Positions 1-64,000 are shown, counted from the first letter of the stretch. The stretch is 64,000 bases of DNA from an uncultured Methanomassiliicoccales archaeon (GCA_964580935.1 CAZOLG010000005.1:10988-74987); one strand, 5' to 3'. The notes: generated from the letters alone by a model not told the origin. Numbers and translations are program-made.

Positions 1-104
1 ATCTCCAGCCTGGGATCTAGGAGTTGCCGTTCTGAAAGCTTTTTACGGGTAGATTCCCCTTCCTCTTTCGGAACCTTGACACTCCAGGATTTCACGGTGA
101 TACA

Positions 105-893
105 ATGGGAGAATTGATATTTGTGGGTTTAGGCCTGAGCGGTGCCGGAGACCTGACCATCAGGGCCAGGGCGGCCCTGACGAGGTGTGACACTATCTTC
201 GCCGAGTTCTACACCTCAAGACTCCTGGACAGCTCGCTGGAGGAACTGAAATCGGCCCTGGGCAAAGAGATCAATGTACTCAGCAGGGAGGGGGTGGAGG
301 AAAGCGACGAGATAGTCGATCGCGCTGAGCACGAGAAGGTGGCGATGATCACCCCCGGCGATCCGATGGCGGCCACCACCCATGTTGAGATCAGGATCAG
401 GGCAGAAGAGAGGGGTATCCCCACCTCGCTGTTCCACGGCATATCCATTTTCAGCGCCTGCGCCTCTGCGCTGGGGCTTCAGCCCTACAAGTTCGGTAGG
501 ACGGTCACCCTCCCATTCCCCGAACCGGGGTACCTCCCCACCAGCCCTTACGAGAACGTTCTCGAGAACTTCGAGAGGGGACTTCACACCATGGTCCTCC
601 TTGACATCAAGGGGCCCGAACAGAGGTTCATGACCTGCGCTCAGGGAGTGAAATGGTTGATGAGGGCCGAGGAGAAGATGGGGGAGGGGTTGATGACCGA
701 CAGCAGGTTGTTATGTGCCACGGCCAGAGTGGGGTCCCCTAATCAGCTACTGAGGGCCGGGTATCCGGATGATATCATTGGGTTAGATATGGGGGCGCCA
801 CTGCACACGCTCGTGCTACCTGGACAGCTCCATTTCATGGAGGCGAGGGCCCTGGTCAGGTTCGCCAGTGCTCCTGAAGAGATACTGGAATGA
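105..893 (+). CDS. dph5: Diphthine synthase (Dph5), SAM-dependent tetrapyrrole-methylase fold
   Basis: 262 aa. The N-terminus MGELIFVGLGL...GDLT and the overall length are typical of archaeal diphthine synthase. Stop is TGA. Confidence 0.88.
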   Translation: MGELIFVGLGLSGAGDLTIRARAALTRCDTIFAEFYTSRLLDSSLEELKSALGKEINVLSREGVEESDEIVDRAEHEKVAMITPGDPMAATTHVEIRIRAEERGIPTSLFHGISIFSACASALGLQPYKFGRTVTLPFPEPGYLPTSPYENVLENFERGLHTMVLLDIKGPEQRFMTCAQGVKWLMRAEEKMGEGLMTDSRLLCATARVGSPNQLLRAGYPDDIIGLDMGAPLHTLVLPGQLHFMEARALVRFASAPEEILE

Positions 894-894
894 T

Positions 895-1815
895 TCACGC
901 CACACCCAGAAGAAGCATCACCTTCATCTTTCCCCCCAGCGAGTCATCGGTGGTGACCGAATATCTGATCTTGGCGTTGGGAAGAGATTGAGAAACATTC
1001 CTGATGACGTCCTCGATATCCATCTTCTTTACTTTACCACTGGATATGGTTACCACACCCGCCTTTACCTCACTCTCATCGAAATCGAACCAGGGGGAGG
1101 TAAAGGCCTCATTGACCGCAATGGCCGCCCTCCTGTCTCCCTTACCGGTGCCCATGCCCAACCTACCGTACCTGACTTCCACAAAATCCTTCCTGATGGG
1201 CTCGATGTCCCTGGTGGTCAATGCCTTCTCCAGTTCTTCCACGGGGAGCATCATTATCCTGTTCATCACCTGGAACGCCTTCCTCATGGGCAGATTGGGT
1301 ACCATCTTCAGCAGCTGATCGTTGGGATAGGTAACGGTGATGTCTGAGGCCCAGAAGATGCTGGAGAGGCTATAGTCGGCCACGCTCTTCCTCTCCTCCC
1401 CCTCTACGGAGAAGGGAAGAGCCACCGATGTCATACACAGCTTTGACTGTTTCTTGCACAGATTGGCGACGATGGGGGAAACGTAGCTCCCGGTGTCACC
1501 CCCCAGTCCAGTGAACAGGAAGATGAGATCCCTGTTACCTATACCCCTGGAGAGGGTCTCTTTCAGATCGAAGTTGAGGGAACAGAGGGCCCTGAACGAA
1601 GTCTCCTTGAAGAATTCGACCTCCTCGTTCTTCAATCGGATGTAGTGATTGAAGGATTTTTCCTGAGTCTCTTCCAGGGGAGTGCAAATCGCGGCTGTCT
1701 CAAAGGGGGAATTGGCAATGGTGTTGCAGCCCGCCCCGCCGACACCCACCAGTTTAATGGAGGGTTTCACGGGGGGTCCTTCTCTTCCCAGTTTCTTTGG
1801 TTCATTTTTTGCCAT
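895..1815 (-). CDS. Short, divergent FtsZ/tubulin-superfamily GTPase paralog
   Basis: 306 aa. The T1 loop is VGVGGAGCNTI. The G-box reads GLGGDTGSY, where FtsZ has GGGTG[ST]G. FtsZ-like blocks are present: ALPFSVEGEERK, YPNDQLL, RKDFVEV...GMGTGKGDRRAAIAVNEAFTSPW. There is no long C-terminal linker or tail. Confidence 0.75.
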   Translation of the reverse strand: MAKNEPKKLGREGPPVKPSIKLVGVGGAGCNTIANSPFETAAICTPLEETQEKSFNHYIRLKNEEVEFFKETSFRALCSLNFDLKETLSRGIGNRDLIFLFTGLGGDTGSYVSPIVANLCKKQSKLCMTSVALPFSVEGEERKSVADYSLSSIFWASDITVTYPNDQLLKMVPNLPMRKAFQVMNRIMMLPVEELEKALTTRDIEPIRKDFVEVRYGRLGMGTGKGDRRAAIAVNEAFTSPWFDFDESEVKAGVVTISSGKVKKMDIEDVIRNVSQSLPNAKIRYSVTTDDSLGGKMKVMLLLGVA

Positions 1816-2002
1816 CTTTTTGTCCCCTCAGCCTGAAATTCGCGATTTATAACAAGAGTACCAATTGAATAATGGTGGAGGCACAACTAGGATAATTATT
1901 ACTTCCATAATAAGAATATTGGACTCAGTTCATCAACCCCTCATGGTGAGAAATGATGTTGGAAGAATCAATTTATATACAGGAATCGGTAAGGGGAGGA
2001 CC

Positions 2003-2170
2003 ATGAAAGAGAGAAGGCCCGATGGGTGCCACTTTGACGCTTATGGGGCAGATGAGGAATTCCTGAGGACATTGACCTGCGAGAACTGTCCCCTGGTTTC
2101 TATGGTCTGCGATTACAAGGGAGAGGTGGCACTGACCAGGCTCGCTAGATCGATGCACGATGGGGAGTAG
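2003..2170 (+). CDS. Small Cys-containing hypothetical protein (55 aa)
   Basis: An internal ATG at 2003 is preceded by AAGGGGAGG (1991-1999) and a TATA-like ATTTATATAC (about 1971-1980). The product has 4 Cys and I recognise no family. The longer ORF from 1865 has an implausible N-terminus. Confidence 0.3.
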   Translation: MKERRPDGCHFDAYGADEEFLRTLTCENCPLVSMVCDYKGEVALTRLARSMHDGE

Positions 2171-2312
2171 TTAGAAGTTCCATTCTGTCTTCAACGCAAC
2201 CGGGATACTCGCCGGAATTCTATCAATCTAAGAGTTGTTTATACTGTTCTCATCGTTTCAACATTCTAGGTCGTGTCAGAGATGAAAAGGAATATCCATT
2301 TAACTGCGGAAG

Positions 2313-3875
2313 ATGTTTGTAGTCTGTGCTCCGCAGGGAGGGATGTCATTGCATATTGGACGGGTAGTGGGACACAGAGTGACCGAGACGCGGTTTAGAA
2401 CCGATTATAAAGAGCCTCTCCAGGTGGGCGAGTTGTTGATCGTGGAGGAAGAGGGATCAGATTCACGATTCTTGATCAGAGTGATGGACATCCAGTACGG
2501 TGCCGATTCCGAGAGTGAGAATTGGATGGAAAAGAAGGCGGGAGGACTCCTGGCCGATGATCGGGACGAGGGGAGGAGCGATATTTCAACCCTCACGGAT
2601 AGACTCTACCGGGTGGGAGTGAGTACCCCGTTGGGCTACCTGGACGGGAGACAGTTCAAGAAGACGAAAACGATTCCATTCCACTTTTCCAAGGTAAGGA
2701 AGGCCGACGGAGATGACTATCAATTCCTCAAAGACTTCATGGGAGACATAGAAGTGGGCCTCCTTCGCTCGGGCGACGAAGTGCTTCAGTTCCCGGTGGG
2801 GATATCAAGCAGGAGTATCCCCCACCACATAGGAATCTTCGCCACCACAGGGATGGGGAAGAGCAACCTGATGAAGAACCTGGCCCTTTCCTGCATGAAA
2901 CAGCGGAAGTTCGGGTTCCTGATACTGGACCCCCACGGCGAGTACTATGACGGTGGCGAGAAGGGCAAGAGGGGTCTCATCCATTCATCCCAGCAGGGCG
3001 CTCTAGAAGTGTTCAGTTCCAGGGAGTTGAAGGGGCCGTATAACACACTCAACATCTCCGCCAGCGAGATTGAGATAACGGACCTTGAGAACCTGTACGA
3101 GTTCAGTCAGCCCCAGATCGAGTGCCTTCAGTCATCTCACTACAAATACGGAAAGTCCTGGCTGGTGGACCTGTATCAGAAGGGGGTGGAGCAGATCAAT
3201 CGTGACCTGGGGGAGAGATTCCACGAGGGTACGATCAACGTTATCAAGAGGAGGCTGGAGAACATCTTCAGGTTCGGTTTGCTGACCACTGACTCCAAGC
3301 TATCCATAACCTCACACGTACTGGACTGCCTGCACTCCGGTAAGGTGGTGCTAGTGGACACTTCCAACATGCTAGAGACGGAGGAACTGCTGGTGTCTAC
3401 AGTGCTTTCGAGGGCGGTTTTCGAGAAAAATAAGGCCCTGTACTCCGAGAAGAGCAAGGACGTTCCCCCGGTACTGGTGGCAATGGAGGAAGCCCAGAGG
3501 GTGCTTTCCCAGGCCAGAGGGACTATCTTCTACCAGATTGCCAGGGAGGGAAGGAAGTTCAGGGTCGGTCTATGTGCCGTCTCTCAGCAGCCAAAACTGA
3601 TCGATAATCAGATCATCAGCCAGTTCAACACCTTGTTCGTCCTCGGCCTTTCAGACCGTAGAGACAGGGAGATCTTGATGGATTCGGCCAAACAGGACGT
3701 TTCCAGACTTGACAATGAGATCCAGATGCTTATGCCCGGGGAAGCGCTGGTAGCATCGCCGTTTACACCGTTCGCAATCCCGCTCAAAGTTCATCTTTAT
3801 GAAGACCGTTTAGAGAATGATACCAATGAGGAGGACAAGACCAATAGGGGGGTCATTGACCTCAAATTCTTCTGA
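2313..3875 (+). CDS. herA: HerA-like (DUF87/FtsK-HerA superfamily) hexameric ATPase
   Basis: 520 aa with an N-terminal HAS-barrel-like region. Walker A is GIFATTGMGKSN. The Walker B-like block is VLVAMEEAQRV. An alternative start is ATG 2343 (MSLHIGRV). Confidence 0.78.
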   Translation: MFVVCAPQGGMSLHIGRVVGHRVTETRFRTDYKEPLQVGELLIVEEEGSDSRFLIRVMDIQYGADSESENWMEKKAGGLLADDRDEGRSDISTLTDRLYRVGVSTPLGYLDGRQFKKTKTIPFHFSKVRKADGDDYQFLKDFMGDIEVGLLRSGDEVLQFPVGISSRSIPHHIGIFATTGMGKSNLMKNLALSCMKQRKFGFLILDPHGEYYDGGEKGKRGLIHSSQQGALEVFSSRELKGPYNTLNISASEIEITDLENLYEFSQPQIECLQSSHYKYGKSWLVDLYQKGVEQINRDLGERFHEGTINVIKRRLENIFRFGLLTTDSKLSITSHVLDCLHSGKVVLVDTSNMLETEELLVSTVLSRAVFEKNKALYSEKSKDVPPVLVAMEEAQRVLSQARGTIFYQIAREGRKFRVGLCAVSQQPKLIDNQIISQFNTLFVLGLSDRRDREILMDSAKQDVSRLDNEIQMLMPGEALVASPFTPFAIPLKVHLYEDRLENDTNEEDKTNRGVIDLKFF

Positions 3876-3887
3876 ACGGAGGAGAAA

Positions 3888-5654
3888 ATGGCGGAAGTAG
3901 CTGTGCAGTTCCTGATCGACATTACAGTGGTAATGGTAGTGATCGGGATATCCGCCCTTGTCTTCCCCCGATTCAAACTCCCACCAGCCCTGGGGTACAT
4001 GATCGGTGGCCTCATACTGGCCACGGGCATAATCCCCTCACTGGAGATCCAGGATGTTACTTCGGTGAACTTCTTCGCCGACTTGGGCATTATCCTATTG
4101 ATGTTTTCCCTAGGACTGGAGTTCAATTTCAAACGGCTGAAGAAAGTGGGTCTGCTCTCGTTGGTGGCAGGAACGATCGAGATAATTATCATGCTCACCA
4201 TCGGTTACTCCCTGGGGAGGGTGATGGGATGGAACCAATTGGAGTCCATCTTTTTGGGTGCGGTGATGTCTATCAGCAGCACCGCATTGATCACCAAAGC
4301 CCTGATGGACTCGGGTAGGCTGAGTACCGAGCATGGAGAGGCTATCGTGGGCATACTGATCATCGAGGATTTCTTCGTCATCCTGGTTCTCACTCTGGCC
4401 TCCCCACTGACGAGCGGAACCCCGCTGGAGATCTTCTCTATCCTGGAGCTAGTGATGATCATACTCATCTTTCTCGCCCTCAGCACCGTTCTAGGGATCG
4501 CGGTGATCCCCAGGGCGATAGACTGGGTGGTCTTGAAGTTCAGGGAGGAAACAGTTCTCCTAGTCTCCCTAGGACTCTGTTTCGGGATGGCCATACTCTC
4601 TCTCGGCATCGGACTCTCTGTGGCAATTGGGGCCTTCGTGATGGGGATCATCATATCCCAGGCAGACTCGGTGGAGACCGTTATCTCTACTGTCAAGCCG
4701 GTGAGTATCGTATTCATCGCCATCTTCTTCGTTTCGATAGGCCTTCTCATCGAACCGGGAATTCTGGTGAACAACATCTTGCCCGCCCTTTTAATAGCGG
4801 GAGTATTCCTGATCACCAAACTGTTCTCGGTCACCACTGGCACCTATGCTTCCAATTTGAAGGCGGGAAGCTCACTGTTGGCCGGGATGGGGATGCTTAC
4901 CATGGGAGAGTTCTCGTTTATCATTGCCAAGACCGGAATGGATACCGGGGCGGTCGGTCCCTCTTTTTACTCTCAAGTGATAAGCGCGGCCCTGGTTACC
5001 ATGCTTCTTTATCCCTTCTTTGATCGTTATTCTCAGTCGTTCCTTCAGGGGATAAAGAACAGGCTCCCAAGAGACTGGTTGAGGACCCTCAGAGAGATGG
5101 ATCGATTGAGGAGTGGGGTCAAGAAAAGATTGAGTGACTCAACACTCAGGGCCAGCGAAGCCAAAAATCAGGTCACCATGATATTCATAGATACTATCAT
5201 CATGGCGATTATCATACTAGCGGTCAACTCAGTCTACTACTTCAAGGATTCCATATTCTTCCTGCAAGGAATCGATCCTTCGCTGTTGGGTCTGGGACTA
5301 CTGTTCCTGGCCATTCCGCTAACATTGCCCCCTATTATTAGCATAATCTTTAGAATCAGGGCGCTCATTAACCTATATACTATATGTGCTCTAGAATCCG
5401 GAGAATGTAGAAGGAGGGACCGGAAGGCAGTGACCAAGCTATTCACCGAACTGATCACAGGGATTATAGGATTGATCCTTCTCTTCCTGATCGTCCCATT
5501 CGTCCCTGGAGTAGAAGGGATCTCCTGGATCCCACTGATGGCTGTGATGATCCTGGGGTTTGCGGTAACAATACTATTATGGGACACGTTCCACTATGCC
5601 CACAAGAGGTTCGCCGAGGCGTTGAAAAGAGAAATTGTCGAGGAAGAAGAGTAG
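3888..5654 (+). CDS. Cation:proton antiporter (CPA2/Kef-type) with an extra C-terminal membrane region
   Basis: 588 aa and polytopic. Its Na+/H+-exchanger-like hydrophobic repeats resemble Kef/NapA-type transporters. It starts 12 nt after the herA stop, behind GGAGGAG. Stop is TAG. Confidence 0.78.
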   Translation: MAEVAVQFLIDITVVMVVIGISALVFPRFKLPPALGYMIGGLILATGIIPSLEIQDVTSVNFFADLGIILLMFSLGLEFNFKRLKKVGLLSLVAGTIEIIIMLTIGYSLGRVMGWNQLESIFLGAVMSISSTALITKALMDSGRLSTEHGEAIVGILIIEDFFVILVLTLASPLTSGTPLEIFSILELVMIILIFLALSTVLGIAVIPRAIDWVVLKFREETVLLVSLGLCFGMAILSLGIGLSVAIGAFVMGIIISQADSVETVISTVKPVSIVFIAIFFVSIGLLIEPGILVNNILPALLIAGVFLITKLFSVTTGTYASNLKAGSSLLAGMGMLTMGEFSFIIAKTGMDTGAVGPSFYSQVISAALVTMLLYPFFDRYSQSFLQGIKNRLPRDWLRTLREMDRLRSGVKKRLSDSTLRASEAKNQVTMIFIDTIIMAIIILAVNSVYYFKDSIFFLQGIDPSLLGLGLLFLAIPLTLPPIISIIFRIRALINLYTICALESGECRRRDRKAVTKLFTELITGIIGLILLFLIVPFVPGVEGISWIPLMAVMILGFAVTILLWDTFHYAHKRFAEALKREIVEEEE

Positions 5655-5736
5655 TTTCGAATAGGTCCCAGCAATCGTTTAAAGGCAGTCCTTCCCCTTT
5701 AGGAATGGATGCCCAATAGCGGGAGTGGAGTAGCAA

Positions 5737-6852
5737 TTGAAGATAGCCCACATATCGGATACACATCTCGGATATTCGGCCTATGGAAAGGTGGACGAGG
5801 ACAGCGGGCTCAACCAGAGGGAGACCGACACCTATCGGGCCTTTGAAGCTTTTGTTGACTCCGTGGTCGATAGGAAGCCGGATATGGTGCTGCACAGTGG
5901 GGACCTGTTCGACTCAGTCCGGCCCACCAACAGGGCAATTTCGGTGGCCCTAGATCAACTGCTCCGTCTCACAGCGGAAGGAATCCCGGTGGTAGTGATA
6001 GCCGGTAACCATTCTACGCCCAGGCTGAGAGAGACGGGCAGCGTATTCCGCATTTTCGATCACCTGGAAGAAGTCTATCCGGTCTACAGGGGGCGCTACG
6101 AGAGTATAGAGATCGGAGAAGTCACAGTCCACGCCCTCCCTCATGCTGAGGGCGAACTGCTACAGGAGGGGCTTAAGTCAATGGAGCCCTCTCCCCAAAC
6201 AGAATTCAACGTGGCGATGATGCATACCGGCATCGTTGGACTGGACGTTTTCAGGATGCATGAATTCAACGAACAGCTCATCAATTCCTCCTACCTGAAG
6301 AGGGGCTTCGATTACATTGCACTGGGCCACTACCACGGCCACACTGAGGTCTCTGACAACGCCTGTTATGCGGGTTCCACAGAGAGGTTCTCGTTCGCCG
6401 AAGTCGGCCAGGAAAAGGGTTTCCTCTGGGTCGACCTGGAGAGTGGTGAATGGGAGTTCGAGTCCTTGCCCACGAGGGAGATGGTGGATATCGGGCCCAT
6501 CGATGCTTCACACATGGAGGGGAGAGCTGTCCAGGGGAAGATAGAGGAAAGGCTGGAGAGAATGGATCTCGCCTCGAAGATCGTGAGGCTGAAGGTGAAG
6601 AACATTTCATCCCCCGCCTATCAGTCCCTGGATTTTAACCGTATCAATCAGTTGGTAAAAGACACTGTCCACTTCGAGAGGAGGTTCGATGTGGAGAGGG
6701 AGGACAATTCGGTGCAGTGGAGGAGCACCACCCTGGAGTCCATCGAAGAGGAATTCAAGAATTTTCTGGATCAGTACCCGGTGGAAGGAGTGGATAAAGA
6801 TACCATTGAGGAAAGGGGGCTGGAATACCTAAAGAAGGAGCTGGAATATTGA
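5737..6852 (+). CDS. mre11: DNA double-strand-break repair nuclease Mre11 (SbcD family)
   Basis: 371 aa. Calcineurin-like phosphoesterase motifs are present: HISDTHLG, HSGDLFD, GNHS, GHYH. TTG start. The stop overlaps the rad50 start. Confidence 0.9.
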   Translation: MKIAHISDTHLGYSAYGKVDEDSGLNQRETDTYRAFEAFVDSVVDRKPDMVLHSGDLFDSVRPTNRAISVALDQLLRLTAEGIPVVVIAGNHSTPRLRETGSVFRIFDHLEEVYPVYRGRYESIEIGEVTVHALPHAEGELLQEGLKSMEPSPQTEFNVAMMHTGIVGLDVFRMHEFNEQLINSSYLKRGFDYIALGHYHGHTEVSDNACYAGSTERFSFAEVGQEKGFLWVDLESGEWEFESLPTREMVDIGPIDASHMEGRAVQGKIEERLERMDLASKIVRLKVKNISSPAYQSLDFNRINQLVKDTVHFERRFDVEREDNSVQWRSTTLESIEEEFKNFLDQYPVEGVDKDTIEERGLEYLKKELEY

Positions 6853-9269
6853 AGCTCAGATACATGAAACTCCGGAACTACAGGAAATTCAGAGATTCTG
6901 AAATGGAGTTTCCAGACGGCGTGATCGGGGTGATCGGCCCCAACGGAGTGGGCAAGTCAAGCCTCATCGAAGCTATTGCCTGGGCCCTGTACGGCAACGA
7001 GTTTCAGATCACCAGGACCAACAAAGAGGGTATCCGGCGTGCGGGGGCCGACGATAACGATGAATGCAGCGTGCTCCTCGAATTCGACATGGATGGTGAC
7101 AGCTACCGCCTGTTCAGGGGGATGAGAGGGAAGGACCTGAGACCGGAAGCCGAGCTGGAGGTGAACGGAAGGCTGACCGCTGAAGGGGACAGCGCGGTCA
7201 GCAGAGCGATCACCAAGAGGTTAGGCATGGACTACAAATCATTCTTCATCTCCGTATTCGCCAGGCAGAAGGAACTGAACGCACTTTCTTCACTGAGGCC
7301 TGGAGAGAGAAAGAGGGTCGTACTGCGTATGCTGGATGTGGACGTGATAGAGAAGGTGGTCAACGAGATCAATTCAGATTCCCGCCGGGTGAAGGAGTTA
7401 TTCGAAAGAGAGTCCAAGAAGCTCAGCAACGAGGAGGGGGAGAAGAAGGAGGAGCTGTTGAAGGGCGAACTGAAGGATATCAACGAAGGACTCGAAGGGG
7501 GGCGGAGTGAACTGTCCGGCGTAAAGAAGCGTCTGCAGGAGCATGACAACCGGATCGAGGAGTTGAAGGAAAGACGGTCAGAAGTATCTGATCTGAGGGA
7601 CCGCTATGAAGAATTGAAGGGGGAACTCCGGGAACTGGGGAGTAAACTGGAGAGTGGACGCAGCAGGGTGGAAGAACTGACCGGAGAGATACAGTCCCTG
7701 GAAGATAGGAAAGAAGAGTTGGGCAAACTGGAAGAGAGGGTGGAAGAGTACAGGACAGTCAAATCTTCCCTAGAGGAGAAAGACGAGATCAAGAGAGAGT
7801 ACGAAAAGAAGAAGGAACTTCAGTCCCGCCTGGACTCTCTTGATCGAAAGGAGGGTTCTCGCAGTGAGAGGGTCGCCACCCTGGAAGAGAAGATCGAGGA
7901 CATGGAAGGGGTGGAGAAGAGCATCAGTACGGTGGAAGAGACTCTGACCAAGATCGAGGAGAGATTGAGTGGAAAGAAGAGTAAGATAGACCTGCTGACC
8001 TCTGAGATCAGAAGGATGGAAGAGGAGAGGGAAGAAAAGAAGGAGAGTAGGGAGGAGATCCAGGACCTGGGTCCAGAGAGCAGCTGTCCCACCTGCGAGA
8101 GACCATTGAGGGACCACCATGGTATGCTATTACGGAAGCTGGAGGACGAAATTGAGGAGCTCGATGAGAAGATTCAAGAGGACAGTGATCACCGGGATAA
8201 ACTGGAGGAAGAGGTCTCCACTTTGAAGAAGAGGAGAAAGGTACTGGAGGAGAGGAAGAAGAATCTGACTGAGAAACAACGCCGGCTCTCCAAATTGGAA
8301 GGTACTTTGGAGCAGGCCTCCGAACGTCTGAAAGAGATCAAGGAAGAGAAACAGGATATCGAAGACAAAATGAACGAGATGGGAGAAGTGGATTTCATTC
8401 CAGAGGAGTACGAGTCCCTGATCGAGAGACGGGATGAACTCGAGGACGCTCAAGAAAAATACAGGGAGATATCCGTGCAGCTCAAGCGATTGCCGGCGCT
8501 CAAAGAGAAGAGGGAGAGTATCATTAAGGAGGTCTCTTCTCTGAGAGAGCGCTCTGATGAACTGCAAGGGAGCATCCAGGAACTGGATTACGGGGAAGGC
8601 GACCTGAAAGAGGTACAGGAAGAGCTGGAAGGGGAGATGAAGAAGAGAAATCGGGTGAATGAGCGTTTCCGAGATATCAAGGAAGGAATCAGCCTTAAGA
8701 AGAAAGACAGAGAGCAGACACTTGAAAGACTGGATGAGTTGAGGAAGGTGAAGAAAGAGGTTGATAAATTGAGCACGGAGGTGGAAGAACTTTCCACTCT
8801 TGGGGACGCGATGAAAGACTTCTGGAAGAACGTGATGTCGCGCATAATCCCCACTCTGTCAGACATCTCCTCTTCTCTGTTCACTGAGATGACCGATTCT
8901 AAGTACGAAGGTCTGGACCTGGACGAGAACTACGATATCCACATATACGATCAGGGTGAGAAGTATCCCCTAGAGAGGTTCTCCGGAGGGGAGGTCGATC
9001 TGGCCAACCTGTGCCTGAGATTGGCCATCTCCAGGGTGATCGCCGATCGTTCCGGGAGCGGCGTGGACCTGCTGATACTGGACGAGATATTCGGCTCGCA
9101 GGATCAGAACAGGAAGAGAAACGTGATGAACTCGCTGAATCATCTCTCCAATCAGTTCAGCCAGATCATACTCATCACCCATATAGCAGATGTGAAGGAT
9201 TTCATGAGCAACGTCATGTATCTCAGGGAACAGGAAGACGGTACCAGCGAGATCATGCTGGAGGCCTAG
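6849..9269 (+). CDS. rad50: DNA repair ATPase Rad50 (SbcC family)
   Basis: 806 aa. Walker A is GPNGVGKSS. There are long E/K/R-rich coiled coils and a zinc hook CPTC (ESSCPTCERPL). The signature motif is SGGE and Walker B is LLILDE. Confidence 0.92.
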   Translation: MKLRYMKLRNYRKFRDSEMEFPDGVIGVIGPNGVGKSSLIEAIAWALYGNEFQITRTNKEGIRRAGADDNDECSVLLEFDMDGDSYRLFRGMRGKDLRPEAELEVNGRLTAEGDSAVSRAITKRLGMDYKSFFISVFARQKELNALSSLRPGERKRVVLRMLDVDVIEKVVNEINSDSRRVKELFERESKKLSNEEGEKKEELLKGELKDINEGLEGGRSELSGVKKRLQEHDNRIEELKERRSEVSDLRDRYEELKGELRELGSKLESGRSRVEELTGEIQSLEDRKEELGKLEERVEEYRTVKSSLEEKDEIKREYEKKKELQSRLDSLDRKEGSRSERVATLEEKIEDMEGVEKSISTVEETLTKIEERLSGKKSKIDLLTSEIRRMEEEREEKKESREEIQDLGPESSCPTCERPLRDHHGMLLRKLEDEIEELDEKIQEDSDHRDKLEEEVSTLKKRRKVLEERKKNLTEKQRRLSKLEGTLEQASERLKEIKEEKQDIEDKMNEMGEVDFIPEEYESLIERRDELEDAQEKYREISVQLKRLPALKEKRESIIKEVSSLRERSDELQGSIQELDYGEGDLKEVQEELEGEMKKRNRVNERFRDIKEGISLKKKDREQTLERLDELRKVKKEVDKLSTEVEELSTLGDAMKDFWKNVMSRIIPTLSDISSSLFTEMTDSKYEGLDLDENYDIHIYDQGEKYPLERFSGGEVDLANLCLRLAISRVIADRSGSGVDLLILDEIFGSQDQNRKRNVMNSLNHLSNQFSQIILITHIADVKDFMSNVMYLREQEDGTSEIMLEA

Positions 9270-9387
9270 AGGGATGTACTCGATAATCGGCCTGGGCAAG
9301 CCCAGATAAATTGATTCTTGGATTCAACCTTAGATTGAACCACACCTCTTCTCAGGGAGCGGAACGAGAGGATTTCAAGAGGGGGGT

Positions 9388-10392
9388 TCAGCAGTCCCCG
9401 TAGATCTGTTCCAGCTCCAGATTTTCCTTCGCCGTATCCTTGATCAGATCGATCTTCTCCTGGTCCTCTGGATCGATCCTGGCTATCAGGTGGTCGACCA
9501 TCTCAGCTGCGGTCAGCGTATCGTATCTCACCAATAGTATCGGCACACCGAGCTCGTAGGCCTTGGAGATAACAGTCTTGGCAGGATACAGACCTCCAGA
9601 TAAGATGAGACAGGAACTGTCGGTGGACAGGGCGGCCATCTGTATATCGGGCCTGTCACCGCCGGTGATAACTGCCTTCCTGGGCAGTCTGCGCATGTAT
9701 TTGATCGCGCTCTCCGGCGTCATGGCTCCCACCACTACCTCCTCTACAGACCGGTCGAGCTGGTCCTCTCCAACGATAACTTCTGCCCCTAGAGCATCCA
9801 CGATCTCCTTCACGCGGAAGTGTTTGAGACTATCGATGGTGGGGAATGAGCCCAGAACGTTGATCCCCTTGTCCTCGAGGAAGACCTCTACTGCGGGATC
9901 GTCGTTCTGATTGAGTATCGCCCCCTTGAAATCCAGGTTGTAGTTGTCCATCAACTGCTTGATCATCTGTAGCCTGTCGAGGGACGATGGATCTGGCTGA
10001 GAGACCAGTATCACGTCTGCTCCCACCGCCTGGGCAATGGCCAGTCCGGAGACGTCATGCATGTACCCGGTGGTGATGTCCCTGGTACCCTCTACGAGCA
10101 TCATGTCGCAGTCGCATCTGGCTTTCTCGTAAGCGTCCATGATCTCGGTCATAGAAACGGGCCTGAATATGTCATAGGAGAAAGGTGATATCTCGTCCTC
10201 CTGAGCCTCCAGCTGCATGGTTCTCTTCATGAGATAAGCGTCTTGATCCAGTACGCGGTTACCCGAGTAGACAATGGTCTCCTTGAACGGTTTGAAGTAT
10301 CCTATCTTGCCCTGATAATTCGTGGCCAGACCAAGAGTGATTACCGTCTTTCCCGATCTTTCAGAAACTGAGCCTAAAAATAGAGATTTCAT
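9388..10392 (-). CDS. Stand-alone PtaN-like protein (BioD/CobQ-like P-loop domain plus DRTGG domain)
   Basis: 334 aa. It carries SERSGKTVITLGLA and a C-terminal ITGGDRPDIQ (DRTGG motif), like the N-terminal regulatory half of bacterial Pta. Its start overlaps the stop of the upstream ACD gene by 4 nt. Confidence 0.72.
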   Translation of the reverse strand: MKSLFLGSVSERSGKTVITLGLATNYQGKIGYFKPFKETIVYSGNRVLDQDAYLMKRTMQLEAQEDEISPFSYDIFRPVSMTEIMDAYEKARCDCDMMLVEGTRDITTGYMHDVSGLAIAQAVGADVILVSQPDPSSLDRLQMIKQLMDNYNLDFKGAILNQNDDPAVEVFLEDKGINVLGSFPTIDSLKHFRVKEIVDALGAEVIVGEDQLDRSVEEVVVGAMTPESAIKYMRRLPRKAVITGGDRPDIQMAALSTDSSCLILSGGLYPAKTVISKAYELGVPILLVRYDTLTAAEMVDHLIARIDPEDQEKIDLIKDTAKENLELEQIYGDC

Positions 10393-12512
10393 CGTTCTTC
10401 CCTCCTTATAGTAACTAATGCATCCACAGCATTTCCTCCTTCTCCCTCATCTCCAACGATGACGGGGTTGATTTCGAACTCTGAGATCTCGGGGAAATCG
10501 ACCGAGATCTGCGCGACCTTGAATATGATGTCTTTGAGAGCTTTAATATCCGCGGGCTTCCTGCCCCTGGCACCGGACAGTATGGGATAGGCCTTAATCG
10601 AGGTGATCATGTCGTTGACGTCGGTTTCGGTCAGAGGCGCGATCTTCTGTGAGACGTCCTTCATGATCTCCACGAAGATACCCCCCAGGCCGAAAGTCAT
10701 CACCGGACCGAACTGATCGTCTCTCACCATACCTACGATAGTTTCCCTTCCAGATAACATCTGCTGAATGGAGACGCCCACGATTTCAGCATTGGGCATC
10801 CTGTTCTTGCTTCTTTCGGTAATGAGATTGAACTGCTGTTCCACTTCTTGAGGCGAGGAAACGTCCACTGCCACTCCCCCCACATCGGTCTTGTGGAAGA
10901 TATCAGGAGAAACGATCTTCATGACAACAGGGTAGCCGATACGCTCGGCTATCTCCACCGCCTCCTCAGGGGTGGTGGCCAGGCCTTCATCGGGCACGGG
11001 CACATCATAGGCCTTCAGTATCTCCTTACCTTCATCTTCTCTGAGGGTCAAGCGATTCTCCTCCTTCACATGATCCAGAATCTTTCTGGCCCTCTCCTTA
11101 TCGCCGTTGATATTCACCTCTTCCTCTTTCCGTACACCGTCCCTCATCCTCTTGTACTTAACCATAGCGCCCAGGGCGTTCATAGCCTTATCTGGAGAAT
11201 TGTAATTGGGAATCCCGTGATCTCTGAGTATTCTCACTCCGACATCGGCGTCTTCCCCTCCAATGAATGCCGATACCAGAGGGAGATCCACCTCGCCTGC
11301 AAAGGGGGCCACTATGTTGGCCACCGATTCGATATCCACCACATCGGTGGGTGCCAGCATCACCGCCACGCAGGAGACGTTATCGTCCTCCATGACGGTC
11401 TCGATGGCGAATTTGTACCTCTCATCAGTCGCATCCCCGAGCACGTCGACCGGGTTGTATATGTTGGCCTCATTGGGCAGATATTCCTCCAGTTTCTCGA
11501 TGGTCTCATTGGAGAAAGAGGCCATGGTAAGACCCGCATCGGAGACCGCATCAGCGGCCATCACCCCCATACCTCCAGCATTGGTGACGATGGCCACACC
11601 GTCTCCCTCGGGCAGGGGCATGGTGGCAAAGGCCTGTACGAAATCAAAGAATTCGTCGATGCTGGTGACCCTGATAATGCCCGTCTGATTGAAGGCCGCC
11701 TCGTAGACCTTATCACTTCCAGATAGTGCTCCGGTGTGAGAGGAGGCGGCCTTTGCACCGGTGCTGGTTCTACCGGATTTCAACGCCAATATGGGCTTCT
11801 TCTTGGTGGTCTCGGCCGCTCTGGTCAGAAACTCCGTTCCTCTCTCTGTACCCTCTACATACATACCGATTACTCTGGTCTGATCATCTTCAGCCAGATA
11901 GGGTAACAGTTCGGCCTCATCGATATCCATCTTGTTGCCCACACTGACGAACTTGGAAAAGCCTATCTTTGTTCTTGTGGCCCAGTCCAAGATGGTGGTG
12001 CAGATCGCTCCTGATTGAGAAGTGATGGCCACTCCACCCTGCCGTGGATAATTCTTGGTAAAGGTGGCGTTCATGTCGTGATGTGTATTGATGACCCCCA
12101 GGCAGTTCGGACCTAGAGCCTGAATCCCGTACCTATCGCTGATCTCTCGTACCTGTCGCTCCAGCTCGGCTCCTTCCTTTCCTATCTCTTTGAACCCTGC
12201 GGTGATGATGATGGCGGAGGACACACCTTTCTCCCCTGCCTCTTCCATCACCGCCGGTACGATAGTATTGGGCACTACAACCACCGCCAGGTCCACCGGA
12301 TCGGGGATGTCCTTCACCGAAGCGTAACACTTCAAATCCAGTATCTCATCAGCTTTCGGATTTACGGGGTATAATTCTCCATCAAATCCCGACACGATAA
12401 GATTCCTGAGTATGATGTTTCCCAGTTTCTCCCTTTCTCGGGCAGCACCAATAATCGCTATAGAGACGGGTTCGAACAGTGTTTTCATGTTCTCAATCTG
12501 CATCGATAACAT
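10389..12512 (-). CDS. acd: Acetate--CoA ligase, ADP-forming (ACD), fused alpha-beta form
   Basis: 707 aa. The N-terminus is a CoA-binding and succinyl-CoA-synthetase-like flavodoxin region (VSIAIIGAAR..., GPNCLG). The C-terminus is an ATP-grasp domain (GYPVVMKIVSPDIFHKTDVGGV). Confidence 0.9.
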   Translation of the reverse strand: MLSMQIENMKTLFEPVSIAIIGAAREREKLGNIILRNLIVSGFDGELYPVNPKADEILDLKCYASVKDIPDPVDLAVVVVPNTIVPAVMEEAGEKGVSSAIIITAGFKEIGKEGAELERQVREISDRYGIQALGPNCLGVINTHHDMNATFTKNYPRQGGVAITSQSGAICTTILDWATRTKIGFSKFVSVGNKMDIDEAELLPYLAEDDQTRVIGMYVEGTERGTEFLTRAAETTKKKPILALKSGRTSTGAKAASSHTGALSGSDKVYEAAFNQTGIIRVTSIDEFFDFVQAFATMPLPEGDGVAIVTNAGGMGVMAADAVSDAGLTMASFSNETIEKLEEYLPNEANIYNPVDVLGDATDERYKFAIETVMEDDNVSCVAVMLAPTDVVDIESVANIVAPFAGEVDLPLVSAFIGGEDADVGVRILRDHGIPNYNSPDKAMNALGAMVKYKRMRDGVRKEEEVNINGDKERARKILDHVKEENRLTLREDEGKEILKAYDVPVPDEGLATTPEEAVEIAERIGYPVVMKIVSPDIFHKTDVGGVAVDVSSPQEVEQQFNLITERSKNRMPNAEIVGVSIQQMLSGRETIVGMVRDDQFGPVMTFGLGGIFVEIMKDVSQKIAPLTETDVNDMITSIKAYPILSGARGRKPADIKALKDIIFKVAQISVDFPEISEFEINPVIVGDEGEGGNAVDALVTIRREER

Positions 12513-12564
12513 CCGAGTACTTTTATTTTACCATTGTTCGACGAAGGGGGCCACTCCCCTATTC

Positions 12565-13446
12565 TCAGTACTCTCCCAACGTCATTTGATCCTGAATTCT
12601 AACCGTTGGCTCTTGATGTGGGATGGAGAGCATGGACATCATCTGGGAGGCGTTCTTCACCGCCTTTGCCCTCCCGTGATTGTTGAAGTACACTCTGACC
12701 GAGTCCACCTGTCTTCCCATTCTGCTCAACCTCGGTGCCCAGGGCTTCAGCTCATCGTCCGAATAGAGGTAGTCGTAGCGGTTGATCCTGTGGTCCTCTT
12801 CTGGCTCCCTGTACCATATGTCGTAATTCCTGCCGTGGAATCGGACATAGGCATGATCGGCTGTGGTCTCTTCGATTACGGGCAGACTGGGGCCGTCCAC
12901 AGTGACATTAGCCACGTTGTGTTCCGACAGTAATCCCGACACCTTACCCCTCAACCGTTTGGAACCGTCCAGCCAGGTCCTGTGACGGAACTCCACCGCG
13001 TACTCGATTTCCTTGGAAGAGATCGTATCCAGCAGAACAGACAGCTTGTGCATGTTCTCAGCATCATGTTCAAAGTAAGGGGAGAGCTGTATCAGAGCAC
13101 TGCCCATCAGCCCGTTCTCCATAAGAGGGAATATACAGAGATTCTCGAAGGAAAGGCATTGGTTTGCCGCCGCTTCTGCCCGGTCATCGATCAGAGCGTT
13201 GTGGGTGACGAGCCTCGGCAACTTCAGTGAATACTTGAACCGGTCGAACTCTGAAGCTTTGCCAACCCAGGAATCCACGGTTTTCTCGCCAGGAATACGG
13301 TAGAAGGTGCTATTGATCTCCACAGTTGAGAAGTACCGGGAGTAATAGCTGAGCCACTTACTCTTATTTCCCGATAATTCCCGGGGATAGAACCTGTCTA
13401 TCCAGTCCTTGTACGACCACCCACTACATCCGATATCGATCGTCAT
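12565..13446 (-). CDS. DUF72 family protein
   Basis: The likely true start is ATG 13446 (MTIDIGCSGWSYKDW...FYP), the typical DUF72 N-terminus. The track ORF extends to 13560. Confidence 0.78.
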   Translation of the reverse strand: MTIDIGCSGWSYKDWIDRFYPRELSGNKSKWLSYYSRYFSTVEINSTFYRIPGEKTVDSWVGKASEFDRFKYSLKLPRLVTHNALIDDRAEAAANQCLSFENLCIFPLMENGLMGSALIQLSPYFEHDAENMHKLSVLLDTISSKEIEYAVEFRHRTWLDGSKRLRGKVSGLLSEHNVANVTVDGPSLPVIEETTADHAYVRFHGRNYDIWYREPEEDHRINRYDYLYSDDELKPWAPRLSRMGRQVDSVRVYFNNHGRAKAVKNASQMMSMLSIPHQEPTVRIQDQMTLGEY

Positions 13447-13663
13447 CAACTCCCCCGTTACGCCGCTTTCTATTCTTCCTCCATATATCGGCCTATATAC
13501 ACAAATACTGCTACCAGGATTGAAGCCGACGGGTAACCGGTATTTATTCCTCAGACCCATAATGTGATCCCAGATGAGGAAAATTAATTATTGGGCCGGC
13601 TGATTGGGAAATGAGGGCCAGGGATTGGGGTCTAAACATCCTCCATACCAAGGACCAGGATAA

Positions 13664-14755
13664 ATGGAATCGATTGAGGTACTATTCATGCAAGAATCAA
13701 ACCAAGGATCTGGGAAATGGCTGGGATTGCTGGAGAAGACCATGGATGCTCTTCCCATGAACATAGCAATCCTGGACCAGGAAGGTACGATCGTTCAGGT
13801 GAACAAGTCCTGGAGAGATTTTGCCGACGACAACGGCCTCAAGACCGATAATTACTGTATCGGACAGAACTACATCGGGATATGCGAGTCAGCGGAAGGT
13901 GATTTTTCAGGCATTGCTAGGATAGTGGCGGACAGTCTGAAGGAGATCATCAACTCTGAAAGGAGTGGCTTCAGCATGGAATACCCCTGCCATGGTCCCT
14001 CGGAGAAGAGATGGTTCATCCTCAATGCCCAGAGACTAGATACTGCTGAACCAAAGGTTCTGGTGGTGCACTACAACATAACCCCCCGAAAGATGGCAGA
14101 GAAGGAAATGCAGCTGGCCAACACGAAGCTGAAACTGATGGGCAGCACTACCAGGCACGACATCCTCAATCAACTCTCGGTAATGCTCGGGTACCTTAAC
14201 CTGTTGGCCAAGGATGTCAAGAGCAAGAAGGGGGAGAGGTATATCGACAAGATCGAGAGCGGAGGTCGTAAGATACAGAGGCTGCTAGATTTCTCCAGAG
14301 ATTTCGAGAAATTGGGGATTGAGAAGAGATGGATGGATCTGGAGGAGATCGTTGAGAGCACCTTCTCCCATTTTGAACTGGGCAATATCTCAGTCGAAAT
14401 CGATCTCGACGGTATGGAGGTATTCGGAGATCCACTGCTGGAGAAGGTGTTCTACAACTTGATAGACAATACTCTGGCTCACGGGGGAAGAGAGATAACA
14501 CTGGTTCGGGTCTCTTACAGTACCACCGATGACGGCATCAGGGTCGTATTCGGGGACGACGGACCGGGCATCCCCGTTGACCTCAAAGAATCGATATTCC
14601 AACAGGGGTTCGGTACGGGGACTGGATACGGACTGTATCTGATCAAACAGATATTGATCGGCAGCGACATGGATATCCAAGAGGTGGGCACTGAGGGAGA
14701 GGGAGCCACATTCGAAATATTTGTCCCTGAACATCTGGTAAGAGTTGAGGCATAG
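13664..14755 (+). CDS. PAS-domain sensor histidine kinase
   Basis: 363 aa. It has an N-terminal PAS domain, an H-box TRHDILNQL and an HATPase_c domain (DDGPGIP...GTGTGYGLYL). Stop is TAG. Confidence 0.78.
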   Translation: MESIEVLFMQESNQGSGKWLGLLEKTMDALPMNIAILDQEGTIVQVNKSWRDFADDNGLKTDNYCIGQNYIGICESAEGDFSGIARIVADSLKEIINSERSGFSMEYPCHGPSEKRWFILNAQRLDTAEPKVLVVHYNITPRKMAEKEMQLANTKLKLMGSTTRHDILNQLSVMLGYLNLLAKDVKSKKGERYIDKIESGGRKIQRLLDFSRDFEKLGIEKRWMDLEEIVESTFSHFELGNISVEIDLDGMEVFGDPLLEKVFYNLIDNTLAHGGREITLVRVSYSTTDDGIRVVFGDDGPGIPVDLKESIFQQGFGTGTGYGLYLIKQILIGSDMDIQEVGTEGEGATFEIFVPEHLVRVEA

Positions 14756-15258
14756 GCCGGCGATCGCACTGGCTCCTCCGCCATGGATGGATGTTCCGGA
14801 GCGATCACCTTCCCAGTGGCCATCGTCCGACGACTAGCATCAAAAAGGTTATTTCTGATGGAGGCAATGGTTGATTCCCATCGTACGAGAAGATCGGCGA
14901 TGGGGTGTACATCGTCAAAATGGTCCCTTCCCGAACTACGATATTTCGTGTAATGACAGGAGGAAACCCCGATGTACTACAAACTCCCAGCCTGGGTCAG
15001 GGTGGGGAGAGGGTCTTGGCCCGACTGTGAACCAACCTGTTACGGCTGGGAGACACCTCCCTTTTCATACTGGAGAGCGGGTTCCGGACACTTGCAGCAA
15101 CATGATAGAATGGACCGCCCACAGAGGGGTTTCCCCATGGCCTTTGAAAAATAATCTTCCCTCAGGCGTCATCACTGTTGAATTCGATTATTATCGATTG
15201 GTTAATTCGATAATTAGTCATATCAAGGGCGCGTCTAGCGGCTAGAGAGGAGAGTCTT

Positions 15259-16710
15259 GTGAAGAGAGAAGACGAGACAGAGAATACGCTACAAAGCAGA
15301 GCGTGTAAGGGGCTGATAGGCTCGGTCAGGAGGAGGGCTGAAAAGTTCTCACCGCCGGAAGAATTGGTCGAGCGAGTCCGTATCGATGGGAATCATATGA
15401 GTGCATGTACGAGGAGTCCATTCGAGACCCAGAAGCGTTTTGGGAGAGATATGCGGAGGATGAACTGGACTGGTTCGATCGCTGGGACTCGGTCTTCGAA
15501 TGGGAAAGACAAACATGCGAGTGTGGCTGGTTCAAAAGGGACAAAATCAACGCTGCCTACAATTACGTGGACAGACATGCAGAGGGAAGAAACAGGAACA
15601 AAGCGGCAATCACATGACAGGGAGACAGGGACGATGAGGTGAGGGTGCTTACCTACCACAATCTGCTCAGAAAGGTGTGTCGGATGGCCAACGTCCTGAA
15701 GAGGCACGGGGTGGAGAAAGGAGACAGAGTGTTACTCTATCTACCCATGATCCCTGAGCTGCCAATAGCGATGTTGGCCTGCGCTAGGATCGGGGCAATA
15801 CACAGTGTGGTCTTCGGAGGATTCAACGCTGAGGCCCTGGGCAACGGGATCGTAGACAGCGAGTATTCGGTGCTTATCACCGCTGACGGCGGATACCGGG
15901 GCGGGAAGCTGGTCCCACTGAAGAACATGGCCGACGAGGCAGCGGCCGGGGCGGGGTCATCGTCGAAGATGATAGTGGTCAGGCATGCCGATTGTGGGGT
16001 GAACATGCTAGACAAGAGAGACCACTGGTGGCATGAAGAACGGAAACCGGGGGCCCATGACCTCAAGCCTGGTGCCGCCCTGCGGCCGTTCTTCGGCATC
16101 GAGCCCACCGTGGTCAGGGACGATGGCACAGAGGTTGTGAGCGACGAGGGAGGATATCTACTAATAAAGAAGCCCTGGCCCTCCCTGATGAGGACCATAC
16201 ACGGCGATCATGAAAAGTACAAGGAGACCTACTGGTCCCGCTTCCCGGGCACGTACTTCACCGGGGACGCCGCCCGCCTGGACGAGGAGGGAGACATATG
16301 GTTGCTGGGCAGAGTGGATGACGTGATCAAGGTCTCCGGTCACAGGATAGAGGCCGCAGAGCTAGAGAGTGTGCTTGGCTCGCACCCCGGTGAAGGAGGC
16401 TGCGGTGGTTCCCATACCTCACGATGTCAAAGGAGAAGCGATTCACGCCTACGTTACTCTTAATGTCGGTGTAGAAGAGTCGTCCGAGCTGACCGAGGCG
16501 CTAATCAAATACTTGCGAAAGGTGGTAGGACCGATCGCCACTCCGGAGTCTGTTCAGTTCACTACTGCTCTCCCAAAGACCAGGAGTGGGAAGATAATGA
16601 GGGGGTTGCTCCGAAGGATAGCCTGCGGGCAGTCCGAAGATCTGGGTGACACCACCACCTTAGCCAACCCCTCAGCGGTCTGGGAGCTGGTTGAATTCCG
16701 GGGCGCCTGA
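15259..16710 (+). pseudogene. acs: Decayed AMP-forming acetyl-CoA synthetase (acs) pseudogene
   Basis: ACS-like segments lie in three frame pieces. There is a frameshift near 15385-15395. An in-frame TGA at 15615-15617 sits where ACS has the conserved Trp (AAIT*QGD versus AIIWEGD). About 200 aa are missing around 16035-16060, joining HWWHEE to KPGAALRPFFG and removing the adenylation core. A second frameshift lies at a C/G run near 16385-16392 (SHP|VKEAAVV). Confidence 0.85.
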
Positions 16711-16892
16711 ATACAACCAGACACTGGGTCTCATATCACGTCTCAAAGATGATTGCATCGCATTGGGGAATATTTAGCAGACAACCTGACAGCGGGTCCA
16801 TTGTTTAAACCTCTGGAAAGGGGGTTACTCGGAGATGCCAGTGTGCTTCCTTCCCCAATTCCGAAATATCTTCTATAAGGAGAATAATTCGA

Positions 16893-17165
16893 GTGGAGAT
16901 GACAGAGCTGGTCAGGAAAGGGGAATGCAACAGGTGCGGAGAGTGCTGCAAACCTCGTTTCTACGTCTCGGAAGAGGCGAAGGAGTTCTACAGAAAGAAT
17001 GGCCTCCCCGATAACGGCCAGTGCCAGTTCCTCGCCCTCATCGACGGGGTGTGGACCTATACCATTCACCATGAACGGCCAGATCACTGCCGCAGATTCC
17101 CCTTGCACCCAGACCAACTGGAGGGTCTGGACAATTGTTCCTACTATTTCGTTGAAAAGGAGTAA
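16893..17165 (+). CDS. YkgJ/UPF0153-type cysteine-cluster protein
   Basis: 90 aa with the CxxCxxCC motif (CNRCGECCK) typical of this family. Confidence 0.6.
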   Translation: MEMTELVRKGECNRCGECCKPRFYVSEEAKEFYRKNGLPDNGQCQFLALIDGVWTYTIHHERPDHCRRFPLHPDQLEGLDNCSYYFVEKE

Positions 17166-17177
17166 TATGAAGGAGGA

Positions 17178-18146
17178 CTAAAGGAGGAAGATATGACCCA
17201 GCCTCTTATCGTAGATCCAGGGGTCTTCGGTACGGGCATCCTCTTTCTTGGATATGTACTGTTCCAACTTCGCCTCCACGTTATCGGCCTGACTGACGGC
17301 CAGTGCCTCAGGAAACTGGGGTTCCTTCACCGCCCCGTAATCAGTCTGACCATGGCTGCTCAGTATGATGTGGGCTAGCTTCATCTTCAGCAGTTCAGGG
17401 AAACCCTGGAGCTCATCACATTTCCTGTTGACCATCTCGGCTCCGATCACCAGATGGCCTCTAAGCATTCCATCGATTGACACGTCAATATTGGTGGATA
17501 GTGTATACTCCTCCAGCTTACCGATGTCATGCAGAATAGCTCCAGTGATGAGAAGGTCTCTATCCATCTTCTCATGCAGCCCGTACAGGAAGTCACAGAT
17601 ATTGACCACGTTAAGTGTATGCTCAAGCAGCCCCCCCAGCCAGTTGCAGTGCAGGTGCATCGAGGCGGGGGCGTTCTTGAAGCGCTTCACAAAATCGTCA
17701 TCGGCGAAGAACTCCATGAGCAGCTTCGACAGGTGTTCATTCTCCACCTGCCTGATCCTGGAGAACAGTTTGCTCATCATCTGATCCACGTCCTTCTCCG
17801 TACTGCCCAGGAAATCACGAATGTTATAGGCGGAGCGGTCCACGGGTTGTATACCGTCCTCCCCATTATCACTCACAGCAATCTCCAGCGTATCTCTATA
17901 TTCAGATACTCGTCCCCTGACCCGCACGACCTCCCCCGGGGCAATAGGATCGTATACGTTCTGGACCGAGGACCTGTTTCTCGAGCCCCAATATTTCAGG
18001 TTTATCTCTCCTGTTCGGTCTGTGACCCTCACTTCGAACATGTACCCCTTGGAGTACTCCCTCGGAGGCTTCTTGTACTTCACAGAGAACAGGTCGTCCA
18101 CCTTCTCTCCTTCGCAGAGTTCAGAGACAAACTGAGTCTTTTTCAA
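17178..18146 (-). CDS. OB-fold plus HD-domain phosphohydrolase (YhaM-like 3'-5' exoribonuclease family)
   Basis: 322 aa. The N-terminal OB-like region is followed by HD motifs (HLHCNWLGGLLEHT, ILHDIGK). Confidence 0.72.
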   Translation of the reverse strand: MKKTQFVSELCEGEKVDDLFSVKYKKPPREYSKGYMFEVRVTDRTGEINLKYWGSRNRSSVQNVYDPIAPGEVVRVRGRVSEYRDTLEIAVSDNGEDGIQPVDRSAYNIRDFLGSTEKDVDQMMSKLFSRIRQVENEHLSKLLMEFFADDDFVKRFKNAPASMHLHCNWLGGLLEHTLNVVNICDFLYGLHEKMDRDLLITGAILHDIGKLEEYTLSTNIDVSIDGMLRGHLVIGAEMVNRKCDELQGFPELLKMKLAHIILSSHGQTDYGAVKEPQFPEALAVSQADNVEAKLEQYISKKEDARTEDPWIYDKRLGHIFLL

Positions 18147-18376
18147 CTTGACACCTCATGTTCAACCAATTCATCCATCGGAATGGAGTTATAATGCAAT
18201 GTCGGTAAACGCGCTCGATCGAGGGTCCGATCGTGCTCCCACTCGACATACAGGCACATCCAAAGCGGAATTCTTGAGGGATCTGCCCTCTCCAAAACTG
18301 AATGCCTCATCTAATGTTTAAAGATATCCAAAAGAGGGATGAAGCTCAAACAAAAGGCTCTGAGTCCAGGTCTCGA

Positions 18377-19081
18377 TCAATAGTTCTGTTCTGTCCCCCC
18401 ACTCCTGGCCACCTTCTTGAGCCATTTCTCTGCCTCCTTCCACATGGGGAACTCCCTCTCCCTCGTTCGGAAGCGGCGGGAATGGTTTGCAGACAGCGAA
18501 CTGGTCTTCATCTCAAGGTGCAGTAACTCGTGGTACAAAACGTACTGAGGGACGTAAGCAGGTATAGAGGAGGAATCGAGGGCACTGGACACGGTTACCA
18601 CCTTCATCAGTAGGCTGCAGTAGCCTACTCTACGCCGGTTGGGACGCTTGGTCCAGGTAATCCTCACTCCCCGAGTGCCGTCGATCAGTGCCTGTGCAAT
18701 TAAATCTCGGTACAACTCCTCCAGATCATAGTAATCTCCACAAGTGTACAGGGAAAGATTTCTACTCCTATTCAGGTACTTCTTCCTGTTCCTGTTCAGG
18801 AATTCATCAGAACTGAGCCAATTGTTGATCCTATCCGAATACTCGATCTTTCTTCCCTCTGTAATCCTTCGGAAGAGGGCACGGACGTAGTCTTCCAGAA
18901 GACCATTGTCGGCGTCCAATAAATAATCGGAGATCTTCAGTGAGATCTTGCTACCATTCTTCATCCACTTGCTCTTCAGCTCCTTGTAGGGGTAGAAAGT
19001 CACCTCGACCGTTTCGAACCCAAAATCTTTTCCTACCGTCCTGACCACGGCACGCTTTCCATTATCTTCGTTCACTGACAC
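18377..19081 (-). CDS. SprT-like/DUF45-type Zn metallopeptidase
   Basis: 234 aa. It has an HExxH site (YHELLHLE) preceded by a SprT-like block (ITWTKRPNRRRVGYC...). It overlaps the upstream DUF429 gene by 10 nt. Confidence 0.62.
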   Translation of the reverse strand: MSVNEDNGKRAVVRTVGKDFGFETVEVTFYPYKELKSKWMKNGSKISLKISDYLLDADNGLLEDYVRALFRRITEGRKIEYSDRINNWLSSDEFLNRNRKKYLNRSRNLSLYTCGDYYDLEELYRDLIAQALIDGTRGVRITWTKRPNRRRVGYCSLLMKVVTVSSALDSSSIPAYVPQYVLYHELLHLEMKTSSLSANHSRRFRTREREFPMWKEAEKWLKKVARSGGTEQNY

Positions 19082-19773
19082 ACCTCACCGCGGGGCAACA
19101 GGATAAACCCATCCTGTTCGTCTCCCACCAGCTCAGTCCTCCTACTGCCATAAATCCAATGGGTATACACGCATAGTACACCTATCAAAGCATCGAGTTT
19201 GTCCATAGTGGTGGCGAGCTCGCCAGGAGTGGCGCCGATTATCTCTTTCTGTAGTTGCGGTGTTTCAACTGGTACCCATTGATTCAGTATATCCAGGACC
19301 TGCAGGGCCGCCCGCCGCCTCTCTTCAGCTGGCCCTTTCTTGTATCTAGGGATTTCACCACCGGTCAGCACGTTCAGGGCGCCGTAGGGATACACCTCGT
19401 ACATCCCCCCGGGATTGGTATCAGAATCTGCAAGAGAGTAGCCCATTTTCATCAGTTCTTCCCTCAACCTCTCTCCCCTGCACCCCCCAAATTTCCTGTT
19501 CATGAAATCTCGGCTGGTGGGAAGGACATGGATCCCCCTGTTGAACAGTTCCCTCTCACAACCCCTCAAGCCCTCCCCATCGGGCACTACCAGCGGAGCA
19601 TCGATGCCCACCCAAGTGTGCCGGCAGTCGTTCAGTGTCCTCAGTATATCGTCGTCACTCTTTACAAGAAACAGGTCTTCGATCTCGCAATCAGTATTCA
19701 TTATGCAGACACCAGTTTTCTTCTCCCAGGGAGGCTCTGCCTTCCAGGCGAGATCGATGCCTACGAAATGCAT
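19072..19773 (-). CDS. DUF429 family protein (predicted RNase H-fold nuclease)
   Basis: 233 aa. The blocks GIDLAW...GIDAPLVVP...CERE are typical of DUF429. Confidence 0.62.
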   Translation of the reverse strand: MHFVGIDLAWKAEPPWEKKTGVCIMNTDCEIEDLFLVKSDDDILRTLNDCRHTWVGIDAPLVVPDGEGLRGCERELFNRGIHVLPTSRDFMNRKFGGCRGERLREELMKMGYSLADSDTNPGGMYEVYPYGALNVLTGGEIPRYKKGPAEERRRAALQVLDILNQWVPVETPQLQKEIIGATPGELATTMDKLDALIGVLCVYTHWIYGSRRTELVGDEQDGFILLPRGEVCQ

Positions 19774-19822
19774 ATGATGGTGATGGGAGCAACCGGTTAA
19801 GTTATTGTTGCATCGGTGAGAC

Positions 19823-22108
19823 TCATTCTCCCAATTCGATCTCAGTGAGGTTCGTTCCAGGCTGCTCGGATTCGGGGGTCGCTACTCTCTTGTATATGAG
19901 CACCGGACACCTGACTCCCTTGGTTATTCTGTCCTGCATGGGGCCGAGAACGAATTTATCCCATCTCCTGGCACCACTCACACCCAGGGCCAGTAGATCC
20001 GTATCCGTCGAGTAAGAGATCGCCCCGTCCACTATGGATTTGGACCTCACCTCCCTGGTGATGACCGGAACATCGTATGACTTCACTATCGATTCTAACC
20101 TCTGAGAATACTCTCTAGCACGGTCGAAGTGGTCCTCTTTTACTATCACGTTCATGATGGTGATCCTGCCTCCGCTGGAAAGGGCTATTTCGCTTGCCAC
20201 TTCAGTGGCCTTGCTCACATGCCACATGCCTCCGGAAAGGATGGTAATGCTCTCTGGAGAGAGACGTCCTTCTGACTTCAATACTATGACGTCACAGGGT
20301 GCCTTTCTTAATATTTCGTCCATCTTCCTGCCCAAGACGTCCTTCTTGCTCTCGGCGTAACCTTTCCATCCCAGAAGGATCATGTTTACACCCTCGTCCT
20401 TCGCTGTATCCACAATCGCCCTCGCAATGTCGTGAGAGACGGACACTAACGCCCTGGTCTTTATGCCCTTGAGGTCGGCCTGAAGCTTGACCTTCTCCAG
20501 CATCCTCTTCTTCTGTTGAATGAGGTCTTTATCTACAGCATCCAGGGGGGCGGAAGTGGGCACCTCAATGACCGTGTGGAGAAGCAGTTCTCCGTCACGG
20601 TTATTCGCGATGATCGCCCCCAGGTCCTGTAGTGACCTGATGTTGCTGGGATCATCGATAGGTATCATTACCCTGTACCTCTCCTTGGTCTCCTCGTCCA
20701 TGGGCTCCCTCTCCGGGAGTTCGATCCTTTCGATCTCCTCCCTAGCACCGCTGAAGTAGTGAATGACCAGTCCCACGTATATCGCGCCTATGGCCACGTA
20801 CCAGGACAGAGGTTCGATATCGAAGATGGCTATGGCTAGAAACAGCTGGGTGATGATGCCTGCAATCGGTATCCAGGGGAAGAACGGCGTTACGAACTCC
20901 CGGTTAGCATCTGGCCTCAGTTTCCTCATATTGATGGCCGCCCAGTTGACCAGCACGAAGAGTAGAAGGATGAGAATGTCAGCTACCATGGCCACCTGCT
21001 CGATGGGCATGAATACGGACATTATGACTATGATCACACCACTGAAAATGATGGCCGTAGAAGGGGTCATATTCCTGGGGTGGAGTTTCCCGAAGCTCTC
21101 CGGAAGAGTACCGTCCCTTCCCATAGCGAAGGAGACGCGGGAGGTGGAAAATACCACCGAATTGATGGCCGCGAGTGAGCCGATGATTACGCCGATGGCG
21201 ATCAGGCCTGGGCCCATTATGGGCACCACCTGTTCGGATGTCCTGGCAAGGGCCTCCGTACCCCAATCGGCCACCGAAGGCCAGCCGGAGACCGCGATAG
21301 TGAGAGCGGTGATGATCACGAAGATCACGGCACTGATGAAAATGCAGAGGAACATCGCTTTAGGAACCACCTTTTCCGCGTTCTTCGCCTCTTCACCGGT
21401 CTGGGCAACGATCTCGTACCCCTCGAATATCATGAACGTGAAACCCATGGCACCGGCGAGGCTCATCAGCCCGAACGGCATGAATGGTTCAAAGGACTGG
21501 GGAGCGGGGCCAGTGGTGAGGATGCTGTGAAGGGCGAACAGGATGTATAGCACTACCATTCCCACCAGAACGAAGGACACATATACTTGGGAACGTCCAG
21601 TTCCCCTCACACCTCTGTAGTTCAGCCAGCTGAATACTGCTGCGATGACCACCGCAAAGATCTTGATGAGCATATCGGCCCCGATGCCGGGCACAGTGAT
21701 GTTGTACTGTGCCATCAGCCAGGTGATGCCTTCACCGAAACCCAGCACGTACACCGCACAGGCTATACAGTGGCCCACCCAGGACATCCACCCTCCCAGA
21801 AATCCCAGTGGTGGGAACAATCCTTCTCTGACCCATAAGTAGCCTCCACCGGTCTCGGGAAAGGCACTGCTCAACTCCATGTATGATAAAGCGGTCAACG
21901 TCGTTACCAGGAAATTCAGTATCAAGACCAGGATCAGGGCGGGACCCGCGATGCCCACGCCCAGTCCTACCAGAAGGAAGATTGTGGAACCGATGTTAGG
22001 TCCCAGACCTATCATCAAGACCTCCCAGAGGCCCAAATCCCTTTGTAGAGATACTTCGACTTCTTCAGTACCTCCAATAGCTTCCTGTATTTCCTCCATA
22101 ATGGCCAA
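19823..22108 (-). CDS. APC-family amino-acid permease fused to tandem C-terminal universal stress protein (Usp) domains
   Basis: 761 aa. The N-terminal ~450 aa are polytopic and APC-like. The C-terminal ~290 aa have two Usp-like repeats (RVMIPIDDP... and ILSGGMWH...). Confidence 0.82.
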   Translation of the reverse strand: MAIMEEIQEAIGGTEEVEVSLQRDLGLWEVLMIGLGPNIGSTIFLLVGLGVGIAGPALILVLILNFLVTTLTALSYMELSSAFPETGGGYLWVREGLFPPLGFLGGWMSWVGHCIACAVYVLGFGEGITWLMAQYNITVPGIGADMLIKIFAVVIAAVFSWLNYRGVRGTGRSQVYVSFVLVGMVVLYILFALHSILTTGPAPQSFEPFMPFGLMSLAGAMGFTFMIFEGYEIVAQTGEEAKNAEKVVPKAMFLCIFISAVIFVIITALTIAVSGWPSVADWGTEALARTSEQVVPIMGPGLIAIGVIIGSLAAINSVVFSTSRVSFAMGRDGTLPESFGKLHPRNMTPSTAIIFSGVIIVIMSVFMPIEQVAMVADILILLLFVLVNWAAINMRKLRPDANREFVTPFFPWIPIAGIITQLFLAIAIFDIEPLSWYVAIGAIYVGLVIHYFSGAREEIERIELPEREPMDEETKERYRVMIPIDDPSNIRSLQDLGAIIANNRDGELLLHTVIEVPTSAPLDAVDKDLIQQKKRMLEKVKLQADLKGIKTRALVSVSHDIARAIVDTAKDEGVNMILLGWKGYAESKKDVLGRKMDEILRKAPCDVIVLKSEGRLSPESITILSGGMWHVSKATEVASEIALSSGGRITIMNVIVKEDHFDRAREYSQRLESIVKSYDVPVITREVRSKSIVDGAISYSTDTDLLALGVSGARRWDKFVLGPMQDRITKGVRCPVLIYKRVATPESEQPGTNLTEIELGE

Positions 22109-22420
22109 CCCGAGTTAATAATTACACAGATATTAGTGTTTTCATATGGAAATAGTATGATCTCAATTGCAGAACATCGATGTTTTCATTCCCAGAACAC
22201 TTCACCCGTTCGAATTTTATCTGTCAGAGTGCAAGAAAATGGTTCTCGATTCGAGATTGATCGGAGTATCCATCGTGCACAGCCTTACTGCAGACGGGCT
22301 TAGGTCCAGGAATATCGCCGACCGCTCAAATTATAATAGATAAGGTTTATTTGCGTTCATTCTATATAGTGTTGGCATACAGTCCAGATGGTATGCTTCT
22401 AGAATCTAGGAGGAGAACTC

Positions 22421-23974
22421 GTGGTAAACATAGAACGGGCTTTGATTAGTGTATCGAACAAAGAAGGGATAGTCGATTTCGGCAGGGGATTGAAAGAACT
22501 CGGAGTAAAGATTATCTCCACCGGCGGCACAGCTGCCCTTCTTAACGAGAACGGTGTGAAGACCGTCGGAATCTCAGAAGTGACAGGCTTTCCAGAAATG
22601 CTAGATGGTAGAGTGAAGACCCTGCACCCCAAGGTGCATGCCGGTCTATTGGCGAGAAGAGATATTCCCGAGCATATGGAGCAGCTGGAAGACCTTGATA
22701 TCAGGAAGATCGACATGGTGGTCTGCAACCTGTATCCTTTCAGAGAGACGGTGATGAAGGAGGACTCAACCTTCGAGGACATCATCGAGAATATCGATAT
22801 CGGGGGACCCACCATGATCAGGTCGGCGGCCAAGAACTTCAGGTCCGTGGCCGTGGTGACTTCTCCGGAGAGATACGAGGAGCTGTTGGAGGAGATGAAG
22901 AGTTCTGGCGGCTCTCTGAGCGAGGAGACCATGAATACGTTGTTGCTCGAGGCGTTCAGAACCACTGCCCACTACGACGCAATGATCTCTTCCTACCTTC
23001 AGAACAACCTCTCAAACGAACTGTTTCCGTCCACGCTATCAATCGGCCTGGAGAAGGTGCAGGAACTGCGATACGGGGAGAACCCGGATCAGCAGGCCGC
23101 CTTCTATTCAGATCCTTTCTGTACCGGCACATGTGTGGCCAAGAGTGAGAAACTGCATGGTAAGGAGCTCTCATACAACAACATACTGGACCTGGATGCG
23201 GCGATGGAGATCGTGAGGGAGTTCGACAGGCCCACCGCGGTGGTGATGAAACACACCAACCCCTGTGGTATAGCCAGTTCTGAGACTATCAGCGAGGCTT
23301 TCCGTGTCGCTCACGCTGTGGACCCCATGTCCGCTTTCGGTTGTGTGGTCAGCCTCAACAGGAGGGTCGACCTGGCCACTGCCGAAGAGATCTCGAAGCA
23401 CTTCGTAGAGGCTGTGATCGCACCTGATCTCTCTTCTGAAGCCTTCAACCTGCTCACCCAGAAGAAGAATATCAGATTGCTTCAAACCAACCAGCCCATC
23501 ACCAGGGAAGAAGATCCTGGGAAGAGCATGAAGAGCATCAAGGGAGGGATGCTCACCCAGACCAAATCGTATGTGGACCTGACTCCCGAGGATCTGAAAG
23601 TGGTCACCGACAGAGAGCCCACTGAGGACGAACTGGAGGCCCTATTGTTCGGATGGAAGGCGGTCAAACATGTGTGGTCCAATGCCATTGTTCTTTCCAA
23701 GAAAGACAGGCTGGTGGGCATAGGCGCTGGCCAGATGAGCAGAGTGGATGCTTCGATGATCGCTGCCCATAAGGCCGAGGACAGGGCCCAGGGTAGCGTA
23801 ATGGCCTCCGACGCTTTCTTCCCCTTCCGAGACGGGGTGGATGAGGCGGCCAAAGTGGGCGTGACTGCCATCATACAGCCCGGAGGTTCTATCAGGGACG
23901 AGGAGGTCATCCAGGCGGCCAACGAGCACGGTATGGCCATGGTGTTCACCGGCAACAGGGTATTTAGGCATTGA
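22421..23974 (+). CDS. purH: Bifunctional AICAR transformylase / IMP cyclohydrolase PurH
   Basis: 517 aa. It shows RALISVSNKEG...ISTGGTA, GRVKTLHP and a full-length PurH architecture. GTG start behind GGAGGAG. Confidence 0.92.
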   Translation: MVNIERALISVSNKEGIVDFGRGLKELGVKIISTGGTAALLNENGVKTVGISEVTGFPEMLDGRVKTLHPKVHAGLLARRDIPEHMEQLEDLDIRKIDMVVCNLYPFRETVMKEDSTFEDIIENIDIGGPTMIRSAAKNFRSVAVVTSPERYEELLEEMKSSGGSLSEETMNTLLLEAFRTTAHYDAMISSYLQNNLSNELFPSTLSIGLEKVQELRYGENPDQQAAFYSDPFCTGTCVAKSEKLHGKELSYNNILDLDAAMEIVREFDRPTAVVMKHTNPCGIASSETISEAFRVAHAVDPMSAFGCVVSLNRRVDLATAEEISKHFVEAVIAPDLSSEAFNLLTQKKNIRLLQTNQPITREEDPGKSMKSIKGGMLTQTKSYVDLTPEDLKVVTDREPTEDELEALLFGWKAVKHVWSNAIVLSKKDRLVGIGAGQMSRVDASMIAAHKAEDRAQGSVMASDAFFPFRDGVDEAAKVGVTAIIQPGGSIRDEEVIQAANEHGMAMVFTGNRVFRH

Positions 23975-24037
23975 ACCGGATTGTGGCAGAAACGTCCGGT
24001 CCGCTCCGGACGTACGACAGAAAAGGAGCCCGAGAAG

Positions 24038-25513
24038 ATGAGTGACCCCAAGACTAAAGTACCGAAATGCATGAGCACCCAGCACCCTGATAATGTGAAT
24101 CCTCCCTTCTTTGCAGAACAGCCTGAACTAGGTGGAGAGGACGAGATCCAGGAGGCCTTCTACGCCTTCTCCCACCTCCGTTGTGATGAGCAGATGTGGG
24201 ACTGTGAAGGAAAGGAGGTGGATGACTTCGTGGTCAAGAAGCTGCTTGCCAAGCACGGACCTTTCCTCGAAGAGAACAGACTGGGCGAGGACATCTTTCT
24301 GACGCTGAGGGTTCCCAACCCCACGGTGGAGAAAGAGGAGGCGAAAATACTGCTGGAATCGCTGGAGAGCATACCCCGTTCCTTCGACACCGCCCGACTG
24401 TTCTACGATGACTCTACACCGCCCATCTTCGAGGTGATACTTCCCATGGCCTCGTCAGCAATCGGTCTGGACAGGATTTACAAGTACTACAGGGACTTCG
24501 TGGTGGGCAAGCAGACCAGGTCGTTGATCAAGGGCGACATCGCCATCTCAGAATGGATCGGGGAGTTCTACCCGGAGACGATCAACGTCATCCCGTTGTT
24601 CGAGGACGTTGACCATATGCTCAACGCCGATCAGATCACCAAGGAATATCTTGAAGACAAGGACGTGGAGTATCAGCGCGTATTCCTCGCCCGTTCGGAC
24701 CCAGCTCTGAATTACGGGTTAGTCACTGCGGTGCTCCTCAACTGGATATCACTACAACGGCTGCATCATTTAGAGGAGGAAATCGATGTAGACATTTTAC
24801 CCATTATCGGCATAGGCTCAGCCCCTTTCAGGGGCAACTTCCGTCCGTCCACTGTGGAGAGACTGATGGAGGAGTATTCTTTCGTGCACACATTCACCGT
24901 CCAGTCCGCGTTCAAATACGACAACCCTCACTACGAAGTGAAAGAGGCCATAGAGAAGATAAGGGATAACGAGAGATCTCCCATGAGGGAGATCGACGAG
25001 GAGCGCTGCCTGGATATTATAGACAGGTACTCCAAGGAATACCGGAACCAGGTGACATCGCTGGCCAGTATGGTGAATGATCTGGTCAAATTCATACCAC
25101 GTAGGAGGAGAAGGAAGCTGCACATAGGGCTCTTCGGTTACTCCAGAGATATGGAGGGTTTCTCACTCCCCAGAGCAATCGGTTTCACCGCTTCCCTGTA
25201 CTCGGTGGGCATCCCTCCGGAAGTCCTGGGCCTGAACGCCCTTGAGGAAGACGATCTACAGTTCCTGATGGAGATGTGGCCCCACTTCGAGAAGGACCTG
25301 GGGGACGCTTTGAGGTACTTGAACCAGGACTCTCTTAATATTCTGCCTGACGAACTCAACCGTGCGATCAGGCAACTGCCCTTCAACTATGAAACGGACA
25401 TAGAACACGAGAGGCTCACCGCCAGTATTATGAAAGACTACAGGAGGAAGAACACGGACAACACCAAGGATAACATACTGCAGGCGGCCAATATCAGAAA
25501 ATTCCTGGGGTAG
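24038..25513 (+). CDS. ppcA: Archaeal-type phosphoenolpyruvate carboxylase (PpcA)
   Basis: The likely start is ATG 24038 behind AAAAGGAG. The N-terminal KVPKCMSTQHPDNV is the hallmark of archaeal PpcA. About 490 aa. Confidence 0.85.
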   Translation: MSDPKTKVPKCMSTQHPDNVNPPFFAEQPELGGEDEIQEAFYAFSHLRCDEQMWDCEGKEVDDFVVKKLLAKHGPFLEENRLGEDIFLTLRVPNPTVEKEEAKILLESLESIPRSFDTARLFYDDSTPPIFEVILPMASSAIGLDRIYKYYRDFVVGKQTRSLIKGDIAISEWIGEFYPETINVIPLFEDVDHMLNADQITKEYLEDKDVEYQRVFLARSDPALNYGLVTAVLLNWISLQRLHHLEEEIDVDILPIIGIGSAPFRGNFRPSTVERLMEEYSFVHTFTVQSAFKYDNPHYEVKEAIEKIRDNERSPMREIDEERCLDIIDRYSKEYRNQVTSLASMVNDLVKFIPRRRRRKLHIGLFGYSRDMEGFSLPRAIGFTASLYSVGIPPEVLGLNALEEDDLQFLMEMWPHFEKDLGDALRYLNQDSLNILPDELNRAIRQLPFNYETDIEHERLTASIMKDYRRKNTDNTKDNILQAANIRKFLG

Positions 25514-25607
25514 TCGGACCCGCCGGACTACCTCCCCATCCCTGGTAGTAGATGCAATAAGATTATATGTGCGTTGGAATCTACGGTTGTGCAGATAGAG
25601 TGAATAA

Positions 25608-25796
25608 GTGATGACCATGCCGGCGAGAATTGAGAAGAGCTGCGAGGGTTGTGGTGTTTGCATTCCTTCATGCCCAGAAGATATAATCAAGGAGGAGGAG
25701 GGCAGGATCATCATTCAAGAAGCATTCTGTAGGTCCTGTGGCCTGTGTGTTGATTCATGCCCCGTCGGCGCCATCTCTATCCGGGAAGAGGGTTAA
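25608..25796 (+). CDS. 2x[4Fe-4S] ferredoxin
   Basis: 62 aa with two CxxCxxCxxxCP motifs (CEGCGVCIPSCP and CRSCGLCVDSCP). Confidence 0.8.
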   Translation: MMTMPARIEKSCEGCGVCIPSCPEDIIKEEEGRIIIQEAFCRSCGLCVDSCPVGAISIREEG

Positions 25797-25822
25797 GTAG
25801 ACATAAGGAGGTTCATAAATCG

Positions 25823-27778
25823 ATGACCTATTCAGTCAACTTCTTTCCTAAAAATATCACAGTCAAAGTTAAGGAGGGCACCGATCTTCTGGAGGCGGCC
25901 TATCAGGCAGGCATTGAGATTGAGAGTATTTGTGGCGGAGAGGGGACCTGTGGAAAGTGCAAAGTGGTGGTAGAGGGAGAGGTAGAGTCTCCCCCCACAG
26001 GGAAGATCTCTGAGGAAGAGAGAGAAAAGGGGTACAGGCTGGCATGTCAGACGCTGGTCAGAGGGGACGTCAACGTCCTGGTGCCCATCGAAGCGCAGGT
26101 GGCCGATCATAAGATCCTTACCAGCGCTTACCTGGCCGAATTGGAAGAGATCACGCCCCTGGTCAATTCCACATATCTCTCTCTTCCCGAACCCACGCTG
26201 GAGGACAACGTGGGAGATTTGGACCGTGTGGTCCGGGGCCTTGGTTTTGAGGACGGAGAGGTCACGGCCCCGTTGGACCTTCTGAAGAAGATGCCTTCCA
26301 CTCTGAGGGGGAACGATTGGGAAGTGACCGCGTTCTTGGAGGAGTATGAGGGGGAGAAGAAACTGATCAACCTATGTGGTGGTGACCACACCTCCAGAGA
26401 GTACGGGATTGCCGTCGACATAGGCACCACCACGGTGGTTCTCTCCCTGACCGACCTTCAGACAGGTGAGGTGATCGCCCAGGCTTCAGACTACAACAAA
26501 CAGATCCTGTGCGGTGAAGATGTACTTACCCGGATAGCTTACACGGAAGAGGAGGGTGTATCAAGACCGAACAGGCTGGTTCTGGACACGATCAACTTCC
26601 TCATTTCTCAGGTGGCAAGTGAGGTCCGGGACTGTGAAGAGGTAGAGGGGGAGATCGGGACCTGGGAGATCAACAGCATGACCGTGGCTGGGAATACCAC
26701 GATGATACACCTGTTTCTGGGACTCGACCCCCGGTACATAAGATATGAACCTTACATCCCCACCGTCAACGTACCGCCTATATTCAGGGCAGGAGAGTTA
26801 AACTTGCACATCAATCCCCAGGCCCCGGTATTCATACTGCCGGGAAGGGCCGGTTACGTGGGCGGGGATATAACCGCTGGTGTTCTGGCCACTGAACTGT
26901 ACAAGAAGTCTGAACTCTCCCTGCTCATAGATGTGGGCACCAACGGCGAAGTGGTGCTGGGCAATGAGGACTGGATGGTTGCCTGTTCCTGCAGCGCGGG
27001 CCCGGCCTTCGAGGGGGGGGAAGTAAGATACGGCATGAGGGCCATGGCGGGCGCCATAGACTCAGTGAAGATCAGCGAGGATTTCGAGGTGGAGTACACC
27101 ACCATACAGCAGGAGAAGCCCAGAGGGATCTGCGGATCAGGAATGATCGATCTTCTGGCAGATATGCTCGTTCAGGGGATTATCAACAAGAAGGGGCAGA
27201 TACAGGATGTTGCCACCGACCGGGTAAGGGAAAGAAACGATACCAAAGAATTTGTAATCGCCTGGGGACACGAGACAAGTCTGGGGGAGGACAGAATAGC
27301 CCAGATGGACGGAGAGGGAGAGATCGTGGCTGAAGAGAGCGAGGGGATAGATATCGTCATCACTGAGAACGATATAGCCAATGTGGTCAGAACCAAGGGG
27401 GCCGTCTACGCCGCCTGCAGGGTGCTGTTGAACTCCGTCGATCTCAGGTTCGAAGACCTGGATCACATCTACATCGCAGGAGGATTCGGGAACTACCTGG
27501 ACCTGGACAAAGCGATAGTCCTGGGACTCCTGCCCGACATACCCAAAGATAAGTTCACCTTCATTGGCAACGGGTCCCTGGCCGGGGCGAGACTGGCTCT
27601 ATTGTCCGAGAGAATGAGAGAGGATACGAAGGAGATCTTCAAGAAAATGACCTACTTCGAGCTCAGCACTACCAAGATGTTCTTCGATGAGTTTTCGTCT
27701 TCTCTTTTCCTACCTCATACAGAGATCAGTCAATTTCCGACCGTGGGCGCTATTCTCGACGAGAAGGAGAATCCCTAA
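25823..27778 (+). CDS. Reductive activator of corrinoid proteins (RACo/AcsV-like): [2Fe-2S] ferredoxin domain plus ASKHA ATPase
   Basis: Start ATG 25823 lies behind AAGGAGG. The N-terminus has CGGEGTCGKCKV, followed by ASKHA-like blocks (GIAVDIGTTT, DVGTNGE). About 650 aa. Confidence 0.82.
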   Translation: MTYSVNFFPKNITVKVKEGTDLLEAAYQAGIEIESICGGEGTCGKCKVVVEGEVESPPTGKISEEEREKGYRLACQTLVRGDVNVLVPIEAQVADHKILTSAYLAELEEITPLVNSTYLSLPEPTLEDNVGDLDRVVRGLGFEDGEVTAPLDLLKKMPSTLRGNDWEVTAFLEEYEGEKKLINLCGGDHTSREYGIAVDIGTTTVVLSLTDLQTGEVIAQASDYNKQILCGEDVLTRIAYTEEEGVSRPNRLVLDTINFLISQVASEVRDCEEVEGEIGTWEINSMTVAGNTTMIHLFLGLDPRYIRYEPYIPTVNVPPIFRAGELNLHINPQAPVFILPGRAGYVGGDITAGVLATELYKKSELSLLIDVGTNGEVVLGNEDWMVACSCSAGPAFEGGEVRYGMRAMAGAIDSVKISEDFEVEYTTIQQEKPRGICGSGMIDLLADMLVQGIINKKGQIQDVATDRVRERNDTKEFVIAWGHETSLGEDRIAQMDGEGEIVAEESEGIDIVITENDIANVVRTKGAVYAACRVLLNSVDLRFEDLDHIYIAGGFGNYLDLDKAIVLGLLPDIPKDKFTFIGNGSLAGARLALLSERMREDTKEIFKKMTYFELSTTKMFFDEFSSSLFLPHTEISQFPTVGAILDEKENP

Positions 27779-27911
27779 ACGGTACCGTCTTCCCGCACAG
27801 GCATTTTTCTCTTCTGTAGTTGAACAGTCCCCGTGGCAACTTTTCCCCACACTCACAGACTTCGAGATAGTCTTGTTCGATGTACTTTTCACAGAACGGA
27901 CATTCCGACAT
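27750..27911 (-). CDS. Possible small Zn-ribbon protein (53 aa), not in the supplied track
   Basis: Hand translation gives MSECPFCEKYIEQDYLEVCECGEKLPRGLFNYRREKCLCGKTVPFRDSPSRRE. It has three Cys pairs. An AT-rich TATA-like element (TATATATAATTAAT, about 27946-27960) lies upstream, and GGTGA precedes the ATG. The ORF overlaps the RACo 3' end by 29 nt. Confidence 0.3.
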   Translation of the reverse strand: MSECPFCEKYIEQDYLEVCECGEKLPRGLFNYRREKCLCGKTVPFRDSPSRRE

Positions 27912-28047
27912 CTTGTCACCGCTACTGGTAAAATACTTCGTTGATATATATAATTAATGTTCGACAAATATCGATTATGAGCGGTGAGGGGGGAGAAAAA
28001 CACCCGACTCTGTACCCAAGAAATGTTTAATAGTGACCACCTGAATT

Positions 28048-29082
28048 GTGCCAGCCGTGAACTGGAACTGCCTGCCCACCTGCATCGGGTCGCTGCCCTT
28101 CACTGATGAGAAAGAGGCCGTAGACCTGGTGCTGGCCCAACTTTCATCGATACCTTTCTGGCCTCAGCTGCCGAAGAAGGGGTTCAGGGAGAACATGTAT
28201 GCACAGTATGCCTACCACCTGCCGGGGATCGACCTGGATCATGAGGGGCAGAAGATCACTATCAATGCCGATGATTCCCAGCTTGAGAGTTTCTACTTGG
28301 AAGTGCTGGCGGAGAACATGGAACATTTCGATTACCCTGAGGACTTCTTCAGCGGGTTTCATGAGTTCATGGGCCGGGACTTGCCGGAGGACATCTGCGC
28401 GGTAAAGGGCCAGATCACGGGGCCGGTAAGCGAGGGGCTCCAGATCCTGGACCAGGGAGGGAAGCCTGTTCTATACGACGATACATACAACGAAGTGGTG
28501 CGGAAGAACCTGAACATGATGGCTCGCTGGCAGGAGGAGAGGCTGAAGGAAAAACTGGACCGTACCATCGTATTCATTGACGAACCTTATCTGTCCCTGA
28601 TGGGAACGCCCTTTGCCAGCATACCTGAACAGGCAGCCATCTCGTGGATGAACGATGTAATGGACGGCCTCGAGGGACTGGTCGGTGCACACTGCTGCGG
28701 TAATACCGACTGGCCCACGGTGATGGCCACCGGTATTGACATACTGTCATTCGACGCCTACGAATACGGGCACACGATTGCACTATACGCGGAAGAGGTG
28801 AGCGAATTCCTGGACCGCGGAGGTGCCCTGGCCTGGGGTTTCATCCCCAACACAATAGACTCTCTGCAGGGGGAAAATGTTCAGTCTCTGGTGAAGGATG
28901 CAAGAGAGCATTTCAAATCATTAGCAGAGAAAGGGATAGACCTGGATCTGATCATCAAGAATTCACTGATCACACCCCAGTGCGGTCTAGCAGAGGTTGA
29001 AGAGGCAACCAGTGTTCGCATTTTAGAGATGTTGAATCAGGTATCGGAGAGGATCAGAACGGAGTACAGTTTGGAGGACTGA
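28048..29082 (+). CDS. MetE C-terminal-like ('core MetE'-type) Zn-dependent methyltransferase
   Basis: 344 aa. MetE-type Zn/thiol-activation motifs are present: GAHCCGNTDW (His-x-Cys) and TPQCGLAE (C-terminal Cys). There is no N-terminal folate-binding barrel. The stop lies 2 nt before the cooC ATG, with GGAGGA inside its 3' end. Confidence 0.68.
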   Translation: MPAVNWNCLPTCIGSLPFTDEKEAVDLVLAQLSSIPFWPQLPKKGFRENMYAQYAYHLPGIDLDHEGQKITINADDSQLESFYLEVLAENMEHFDYPEDFFSGFHEFMGRDLPEDICAVKGQITGPVSEGLQILDQGGKPVLYDDTYNEVVRKNLNMMARWQEERLKEKLDRTIVFIDEPYLSLMGTPFASIPEQAAISWMNDVMDGLEGLVGAHCCGNTDWPTVMATGIDILSFDAYEYGHTIALYAEEVSEFLDRGGALAWGFIPNTIDSLQGENVQSLVKDAREHFKSLAEKGIDLDLIIKNSLITPQCGLAEVEEATSVRILEMLNQVSERIRTEYSLED

Positions 29083-29084
29083 CT

Positions 29085-29846
29085 ATGAGTTATACGATTG
29101 CAGTTGCAGGCAAAGGTGGTGTGGGTAAATCCACCATCTCGTCTATACTAGTGAGAACGATAGTCCAGAAGGTCGATGATATAATACTCGCCGTTGATGC
29201 CGACCCTAACGCCAACCTGGGAGAGAAACTGGGAGTTCCAGTAGAGAAGACCATCGGAGACCTTAGAGAGGACCTTCTCAATGAGGCGGAGGAGATACCG
29301 GCGGGTACCAGCAAGCAGGAATATGTGAGATACCAGCTGCGGTTGGCGATGTCGGAGGGAGAGATGTTCGATCTGCTCACCATGGGCCGACCAGAGGGGC
29401 CCGGATGCTACTGTTACATCAACAACATACTCAGAACATATCTGGACGGCATGATGGAGGAGTACCCCTACGTGGTCATCGACAACGAAGCGGGGATGGA
29501 GCATCTGTCCAGGAGGACTACCAAGAGGATGGATCTCCTGGCAGTGGTCACTGACGCCACCAAGGTGGGAGTGGAGACGGCAACAAGAATTGCAGAACTG
29601 GCAGAGGAGATGGAATTGAATGTCACCAACAGGGTCCTGCTGGTGAACCGGGTTCAGAACGACCTACATCCCGTGGTGAAGGAGGTCATCTCCAATTCAG
29701 GATTTGAAAACGTAATAAAGGTGCCCTTTGACAAACAGGTCGATGAGCTGACCATCGCGGGCAGACCCTTGACTGCGTTGGACAGAACCAGTTCGGCGGC
29801 GAGGACCATAAAGGACCTGGTGCAGCAGATCAGAGAGTGGAATTGA
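29085..29846 (+). CDS. cooC: CooC/AcsF-family Ni-insertion ATPase (copy 1)
   Basis: 253 aa. It has the deviant Walker A GKGGVGKST and the CxC Ni motif (GPGCYCYIN). Confidence 0.9.
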   Translation: MSYTIAVAGKGGVGKSTISSILVRTIVQKVDDIILAVDADPNANLGEKLGVPVEKTIGDLREDLLNEAEEIPAGTSKQEYVRYQLRLAMSEGEMFDLLTMGRPEGPGCYCYINNILRTYLDGMMEEYPYVVIDNEAGMEHLSRRTTKRMDLLAVVTDATKVGVETATRIAELAEEMELNVTNRVLLVNRVQNDLHPVVKEVISNSGFENVIKVPFDKQVDELTIAGRPLTALDRTSSAARTIKDLVQQIREWN

Positions 29847-29849
29847 AAA

Positions 29850-29896
29850 TAGAAGTAAGAGAAATAGAGGAAAAGATAAGGGTTTTTTAGGCTTTT
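29850..29896. terminator. Convergent intergenic region with oligo-T tracts on both strands
   Basis: T6 lies at 29883-29888 and T5 at 29893-29897 on the + strand. T-rich runs lie on the - strand downstream of acsC. Archaeal termination commonly uses oligo-dT. Confidence 0.35.
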
Positions 29897-31234
29897 TCAG
29901 TCCATTGACTTCAACAGCTTGGGGATCCCGCTCGACTCCTGCGGACCCACAATCACATCCAGTCCTGTGAGCTCCTCGAGCTTTCCGCTCATCCTGGAGA
30001 CCATACCCGGGATTATGATTTCTCCTCTCTTGGAATTCTCCTGGGCATCCGAATCTTCCAAGGCCTTGGCCACCAATTCAGGTGTCAGCTTTCCGGCCGC
30101 AAAAGCGGTCATCACAGACAGCCCTTCAGTGTCCACCACTTGAAGCCACACCGGCTTCTTGCTCTTCTCCACGTCCCCAATCACGGTGAAGTATGTCAGG
30201 GAGAAGTTGGTGGTGAATACTATCGGCGAATCCTCGTCGGGATCGTTCACCGCATACAATTTAGGCTCCACCTGGATCGGTACCTGCGGGTCTGTGTATA
30301 TGTTCTGACGCAACACGAACAGGGGCAGGGCGTGTTCTACCTTCAGCTCGTCAAAGGCCACCACGCTGCCGTACTTCATGGTGGCCACGATGCCCTTGAG
30401 TACCGACTTATCGCCGTCCAGTGCGTTGACGAAAATCGGGTATCCCAATCCCCTGAACGTCTTGTTGATGGAGATTCTCCTGACAATGGTGCTCTTCTCC
30501 AGTAGTTCCTTTAGATCGCTTGAACCGAAGTCGATGACTATTTTCTCCACTCCTGCCTTTTTCACCTTGTCCACCAGATCGGCCAGTTCGTCGAGGCTGC
30601 CGTCTTCAAATACCACCAGTGGGCAGTCCAGCTCGTCGGCAACCGATGCCATCTGGTCCGCGTTGTCAACGGTGGCCGCATGAAGGAGTGGTTTCTTATC
30701 AGCGATCCGCGAAGCTGCGGCCTTTATAGACTCAGGGTCTTTGGAAAACAGGATCAGAGGCAGTTCCGTACCGTTGGCCACTTTTTCCACGACCTCAGCG
30801 AATGCATCAGCATCCCCCGAATCGTCCCTGACCCCGACCATGTCCATCTTTATTATCTGGCCCACACGCTCGAACTGTAGCCCGTTCGCTTTGTTCACCT
30901 TGGCTTCTATCTCCTCATCAGAGGCCTTGTCGGAAACGGTGAGAGCGAAGGCTACAGGGTGGAAGAACTTCTTTTCGTGCCTGTACAACTCCGTCTCATC
31001 TCCCATCTCGATCTGGTTCTCTCCAGTCCCCACTTTTACTAGCTTGATAGGCGGCGCAGACGAGGCTTCCAGTTCCGCCTTTGCATCATCAGAAACATTC
31101 GGGCAGTCCTCCAGTTCGACCTTCTGGTTGGCCAGCTGCATCGCAAAGGCCAGACAGGTGGGGAACCCGCAGTCGCCACAGTTGGTCTGGGGAAGTAATT
31201 TGAATATCTCCATAGCTGTAGGCATTTCAGTCAC
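29897..31234 (-). CDS. acsC: Corrinoid iron-sulfur protein large subunit (AcsC/CdhE)
   Basis: 445 aa. The N-terminal [4Fe-4S] motif is NCGDCGFPTCLAFAM...CP. It looks colinear with Moorella AcsC as I remember it (TNFSLTY, IVGPQESSGI). Confidence 0.9.
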   Translation of the reverse strand: MTEMPTAMEIFKLLPQTNCGDCGFPTCLAFAMQLANQKVELEDCPNVSDDAKAELEASSAPPIKLVKVGTGENQIEMGDETELYRHEKKFFHPVAFALTVSDKASDEEIEAKVNKANGLQFERVGQIIKMDMVGVRDDSGDADAFAEVVEKVANGTELPLILFSKDPESIKAAASRIADKKPLLHAATVDNADQMASVADELDCPLVVFEDGSLDELADLVDKVKKAGVEKIVIDFGSSDLKELLEKSTIVRRISINKTFRGLGYPIFVNALDGDKSVLKGIVATMKYGSVVAFDELKVEHALPLFVLRQNIYTDPQVPIQVEPKLYAVNDPDEDSPIVFTTNFSLTYFTVIGDVEKSKKPVWLQVVDTEGLSVMTAFAAGKLTPELVAKALEDSDAQENSKRGEIIIPGMVSRMSGKLEELTGLDVIVGPQESSGIPKLLKSMD

Positions 31235-32177
31235 CTCCTCTCAGGTCGTCCACCGCTTCATTGATTATCTTCATTGCCCCAGGGCTGCGCACAATAAGCA
31301 TATCCGCCCCGGACATGATGGCTGCTATACCGGTGGTCGCCTCCCACCAGTCGCCTCGCTCCTTCACGTCCCCCAACTCAGGGCTAGGATCTGTGGCTTC
31401 TCTTGCTCCCCATGCTGCCGAAGCGTCGCATATCATGGGGTTCTGCAGTATGTTGTCCCCCATCAGAGCCGCCAGGCGTATTCTCTCGTTGACCGAGTAA
31501 GAGTATTCTAGTCCCACCCCCAGAGCGGCCATCAACGGATCGGCTATGACGTCTTCGAGATCAACATCGAAGTCCGTGAGCAAGATATTGATCTGCTTGG
31601 CCAGGTTGATATCAAGGTTTGAGAATCCGATGAGGACATGGTCATTAGACATCGCGGCCGCCGATATGGACTTATAGGCGTCCTCCTCGGCATGGCCCAG
31701 TACCAGACGTTCATCGGGGGCCGCGTTGCTCACCGCCTCCATCGTCTTGGCGTCCGTGTCCTCGTGACCGCATCCGTAAACGATGAGGGGCAGCTTTACA
31801 GTGTCCAATACCTCCTTCACCGTCTCGGCTGCCTCTTCTGGAGAACGGTCCTCTTCTTCAGGGTTGGTGGACAGGAACCTGAGGCATATCGCATCCGCCC
31901 CGAATTCCTCCCACTTCTTCGCCCATTGGGCGGGGTCGTCCACCGCATCGCCAAATACCTCCCTGACCACATCTGGGAAATCCTTGAGTTTATCCAAGAC
32001 CTCTCCAGCAATAGCCGGTCGATGAGGCGATTCGTTCTCGAAGGATAGGAAGGGTAGACCGGTCTGTCCACCGATTGTCACTGTGTTCCTTGAACCTCCC
32101 TCTTCCTCCCCCTTTCCTAGTGTCACTTCTCTAATCTTACCGCTCCATTCTTCTTTTGGCAAAGGTACTTCAGTCAT
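31227..32177 (-). CDS. acsD: Corrinoid iron-sulfur protein small subunit (AcsD/CdhD)
   Basis: 316 aa, a TIM-barrel AcsD-like protein. It overlaps acsC by 8 nt and lies directly downstream of the CODH/ACS gene. Confidence 0.88.
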   Translation of the reverse strand: MTEVPLPKEEWSGKIREVTLGKGEEEGGSRNTVTIGGQTGLPFLSFENESPHRPAIAGEVLDKLKDFPDVVREVFGDAVDDPAQWAKKWEEFGADAICLRFLSTNPEEEDRSPEEAAETVKEVLDTVKLPLIVYGCGHEDTDAKTMEAVSNAAPDERLVLGHAEEDAYKSISAAAMSNDHVLIGFSNLDINLAKQINILLTDFDVDLEDVIADPLMAALGVGLEYSYSVNERIRLAALMGDNILQNPMICDASAAWGAREATDPSPELGDVKERGDWWEATTGIAAIMSGADMLIVRSPGAMKIINEAVDDLRGGD

Positions 32178-32199
32178 TGAACTTCCTCCTTTTCGATGT

Positions 32200-35100
32200 T
32201 CAACTTATCAATGGGGGCATATCCAGGGCGGGATGGTCCACCTTCTGCATCCACTCGGTAAGACCCTGCGCGTCGGTGCAGATCGTCTCATCCGCTATCT
32301 TCTCCACGAAGTCTGGTTTTCCAAGTTCCTCGGCCCTCTCCTTCAGATCGTCCATCAGTGCTTCCTTCAACGACTTGGGCATCCAGGCAATACGGAAAAA
32401 GCCGCCGTCCGCGGGGATGAACTTCTCGCTGATCAGGTATTTCCTACCCACACCTATGAATCCCGGAGTCTGTTTTCCACCGCCGACAGAACCGGCCAGT
32501 GTGGAGAACTTCATTCCCAAAGGAGTTATTCCCGGGTACTCACGGTTGACCACCACCACTCCCTGCATGTCTGTGGTCATACCCACGATGCATTCGAAAC
32601 ACCCGCAGGAAGTCATCGGGTCCTCCATCATTGTGTAGGCATTGAACTTCTTCAGCTTGTGATGGCTGTATTCATAGACGGCCTCGTTAACTCCTTTCCA
32701 CTGGCCCTTCTCTGCGTCAATGACCTCTCCTTTCTCTATTGGCTGGTTGGGTCCGGTAGGGGTGATCTCTTTGCTTGCCCTGGCATCGAGCCAGTTGATC
32801 GCACCGCACAGGCCCAGTCTCTGGGGAGTGATCACGCATACGTGGTCGGGGGCGAACGACTGACAGAGAGTGCAGGAATAGAAGATATCCACCGCCTCGT
32901 CGGTGAGGTCAGCGATCCGCTCGTCCCTCTTCTCGTAGGCCTCCTTGGCCTCGGGTATGTAGTCCTGCATCGCCTCTTCGTCGGTGAGCACCGTTACCTG
33001 AACCCTGCTTATGATGTTCCCGAACTCTTCCTTCAACTTTGTTATTAGTATGTCTCCGATGTGTTTGAACCGGAGCCCAGCGTTGACCGAACTCTTGCTC
33101 AACCGGATCCACAGAATGTCCCTCTGTCCGGTGTGCCATCCTCCCTCAGCGAAGTTAATGAACTGGTGTATCCTCCTTTCGAGCACGGACTCGAAGTCTT
33201 CTTCCATCTTCTTACCGTACACTTCGACCACGATGCCGAGGGGGCTCTTTCCGCCCTCTTCCATCTCATCAACGTCCTTTCCGATGAGGGTGATCTTTCC
33301 ATCTTCCACCTCGTCCTCGTCCCTCATCTTGAGGATCTCGAAAGCGGTGGTCTTGGCCGCTCCGCCAGCTTCGATGTACGTCTGCGGCCTCCTGACCGTC
33401 TCCCCCTCAAAAGCGGGACCATAGGCCACAGGTATGTCGACGGGTTCCAGCTTGACCTGTATGTCTCTGACCTCGATGGCGGTCTGGATCATCTTCTCGT
33501 AGTCCTTCTGCACCACGTACTTATCAGGTATCTCCTCCACCTCCTGGTCAGTGATGGTCGGAGAGCCGTTGAACATTACCGCGAACTCGGCCGCGGCCTT
33601 GATATGGTCGATGGGGCCCATCTGAAGCACGAAGACCTTGGGCCTCTTGGAGAGGTACTTGTACAGTGACTCCCTGTCTCCTCTTTCAACCCCTCCGAAT
33701 GAGAGTGCTGCCCTTATTGCGAAGTTCAGTCCGTGTATGGCCTGAGTGAACTCTCCCACAGGGTAAAGCATGATGTCCAAGCCCATCTGTATGCCCTCGT
33801 CCTGCAGTTGCCTGATGACATCGAATGTGGCTATGATCAGCATACCCTTGCTCTGACAGTCACGGACCACCTTGGCCAGTTTTTCAGGGTCTTCTGCGGT
33901 CCCCACGAGGACCGCTGCTCCCGGTATTGTGTCGTCCACGAAGTCGATCCCCAGTTCCCTGAGCACCATGTCGGGAACGAATCCGCAGTACGGTGTATCC
34001 TCGTAGGGGTCGTCCGTCTCCACGTACTTCAGTGCCTCTACGATCTCCGCGGAGATCATAGTGGCCTCTCCCGCGATAAGAGCGTTCTCGTAGGTGGACT
34101 CCTCCCGGATCTTGTTCCGGACCTTGCCCAGTATCGTGGGCAGGTCGCCGAGTTTCTTCACCTCGGCACCGTCCCAGGCGAAAATGGAGGGCAGCTCATA
34201 CCCAGTATCCGGGTATTCCACCGGCTCCTGGTACCCGTATCGATCGATGGCCACTCCCAGCAGCTGATCAGCGTACCCAGTAGCGATAATCGCTCCCTCG
34301 ATGGCCATCTCGTAAAGCCTCTCCTGACTGATGGGTTCACCCTCCTCTCTCACGTAAGTATTATCCAGTCGCAGTACCCATCTCCTGTACTCCAGCGTGT
34401 TAAGGATCTTGTCCGCGGCCTTCATGGGGTCCTTCTCGAAGATGAAGTACCCGCCGTAGACGTCCCTGGCCGTGTTCTCCAGTACCTCGGTCACCAGGGA
34501 TGAACCGTAGATGTAGTTGATTGTGCCTACATGGGTGGGCATCCCCATGGCCACACACCAGGCACCGATGGTCACCGCTTTTTCGTGGTTAGCTTCCGGT
34601 GCTGAGGCCACGAACGGTATCTCGTCCACATCGGTATCGAACCTCTCTGCTATGGCAGTGGCGAAATTGGCCGCCCTGCTGTTGTCCACGCAGGAGCCCA
34701 TGTGCCATATGGGTGGCAGGTCGACCCCGTTCTCCCCCTTCAGCCCGCTGATGAATTTGTTAAGGCCTTCTCCGGCGTACTCCTCCAGTGCCTCCGAGGA
34801 CATCAGACCTTCCTTGGCCAGTGCGGCGGCCGAACAGCCAGTGGTCACGATCAGCACGTCATTGGCTATCAACTCCTTGGCTATGGTCACGTGGTTGTAA
34901 TCCTGAACCGCATTCTGGTTGTTACAGCCGGCCATCAGTGCCACGCCCCTGATGGTGCCGTCTTTGATGTTATCTATGATGTGCATCAACGGATCAGATT
35001 CGTTGTAAGGGGAGCAGAGTTCCTCGATCTGCTCGAGGCTGAACCCGGCAATCACCTCGTTCTTGATGTCAGGGATGAAAATATTCTCGTTGTCTTCCCT

Positions 35101-36279
35101 CTGAGTATAGGCCTCTATCGCCAGCCTTATGATGGCCCTGGCGCTCTCTTCAGCGTCCTCCTCCCTAAACTGTATATGTGTATCATTGGGAAGTCGCACG
35201 TTAGGCATGGTGGTGGTCATCTTGGTGGGAAGACAGGAACACAACTGGGCCATGGAGGGAACGATACACTGATAGTCAGCCACCACCAGGTCCACAGCGC
35301 CCGTAGAAAGCACCAACTCCTGGGAGGAGAAGTTAGCGGCCATCGGGACCCCCTTTCGCATCAGAGTCTCGTTCCCGGTACAGCATATACCTATGATATT
35401 GATTCCCTCAGCACCAGCATCCTTGGCCTCATCCTCCATCTCTTTGGCCACGTCCACCACCACATCACTGAGCACTGGGTTGTGGCCGTGAACGGCTATA
35501 TTGACCATGTCCTTGTTGATGGCCCCCAGATTGGCCATGGTTTTCACCAGTTTCGGGGTGCCGAACAGGATGTCGGAGAGGTCCGTTGAGATCTGCTCAC
35601 CGGTGAGATCCGCGACGGCGGCATTTATTCCGGCGAACAGGATGGGTACTGGATCGGCGTCACACCCAAGGGTGGTGCGATGCATGATATCCGAGATTGA
35701 CTGCTCAATATTATTGGGCATCACGCCCAGTCTTTTCCACAGGGCAATCCTGTCCTCTGTGATCGTAGAGGTGGCAAATCTGGTGGGCACTTCCTCATGC
35801 CGGTTGAAATCGTCCCAGACCACCTCCAGTATTTCTTCCATCACATCGTGTTCTTCGACACCCTCGGTCTCAATACCCAGACGGCCGGCAACTCTCTCCA
35901 GCTTCTCCTTATCCTTAATACTGTAAGCGGGAGCTTTTCCCTCTAGGACCTTGTGAACCGTCTCTGCCAGGTGTCTTCCGTGACCGGAGTGGGCAGCCGC
36001 CCCTCCAGCGATATTCCTTATCAGATTTCGGGCCACTATGGTGTAGGCTCTCGCACCGCAGATCCCCTTGTCCGGTTTGCCTCCGAAGGGGTTGATCCGA
36101 CAGGGGCCCTGGAGGCAGTTCCTGCAACATATACCGAGCTCTCCGAAGCCGCACTGGGGCTGCATGGCTTCGAACCGGTCCCACATCGTCTCTATATTCT
36201 TGTCAGCAGCAACGGGCAGACACTGCATTACGGCCTCATCGCAACTTCTCCCTAGATCTATCTTATCTTTAGACTCCAT
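32200..36279 (-). CDS. acsAB: Single-polypeptide fusion of CooS/AcsA-type Ni-CO dehydrogenase (aa 1 to ~636) and full-length AcsB acetyl-CoA synthase (aa ~650 to 1359)
   Basis: One uninterrupted 1359-aa ORF. The N-terminal half carries CODH motifs: QPQCGFGELGICCRNCLQGPCRI, HGHNP, ICCTGNE, GCNN, MGSCVDNSR. The C-terminal half carries AcsB motifs: ATGYADQLL, YPDTGYELP, the A-cluster ligands SCTLCQSFAPDHVC, LCGA and TSCGCFE, and IAWMPKSLK. The junction is ...LEYRRWVLRLDNTYVREEGEPISQERLYEM... (about nt 34324-34371). Confidence 0.9.
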   Translation of the reverse strand: MESKDKIDLGRSCDEAVMQCLPVAADKNIETMWDRFEAMQPQCGFGELGICCRNCLQGPCRINPFGGKPDKGICGARAYTIVARNLIRNIAGGAAAHSGHGRHLAETVHKVLEGKAPAYSIKDKEKLERVAGRLGIETEGVEEHDVMEEILEVVWDDFNRHEEVPTRFATSTITEDRIALWKRLGVMPNNIEQSISDIMHRTTLGCDADPVPILFAGINAAVADLTGEQISTDLSDILFGTPKLVKTMANLGAINKDMVNIAVHGHNPVLSDVVVDVAKEMEDEAKDAGAEGINIIGICCTGNETLMRKGVPMAANFSSQELVLSTGAVDLVVADYQCIVPSMAQLCSCLPTKMTTTMPNVRLPNDTHIQFREEDAEESARAIIRLAIEAYTQREDNENIFIPDIKNEVIAGFSLEQIEELCSPYNESDPLMHIIDNIKDGTIRGVALMAGCNNQNAVQDYNHVTIAKELIANDVLIVTTGCSAAALAKEGLMSSEALEEYAGEGLNKFISGLKGENGVDLPPIWHMGSCVDNSRAANFATAIAERFDTDVDEIPFVASAPEANHEKAVTIGAWCVAMGMPTHVGTINYIYGSSLVTEVLENTARDVYGGYFIFEKDPMKAADKILNTLEYRRWVLRLDNTYVREEGEPISQERLYEMAIEGAIIATGYADQLLGVAIDRYGYQEPVEYPDTGYELPSIFAWDGAEVKKLGDLPTILGKVRNKIREESTYENALIAGEATMISAEIVEALKYVETDDPYEDTPYCGFVPDMVLRELGIDFVDDTIPGAAVLVGTAEDPEKLAKVVRDCQSKGMLIIATFDVIRQLQDEGIQMGLDIMLYPVGEFTQAIHGLNFAIRAALSFGGVERGDRESLYKYLSKRPKVFVLQMGPIDHIKAAAEFAVMFNGSPTITDQEVEEIPDKYVVQKDYEKMIQTAIEVRDIQVKLEPVDIPVAYGPAFEGETVRRPQTYIEAGGAAKTTAFEILKMRDEDEVEDGKITLIGKDVDEMEEGGKSPLGIVVEVYGKKMEEDFESVLERRIHQFINFAEGGWHTGQRDILWIRLSKSSVNAGLRFKHIGDILITKLKEEFGNIISRVQVTVLTDEEAMQDYIPEAKEAYEKRDERIADLTDEAVDIFYSCTLCQSFAPDHVCVITPQRLGLCGAINWLDARASKEITPTGPNQPIEKGEVIDAEKGQWKGVNEAVYEYSHHKLKKFNAYTMMEDPMTSCGCFECIVGMTTDMQGVVVVNREYPGITPLGMKFSTLAGSVGGGKQTPGFIGVGRKYLISEKFIPADGGFFRIAWMPKSLKEALMDDLKERAEELGKPDFVEKIADETICTDAQGLTEWMQKVDHPALDMPPLIS

Positions 36280-36810
36280 CCAAATCCTCTCCCGTGGTTA
36301 CCTACAAATTGAAGCTTATCCAATTCCTGAGAAAATGTTCTAGTAGAATGAGCGGGTTTCATTAACCTCCCGCAAAACACATCCTTCTCATTGGTCACCG
36401 TACATCCTCCCAGAAAAAACGATCCTCCCTCCCCCAGTGAATAGCCGGGACTACTGGCGATGTCATAACGCGGGCTATCTATTCGGGAAGGGGTAATTGT
36501 CCCTCTCATGGGCACACCCACTCACCAAGGAAATTCACCATCCAGTGAATCTTCTCAGCGCTGGCACTGCGAGATTGTGATGGTCATACTTTAATGTTTT
36601 CGTCCTTTGTCGAAGCCGGGTAGGTTCATAGCGTTTACGCCCGCCCAAGAGAGAAGGAGCTTTGCCTCTTTGAACATGTGGGGCAGCCACCATCCTCGAC
36701 ATTGTGTGAATGGGTGATTGCCTCACTGGATACTCAGAAGAGTTGATCATAGAGGGGCACTTTCAGGCGAATCGATGTGAATGACGCTGGCCGGAAGGAT
36801 GACAAGAGTC

Positions 36811-36828
36811 ATTCGTCATATGACGAAT
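36811..36828. promoter_or_regulatory. Perfect 18-bp palindrome ATTCGTCATATGACGAAT, a candidate operator
   Basis: Read directly from the sequence. It lies 30 nt downstream of the ACT-protein stop and ~530 nt upstream of the acsAB start. Additional ATGAC half-site-like copies occur at 36780-36805. Confidence 0.3.
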
Positions 36829-36857
36829 ATCAAGTTCGCAAGATACAATACTACTGC

Positions 36858-37790
36858 TCAGAACTCGATATCATTTAGGGCCACCAGGCTGTACTCTCTC
36901 CTCATGTCGGAGAGGAACTCTTCGATGTTCTTCCTCAGATCATCTTTCCCTATGGGACAGCTACTGACATCGGCTATGAGATCCAGGGTCATCTTCTCGT
37001 AGTAAGAGAGTACCTTTGTGTAAACACTCAATAGATTGATGTCGTATTTCGCCAGGTACTCGGTCACCTGCTGTATGGCCCCCGGCCTGTCGGGTATGGT
37101 GAAGTCAATTTCCATCAACTGTATACCCGGTTTGAGCAGGGTGATAGAGAGTACCCAGGAATCGGTATCGCCGACCAGCATCACGGGATGGTTCTCCTCG
37201 ACACTCTCGAACAGTTCCAGGTACTCCTGGGGCACCTCGAATTCGCCGTTCTTGATCTCGGAAGAGCTCCGGTGCCTCCTCTTGACCACCTTGGTCTGCA
37301 CTGAGGACACAGACGGGGCCACGCCCTTGGTGTATCGATCGGAGATGTTCGATGGTTTGATCTCCAGTGCGTCCACCTTGTTAAGGGAGGGGTCGTTCTT
37401 CCCCTTCATAGTATTGAACTCATCCAGTAGTTCTTCATGGTCGCCATAGTAGCTCAGATCGACCAGCATCTTCCATACCATGCATACATCGGAGATCATA
37501 CTCAGAGAGACCGAATTCAAGATGTCTATATTCCTGTCGCCCATGAACTTGGCTATCTGAGCACATGCTCCTGGGATATCCACCATGTAGAAGGTGGCCG
37601 AGCATATCCTCCTGTAGTTCTCAGGTCCGAAGGTGGAGAGCACTATCTCATAGCTCCTAGAGCCGTTGTAATCGTACCTGAACATGGTGCTGAATACCTG
37701 GCTCCCGTCGGACAGGCCGAGTGGTTTACCTACCCTATCGCTCACCTTGACCTTACCGTCCTTCAACCTCGCGAAATCCCACAGTCTCAT
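36858..37790 (-). CDS. Uncharacterised protein with two ACT domains and a possible N-terminal AbrB/SpoVT-like domain
   Basis: 310 aa. The ACT-like segments are FYMVDIPGACAQIAKFMGDRNIDILNS and FTIPDRPGAIQQVTEYLAKYDINLLSV. The N-terminal GKVKVSDRVGKPLGLSDGSQV resembles a swapped-hairpin DNA-binding motif; this match is weak. Confidence 0.55.
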   Translation of the reverse strand: MRLWDFARLKDGKVKVSDRVGKPLGLSDGSQVFSTMFRYDYNGSRSYEIVLSTFGPENYRRICSATFYMVDIPGACAQIAKFMGDRNIDILNSVSLSMISDVCMVWKMLVDLSYYGDHEELLDEFNTMKGKNDPSLNKVDALEIKPSNISDRYTKGVAPSVSSVQTKVVKRRHRSSSEIKNGEFEVPQEYLELFESVEENHPVMLVGDTDSWVLSITLLKPGIQLMEIDFTIPDRPGAIQQVTEYLAKYDINLLSVYTKVLSYYEKMTLDLIADVSSCPIGKDDLRKNIEEFLSDMRREYSLVALNDIEF

Positions 37791-38139
37791 GTGACCGCCC
37801 CTGGCAACGTACTCATCTAGGATAAATGTTGTGTAGTACTGAAAAGGTTTGCTAGCCGCCTCTGCGACGTGCCCGTACGGGGCTGTGCTTTGCTCCCGGC
37901 AGTAACGGCCTTTGGAACGATGGAAAAGTTCTTAGGGAGGTAATTTCAGGTTACCCGTATTGGCTGCGGGCTCGTGTAAGATACGGTCTCATGGATCCTC
38001 TGATAGCAACTGAGAATTCGATCATCTGCAGGCCGGGTACTGACTTCTTGGGACTATTAATATCTTCACTGGGCCTGACGGCAGTGGGATTGCTGGTGGC
38101 AAAGCGCCTAATGAACAGGTGAGGGGGAGCCATTGAAGA

Positions 38140-38943
38140 CTATTCAGAAAGCCTTGTCTCCAGAGTCTCCTTGACGGTTCTCACTGCTTCCACCACATCT
38201 TCGATACCGTCCACGTCCATCGGGGAGCGACCTGCCAGGTCAGCTTCCATCATCTTCTGATTGAACGGTATGGTGGATATCAGCTCTATGCCCAGCTCGT
38301 CCAGTCTCTCTTTTATCACCCTTTCATCCTCTTCAGAAAAGGCCTTGTTCAGGACGGCCACCACCCTGGGTATCCCGATGTCTGTGGCCAACTTCTTGAT
38401 CTTGGAGGCGGTCTCTACGGACCTCATTCCCGGTTCAACCACGATGATCATGACGTCCATGTTTTTTGAAGAAGCTCTCCCCAGATGCTCCAGGCCGGCC
38501 TCCATATCCATGATCAGGTACTGGTCCTCCTCCAGAACAAGGTATTTTAGCAGGTTCTTCAGCAGGGCGCTTTCAGGACAGAAACATCCTCCTCCACCGG
38601 ACCTGATAGTCCCCAGAATGAGAAGCCTCACGTTGTCCTTGGCCCCCACCGCGTACCTCTCCGCCAGATCGTCCACCTTGGGGTTCAACTTGAACATCCC
38701 GCCGTAACCGGATCCGGGCCTGGAACCGGTCCGCTCCTCGATCAGGTCCAGCATCTGCGAGAGGGGTACCACTCCCTCCAGCTCTTCCTCGGGAACGCCC
38801 ACGACACTGGCCAGATTTGAAGCGGGATCAGCGTCCAGAACCAGGGTGTCTTTGCCCTCCCTCCCGAACAGTCTGGAGAGGATTCCTCCCAATGTGGTCT
38901 TTCCTACCCCGCCTTTACCTGATATGGCGATTTTCAATGCCAT
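38140..38943 (-). CDS. cooC: CooC/AcsF-family Ni-insertion ATPase (copy 2)
   Basis: 267 aa with GKGGVGKTT and the CxC motif (GGGCFCPES). It abuts cooT with no spacer. Confidence 0.9.
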   Translation of the reverse strand: MALKIAISGKGGVGKTTLGGILSRLFGREGKDTLVLDADPASNLASVVGVPEEELEGVVPLSQMLDLIEERTGSRPGSGYGGMFKLNPKVDDLAERYAVGAKDNVRLLILGTIRSGGGGCFCPESALLKNLLKYLVLEEDQYLIMDMEAGLEHLGRASSKNMDVMIIVVEPGMRSVETASKIKKLATDIGIPRVVAVLNKAFSEEDERVIKERLDELGIELISTIPFNQKMMEADLAGRSPMDVDGIEDVVEAVRTVKETLETRLSE

Positions 38944-39135
38944 TCAGACCCTCTTGAACACCACGCCATGACCGACCAGATTGGCTTCCTTCAGCTCCAC
39001 GTCTTCTAAGACCTTCTTGTCCCCAAGAATGTCCATACAGATCGCCTTGTTACCCTCCATAGTGATCTTGGTAACATCGGCCATGATCTCTTTTGCCTCG
39101 CCATCCTCAAACAAAAACACAGAAGATTCGCACAT
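38944..39135 (-). CDS. cooT: CooT-family small nickel-binding protein
   Basis: About 63 aa when started at ATG 39135, giving the N-terminus MCESSVFLF. Met-Cys2 is the CooT Ni ligand position. The size and beta-rich pattern fit CooT, and the gene sits directly upstream of cooC. Confidence 0.62.
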   Translation of the reverse strand: MCESSVFLFEDGEAKEIMADVTKITMEGNKAICMDILGDKKVLEDVELKEANLVGHGVVFKRV

Positions 39136-39353
39136 GGTTGTGAACACTCGATGCTTACCTATTTAACGCCTTTCATTAGCCTTCGATAGGAAGGTGGTTG
39201 ACAGTCGAAGTAAGTGAAGAATAGGACACCAATAGAACGATCTGGGATACTTCGGTCAAATCTTGAAATAACAATAGTGAATGGGAAAATGTTATGAATT
39301 GACATGAAATAGTATGATGGAAATCTGAACTATTTCCTTAGATTAGGGTTCTG

Positions 39354-41132
39354 ATGGTGACCAGTCAAATGCAGATTCTCTTGGTGGATGATGAAAAGAG
39401 CTTCTTAGAACTGACCAAGACCTTTATGGAAGAGGAATACCCTCACTTTGAGATAGTCACCACTACCTCGGCCGAAGAAGGCCTGAATATTATCGAAGAT
39501 GCCGATGTTGATGTCATCGTTTCCGATTATCAGATGCCAGGGATAGACGGTATTGAGTTCTTGAGGGTGCTCAGAGAGGATAGAGGAAGCGACCTACCCT
39601 TCATGATCTTTACCGGTAAGGGTAGAGAAGACGTAGCCATGGAGGGCCTTAATTTAGGGGCCGATCGATACTTACAGAAGGGCGGTGATCCGAAATCTCA
39701 GTACGGTGTATTGGGGCAGGCGATAGTCCAGGTGATAGAACATCACCGGATCAAGAAGGAACTGGACCTCACCAGCTTCTCCCTGCAAAACGCCAGTACG
39801 GGGGCCCTCTGGGTTTCTCCCGAGGGGGAGATCATTTACGCGAACAAAGAGGTCTGTCAGAATCTAGGATATGATCACGATGAGCTCATAGGTATGACTG
39901 TTTCAGATATCAACCCCGAATATTCAAATGAGAGGCCAGAGGTCTGGAAGGAGATCAAGAGGAAGGGGAGCACGAATTTTGAGACTTTTCATCGGACCAA
40001 GAACGGTGAGATATATCCTGTAGAAGTCACAAGCCATTATCTAAAGAAGGGTGGAGAAGAATACGAATTCGCATTCGTTCGCGACCTCACGGAATGGAAA
40101 GACAGGATCAAGGAAGTCCGAGAAATTGAGAGTAAACTGGATGGTTTTTTGGAGGCGTGTCCGGATCTGGCCTTTCTGACCGATGTTGACGGCACTATTG
40201 CTGAGGTGAATGAGGCAGTCTGTCAAAGACTGGGGTTGGAGAGGGGGGACCTGATCGGAAAATCCTATGTGGAACTGAGGAGTCTGTTTTCAGGAGAAAG
40301 CTGGAGAAAAATCATCGAGAATACGGAAAGAATGCTGGAGGGGGGGAGCTGCCAACCATTCAGGATTGATGTCAAATCTAAGGACGGAGAGACCCTTTTC
40401 TTGGAGTTGAATTCTAAACTGATCGAAAAGAACGGGGAACCGATTGGACTGGTGGGAATCGGTAGAGATATCACTGAGCGCAAGGAGGTAATGGATAAAG
40501 AGGAATTTCTACATTCACTGCTCAGACACGATCTTCGAAATAAGATCTTGATCTCAGAGGGTTATGGGGAGTTGTTGCTGCAGGCAGATCTCAAGGACAG
40601 GCATATAGAGCTCCTGGAGAAAAGTATGAAGGCTCAGAGAGATGGGATGGAGCTGATTGAAAAGGTAAAGATTCTAAGGCAGGTGGAAACAGAACGGAGG
40701 TCGAGAGAGGTGAACATCAGAACGGTGCTTAGAGAGGTTTTTGATGAGCATAAAGACCAACTGGGTTCTAGCCAGATAGGGTGTGAACTTGAGACCGTTG
40801 ATGCAATGATTGAAGGAGGGGTGCTTGTCAAAGAACTGTTTTCAAACATAGTCAATAACTGCGTAAGACACTCCGAAGGGAGCAAGATAAGAATTCAGGT
40901 GGCAAAGAACGATGAGTGGGTAACCTGCAGTATAGAAGATGACGGCATAGGAATTTCTGATGAGGATAAGGAAAAGATCTTTGAGAGAGGATTCAAGAAA
41001 GGGAGGAGTGGAGGACTGGGGTTGGGCATGTATCTGGTCAGAGAAATCGCAGGAGCTTACGGAGGGTCTGTCGAGGTCAAAGACTCTAACCTAGGTGGGG
41101 CGAGGTTTGATGTTCGATTGAAAAGAGCCTGA
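39354..41132 (+). CDS. Hybrid sensor kinase: receiver domain, two PAS domains and a histidine kinase
   Basis: 592 aa. The receiver has ILLVDDE...SDYQMPGIDG. There are two PAS domains. The H-box is LRHDLRNK and the HATPase domain has DDGIGISD...GLGLGMYL. Confidence 0.85.
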   Translation: MVTSQMQILLVDDEKSFLELTKTFMEEEYPHFEIVTTTSAEEGLNIIEDADVDVIVSDYQMPGIDGIEFLRVLREDRGSDLPFMIFTGKGREDVAMEGLNLGADRYLQKGGDPKSQYGVLGQAIVQVIEHHRIKKELDLTSFSLQNASTGALWVSPEGEIIYANKEVCQNLGYDHDELIGMTVSDINPEYSNERPEVWKEIKRKGSTNFETFHRTKNGEIYPVEVTSHYLKKGGEEYEFAFVRDLTEWKDRIKEVREIESKLDGFLEACPDLAFLTDVDGTIAEVNEAVCQRLGLERGDLIGKSYVELRSLFSGESWRKIIENTERMLEGGSCQPFRIDVKSKDGETLFLELNSKLIEKNGEPIGLVGIGRDITERKEVMDKEEFLHSLLRHDLRNKILISEGYGELLLQADLKDRHIELLEKSMKAQRDGMELIEKVKILRQVETERRSREVNIRTVLREVFDEHKDQLGSSQIGCELETVDAMIEGGVLVKELFSNIVNNCVRHSEGSKIRIQVAKNDEWVTCSIEDDGIGISDEDKEKIFERGFKKGRSGGLGLGMYLVREIAGAYGGSVEVKDSNLGGARFDVRLKRA

Positions 41133-41195
41133 GTATCACATCATAGAGGTATTCCCTTGGCGTCATGATTGGTCGATCATGGTCCTGAAAAACCC

Positions 41196-41405
41196 CTAGT
41201 TCTCCATCCGGTAATCAGGCTCTTCAAGGTAATATTCTGGGACAAAACATCCAGATTTCCCGATATCATGGGGAAGAATCACTCCCATCAGCTTGAAACT
41301 GTCTTACCAATCGATTTGATATGCTTGATATTGTTCTGTGTGTTTGAACATTTCTGGTGCATGCGGGGCAGAATAAGCATAGAGGTAAAGATGTGGTTCA
41401 ATAAT
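41196..41405 (-). pseudogene. Possible relic of an HD-domain gene
   Basis: Hand translation of the - strand gives ...HAPEMFKHTEQYQAYQIDW*DSFKLMGVILPHDIGKSG...MEN*. There is an in-frame TAA at 41304-41306, no plausible start codon, and only ~65 codons. The HDIGK motif is suggestive only. Confidence 0.25.
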
Positions 41406-41416
41406 CTATGGAGACC

Positions 41417-41872
41417 TCACTCAGTCTCATTCACATCCGACCCTTCCTCTCTCCCCGCCTCATCCGTCTCTCCTTCGTAGCCGTCGCCGTAGAATACATA
41501 TCGGGCGGGGATCCGCTTCCTCATACCCGTCCAGTAGGGGCACTTGCTGCACTTGTAGCCCAGTGTGACCCTTCCCCCGAATATGGTCTCATTGCGGATC
41601 CTCAACATCTTCGAGGAGCACACAGGACATTCCCCGTACCTACTCCTCTGCTGCCCCTCCCTGCAGTGAATTGTGACCGAGGCTATCCCCCGGTCGATGG
41701 TCACCGACCTCACCCTCTCCTCACTGGCGGTGTATTCCTCATCATGTTCCCGCAGCCCGGATACCACATACTCAGTAAGCCTCCTCTGTGTAGATATCAT
41801 AGGGTGCTCTCTCATCACTTCCCTGATCACCTCTTCTAGCAGATCCGTGGGAGGGATCCGATAACTCATCAA
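41417..41872 (-). CDS. Hypothetical Zn-ribbon protein with an acidic C-terminal tail
   Basis: 151 aa with CPVC...CSKC Cys pairs. I recognise no family. Confidence 0.5.
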   Translation of the reverse strand: MMSYRIPPTDLLEEVIREVMREHPMISTQRRLTEYVVSGLREHDEEYTASEERVRSVTIDRGIASVTIHCREGQQRSRYGECPVCSSKMLRIRNETIFGGRVTLGYKCSKCPYWTGMRKRIPARYVFYGDGYEGETDEAGREEGSDVNETE

Positions 41873-41976
41873 AGATAAATAGTGCTATAGGTAAACATAT
41901 TTTCGCGTTGAACGGGTGGTATCAAAGGAACAATAAATGAAAAATAGACCACCCGCATTCTTCAATTGGTGAGATA

Positions 41977-43302
41977 TTGGAGAGAAAGAGAGTCATCATA
42001 ATGGGAGCGGCGGGTAGGGATTTTCATAATTTCAATACCTATTTCCGTGATAACCCTCTGTATAATGTCATTGCTTTTACTGCTACCCAGATACCGAATA
42101 TTGAAGGGAGAGAGTACCCCTCCAAACTGGCAGGATATCTGTATCCTAGCGGCATCCCCATCTTTCCAGAGGAGAGACTGCCCGAACTGATCAGGGAGTA
42201 CGAGGTCGATCAGGTGGTCTTCGCCTACAGTGATGTGCCGTACATGGAAGTGATGCATAAGGCCTCTATGATACTCAAGAACAAGGCGGACTTCCGGCTG
42301 ATGGGAAACTCGAGGACCGTTCTGAAGAGTGACGAGCCAGTGATCAGCGTGGGGGCGGTCAGGACAGGCTCTGGGAAGAGCCAGACCACCAGAAAGATCT
42401 GTTCGATACTGAGAGATAAAGGGCTAGACGTGGTAGCCGTCCGCCATCCCATGCCCTACGGCGATCTGGTAAAACAGGCAGTTCAGCGGTTCGCCAGTTA
42501 CGATGACCTGGACAGTCAGGACTGCACCATTGAGGAGAGAGAAGAGTATGAACCGCTCATCGATATGGGGATAGTGGTATACGCGGGCGTCGACTACGAG
42601 AAGATCTTGAGGGAGGCGGAGGAGGAGGCGGACATCATCGTGTGGGATGGTGGGAACAACGACACCCCTTTCTACGAATCGGACCTGCATATCGTGGTGG
42701 TCGATCCCCACAGACCGGGGCATGAGGTGAGTTACCACCCTGGAGAAGTCAATCTCAGGATGGCCGATGTGGTATTGATCAACAAGATACAGACGGCCAA
42801 CAGGAAGGGTATCCTTACAGTCAAGGAGAACATAGTAAAGGTCAATCCCTCGGCCACTGTTATCGAAGCGGCGTCGACCATTTGCGTGGATGATAAAGAT
42901 ATGATCAGGGACAAGCGAGCCCTGGTGGTGGAAGACGGTCCCACGGTCACCCACGGTGGTATGGAGTACGGGGCCGGACTGATAGCCGCTGAGGACTACC
43001 GCGCTTCCGAGATCATAGATCCCCGACCGTTTGCCAAGGGCACGATCGCCAATACTTTTCAGGAATACCCTCACCTGAAGAGGGTGCTTCCCGCCATGGG
43101 GTACGGGGAGAAACAGAGAAGGGAGTTGGAGGAGACAGTGGAAGAGGCAGATGCCGATGTTGTGGTCTCGGGAACCCCTGTGGACCTGCGCAGGGTGATC
43201 GATGTCTCCAAGCCGATAGTCAGAGTTAGGTATGAACTGGAAGAGATCAGTCATCCTAACCTCGAAGAGCTGGTTACCGAGTTCTTAGATCAGAAGTTAT
43301 GA
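41977..43302 (+). CDS. COG2403-type P-loop NTPase (family annotated as predicted GTPase / cyclic 2,3-diphosphoglycerate synthetase-like)
   Basis: 441 aa. The N-terminus is VIIMGAAGRDFHNFN and the P-loop is GAVRTGSGKSQT. The family assignment is from memory and the function is not inferable. Confidence 0.6.
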   Translation: MERKRVIIMGAAGRDFHNFNTYFRDNPLYNVIAFTATQIPNIEGREYPSKLAGYLYPSGIPIFPEERLPELIREYEVDQVVFAYSDVPYMEVMHKASMILKNKADFRLMGNSRTVLKSDEPVISVGAVRTGSGKSQTTRKICSILRDKGLDVVAVRHPMPYGDLVKQAVQRFASYDDLDSQDCTIEEREEYEPLIDMGIVVYAGVDYEKILREAEEEADIIVWDGGNNDTPFYESDLHIVVVDPHRPGHEVSYHPGEVNLRMADVVLINKIQTANRKGILTVKENIVKVNPSATVIEAASTICVDDKDMIRDKRALVVEDGPTVTHGGMEYGAGLIAAEDYRASEIIDPRPFAKGTIANTFQEYPHLKRVLPAMGYGEKQRRELEETVEEADADVVVSGTPVDLRRVIDVSKPIVRVRYELEEISHPNLEELVTEFLDQKL

Positions 43303-43398
43303 TGGAGGGCTTTCCCTCCCTCATTTCACTTCCCATCTTGACATACTTCAGATGTTCCAAAGGATGAAATATGCCCCCAATCATCAATAGCAGGTCAG

Positions 43399-43504
43399 GC
43401 GGGGGTAGCCAAGCTTGGCCAAAGGCGCAGGACTTAAGTTCCCTGCCCGCGGATGAGATATCCTGTCACATAGGAGTCCGAGGGTTCAAATCCCTCCCCC
43501 CGCA
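43399..43504 (+). tRNA. tRNA-Leu(UAA) with a 21-nt canonical (37/38) intron at 43439-43459
   Basis: The acceptor stem is GCGGGGG/CCCCCGC with discriminator A. The T arm is GAGGG-TTCAAAT-CCCTC. It has a long D loop and a 14-nt variable region (class II). The anticodon stem is CAGGA/TCCTG and the anticodon TAA lies at 43435-43437. The intron forms a bulge-helix-bulge: central helix CUUA:UGAG with 3-nt bulges AG^U and AU^A. No CCA is encoded. Confidence 0.85.
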
Positions 43505-43558
43505 CTTTGCCTCTGGTTCAAAGCCTTTATTAATATAAATTCCTAAGGATTGGATAGT

Positions 43559-44113
43559 ATGATTGAGATAGAGAAGGCAGAAGAGATGGTCAGAGAGAGG
43601 GTGGATACCGAAAATTTAAGGAAACACATGTACGCGGTCTCCGCGATTATGAGGAAGCTGGCTGAAAGGCTTGGTGAGGACCCCAAGCTCTGGGAAGTCG
43701 TGGGCTTGCTGCACGATATCGACTACGAGGAGACCAAAGACAAGCCGGAGGAACACGCCAAGAGATCCGCAGAGATTTTGGGACATAGACTACCCGAGGA
43801 GGCTTTAAAAGCGATAAGAGCCCACAACTTCGAATATCTCAATGTGGGGCCTGAAAGCGACTTCGACAACGCCTTGATCGCAGCAGACGCGATTTCAGGC
43901 CTAATAGTGGCTACAGCCCTGGTTATGCCCAACAGCAGACTGGATGAGGCGAGGGTGGAATCTGTGCTCAAGAAGTTTAGCGACTCGTCCTTTGCAAAGA
44001 ATATCGACAGGGACAGAATCCTGTACTGCGAGAAGTTGGGTCTGAGTAAGGAGGAATTCGCCGAAATTTCACTACGGGCCCTCCAGAGAATCCACGATAG
44101 GTTGGGTCTCTGA
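43559..44113 (+). CDS. HD-domain metal-dependent phosphohydrolase
   Basis: About 184 aa with H...LLHDIDYE motifs. ATG 43559 is preferred over the TTG at 43550. Confidence 0.7.
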
Positions 44114-44362
44114 TCTTCAACCTCGGGTTACCTCAATAGCATTGGGAAGGTTTCGGATTGAATGCTTTCACCACATCTTGAGTTTTTATCCAGCTCAAGG
44201 AGGTCTTTCTAGATGACGAATTCACTCACTCATACATATTTGCTGACCATTCCCCTGAGTCTCGAATGGCTCTCACTCGCTGGAGGAGTGAAGTTCTGTT
44301 GATCTCTCGTGATAAATCAATCGTCAAGTTATTAGTATGTTTGATAATCTAGGAATTGAACG

Positions 44363-47121
44363 TTGAAGTCGAATATGTCAAACATCTCCAAGGCCAATGT
44401 CCTATTCGTCGATGATGAACTAGATGTCCTGGAGTTGACCAAGATATTCCTCGAGAAGGAGGTCGAAGGCCTCAATATAGATACTGTGCATTCTGTTGAT
44501 CAGGGCCTTGAGAGACTATCCGAGGGCGACTACGACGCAATTGTGTCTGATTACCAGATGCCTGGTACGGATGGACTCCAGTTCCTGGAGTTAGTACGGG
44601 GTTCTGGCAAAGACGATTGTCCAGGAAATCAAGAGGAACAGGGTGGAGATGAAACTACAGGAAGAACAGTTGAGAAGAGAGGTTCTTCTCGACAATCTTC
44701 CACACATAGCGCTCATTCTAAAGAAAGGTTCCAGGGAAATCATATACTCCAACAAGGCAGCAAGAAGGGGGGGTGCCTCCCCTGGTAAGACATGTTATGA
44801 GACTCTACCGGTAAGAGGAGATCCGTGTCCCTTCTGTCTGGCCCCCGAGCTATGGGAGAGTGGAGAAAGCCGGGAAATAGAAGTGGAATATGAAGGTAGA
44901 CACTACAGGGGGATCTGGGTGCCCTTCTCTGAAGATCTGTATATCCATTACATCTTGGATATTACGGAGATGAAGGCTACCGAGGAAAGGCTGAGAGAAA
45001 GTGAAATGGAATTGAGGGCTATCTTCAATGATCCGGGCGTATTCATCGGAATCCTGGACCTGAATGGAACGCTGCTCGAAGCGAATAAGTCCTCACTGAG
45101 GTTTATCAGTGCTTCCAGATCAGAGGTGGAAGGAAACAAATTCTGGGATACACCATGGTGGACCCATTCCCCCGAGCTGCAGGATAGATTGAAGGAGGCG
45201 ATCGAGAAGGCCTCCGAGGGGGAGATCGTCAGGTTCGAGGCCACACATATCGGCAAAGATGGCGGGCAGATGGCCGTCGACTTCTCCGTGAGACCGGTCA
45301 GAGACGCGGAGGGCAGGGTCAAAGAACTCATCGCTGAGGGCAGGGATATCACTGAGCTGAAACGGACGGAAGAGGAGCTTCGGAGGTCTCAAGAGAGGTA
45401 CAAGGAGTTTGCCGACAAGTCCTCAGATATCATGGTGAGACTCAACCTAAGTGGAGATATTACGTACGTTAGTGGTGGTATAGAGGGCGAAGTTGGATAT
45501 TCCAGTGAGGAGGTACTGGGCAGAAATGTAGGGGAGTTTCTCACCCCCGAATCTTTGGACAAGATGAAGAAGAGGATCTAGAAGAGGAGAGATGGCGTTG
45601 AGGATATGTCCCCTTTCGAGGTGGAGGTCGTCACCGAATCAGGGAATAGGGTGCCCTTCGAACTCTCTACGGATCCGGTCTACGAAGACGGGGAGATCAA
45701 TGAAATACTGGCGGTGGCAAGGAATATTTCCGATTTGAAGGAGAGAGGAGAAATACAGAATCCAGTTCGAGGAGGCCAGAGACGCTATCTTCTTGGCTGA
45801 CGCCGATAGCGGTATCATCGTTGATTGTAACCGGGCTGCAGCGGATCTACTGAGGAGAGAGAGGTCCGAAATAATCGGGAAGCACCAGAGGTATTTACAT
45901 CCCGATGGAGGGAAGGGGGGTTTTCGGAGAGTTTCCGGGAACATCTGGAGAAAAAGTCGGGGGAGGTTCTAGAGTCTCAGGTGATAACCTCGGAGAGAGA
46001 GTTGAAAGATGTTTCCATCAAAGGGACCATTATCGAACTGGACGATGAGAAATTGCTCCATGGCGTATTCAGAGATATAACCGATCAGAAGGAAAGAGAG
46101 AGGGAACTCCGACGAGAGAGAAAGAGGTTCCAGGAGATCTTCAATAATGTGAACGATGCGATATACCTGCATAAATTGACGGATGAAGGTCAATGATGTG
46201 GCGTGCGAGATGTTGGGTTACTCGAGAGAAGAGTTCATGGAGATGTCGCCCGGAGATATAGATTCCTCGGAGATGAGAGACAAGGTCCCCGACATTATGA
46301 AGGAGCTCCACGAAGAAGGAGATCTCAGGTTCGAGATGGTCCACCGGACCAAAGATGGAAGGGATGTCCCAGTAGAGGTTCATTCTCACCTCTTTGAACT
46401 GGAAGAGGAAGAGAGGGTGCTGTCCGTGGCCCGGGATATAACTGAGAGAAAGAGAGCGGAAGAGCGGAAGGAGTTTCTCAATTCACTACTCAAACATGAT
46501 GCCAAGAATAAGGCGGCAGTTATCAGGGGATACCTCGATATTCTCAGAGATTACGAGATGTCTGATCGGGCCGAAGAGTATGTGGAGAAGATCAATGAGA
46601 ACCTCCTGGACGGGATCCAGATAATGGAGAGGATAGGAACCCTCCAGGAGATCGGGGAAGAGCCGATCCAGAATATCGATCTACGTGATATCATTGATGA
46701 CGTAGTCAAGGAAATCGAAGGCAGGGCCGAGCGGGAGGGCATGGAGATCGAAGTCATATGCCCCAAATCGATTTGCAGGGTGAGGGGCGGTCAACTGCTC
46801 AAAGAGTTGTTCACCAACTTGATCCTCAATTCCATCATTCACTCGGGAGGGAACAAACTAAGGATAGAGGGGAGGGAAGGACCGAACACGGTCACCTGCA
46901 CCGTCGAAGATGATGGCTCAGGCATCCCCGGAGAGGTCAAAGACGAGGTCTTTGAAAGGGGATTCAAGGGAGAGAGAAGTCCCGGATCAGGCCTGGGACT
47001 GTTCCTTGCCAAGACGATAGTCGAGTCGTACGGCGGTAGAATTGAGGTGGAGGGGTCAGGACTGGGCGGTGCGAAATTTTCAGTTCGACTTGAGAAAGCC
47101 CAGGAAGAGGTCGGTGATTAG
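44363..47121 (+). pseudogene. Disrupted hybrid sensor kinase (receiver, four or more PAS domains, histidine kinase)
   Basis: The domains are colinear across 5 track ORFs. The receiver is truncated by an out-of-frame deletion near 44606-44612, so the ...FTGKGRE...LQKG segment seen in the 39354 paralog is missing. An in-frame TAG at 45579-45581 lies inside a PAS domain. Frameshifts lie near 45741-45755, at the G6/T4 run 45915-45924, and near 46180-46190. The terminal kinase core is intact (KHDAKNK; DDGSGIP...GLGLFL). Confidence 0.8.
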
Positions 47122-47240
47122 ACCCTAGCAGATAATCAGACGGCAAACCGAGATATCACGCGCCATCAATTTTCAAAGTACATGCCTTGCGAGGTCTATC
47201 GGACATCTAATCCCGTAGTGCCCAAGATACATTCCCCCTC

Positions 47241-47831
47241 TCAGTGAATGATCTCCGCGTACTCCTCGAAAGGCATTATAGATATGTGGGGCATGAGGTC
47301 CTTGAACCCCTGCACTATCTCTTCGAGCTTGTGAAAATCCTCGTGAGACTTGCGGTCATTCCAGTAGGTGATCATCACATACTTCGTAGGCTTTATCGGC
47401 ACATTCTCGTATTCTCCCCTGAGCATGGAGCCACCCCAGGCGACATTGGTAGTCCTGACCACCTTGGTCCCCACGAAGCCCTCTTTGTCCATGGTCAGCT
47501 GGCACAGGTCCTCCATCATCTCTTCCACCTCCTCTTCATGTCCTGGCTTCACAGACAGATAATTGATAGCGGTGACCAGCGGTTTCCTGACGTATTCGTA
47601 ACCGTCAAGCGCGTGGACCGGTATTCTGGTGACATTGATACCTCTCTCTTTCAAGAAGGTCTCGGCCATCTTCGATCGCTTTTCCCGCGGACCACAGTAG
47701 ACCTTCACTTCCCTGTCTTCAAGGAAGTCTAGATAGAACTCCAGGTCCCATACTGGTATGTTCAACGAGCCTTCAATATGGTTCATATAATACTCTTCTC
47801 TAGTCTTGACATCCACGATCAATTCGGTCAT
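47241..47831 (-). CDS. Rhodanese-like domain fused to an ABM/Dabb-like domain
   Basis: The likely start is ATG 47831 (MTELIVDVKTREEY...). The active-site loop YCGPREKRS has CX5R spacing. The C-terminal ~95 aa resemble an antibiotic-biosynthesis-monooxygenase-type fold, which is a weak call. Confidence 0.62.
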   Translation of the reverse strand: MTELIVDVKTREEYYMNHIEGSLNIPVWDLEFYLDFLEDREVKVYCGPREKRSKMAETFLKERGINVTRIPVHALDGYEYVRKPLVTAINYLSVKPGHEEEVEEMMEDLCQLTMDKEGFVGTKVVRTTNVAWGGSMLRGEYENVPIKPTKYVMITYWNDRKSHEDFHKLEEIVQGFKDLMPHISIMPFEEYAEIIH

Positions 47832-47963
47832 TGTGTGTTCTATTAGATTATGGAATATAAGAAAATATTCCAACATTGAACTGACCGCTTCAAGATCTTG
47901 TGAGCCTATCGTAGTCAAAGGAAGCCTTACTAAGACTCTCCAATATCAACGGCAAGTCAATAA

Positions 47964-49310
47964 TCAGGCCCTCTTGAGGTAAACGTCGAACCTGGTACCA
48001 CCCAACTCCGAATCCCCAACTTCAACTCTCCCTCCATAGGCTTCCAAGAGCTTGCTGACCAGAAACATCCCGAGGCCAGATCCTCGTTCCCGGTCGGTGG
48101 TGAATTCCCTCTGGAAGATCTTTTTCCTATGTTCATCTGGGATTCCGCGTCCGTCATCCTCTATGGTGCACACTACTTCTTCATCATGCACCTCCTTTGA
48201 AAGTCTGATCCTAGTTCCGCCGGAGTGCCGAATAGAGTTCTCAACGATATTGGTGAAAACCCTGTCCAGCAAAGGTCCACCCTTTACCATGCACTTTTCA
48301 TGAGAGCACTCGTCGATAATCTTCATTCCCTCATCTTCCGCTCGCGGCCTCCATCTCTTCAGACCTCTGTTTACAATAGAACTGATGTCCACCGGGTCAA
48401 TCCTCTCCTCGTACGCTCTCTCCAAGGTGCTGACCTTCTCAATGATCTCCATCCCCTCTTCGGCCCCCTCTTCAGCCTTTGCGAGGTACCTTTTCTCTTT
48501 TTCCAATAGGCCATAATCTTCGATCAAATCGAGATAACCCAGGACAATCTGGATCTTGTTTCTCAGGTCATGCCTCAAGAGAGAACGCAATAATTCCTCT
48601 CGCTCCTGGGCCTCCTTCCGCTCGGAGATGTCCCTTACCGTTGCCTGCAAGAAACTCTCATCGCCGATATCCGCTCTACTCAACAGAACCGTAGCCGGAA
48701 ACTCTGTTCCATCGAGGCTTTGATGGGTCCATTCAACAAATCTGCTGCCCCTTTCCATTGCCTCCTCGATCAATTCCTTCGCCCTGATCTCGGATAGCTG
48801 ACCATCCAGCTGCCTTTCCGGAGCATACTCCCAGGGCTTCCCTGAACAGAATTATTCCTCGTCTTCGGCCTTGAACATCTCCAAAGCTGCAGGATTGGCC
48901 GCCGTGAACTCCCATTCCGGAGGCTCCAGTATCATGATCGCATCCCGTGAGGTTTCGAAGAGCTTACGAAACCTTTGCTCCGCCTTCTTTCTCTCCGAAA
49001 TATCTCGAGCGACACTCAGGATCGCGGTCTTGCCCTGATAGGTTATCAGACTGGAGCTGATCTCCACAGGTATCTTCTCTCCTTTTTTCGTGACATGTAC
49101 TGTCTCGAAGACCTGTATCTCATCCTCTTCCATACTCCCGATGAGGGCATTGATAGTTTCTGCACTTAATCCAGCATCGATTTCCTGCGGTCCCATGGAG
49201 AGCAGTTCATCCCTGGTATAGCCTAAGATTTCGACAGCGGCATCATCTCCATCGTTACATGCACCCATACATCTCTTCGAGTCTTTGGTATTTGATACCT
49301 CTCTTGACAC
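47964..49310 (-). pseudogene. PAS-PAS histidine kinase interrupted by an in-frame TAA and N-terminally truncated
   Basis: The two track ORFs are in the same frame. TAA at 48852-48854 lies inside a PAS domain (...FKAEDEE*FCSGKPWEY...). The first PAS starts mid-domain. The kinase core is intact (LRHDLRNK; DDGRGIP). Confidence 0.68.
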
Positions 49311-49637
49311 CGCTTTGTTATGTGATCTCCTTCACCATTTTCGCGTCTCCTTCGACCGGTTATTCAGTCATTTCGAGTATGAGATATCCGCCTGCACCCT
49401 CTCTGTCAGTCTCAGCGGTACTATTTCTTATGGAAACGGATAATAATACTTCCTACTCAAGAATCAGATTGTGACTTTCACTTTCTACCAGCCAACGAAT
49501 GAATGATTTCGAGAGAATGATATCGATAGAAGATTACTGGGCAACGGGGGTAATAGGAAAGGGGACATGAAAAGAATCCGTGTACGATGAGAAGGAATAT
49601 TATCGGGGAAGGCACTTGATGATAGACGGAGACACAA

Positions 49638-50501
49638 ATGGACTTGACAGAATTCAAGAAATGGATTGGAAGCGAAGTTCAAACCTACGTAATGCAGGAC
49701 GAAGGGAACAGGCTCGGTAGACTGGACGGTAGCCCCATATTCGAAGAGCCCGTTGTTGGTTTCGTCTCAGGGAGCGACCCCATTTTTCTGCAGCTGAAAG
49801 AAGTCATAGGAAGATTCCATCTCACTCCCCAGGAAGTAATGGAGTACGGAGCGAACAAGAAAGGTGTCCCCATATCGGATAACAAGGAGGCGGGTGTGAT
49901 TTCGTATATCCTGCCCATCTCCGCCGAGACCAGACGGGAGAACGCCGATATGGAAAAGAGACCCTCGGAGCGGTGGTCTCATACCCGCCTCTTTGGAGAG
50001 GAGTTCAACAAGAATCTCTCCAGACACCTCGTGTCTCTTGTAGAAGATCGAGGGTATCTTGCCGTAGCACCGGGGACTGAAGATTCGCTCTTCAAAACGC
50101 TCGATGATGAGAGAGTGGGCAAGACCTCCAACTGGTCCCAGCGCCACATCGCCTACGCTGCGGGTTTGGGTACATTCGGGCTGTCCGATGGACTCATCAC
50201 AGCCAGAGGGAAGGCACATAGAGCGGGGAGTGTGGTGGTGAACTACCCTCTGGAATCCCCTGAAGAGAGAGCGGGTCTCCATGACTACTGCCTTTTCTAC
50301 AGGAACAAGAGCTGCAGAGCATGTGCAGAGAGATGTCCAGTGGACGCCATTACCGGAGAGGGGCACGACAAGGAAAAGTGTGCCAAATTTGTTTTCGGTC
50401 AGGAGGATTTCGTGATCAAGAACTACGGCATCGATATCTACGGATGTGGTCTATGTCAGACTGGTGTCCCCTGCGAATCCGGGATTCCGTTAGACGATTG
50501 A
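49638..50501 (+). CDS. QueG/reductive-dehalogenase-superfamily Fe-S protein (epoxyqueuosine-reductase-like)
   Basis: 287 aa. The block WSQRHIAYAAGLGTFGLSDGLITARGKAHRAGSVVV parallels the QueG core (S.R.AA..AGLG..GKN.LLIT...GS...LG). It has C-terminal Cys clusters CRACAERCP and CGLCQTGVPC. Confidence 0.65.
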   Translation: MDLTEFKKWIGSEVQTYVMQDEGNRLGRLDGSPIFEEPVVGFVSGSDPIFLQLKEVIGRFHLTPQEVMEYGANKKGVPISDNKEAGVISYILPISAETRRENADMEKRPSERWSHTRLFGEEFNKNLSRHLVSLVEDRGYLAVAPGTEDSLFKTLDDERVGKTSNWSQRHIAYAAGLGTFGLSDGLITARGKAHRAGSVVVNYPLESPEERAGLHDYCLFYRNKSCRACAERCPVDAITGEGHDKEKCAKFVFGQEDFVIKNYGIDIYGCGLCQTGVPCESGIPLDD

Positions 50502-50687
50502 CAGCTGTTAACGGCTTCTGAAACATCCCTTCAGGGAGCTTTAGATAACCCATCTTGATACATGCTTTGGTCGGTAGCCGTTGGCATGGTGGAAAATGAC
50601 TAGCCGGAGGTCGGACTTCCTTGATGTGTACCATAATTCATACAATCTTCAGATAGTTGGATAGGTCGTTGCAAGTTTTCCCATCAT

Positions 50688-50706
50688 TATGCAATATTGT
50701 TGCATA
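50688..50706. promoter_or_regulatory. Inverted repeat TATGCAA-N5-TTGCATA upstream of the UroD-like gene
   Basis: Read directly from the sequence. A further TTGCAA copy lies at about 50669-50674. A TATA-like AAAATTATATAC lies at about 50758-50769, ~35 nt before ATG 50803. Confidence 0.25.
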
Positions 50707-50802
50707 TTAACACCCTTAATTGAGTAAGATGAAACATCGTTTCGAACCGCTGATAATAAAAATTATATACGCGCTACGATACTCAAGTCATGGGGATTAA
50801 TA

Positions 50803-51921
50803 ATGGGCTATGAGGAAAAATTTCCTGATGTAGATCCTGACTGGCATGCGAATGCCACTCAGCGATTCGCGAGTCCCTTTGTCGACATGCCCCATGACAG
50901 GATCAGTGTAGATCCGATCATGCTTTCTCATGCTGCAGTTGCATGTGGGTATACGATTAGGGACTTTTATGAAAAGCCTGAACTGGGAATCCACTGTGTC
51001 GGTTACATGTCCAACCTGTACGACCTTCTCCCAGTAACCCATTGGTTCTTTTCGTTGCCATGGGTGACTGAATTGGGCGTCACACTGGAGTATAAAGACA
51101 CACTACCGCCAGTATCCACCGGACCTGTGATTTCAGAGCCCGGAGAGGTGGATGATATAGAGGTTCCAGGAGTGGAAGATCTCAAGAAGGAATGGACACT
51201 TCCGATGTTCTACCGGATTTACGATTACGTAGCAGAGAACCTTCCGCAAACCTTGGTGCCGATTTCCTATGGGTTCGACCTAGTCGGTGCGGCGGCGGAG
51301 CTCTGTGGAGTCGAACAATTCATAATGTGGACCTTCACGGAACCAGAACAGTCAATGAAGCTAGTGCAGAAGTACACTGATACTTCAGTAAACGGGGCCA
51401 TCGGACTGGCCGACAAGTATGGTATGGCCATGCTGATTGTCGGATCCGTTCTGGCCAATAACGACATCTTCTCCGATGACGATGTCGAGAAGTACTCCGC
51501 CAAGATGATGAGATACTATGTGGACAAGTCGTTCAGAGGGGGCGCTGGTCCGCAGCTGTTCTACCACCTTTGTGGAAACCACGAGACGGACTACAAGAGG
51601 TTCAAAGAAAACCTTATATGGTCGCCTTTCACCGTGTTCCACGTCGGATATAAGGGCAGCAAAGTGTTCCCATCCAGTCTCCTGAAGGAGGAGTTCGGAG
51701 ATATGGCCACCATCATGGGATCAGTGGACACCAAACTGATGATAAATGCTAACCCGAAGGCTGTGTATGATCAGTCCAAGGAGCAGCTCATCGGCGGTAG
51801 AGACAGTCCCAAGGGATACATCTTGGGTAACTCGTGCGAATGTCCGCCATATACACATCCGGGTAACTTGCTAGCAATGACCAGAGCTGCGAGGGACTAC
51901 GGTACATACGGAGAATGGTGA
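50803..51921 (+). CDS. Uroporphyrinogen-decarboxylase-family (MtaA/CmuA-like) methyltransferase
   Basis: 372 aa with a URO-D-like TIM barrel. A MtaA-type Zn motif His-x-Cys (YHLCGNH) and a later Cys (NSCECPP) are present. Confidence 0.75.
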   Translation: MGYEEKFPDVDPDWHANATQRFASPFVDMPHDRISVDPIMLSHAAVACGYTIRDFYEKPELGIHCVGYMSNLYDLLPVTHWFFSLPWVTELGVTLEYKDTLPPVSTGPVISEPGEVDDIEVPGVEDLKKEWTLPMFYRIYDYVAENLPQTLVPISYGFDLVGAAAELCGVEQFIMWTFTEPEQSMKLVQKYTDTSVNGAIGLADKYGMAMLIVGSVLANNDIFSDDDVEKYSAKMMRYYVDKSFRGGAGPQLFYHLCGNHETDYKRFKENLIWSPFTVFHVGYKGSKVFPSSLLKEEFGDMATIMGSVDTKLMINANPKAVYDQSKEQLIGGRDSPKGYILGNSCECPPYTHPGNLLAMTRAARDYGTYGEW

Positions 51922-51931
51922 GGTGAGAAAA

Positions 51932-52384
51932 ATGGATATTAAAATTCCGGAAGAGGCCGAAGAGATCCTCGGCGAGAGGGGTATAAAGGCGAAAGATGTG
52001 AAGGACATCATCAGTACAGCCGAGTCTACTGGAAAGAAGCTCACCCACGAGGAAGAACCTAAGATCCTGGCCAAGAAGGTATTGGGCGACACCACAGTCT
52101 ACGCGGAGTACCATATGGATGGAAATGCCGCCGTGGTGGACACCGCCTACGCCCACAGGATTGCGCTTGGCGACACGGTCAACGAGTTTGGCTCTGCTGG
52201 CTGGAGATGTGAGAACTGTCGGGAGAAGGCCGTTGAGGGTCATGTTGAGATGTCCTACATGGACGTGACCAGGAACGGTCCGGCGATCATATGTCCTAAG
52301 TGCCAAGATTCGTGGGCTGAAGAATACTTGGCCACAGGCACAATGGCTGCAGTCGAAGGCCTGTTCGAGAAGAAGAGGGCTTAA
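51932..52384 (+). CDS. Hypothetical Zn-ribbon protein coupled to the UroD-like gene
   Basis: About 150 aa with CENC...CPKC. ATG 51932 lies 10 nt after the UroD-like stop, behind GGTGAGGTGA. Confidence 0.5.
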   Translation: MDIKIPEEAEEILGERGIKAKDVKDIISTAESTGKKLTHEEEPKILAKKVLGDTTVYAEYHMDGNAAVVDTAYAHRIALGDTVNEFGSAGWRCENCREKAVEGHVEMSYMDVTRNGPAIICPKCQDSWAEEYLATGTMAAVEGLFEKKRA

Positions 52385-52390
52385 ACACAT

Positions 52391-52430
52391 TGGCCGCTCC
52401 GTCGGCCATTAGTTTTTAATTTTTATTTTT
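52391..52430 (+). terminator. Hairpin followed by three oligo-T tracts
   Basis: The stem is TGGCCG-CTCCGT-CGGCCA (52391-52408). It is followed by T5, T5 and T5 runs (52413-52430), immediately after the Zn-ribbon gene. Confidence 0.5.
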
Positions 52431-52523
52431 ATTGTCCACTTCAGAGGAGGTTAGTTCAGTCATACGATTAATTAGTTAAGTGTAAATGCTATTACGCCAT
52501 CACACTGGAAACGGGGTATCGAC

Positions 52524-53894
52524 GTGGATCAGAAGATCGGAGAAACGGACAGTCTCTGTCCCGAGTGCCTGCAGACAGTCCCAGCGGAGAAAATAGCTGA
52601 AGGAGAGAAAATCTACCTGGTGAAGACCTGTCCAGAACACGGGACCTTCCGTTCCCTTATTTGGAGAGGGGTTGACGACTATAGAGATCTGAACAGGTAT
52701 GCGGGTGAACCCGTAAAGCCGGGCGATATATCCGTGCACAACTCAGGGAACTGCCCCCAGATATGCGGCCTGTGTGAAGATCACAAACAGCACACATGTC
52801 TGGTGGTGCTTGAGGTGACTAACGGCTGTAATCTGAACTGCCCCATATGCTTTGCCAGATCAAACCAAGGTTACAGGTTCCACCCCACCCTGGAGGAGAT
52901 CGAAGGCATGTGGAGGACGGTGGTGGAAAAGGTCGATTCTCCCATATGCGTCCAGATCAGCGGAGGAGAACCCACCATAAGGAGTGATCTACCGGAGATA
53001 ATCAGGATGGGCAAGGAGATGGGCGTAGACTATATCGAGTTGAACACCAACGGCGTCAAGCTCGCAGAGGATTCCGACTACGTTCGCAAGCTCAAAGAAT
53101 CGGGTGTGGATTCCCTTTACTTTTCGTTCGATGGTGTTACCCCTGAAGTATACGAGGAGACCTGTGGAGAGGACCTGCTGGAGGTCAAGAGGAAGGCGTT
53201 GGACAATTGTGAGGAGGCGGAGATGGGGGTGACGCTGGTCACCGTGGTCTCCCCGAAATTGAACCTGGACCAGGTGGGAGACATCATAAGGTTCGCGGCC
53301 GACAGGATACCCACGGTGAAGGGTGTACACTTCCAGCCGATCAGCTTCTTCGGCAGGTATCCGACCGCGCCTGGAGACGACGACAGGATGCTGATTCCCG
53401 ATCTGATCGAGGAGATCGAGGAGCAGACAGATGGTCAGATCAGGGCGGAGAACTTCGTTCCCACTTCCTGCGCCAACGTCCACTGCGACTCCAAATCGTT
53501 GTCGGTCAAGATGGAGGACGGTTCTATATTCCCCATCACCAGCAGGGCACTGGGTCCACCTGAAGACACTTCTGAGATAGCGAAGAAGACCAGGGGGGAG
53601 ATCTCAGACCTGTGGAGGTTCGTTGATGAAGTGCTCTCCGACGCCGATACGGAGGGGGACGACACCTGGATGGGTTTCCTTCAAAGGGCGAAGTCCCAGT
53701 ATTTAACAATTTCAATGATGGCGTTTCAGGACGTATGGAACGTGGAGACCGACAGGCTACAGCGATGCTGCATACACACCGTCACTCCGGACGGCAGGCT
53801 CATACCGTTCTGCCTGTTCAATATTACATCGTCTGGAGGAGACACCCTGTATAGACACCAGATATTCAGCAAATACGCAAGAGAAGGAGATTAG
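52524..53894 (+). CDS. Radical SAM protein with N-terminal Zn-ribbon (COG1964 type, the family containing MJ0619 tetraether lipid synthase Tes/GDGT-MAS)
   Basis: 456 aa. It has an N-terminal CPEC...CPEHG. The radical SAM cluster motif is CNLNCPICF. It also has the auxiliary Cys run CPQICGLCEDH. The link to Tes is by remembered family architecture only. Confidence 0.6.
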   Translation: MDQKIGETDSLCPECLQTVPAEKIAEGEKIYLVKTCPEHGTFRSLIWRGVDDYRDLNRYAGEPVKPGDISVHNSGNCPQICGLCEDHKQHTCLVVLEVTNGCNLNCPICFARSNQGYRFHPTLEEIEGMWRTVVEKVDSPICVQISGGEPTIRSDLPEIIRMGKEMGVDYIELNTNGVKLAEDSDYVRKLKESGVDSLYFSFDGVTPEVYEETCGEDLLEVKRKALDNCEEAEMGVTLVTVVSPKLNLDQVGDIIRFAADRIPTVKGVHFQPISFFGRYPTAPGDDDRMLIPDLIEEIEEQTDGQIRAENFVPTSCANVHCDSKSLSVKMEDGSIFPITSRALGPPEDTSEIAKKTRGEISDLWRFVDEVLSDADTEGDDTWMGFLQRAKSQYLTISMMAFQDVWNVETDRLQRCCIHTVTPDGRLIPFCLFNITSSGGDTLYRHQIFSKYAREGD

Positions 53895-53902
53895 TGAAAA
53901 GA

Positions 53903-54208
53903 CTAGCGGGAGGGCTTCTTGCCCACACTCTGGTGATAATCGTCGATTATCTTGTTCATATAGTTGGCGAGTACCTTCTGCTTCGCGTTATTGTCCACCC
54001 ACATCGAAGTCAGCGGGAATTCATGGTCACAGAACGGACACCTTGCGAACTTGCAGTCCTTGGTGGCGAACCGGCAGCCCTTGCAGGCAATTGCCCTTGA
54101 CTGGAAGAGGCTGAAGTCCTTACCGCACCTCGGGCAGGTGATCTGCTTGGTAGTCTTCAACAATTTGTGTGAGATTCCCATCTGTCTCATGTGAGGGGTC
54201 AAGACCAT
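53903..54208 (-). CDS. Hypothetical multi-CxxC Zn-ribbon protein
   Basis: 101 aa with CPRC, CKGC and CPFC pairs. I recognise no family. Confidence 0.45.
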   Translation of the reverse strand: MVLTPHMRQMGISHKLLKTTKQITCPRCGKDFSLFQSRAIACKGCRFATKDCKFARCPFCDHEFPLTSMWVDNNAKQKVLANYMNKIIDDYHQSVGKKPSR

Positions 54209-54293
54209 GTTTTCTCTCCGCTCGAAAAAAGTAGAACCAAGTTATTTAAACTCTTTCCGGGACAGAGGAAAGTGGTAACTGGGGAAGCTTGAT

Positions 54294-55064
54294 TCAGATG
54301 TCAGATTTGGTGGTCTCCATTCCTGGCGGCAATACCACCGGCCAGTTCAGAAAGGGTGGATAGGGGTATGAAGCGGCGTCCTCCGTTGAGTACAGACCAT
54401 CCAACAGTCTGTCCAAGCCCGCTGGCGATAGGGTGGTAATCATCTCCTCTTCCTTGGGCATGCCGAATAGCCGGTCTCCCATACAAGGGATATCGATATC
54501 GAAGTCCTTACCGTTGAGTACCCTGGAGATGGAGGCGCACAGAGAGACCTGACCTGTTATTCTCGTCTCTACTGACCTGCCCGTATGGTAGACGTGAGCG
54601 ATGATCAGTCTCAGCGCCTGAGCGGGGTTCACGTACATCACGATCACATCGGGTTCCACGGGCATCAGGCCAAAAGGAGCCATCAGCAGTGCCTTGTACC
54701 TGGTCTCATGATCACCTATCATCCCGATGGATTCATGAAGTTCCCTTGCCGCCGATCTGTCCTTTGTGAACTGTTCATAGAGTAGCCCGTTACGCAGCCG
54801 GTCAGGCGACCTGATCAATCCCACGGAGGCCGCTCCCCACACACATTTCATGCCCTCGCGGGAGGCGCCCACCACCCCCTCCCCTCCATAATGTCTGGCA
54901 AGTGCTACCATATGACAGATCGAGCTCTTTCTAAGCAACCTTGCCTCAGGGAAATCTAACAGGTCTTTCGCCTCTGCCAGGAACTTGATTCCTACCGGAT
55001 TCGTGCTCAGATCCAGTTTGGATCTTATGGTCTCTGCAGTCTCCTCCCAATCGTGCTGGCCCAT
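54294..55064 (-). CDS. DUF169 family protein
   Basis: 256 aa. The NPVGIKF block and the overall pattern are typical of DUF169. Confidence 0.72.
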   Translation of the reverse strand: MGQHDWEETAETIRSKLDLSTNPVGIKFLAEAKDLLDFPEARLLRKSSICHMVALARHYGGEGVVGASREGMKCVWGAASVGLIRSPDRLRNGLLYEQFTKDRSAARELHESIGMIGDHETRYKALLMAPFGLMPVEPDVIVMYVNPAQALRLIIAHVYHTGRSVETRITGQVSLCASISRVLNGKDFDIDIPCMGDRLFGMPKEEEMITTLSPAGLDRLLDGLYSTEDAASYPYPPFLNWPVVLPPGMETTKSDI

Positions 55065-55323
55065 ATTCCGAAGATGGGTGCAGAAATATAACTAAATTGC
55101 GAGTATTGTTTCCTTTGAACGCGGCATTCACCATGAGAAAGAAATATACAACATGCTTCCGTTTCCTGAACCTGTGAAACCCTTACGGAAACTGAAGTTG
55201 GCCCTGGCCAGGAGGAAGTTGTCTTCCACGAAAATAGATGGGGGGGTGGACCACCCGCTCGAAGCATGGATCCACGGACAGGTGATAGACGAGTTCAATT
55301 CCTCGACTGAGCTCGGGAAGAAG

Positions 55324-56622
55324 ATGGGCGATAGGCGCCCGGACGATGTGCAGAGATCGGACATTGAACAGTATCAGCTATTCCGCTTCAGGAGAATGCT
55401 TCAGTACGTCAAAGAGAACAGTGTTTTTTACAGGAAGCTGTTCGAGGACGGGGTATCGCCACAGGATATCAGGACCTATGAAGACCTAGAGAAAGTACCT
55501 CTGACCGAACCGGCGGAACTGTCCGAGAACCCGTACCTCTTCCTGTGCGTTTCACAGCGGGAGATCAAGCGCCCTTTCACCACTTCCGGCACCTCAGGAC
55601 AGCGCAAGAGGATATTCTTCACCAGTGAGGATCTGCTTCACATCATCGACTCCATCTCTGCCGCTCTGAAGACGGTGGGTATGACTGATGAGGACACGCT
55701 CCAGATCATGTTTCCCACCATTGCCTCCTGGGACCCGGGGTACATGCTGAAGGGGGCATGCGAGGTGGTCGGTTTCTCATCTGTGGTCCAGGATACCATG
55801 GATGTGGGCGAACAGATCAGGACCATGGAAGAGAACGGTACTTCTATGCTGATCGGTCTCACCTCTTTCATCTACAGGATCACCATGCTCGCCAGAAAGT
55901 CCTATGATCTGAGGACCCTGGGCATTAAGAAGATCATCCTTTCCGCCGAACCGCTGTCTGAAGCCATGAGGCGGGAGATAGAATCAGCATGGGGGTGCAA
56001 GGCACTCAGTCAATACGGACTGACCGAGATGGGTTTGGCCAACGCCATCGAGTGTGATGTCCAGCAGGGACTGCATGTCAACGAGGCGGATTTCCTGGTG
56101 GAGGTAATCGACCCCGAGACCGGTAAACATGTTGAAGAGGGTAAGGAGGGGGAACTGGTGTTTACCTCCCTGACCGCACAGGGGACACCCCTGATCAGGT
56201 ATAGAACCTACGATCTGTCCCGACTCATTTCGCCCCCATGCGAGTGCGGGTTCCAGACCATCTCCAAGGTGGGCAAAATTAACGGTAGGCTGGATATGCA
56301 GACCAAGATAGGTCTCGGAGAGAAAGTATATCCTCTGCTGTTTGACGAAGCTCTGTTGAGCGTCCCCGGAGTACTGAACTATCGCATCATCATCGACAAG
56401 GCTGGGTACAAAGACCGCCTAAGATTCAGGGTCGAAGTGATGGAGAAAAGGGAGGGGCAGGAAGAGGAGCTGAAGGAAAAGCTGTGCTCGCTGGAAGAGG
56501 TCCGATCGGGGGTGGAAAGAGACCTGCTGGAACCTCCAGAAGTCGAGATCGTTGAACTGGGGACACTGGAGTACACGCCCAAGTCACAGACCATTGTGGA
56601 TAATCGAGAGATATTCGATTGA
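55324..56622 (+). CDS. Phenylacetate-CoA ligase / coenzyme F390 synthetase-family adenylating enzyme (PaaK-like)
   Basis: About 432 aa from ATG 55324; the track ORF starts at 55153. It has FTTSGTSGQRKRIFFT and PaaK-like N- and C-domains. Confidence 0.78.
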   Translation: MGDRRPDDVQRSDIEQYQLFRFRRMLQYVKENSVFYRKLFEDGVSPQDIRTYEDLEKVPLTEPAELSENPYLFLCVSQREIKRPFTTSGTSGQRKRIFFTSEDLLHIIDSISAALKTVGMTDEDTLQIMFPTIASWDPGYMLKGACEVVGFSSVVQDTMDVGEQIRTMEENGTSMLIGLTSFIYRITMLARKSYDLRTLGIKKIILSAEPLSEAMRREIESAWGCKALSQYGLTEMGLANAIECDVQQGLHVNEADFLVEVIDPETGKHVEEGKEGELVFTSLTAQGTPLIRYRTYDLSRLISPPCECGFQTISKVGKINGRLDMQTKIGLGEKVYPLLFDEALLSVPGVLNYRIIIDKAGYKDRLRFRVEVMEKREGQEEELKEKLCSLEEVRSGVERDLLEPPEVEIVELGTLEYTPKSQTIVDNREIFD

Positions 56623-56697
56623 TGGGCACAAATTGACCTGGAGTGGTCGCTATGGACTCCGAAAATTTCTTGAATCATCCGCCCTTTGTGGACTCGA

Positions 56698-57288
56698 ATG
56701 AAAGTCGGCGTTGTTTCTGTCCAGGGTGCCGCACCTGAGCACCTACGTACCTTCAAGAGAGCAATGGAAGTGAAGGGCATGGAGGGCGAGGTGGTGTTTG
56801 TACGCAGAGAGAAAGACCTTGATGGCGTGCGGTGTCTTGCCCTCCCCGGAGGAGAGAGTACCACCATATCCAAGTTGCTCCACAGGTTCGATATCTTCCA
56901 GAGGATAATCGAGCTGGGAGAGAAGGGGGTGCCGATCATGGGCACGTGTGCCGGATGCATACTGTTGGCCAAAGAGGGGGGTGAGGAGGTGGAGAGGAGC
57001 GAGACCAAATTGATGGGGATGATGGACATGGCCGTCAAGCGCAATGCCTTCGGCAGACAGAAGGAGTCGTTCGAGGCCCCTCTGGAAGTAAAAGGTCTGG
57101 ACGGACCGTTCCCAGCAGTGTTCATCAGAGCTCCAGCGATTACCGAAGTATGGGGAGACTGTGAGGTGTACTCTTCTTACGATAATCATACAGTAATGGC
57201 CAGGCAGGAAAACCTGTTGGGACTATCATTTCATCCAGAACTGTCCGGCGATACGCGCATACACGAGATGCTGCTGGATATGATATGA
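56698..57288 (+). CDS. pdxT: Pyridoxal 5'-phosphate synthase glutaminase subunit PdxT
   Basis: About 196 aa. It has MKVGVVSVQG, LPGGESTT, the catalytic GTCAG block, and FHPE. Confidence 0.9.
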   Translation: MKVGVVSVQGAAPEHLRTFKRAMEVKGMEGEVVFVRREKDLDGVRCLALPGGESTTISKLLHRFDIFQRIIELGEKGVPIMGTCAGCILLAKEGGEEVERSETKLMGMMDMAVKRNAFGRQKESFEAPLEVKGLDGPFPAVFIRAPAITEVWGDCEVYSSYDNHTVMARQENLLGLSFHPELSGDTRIHEMLLDMI

Positions 57289-57302
57289 GGTCAAGGCGGT
57301 AT

Positions 57303-58034
57303 TCAGCTCTTGATGGCCTCAATAATCCTTCTCAGCATATTGGAGTTGTTGTCTTCCACCACGTTTCCGGTGACGATTATATCCGCACCGGCGCCGACGA
57401 TCTCCGATGCCTGTTCCGGCTTCCTGATACCCCCGCCCACCACCAGAGGTATGGATAACGCCTCTTTCATGGCCCTGATCATGGGGCAAGAAACGGGCTC
57501 CGGTGCTCCACTGCCCGCTTCCAGATACACCAGATCCATCCCGAACAGTTCGGTGGCCAGTCCGTAGGCGATGGCCTTCTCGATGTCGTCCCTCTTCAGC
57601 ACATCGGCCTGCCCGACCTCTCCCACTTTCATACCTGGCTCCACGATCAGGTATCCCATGGAGATGGTCTCCAGGCCGAGTCTGCGTATCGCAGTTGCCC
57701 CGGTCACCTGTTCACCTATAACATGATCAATATTCCTCGAATTGAGCATGCTCATGAAGTAAACGGCATCGCAGTGCCCTGAGATAGCATGCGCCCCAGA
57801 GGGGAAGTAGATGACGGGCAGCTCAGTCCTCTTCTTTATGGAGAGGACCGTCTCATCGAGATTTTCCTGAGTGATACCGGTGGATCCTCCAACCATGATC
57901 GCATCCGTTCCCAGCATGTCAACATCCTGAGCGATAGTCCCCGCCCCCTCCGGGCTCTGATTGTCGGGATCGATCAACGTCATGTGAAGAGGCTCTGCGC
58001 TAAGCCTCTCTTCCAGATACTCTTTGACTTTCAT
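57303..58034 (-). CDS. Geranylgeranylglyceryl phosphate synthase (GGGPS, PcrB family)
   Basis: ATG 58034 lies behind GGGAGG and forms an ATGA overlap with the upstream gene's stop. The blocks IMVGGSTG, YLEAGSGA and VVGGGIR are typical of GGGPS. Confidence 0.9.
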   Translation of the reverse strand: MKVKEYLEERLSAEPLHMTLIDPDNQSPEGAGTIAQDVDMLGTDAIMVGGSTGITQENLDETVLSIKKRTELPVIYFPSGAHAISGHCDAVYFMSMLNSRNIDHVIGEQVTGATAIRRLGLETISMGYLIVEPGMKVGEVGQADVLKRDDIEKAIAYGLATELFGMDLVYLEAGSGAPEPVSCPMIRAMKEALSIPLVVGGGIRKPEQASEIVGAGADIIVTGNVVEDNNSNMLRRIIEAIKS

Positions 58035-58930
58035 ATTATACCTCCCATGAGGAATGCCACCAAGGCGACGGCCATTGCGTTCTTGGCCCATCTCTGTCCC
58101 TTCTCCGGACTTTCAAAGTGAATATAGGCAGAATATATAAAGATTGCATCCGCCACCAGGACCAGTATGAGGTAGCCCAGCCCCAGCTGATCGTCCACGT
58201 AGGGAATGAAACTGAGGCCCACGGCCAGCAGGAATGAGAGGGAGCCGATAACACCCGCCCTTCTCCTGCCTATACTCATGGGGAGGGTGTTGCGATCGAA
58301 ATCTGCCTCCATGTCCTCAATATCCTTGAGTACCTCCCTCCCTAGGGTGGCCAGAAAAGCCATGGAGGCGATGGTCGCCGTACTGTAGATGTCCCCCACC
58401 ACCGCGCCTCCCAGCAGGAAGAGCCCTCCCGTCAGCCACGCGATCATCAGGTTTCCCCCCAGAGGTTTCCTCTTCAGGTTCACCTCATAGGCGAGCATGA
58501 TGGCTATCGCCGAGGTAACGATCAGTATGGAGATCCAGTCCAGGAACAGGGTGAGGAAGAAGGCGACGGAGAACATGCCGGCGGAGAGGGACAGCACTGC
58601 CCCGGGGGAGAGTTGTCCTGAAGGTATGGGCCTCTCAGGGTGCGCCCTCTTGTCCACCTCCCGATCCATGTAGTCGTTGAGCGAATTTCCAGCTGCGATG
58701 AACAGGAAGACAACTGCGGACGCCACGGCCAGCTCGAAACCGTAGTCGGTGAGTGAGAAGTCCACGGCTATGAATGCGCCCAGAAGGAGACCGATCACCC
58801 CCATCACACAGTTCCCGATCCTGAACAGACGGATGTAACTATTCACAATGGGAGATTTGACTGATGTCTTATTACATTTTTTAAGGCGGGAAAACCATTG
58901 GAGAATCCGGAATTCGCTGCTCCCCCTCAC
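58031..58930 (-). CDS. UbiA-family prenyltransferase, probable digeranylgeranylglyceryl phosphate synthase
   Basis: 299 aa and polytopic. It has the Asp-rich motifs NSLNDYMDREVD and DIEDMEAD. It is translationally coupled to GGGPS. Confidence 0.82.
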   Translation of the reverse strand: MRGSSEFRILQWFSRLKKCNKTSVKSPIVNSYIRLFRIGNCVMGVIGLLLGAFIAVDFSLTDYGFELAVASAVVFLFIAAGNSLNDYMDREVDKRAHPERPIPSGQLSPGAVLSLSAGMFSVAFFLTLFLDWISILIVTSAIAIMLAYEVNLKRKPLGGNLMIAWLTGGLFLLGGAVVGDIYSTATIASMAFLATLGREVLKDIEDMEADFDRNTLPMSIGRRRAGVIGSLSFLLAVGLSFIPYVDDQLGLGYLILVLVADAIFIYSAYIHFESPEKGQRWAKNAMAVALVAFLMGGII

Positions 58931-59086
58931 ATGACATCCGCCCCCATCATGACACCAGAGAGTTGAAGATGGACCTATGAATGGGTGGTGGGTCAGCTAG
59001 AAGGTATTCAATCAGATGTTTTTAGGGTAACTTAATCTTGGGAGGCGGGTAAAATGTTAATATCCCCTGTCTAGATTAGGAGGCAA

Positions 59087-60535
59087 ATGGTACAGGAAGA
59101 CATCTCAGATGAAATAGAGGCGATCAAATCACTGATCGCGAGACATTTTCCGGTATACGACGTCAGGGTGAGCTATGAATCGCTCTCTTTCTTCGTCAGC
59201 GTAGATCGGGAGACGCTGGACGAGGACTTCGATTCCATGCGGAGAAAGCTGATGGACGAGGGCTACATTCCCAGCATACGGACTCAGATGGGCGAACATA
59301 TAATCAACGTCATCAGGAAGCCGGACATCCAGACCAGGAGTATCTGGATCAACCGTATCCTTCTGATCGTTACCACCTTCACCACCATATTCGCCGGGGC
59401 CTTCCTGTGGCAGAGCTACATGGGCGTGGGCGAGCTGTTCACCGTGGACAACTTCCTCTGGGGAGCACTGTTCTTCGCCCTCCCTCTGATGACCATACTG
59501 GGAGCTCATGAGCTATCACACTACCTGATGTCGAAAAGACACGGTGTCGATGCTTCCCTACCATTCTTCATACCTTCCATACCGCCACTGGGCACCTTCG
59601 GTGCATTCATTTCCATGCGCGACCCCATGCCGGACAGGAAAGCACTGTTGGACATAGGAGTGGCCGGCCCCATAGCCGGATTGTTGGTTACCCTACCGGT
59701 CACCGTGCTGGGCCTGTTCCTGACCGCTCAGGGAAACATGCAGACCGGGGCTCTGGGGCCCGAAGGTGGGCTGGGTCTGATGCTCCAGCCGCTGTTCCAT
59801 GTATTCATGTTGTTCATGCCCATACCCGAGGGGGCGGCACTGCACCCCACGGCGTTTGCGGCCTGGGTGGGGTTCCTGGTCACCGCCATAAACCTCCTTC
59901 CCACAGGCCAGTTGGATGGCGGACACATAGCGAGGGCCTTTTTTGGAGAGAAGACGAAGTACCTCAGTTACGCCACTGCAGGCATACTGGTCATCATGTC
60001 CTTCTGGTTCACGGGATGGATCTTCTTCGCGATAATCATCTTCTTCCTGGGACTGAAGCACCCACCTCCACTGAACGACATATCAAGAGTGGGGCTGAAG
60101 CGGAAAGTTGTGGGCGCACTAGCGATAGTCATCCTCATCTCCACCTTCGTTCCCGTTCCAGTCTCACAGGTATCCCCCGATTACTCGTTCTCCGTTCAGT
60201 TCGATGGGGGCAACAACACCACGGCAACTCCCGGAGAGGTGGTGTACTTCAACATGACTGTGAACAACACGGGAAACAGTAATCTTCAGATGCATATGAG
60301 TGCTCAGGACGTGCCCACAGGCTGGGGGGCGGTTGTCTACTTGAGCAACAGTCCGTCTATCAACTCCACGAACACTCTGAATTTTGATGTGCCTTATGAA
60401 GAGAGGGCCAACATCACTCTGGAGATAGTGGTAGCCGAGGAGTCTCTTGCGGGAGAGAAAATCATTTCATTACATACTGAATCTCAGGATACGAGCAGGA
60501 GTTACCATTTCACCGTGGACGTCAATTACGGGTAG
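59087..60535 (+). CDS. Site-2 protease (M50) family membrane metalloprotease with a C-terminal extracytoplasmic domain
   Basis: 482 aa. It has HELSHY and the NLLPTGQLDGGH motif. The C-terminal ~130 aa are a beta-rich domain. Confidence 0.83.
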   Translation: MVQEDISDEIEAIKSLIARHFPVYDVRVSYESLSFFVSVDRETLDEDFDSMRRKLMDEGYIPSIRTQMGEHIINVIRKPDIQTRSIWINRILLIVTTFTTIFAGAFLWQSYMGVGELFTVDNFLWGALFFALPLMTILGAHELSHYLMSKRHGVDASLPFFIPSIPPLGTFGAFISMRDPMPDRKALLDIGVAGPIAGLLVTLPVTVLGLFLTAQGNMQTGALGPEGGLGLMLQPLFHVFMLFMPIPEGAALHPTAFAAWVGFLVTAINLLPTGQLDGGHIARAFFGEKTKYLSYATAGILVIMSFWFTGWIFFAIIIFFLGLKHPPPLNDISRVGLKRKVVGALAIVILISTFVPVPVSQVSPDYSFSVQFDGGNNTTATPGEVVYFNMTVNNTGNSNLQMHMSAQDVPTGWGAVVYLSNSPSINSTNTLNFDVPYEERANITLEIVVAEESLAGEKIISLHTESQDTSRSYHFTVDVNYG

Positions 60536-61541
60536 AGTGACGACTCTGGAACTTGCAGTAGCTGCGGCTCAGCGATTTGTGTACTCTCTGGACATGCTTC
60601 TCCCTCAGGATCAAGCATTCAGGAGGTGGTGGACAGTCATGAGGAAACACCATGACCAGATTCCCTCCGGGCCTCAGAACTTCCTTCATCGCTGAGAAGC
60701 CACGTGCATACAGCGATTCGATGCTCTCACTGTTGGTACTGGTGGCCCTACCGTAAGGAGGATCGGTGGCCACCGCATCCATCTCAGGAAAGATGTTCCT
60801 GATCTCTCCCACGTCTGCCGCTTCTATCACCTCGTAATCGGCCTGGAAGTGGTCGAGGTTCTTCTTGCATCCCGTGACCATCTCCGAGGAGATATCGGAG
60901 CCGAAGACTTTAGCGCCGATCAACGCTGCCTCCAACAGTATGCCGCCAGTCCCACAGAAGGGATCCAACAACCTCTGTCCCCGCTTCACCTCGGTCAGAT
61001 TCACCAGGGCCCGGGCGAACTTGGGGTGCAGTGAGATGGGGGAAAAGAAGGGTCGGTTCGCCACCTTCCGCTCCTCGAACTGCGTCCTATCGATCTGGAC
61101 CTCCGAGATGAAGAAGTGCAGGGCGTCTGAAAGAAGCACCCTCACCTCAATATCAGGCGTTTCCAAGTCCACCTCTCTGTTCTCAGAAACTGCAGTCCCG
61201 ATCCTGCGGGTCAGTTCTTCCGTGCTCAAGCGCAAGAAATGCTTCTGAAAGCGCCTGGTCCTCACTGCCACAGAACCCTCGGGTACTCTCAGCTCTTTCA
61301 GAAAATCGTCCAGTTCAGAGGGGGAGCAGGACCCGAGATACGCTCCCGCTCTGTGGACAAGGGCCAACCTGTCGGTAATGGGCTTCAACATGCTTCCGGG
61401 AAAACTGCAGATCTGATAACCGGGTCCACAATATCCCCCCCTAACTTCTCCCACCTCAGCCCTCACACAGGAGAAAACCTCGGCCCGGGGTAAGGTATGG
61501 TGCTCGCCCGACAGTTCAAAGAAAAAACCTGTCTCTCTCAT
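60522..61541 (-). CDS. THUMP-domain tRNA (guanine-N2)-methyltransferase (archaeal Trm-G10/Trm11 type)
   Basis: 339 aa with an N-terminal THUMP-like region, SAM motif I DPFCGTGGI, and the DPPYG catalytic motif. Confidence 0.82.
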   Translation of the reverse strand: MRETGFFFELSGEHHTLPRAEVFSCVRAEVGEVRGGYCGPGYQICSFPGSMLKPITDRLALVHRAGAYLGSCSPSELDDFLKELRVPEGSVAVRTRRFQKHFLRLSTEELTRRIGTAVSENREVDLETPDIEVRVLLSDALHFFISEVQIDRTQFEERKVANRPFFSPISLHPKFARALVNLTEVKRGQRLLDPFCGTGGILLEAALIGAKVFGSDISSEMVTGCKKNLDHFQADYEVIEAADVGEIRNIFPEMDAVATDPPYGRATSTNSESIESLYARGFSAMKEVLRPGGNLVMVFPHDCPPPPECLILREKHVQRVHKSLSRSYCKFQSRHSTRN

Positions 61542-61559
61542 CTCACTATCTTCAGAGAA

Positions 61560-62534
61560 TCAATCCCTGATACCTTCTTCGCTTATTGTTATTACTGCCT
61601 CCGCCTCAGGAAGGTTGGGCGAATCGATCAACCTCGCGATCCGCTTTCCTCCCTTACTCTTCCTGAGGTATATCCTGAAGGTGGCAGTGTGCCCCACGAT
61701 GTGTCCGCCTATAGGACGGGTGGGATCGCCGAAGAACGCATCTGGCTTTGCCGATACTTGGTTGGTCACCGCAATCACCGAGTTGTGGAGATCGGAGAAC
61801 CTCAACAGGTCATGCATATGTTTATTCAATGTCTGCTGCCTCTCGGCCAGGGCTCCCCTGCCAACATACTCTGCCCTGAAGTGTGATGTGAGAGAATCGA
61901 CGATCAGCAGCTTAACGTCCATATCCTTGGCCATCTCGAGAGCTTTCTGCGCCAGCAAAATCTGATGGTGGGAGTTGAAGGCTCTTGCCACCTGGACCTT
62001 CTTAAGCACTTCCACCGGATCGTGGTCCAGGGCTTTGGCCATCTGGACAATTCTCTCCGGCCGGAATGTGTTCTCGGTATCAATCATGATCACCTCTCCG
62101 TCCAGACCGCCCTCTTCTTCGGGGAGAGTGACATTGACCGCCAGCTGAAAGCAGACCTGGGTCTTCCCACTTCCGAACTCTCCGAAAAACTCCACTATGG
62201 ACTGGGTTTCAAATCCCCCTCCCATGAGCTCGTCGAAAGCCTTCGAGGAAGAGGTCAACTTATTCACCTTCTCCCGCCTCTCCAGTATGGAGTCGCCGGT
62301 CTCAAAACCGCCTATGTCTGCCGCCTCTTTGGAAGCTTCGATGATCTTGATCGCACTTGATTCCCCGATATCGGCGATATCTGCCAGATTCTTTGGAGAT
62401 TCAACTGCTATAGACATAAGATCGGTGTAGCCCGCGTTCCGAAGTTTTTCTGCAGTGGCCGGACCCACTCCAGGTAGATCCTGCAATTCAACGTCGCCCA
62501 TTGGTGCACCTGTCATACTTAATCCTTCCAACAC
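61560..62534 (-). CDS. radA: DNA repair and recombination protein RadA
   Basis: 324 aa. It has an N-terminal HhH ([12 protein letters not shown]), Walker [10 protein letters not shown], and a RecA/Rad51 core. Confidence 0.95.
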
Positions 62535-62692
62535 ATATAATACATATCATCGAGATGAGTGAAACTGTTAGTGGGAGGAGTAAGGACATACATAGATTTC
62601 TAGGTTGCATGTACTATGCACACTATCCACTGTCAGGGTCTGCCACTCGATGAAAGAAAAGATTTATAGACTCCCTGTTATTAGGGTCTTGC

Positions 62693-63403
62693 ATGGCCCG
62701 GAAGAAGAAGAAAGGATCTAAAAAGAAAAAGGAGGAAAAGGAAGAGGGATACGAATTCGTACCTCCTGAATTTGATGAAGAGACCTTTCTTAGGAAAGAC
62801 ATCAAGACCACCAAGGCATTGATAGTGACCGTACTCTCCGCACTCGGTTTTGCCGTCATGGCCTATTTTGCCGGTCTGGTCGACTTCATTCTGGGCCTTC
62901 TAGTATTATTGATTGGTGTAATCTCTCTTAGATACATATACACACTGACCAGGGTTCCCACCGAGGATCTGGAGAAGAAATCCTGGGCCGGCAATTTCAT
63001 ACTGTTCGTTCTGCTGTGTCTGGGGCTGTGGATACTGTTCCTCAACCCGCCATTCTCAGACCACACTTCACCGCTCATAGAAGATTCTGCCATATGGGTG
63101 TACGACACCAGTGTGGATGACTGGGTGAAAATGAATGACGCAAACAGGGCGACACTGATCAACTCTGGAGAGACGGTCAACATCACAGCGGACGTCACCG
63201 ATAACGGGGATTTAGAAAGCGTTAAGATCAACGTGCATTTAGCTGGGAATCCTGGAGAATACGTTGACATGGAGAACGTGGGCAATATCACTTATCAGTA
63301 CTCCACCAGTTACGACACCGCGGGCACTTACTACTATACCATAGAGAGCGTGGACGGTGCCGGAAATACCCAGATCTCCGAGGGTTCATTCCCCGTAAAT
63401 TGA
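62693..63403 (+). CDS. Hypothetical membrane protein with a Lys-rich N-terminus and a C-terminal Ig-like domain
   Basis: 236 aa. It begins MARKKKKGSKKKKEEKEE, has 2-3 TM helices, and has a beta-rich C-terminus. Confidence 0.5.
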   Translation: MARKKKKGSKKKKEEKEEGYEFVPPEFDEETFLRKDIKTTKALIVTVLSALGFAVMAYFAGLVDFILGLLVLLIGVISLRYIYTLTRVPTEDLEKKSWAGNFILFVLLCLGLWILFLNPPFSDHTSPLIEDSAIWVYDTSVDDWVKMNDANRATLINSGETVNITADVTDNGDLESVKINVHLAGNPGEYVDMENVGNITYQYSTSYDTAGTYYYTIESVDGAGNTQISEGSFPVN

Positions 63404-63417
63404 ACTGAGTGTAAGAA

Positions 63418-64000
63418 CTAAAGTTCCCAGGGCTTTCTTTTGTCTAGCAGAGATGACAGGGCCATCCTGTGTTCTTCCGTGAACGAAATCTCGCTCCTTT
63501 CCAGTACCTGGAGTCCTTTTTCTTCCCTGAACGTGCTGCCCAGAGAAGACCTCTCGAAGTTGTCCGCTATCAGTTGCTTGGCGCTGGTCCACTCCCGGGG
63601 GGCCATTACCACCCACCTACCTTCCTCTATAAACGGGAGACTGAGGCCTTCTCTATTCCACTTATCTAGAAATCTTTGCCCGTGATCAATCCATACCGGT
63701 GGGCCCTGGTGCCGCTTGGACAGAGGCAAAGTGATCGACTCCAGCTCATACAAGAGGATGACCTGGTCATCAACATAATGGCCGCAGTCGAGTACCACAA
63801 AGTCGTGCCTGCTTAGCATATCCCTCACCCCTAGAAGGGTCTTCTTCACCTGAGGGTAGAGATTATCGTCGATCAGATCCGGGCGATCCAGTTTGACTAC
63901 CAGTATCTCCGTCCCCCTCTCCTGAATCATCTCGTCCATTGTCTGCCAATCAAACGGATCTTTGTTTCTGGGGAAGAAAAAGCGAGTGCTCTCCTGTCTC
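63418..64000 (-). CDS. cca: CCA-adding enzyme (class I archaeal tRNA nucleotidyltransferase), C-terminal part; the gene runs off the window
   Basis: The segment ERGTEILVVKLDRPDLIDDNLYPQVKKT... matches the archaeal CCA enzyme tail region (A. fulgidus ERGTAVFAVKFRKPDIVDDNLYPQL, from memory). The reading frame stays open to nt 64000. Confidence 0.88.
   Translation of the reverse strand, partial: RQESTRFFFPRNKDPFDWQTMDEMIQERGTEILVVKLDRPDLIDDNLYPQVKKTLLGVRDMLSRHDFVVLDCGHYVDDQVILLYELESITLPLSKRHQGPPVWIDHGQRFLDKWNREGLSLPFIEEGRWVVMAPREWTSAKQLIADNFERSSLGSTFREEKGLQVLERSEISFTEEHRMALSSLLDKRKPWEL

Follow-up and report, generated by a model that had tools for sequence, protein, structure and literature searches.

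A QueG/RdhA-like protein gene next to a TrsS radical SAM cassette that begins with an MtaA-type zinc protein in an uncultured Methanomassiliicoccales archaeon

Gene arrangement at the locus

The window considered here is a stretch of 64,000 nucleotides from an uncultured Methanomassiliicoccales archaeon (CAZOLG010000005.1:10988-74987). All three open reading frames (ORFs) that a first-pass annotation of this DNA had grouped together are present, and each lies on the plus strand. The first encodes a 287 amino acid QueG/RdhA-like protein (49638-50501), the second a 372 amino acid zinc protein of the UroD/MtaA family (50803-51921), called UroD-like below, and the third a small DVU_1557/DUF7479 domain protein (51923-52384). 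This last protein has 153 amino acids when read from a GTG start; the 150 amino acids and the 10-nucleotide spacer reported earlier are true of the ATG at 51932. A terminator had also been described after it, and there is indeed a hairpin with six pairs, five of them G-C (52391-52408, plus strand), just after the stop codon, followed by T runs that extend the feature to 52425 (52391-52425). Terminator-like sites are nevertheless not enriched in the region, where there are 6 versus 4.0 +/- 2.1 in shuffles.

The UroD-like gene starts 301 nucleotides downstream of the QueG-like gene. The intergenic region (50502-50802) includes an AT-rich, TATA-like stretch about 45 nucleotides before the UroD-like start. 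A contig from a public sequencing run, which may derive from the source sample, spans positions 50218-51110 with zero differences. Because this contig bridges the junction, the arrangement of the two genes is not an artefact of the assembly of the window alone.

The UroD-like gene is the first of a longer series, namely the archaeal TrsS cassette, which consists of the genes for the UroD-like protein, the DVU_1557-like protein, the TrsS radical SAM protein, a small zinc-ribbon protein, a DUF169 protein and a DVU_1553-type AMP ligase. The TrsS protein (52524-53894, plus strand) is of the Cys form, carries an N-terminal HMPTM-type zinc ribbon and matches NF045646 with 531.5 bits (cut-off 490). 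The annotations of the radical SAM protein in relatives carry the TrsS name. Two genes on the minus strand follow, one for a 101 amino acid protein with weak Pfam zinc-ribbon hints (53903-54208) and one for the DUF169 protein (54294-55064; PF02596, 143 bits). A PaaK-like AMP-dependent ligase of the DVU_1553 type (55153-56622, plus strand) completes the cassette, with 297.2 bits against NF045666 (cut-off 300).

The families of the TrsS neighbourhood are reportedly to be credited to Haft and Tolstoy (mSystems, 2025). The NCBIfam models for this neighbourhood are NF045645 (DVU_1557), NF045646 (TrsS), NF045663, NF045665, NF045666 (DVU_1553 ligase), NF045667 (DVU_1556 methyltransferase), NF045669 (DVU_1555) and NF045664 (XdhC-related). 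In a literature search on TrsS, the protein itself was found only as a table row in the available part of one source (PMC13188914). The 99.86% complete genome has no class-I methyltransferase of the DVU_1556 family above cut-off, and neither NF045668 nor NF045664 finds a match in it. The absence of the latter two led us to reject a link to a Mop-type aldehyde oxidoreductase in this archaeon.

The QueG/RdhA-like protein and its surroundings

The 287-residue protein gives only weak matches to the models of its apparent relatives, with 30 bits against TIGR00276 (QueG, cut-off 200) and 26 bits against TIGR02486 (RDH, cut-off 160.35), and its sequence matches to QueG entries of the PDB have E values of about 1e-4. 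The structure model is confident (pLDDT 93.3). Full-length fold alignment ranks QueG first (Z 16.0; model residues 2-282 on residues 2-253 of 5t8y), followed by PceA (Z 14.7) and NpRdhA (Z 14.2), with MMACHC at Z 8-9. Eight cysteines (C218, C226, C229, C233, C248, C270, C273 and C279) are invariant among 48 aligned homologues. The QueG/RdhA superfamily core and two cysteine clusters that were originally proposed for this ORF are thus well founded.

Loss of cobalamin-binding residues had also been raised as a point to check. Residue R169 is invariant in the family and aligns with QueG Arg141, which protects the corrin on its lower face according to the accessible part of a QueG structure report (PMC5175355). 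This Arg141 equivalent is the one corrin contact scored, with a sequence alignment that covers residues 161-283, and a PDB profile search with the family alignment gave no extension into the corrinoid-binding domain. The protein is best read as a cytoplasmic, stand-alone core of a class-III cobalamin enzyme, with a nitroreductase-like corrinoid domain and a ferredoxin domain for two [4Fe-4S] clusters. It is probably a corrinoid-dependent reductase that acts on some small substrate. In RdhA enzymes a catalytic Tyr/Arg pair (Tyr246 and Arg305 in PceA) sits above the corrin. A respiratory RdhA is defined by an N-terminal export signal and a partner gene for a membrane anchor. No export signal of the RdhA type is found in the 287-residue protein, which begins directly with the core.

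Archaea make archaeosine and are not known to make queuosine. The JGI and NCBI pipelines name relatives of the protein epoxyqueuosine reductase and QueG is its best fold match, yet the parts of that enzyme needed for its reaction are missing. The C-terminal HEAT-like tRNA-binding domain of Bacillus subtilis QueG comprises Leu257-Leu385 (PMC5175355, in the part available), and the archaeal protein stops where the QueG ferredoxin domain ends, its last residues aligning with QueG residue 253, so that the RNA-binding domain (257-385) is absent. QueG is further described, in the accessible text of PMC4646009, as having a strictly conserved Asp-Tyr-His motif and a catalytic Asp (Asp134 in B. subtilis, Asp130 in S. 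thermophilus). The Asp-Tyr-His motif is missing from the 287-residue sequence and from its family consensus, and the position of Asp134 is taken, with an inferred numbering offset, by K162, which is variable in the family. With a QueG model score so far below the cut-off as well, a working archaeal epoxyqueuosine reductase is an extremely improbable reading, and we conclude that the protein is not an epoxyqueuosine reductase.

The gene lies outside the cassette, in a lineage-specific stretch rich in sensor-kinase genes between a CODH/ACS cluster and the TrsS genes. Its GC content is 0.527 (window 0.521) and its GC3 of 0.604 is similar to that of its neighbours. Recent horizontal transfer was considered and set aside, since base composition is ordinary and gives no signal of a lateral origin. 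Look-alikes in the ESM Atlas come mostly from Thermodesulfobacteriota and fall into clusters that are automatically named ferredoxin or putative epoxyqueuosine reductase.

The first-pass annotation had suggested that the QueG-like, UroD-like and zinc-ribbon proteins form one corrinoid-dependent unit for demethylation or methyl transfer. The location of the QueG-like and UroD-like genes on the same strand, only 301 nucleotides apart, makes this idea tempting, as do the use or handling of corrinoids by both families and the abundance of corrinoid proteins in the genome. In addition, some URO-D ORF is found within 8 kb of the QueG-like gene in 12 of 80 QueG-like loci. However, nine of these loci are syntenic and represent one metagenomic lineage, in which a different URO-D-family gene is located two genes upstream of the QueG-like gene; its product is 29% identical to the UroD-like protein of the window across 78 residues, and the two are not orthologues. 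Among 201 genomes of the class, the only strong match to the 287-residue protein is in its own genome, none being found in the 200 others. The gene is absent at all 13 loci of relatives and from all 78 TrsS loci, and none of 70 metagenome loci with a QueG-like gene carries relatives of the 13 other window proteins used as queries, including the UroD-like, DVU_1557-like and TrsS proteins. Nor is there a conserved partner of another kind, since no neighbour family, membrane-anchor genes included, occurs in more than four of 26 close loci.

The break in synteny falls exactly between the QueG-like and UroD-like genes, with lineage-specific DNA on one side and the conserved cassette on the other. 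Because the three-gene neighbourhood is not conserved, the proposed module fails and is in our judgement very unlikely. What stands of the original grouping is the coupling of the UroD-like gene to that of the cysteine-containing protein, a pair that belongs to the downstream TrsS cassette, and the QueG-like gene drops out of the unit. Local co-use of the QueG-like and UroD-like genes in this one genome may still occur, given their spacing and common strand.

The UroD-like protein, its partner and the conserved cassette

The UroD-like protein matches the Pfam URO-D family (PF01208) with 95.2 bits (cut-off 23.9). There are three NCBIfam matches at E <= 0.01 and they are exclusively MtaA/CmuA-type, although all are far below the cut-offs of these families (NF004889, 53.6 versus 244 bits; NF040654, 39.7 versus 400; TIGR01463, 35.1 versus 235.4). 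Residues H255, C257 and C345 are invariant in alignments of 41 and 32 sequences and line up with the HxCG...GC motif of five MtaA-type paralogues in the same genome, as the earlier description of an MtaA-type His-x-Cys...Cys site implied. We take these residues to correspond to the zinc ligands of MtaA. The best structural match is Methanosarcina mazei MtaA (4ay8; Z 32.0, rmsd 2.7, 326 residues, 18% identity).

One alternative is that the protein is a tetrapyrrole decarboxylase or another HemE-like tetrapyrrole-modifying enzyme and not a methyltransferase. Its Pfam family is URO-D and human UROD aligns well (Z 29.3 over 331 residues), but UROD is only 13-14% identical and ranks behind MtaA. 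No HemE model is among the NCBIfam matches at E <= 0.01, and the MtaA zinc ligands are retained without exception. On the question raised at the outset of whether this gene groups with true HemE, the family models and the best structural match favour MtaA, and a HemE-like function appears quite unlikely.

There are eight URO-D genes in the genome, and seven of them are each located within about 3 kb of a gene for a B12-binding domain. The UroD-like gene is the sole exception, there being no such gene anywhere on its contig (C5). Because there is no B12-binding-domain gene within about 3 kb, a corrinoid methyl donor for this protein is an assumption.

The 153-residue partner is composed of two parts. 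The first (residues 2-82) is similar to the C-terminal module of NF045663 (diclust_near_Sec), and the second (residues 93-151) is the DVU_1557/DUF7479 domain with a CxxC...CxxC pattern (C96-x2-C99 and C124-x2-C127), which scores 47.1 bits against NF045645 (DVU_1557, cut-off 60) and 63 bits against Pfam DUF7479 (cut-off 27). All four cysteines are kept in only 16 of 32 orthologues, and therefore they do not constitute a conserved redox or zinc site. The UroD-like protein and its partner are predicted to form a heterodimer, with an ipSAE of 0.84 whereas the best of three controls gives 0.00. Of 157 solved complexes, 116 attain this mark, as do 2 of 215 mismatched pairs; the calibration applies approximately, since custom alignments were used here. 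The prediction runs agree in >=98% of contacts and the partner has a pLDDT of >=91. The interface residues of the UroD-like protein (244-250, 269-277, 301-302 and 337) precede beta strands, so that the predicted contact surface lies at the barrel's N-terminal face.

Of 201 genomes of the class, eight have an orthologue of the UroD-like gene, and TrsS is found above cut-off in exactly the same eight. The gene order UroD-like, DVU_1557-like, TrsS, small zinc-ribbon protein, (DUF169) and ligase is kept in all seven relatives. A wider set comprises 78 TrsS loci, 63 archaeal and 15 bacterial. The UroD-like/DVU_1557-like pair is present in 57 of the 63 archaeal loci, including those of Hadarchaeum, Nitrososphaeria and Methanomethylicia, and in 51 cases the two genes are adjacent on one strand with spacers of 1-11 nucleotides or overlaps. 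Five of the six archaeal loci without the pair are on contigs that end at that point; the other, a fully flanked locus (L057), has TrsS without the pair. Of the 63 archaeal loci, 60 encode the small zinc-ribbon protein, 35 the DUF169 protein and 53 the DVU_1553-type ligase; this ligase is also encoded in 14 of the 15 bacterial loci.

The core of TrsS, ligase and DVU_1557 is also found in Desulfosporosinus, Dehalococcoidia, Acidobacteria and Syntrophobacteraceae, and the bacterial core adjoins genes for a molybdenum aldehyde oxidoreductase or Hdr-like proteins. No URO-D-family ORF is present in any of the 15 bacterial loci. Eleven of these carry a DVU_1556-type class-I methyltransferase, which is directly upstream of TrsS in ten, and the 63 archaeal loci give a single weak match to this enzyme, 9 kb away. 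A link of the cassette to methanogenesis or cofactor F430 was rejected: McrA is found in none of five cassette-bearing genomes outside Methanomassiliicoccales, which may be incomplete, and within the order the cassette is limited to 8 of the 27 genomes listed.

Proposed function and comparison with known systems

The most probable explanation, in our view, is that the locus juxtaposes two unrelated elements, a stand-alone B12-type reductase and a TrsS cassette with an MtaA-type UroD-like/adaptor heterodimer at its start. The UroD-like/partner pair most likely serves the TrsS pathway as its methyl-transfer step. Its UroD-like subunit would supply the methyl transfer that is carried out in bacteria by the ArsM-like SAM methyltransferase; that the one replaces the other is inferred from the mutual exclusion of the two. 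Perhaps the zinc of the UroD-like subunit activates a thiol- or selenol-type acceptor, as in MtaA, and the methyl group probably comes from one of the methyl-corrinoid proteins of the cell. The DVU_1557-domain adaptor would dock on the barrel face opposite the zinc site and may link the UroD-like subunit to TrsS.

Membrane lipids are another conceivable target. TrsS, with 411.5 bits on the model of its paralogue Tes (tetraether synthase), might act in a Tes-like manner, for example to modify a backbone or chain, and the UroD-like protein might add a methyl group. Of the 63 archaeal loci, 41 encode GGGP synthase immediately downstream and 36 encode DGGGP synthase there, the window being no exception (57303-58930). 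BDGT lipids occur in Methanomassiliicoccales. These glycerol-methylated tetraethers are listed among GDGT variants in the available portion of one study (10.1101/2025.10.20.683597), which names no enzyme for them there. However, the bacteria listed above have the same core, the GGGP synthase adjacency is absent from the Hadarchaeum, Nitrososphaeria and Methanomethylicia loci, a separate Tes-like gene exists on another contig of the genome (C1), and the cassette is restricted to the 8 of 27 genomes of the order. A role in lipid modification is therefore unlikely.

The apparent exchange of an ArsM-like enzyme in bacteria for an MtaA-like one in archaea suggests that the pathway includes the methylation of a soft nucleophile. 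One rather speculative possibility is that archaea have rebuilt the TrsS pathway on corrinoid-type chemistry, with an adaptor-held MtaA-like zinc methyltransferase in place of the ArsM-like one, such that the same S-, Se- or metalloid-bearing metabolite or cofactor is methylated from the methyl-corrinoid pool. If true, the MtaA fold would have gained a new role beyond the activation of methanogenic substrates, one that extends to archaea without an McrA match (0 of 5 genomes). The analysis removes a tempting three-gene operon model as wrong, indicates that many archaeal and bacterial proteins are labelled epoxyqueuosine reductase without the parts needed for the job, and provides an MtaA-like enzyme and predicted small partner as a testable pair inside a widespread cassette.

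Among known systems, QueG (B. subtilis 5D08/5T8Y and S. thermophilus 5D6S) resembles the 287-residue protein in its corrinoid nitroreductase-like domain, its two-[4Fe-4S] ferredoxin domain, the eight cysteines and the Arg141 equivalent. Unlike QueG, the archaeal protein has neither the HEAT-like domain nor Asp-Tyr-His, does not conserve the Asp134 position and has a five-residue insertion in the first cluster motif. Its core also aligns over about 210 residues (Z 14.0-14.7) with the reductive dehalogenases PceA (4UQU), NpRdhA (4RAS) and a menaquinol-linked RDH complex (8Q4H), and the AGLG motif region common to these enzymes aligns in sequence. The N-terminal region of PceA (about 140 residues) is absent, however, and model residue 1 corresponds to PceA residue 138. 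CblC/MMACHC has the corrinoid-binding fold in common with the 287-residue protein, but the similarity is much weaker and MMACHC lacks a ferredoxin domain.

M. mazei MtaA (PDB 4AY7/4AY8) and the UroD-like protein are both URO-D TIM barrels with the His-x-Cys...Cys motif. Unlike MtaA, the UroD-like protein has no corrinoid-protein gene nearby, has a small dedicated partner and is set in a radical SAM cassette. The closest precedent for that cassette is the bacterial TrsS neighbourhood, which likewise clusters TrsS with a PaaK-like ligase, a DVU_1557 domain and an NF045663 C-terminal module, its core being shared by 15 bacterial loci. The archaeal form lacks the large bacterial flavo/Fe-S oxidoreductase, DVU_1555, the MocA-like transferase, the XdhC-like factor and the aldehyde oxidoreductase. 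It instead fuses the NF045663 tail to DVU_1557, adds the 101 amino acid zinc-ribbon protein and DUF169, and carries an MtaA-type URO-D protein, whereas the bacterial form carries the ArsM-like class-I methyltransferase DVU_1556.

Gene arrangement and the QueG-like protein

Three ORFs are located on the forward strand where the first-pass annotation, which proposed that they form a corrinoid-dependent module, had placed them. They encode a QueG-like protein of 287 amino acids (49638-50501), a UroD-like protein of 372 amino acids (50803-51921) and a partner protein carrying a DVU_1557 domain (51923-52384). The partner has 153 amino acids when read from a GTG start codon, and the length of 150 amino acids and 10-nucleotide spacer reported previously are reproduced by counting from the ATG at 51932. 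A 6-bp hairpin followed by T runs is indeed present 3' of the partner gene (52391-52408); the number of terminator-like sites in the region, 6, is not raised over that in shuffled sequences (4.0 +/- 2.1). The genome (1.87 Mb, 99.86% complete) is archaeal, encodes McrA, RadA and GGGP synthase, and those relatives of its proteins that carry names belong to Methanomassiliicoccales. One contig from a public DNA run, which may derive from the source sample, spans 50218-51110 with zero differences, and thus the junction between the QueG-like and UroD-like genes exists outside of this assembly.

Family models match the QueG-like protein only weakly and only within residues 161-283 (TIGR00276 for QueG, 30 bits against a cut-off of 200; TIGR02486 for RDH, 26 bits against 160), and its PDB matches are to QueG (E about 1e-4) and PceA-type proteins (2e-3). 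A word-index search in which 8000 candidates were scored yielded at least 7038 relatives with E <= 0.001. The best 120 of these share 55-80% identity with the protein, many of them are labelled epoxyqueuosine reductase by annotation pipelines, and several originate from Lokiarchaeia, Promethearchaeota or Freyarchaeota records. The predicted superfamily core and Cys clusters are borne out, in that eight Cys residues (C218, C226, C229, C233, C248, C270, C273 and C279) are invariant among 48 aligned homologues, as are R169 and an AGLGTFG stretch. Furthermore, a confident AlphaFold2 model (pLDDT 93.3) is matched over its entire length by QueG (B. subtilis residues 2-253; Z 16.0, rmsd 3.4, 205 residues aligned), PceA (residues 138-410; Z 14.7), NpRdhA (Z 14.2) and MMACHC (Z about 9), with which Foldseek concurs.

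In QueG, Leu257-Leu385 form a HEAT-like RNA-binding domain, Asp134 is the proposed catalytic acid and the lower corrin face is shielded by Arg141 (PMC5175355). An Asp-Tyr-His motif and the catalytic Asp are described as strictly conserved among QueG proteins (PMC4646009). In contrast, the QueG-like protein terminates at the end of the ferredoxin domain, and therefore lacks the HEAT-like domain, and it has no DYH motif. In the HMMER alignment, for which the numbering offset of the crystallised construct is inferred, the Asp134 position is occupied by K162, which is variable, whereas the Arg141 position corresponds to the invariant R169. Given its end at the ferredoxin domain and the missing DYH motif, the protein is a minimal class-III cobalamin/Fe-S core, and is neither QueG nor a typical RdhA.

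An unrelated neighbour

The proposal of a three-gene module does not survive an examination of neighbourhood conservation. None of the 7 orthologous and 6 paralogous UroD-like loci in relatives carries the QueG-like gene, and neither does any of the 78 loci found to have TrsS, a radical SAM gene located downstream of the partner gene. Among 201 genomes sampled from the class, a strong match exists only in the genome of the window, and one further genome encodes a protein with 36% identity to the C-terminal part. The break in synteny is located between the QueG-like and UroD-like genes. In two relatives ~3 kb separate a CODH/ACS cluster from the UroD-like gene downstream of it, which indicates that the ~41.9-50.5 kb stretch of the window is lineage-specific. 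This stretch (41977-50501), flanked by the CODH/ACS cluster and the TrsS cassette, includes several PAS/histidine-kinase genes, a gene for an HD-domain protein, two ORFs without an assigned family and the QueG-like gene. It also carries, at 47241-47918 on the reverse strand, a 225 amino acid fusion of rhodanese-like and ABM (antibiotic biosynthesis monooxygenase-like) domains with faint similarity to sulfur oxygenase/reductase. The base composition of the QueG-like gene is ordinary, and therefore a recent transfer is not claimed.

Relatives of the QueG-like gene were also surveyed at 80 metagenome loci, 70 of which include a QueG-like ORF. None of these 70 loci yields a match at E <= 1e-20 to any of 13 other window proteins used as queries, including the UroD-like, DVU_1557-like and TrsS proteins, and no neighbouring family occurs at more than 4 of the 26 closest loci. 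Thus, no link exists between the QueG-like gene and the UroD-like gene, which are unrelated neighbours. One syntenic QueG-like lineage (L142, L145, L146, L148, L149, L152, L157, L159 and L186; 43-46% identity to the protein from the window) has the order URO-D-family gene, EamA transporter, QueG-like gene, FrhB-like Fe-S protein and pyruvate:ferredoxin oxidoreductase subunits; the URO-D gene of this lineage and the UroD-like gene discussed here are not orthologous.

The UroD-like protein, its partner and the TrsS cassette

The UroD-like protein belongs to Pfam URO-D (95 bits), and its only NCBIfam matches are to MtaA/CmuA-type models, far under their cut-offs, with no match to any HemE model. 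Residues H255, C257 and C345 are invariant among the aligned sequences and line up with the HxCG...GC motif found in five paralogues of MtaA type encoded by the same genome. The structure closest to its model (pLDDT 89.6) is M. mazei MtaA (Z 32.0, 18% identity), and UROD ranks behind (Z 29.3, 13-14% identity). These findings uphold the earlier assignment of an MtaA-type His-x-Cys...Cys site and point away from HemE. There are eight URO-D genes in the genome, and the other seven, on contigs C1, C2 and C4, each reside within ~3 kb of a gene for a B12-binding domain. These seven sets are presumably the methyltransferase systems of this methyl-reducing methanogen. No B12-binding-domain gene is present on the contig carrying the UroD-like gene.

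Downstream of the partner gene are genes for TrsS (NF045646, 531.5 bits against a cut-off of 490), a 101 amino acid Zn-ribbon-like protein, DUF169 and a DVU_1553-type AMP ligase (297.2 bits against 300). An orthologue of the UroD-like gene is found in 8 of the 201 genomes, TrsS exceeds its cut-off in exactly those 8, and gene order is maintained in all 7 relatives. The 78 TrsS loci, 63 of them archaeal, were recovered by scanning a single genome for each species. The UroD-like and DVU_1557-like genes are each present at 57 of these 63, the small Zn-ribbon gene at 60, the ligase gene at 53 and DUF169 at 35. Contig ends cut five of the six archaeal loci lacking the UroD-like/DVU_1557-like pair. 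The sixth, L057 from Candidatus Methanarcanum, has full 10-kb flanks and carries TrsS, the small Zn-ribbon gene and the ligase gene, but truly lacks the pair. At 51 loci the pair is adjacent on the same strand, with spacers of 1-11 nucleotides or overlaps, and this adjacency holds in Hadarchaeum, Nitrososphaeria and Methanomethylicia despite shuffling of the remaining genes. Thus, the UroD-like protein, with its MtaA-type Zn motif, and its partner are members of the TrsS cassette.

Two contigs titled as bacterial, from Eggerthellaceae (L050) and Anaerovoracaceae (L054), carry the archaeal cassette and GGGP synthase, and L054 carries DGGGP synthase as well. Both probably represent DNA of archaeal origin that was assigned to bacterial bins. 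Elsewhere in the window, a 274 amino acid ORF (15639-16463, forward strand) matches only the N-terminal third of an AMP-binding enzyme domain (profile positions 22-149 of 384) and could represent a gene that is truncated or split.

Residues 2-82 of the partner match the C-terminal tail of NF045663, and residues 93-151 match DVU_1557/DUF7479. Its four zinc-ribbon Cys residues are retained in 16 of 32 aligned orthologues, all four are gone in 13, and one is gone in three more. Loci with such losses are L029, L032, L044-L054, L058, L068, L069, L083 and L084. Despite this loss the C-terminal helix is conserved, as are R117, P120, E133, E134 and the C-terminal EGLFEKKRA tail.

Co-folding predicts that the two proteins form a heterodimer (ipSAE 0.84; runs 0.86, 0.84 and 0.84), and the best of three controls reaches 0.00. 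Of 157 solved complexes, 116 reach the same score, as do 2 of 215 mismatched pairs; these counts hold only roughly because our own alignments were used for the pair and other alignments for the calibration. Contacts agree by at least 98% among runs, and partner pLDDT is at least 91. The predicted interface joins the DVU_1557 domain (residues 86-152) to barrel residues 20-29, 208, 237-250, 269-277, 301-302 and 337. In the model these barrel residues precede beta strands, which suggests that the partner would sit on the barrel face opposite the Zn site.

Possible function and comparison with bacterial cassettes

The UroD-like subunit is most likely the methyltransferase of the cassette, wherein its Zn would activate a thiol- or selenol-type acceptor, the methyl donor would be a methyl-corrinoid protein encoded elsewhere, and the partner would act as an adaptor joining this subunit to TrsS. 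A role in lipid metabolism has some support, in that the closest paralogue of Tes is TrsS, and genes for GGGPS and DGGGPS adjoin 41 and 36 of the 63 archaeal loci, respectively. However, the bacterial distribution of the cassette counts against this role, and we favour the methyl-transfer scheme. A link to methanogenesis is unsupported, as no McrA was found in five further archaeal genomes that carry the cassette and that may be incomplete.

NCBIfam catalogues TrsS and its neighbours, crediting Haft and Tolstoy 2025. Added here are the exact co-occurrence counts, the exchange of an ArsM-like for an MtaA-type enzyme, the finding that half of the partners have lost the Cys motif, a predicted heterodimer and proof that the QueG-like gene is unrelated to the cassette beside it.

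Bacterial cassettes differ in their companions. The Desulfosporosinus nitroreducens set includes a molybdenum aldehyde oxidoreductase, a MocA-like transferase and an XdhC-like factor, and of these both the oxidoreductase and the XdhC-like factor are missing from the genome of the window. A Dehalococcoidia MAG set includes HdrA2/MvhD-like genes and two TrsS copies. Two tandem TrsS paralogues are present at each of L085, L087, L088 and L095 (Dehalococcoidia/Chloroflexota and Peptostreptococcaceae); both exceed the cut-off at L085, where they adjoin HdrA2/MvhD-like and sulfhydrogenase-like genes. No URO-D-family ORF is present at any of the 15 bacterial TrsS loci. At 11 of them a class-I methyltransferase of the DVU_1556 type is encoded, which has similarity to ArsM as well, and in 10 cases its gene immediately precedes TrsS. 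The two methyltransferase types, MtaA-type and ArsM-like, are mutually exclusive in their presence at TrsS loci.
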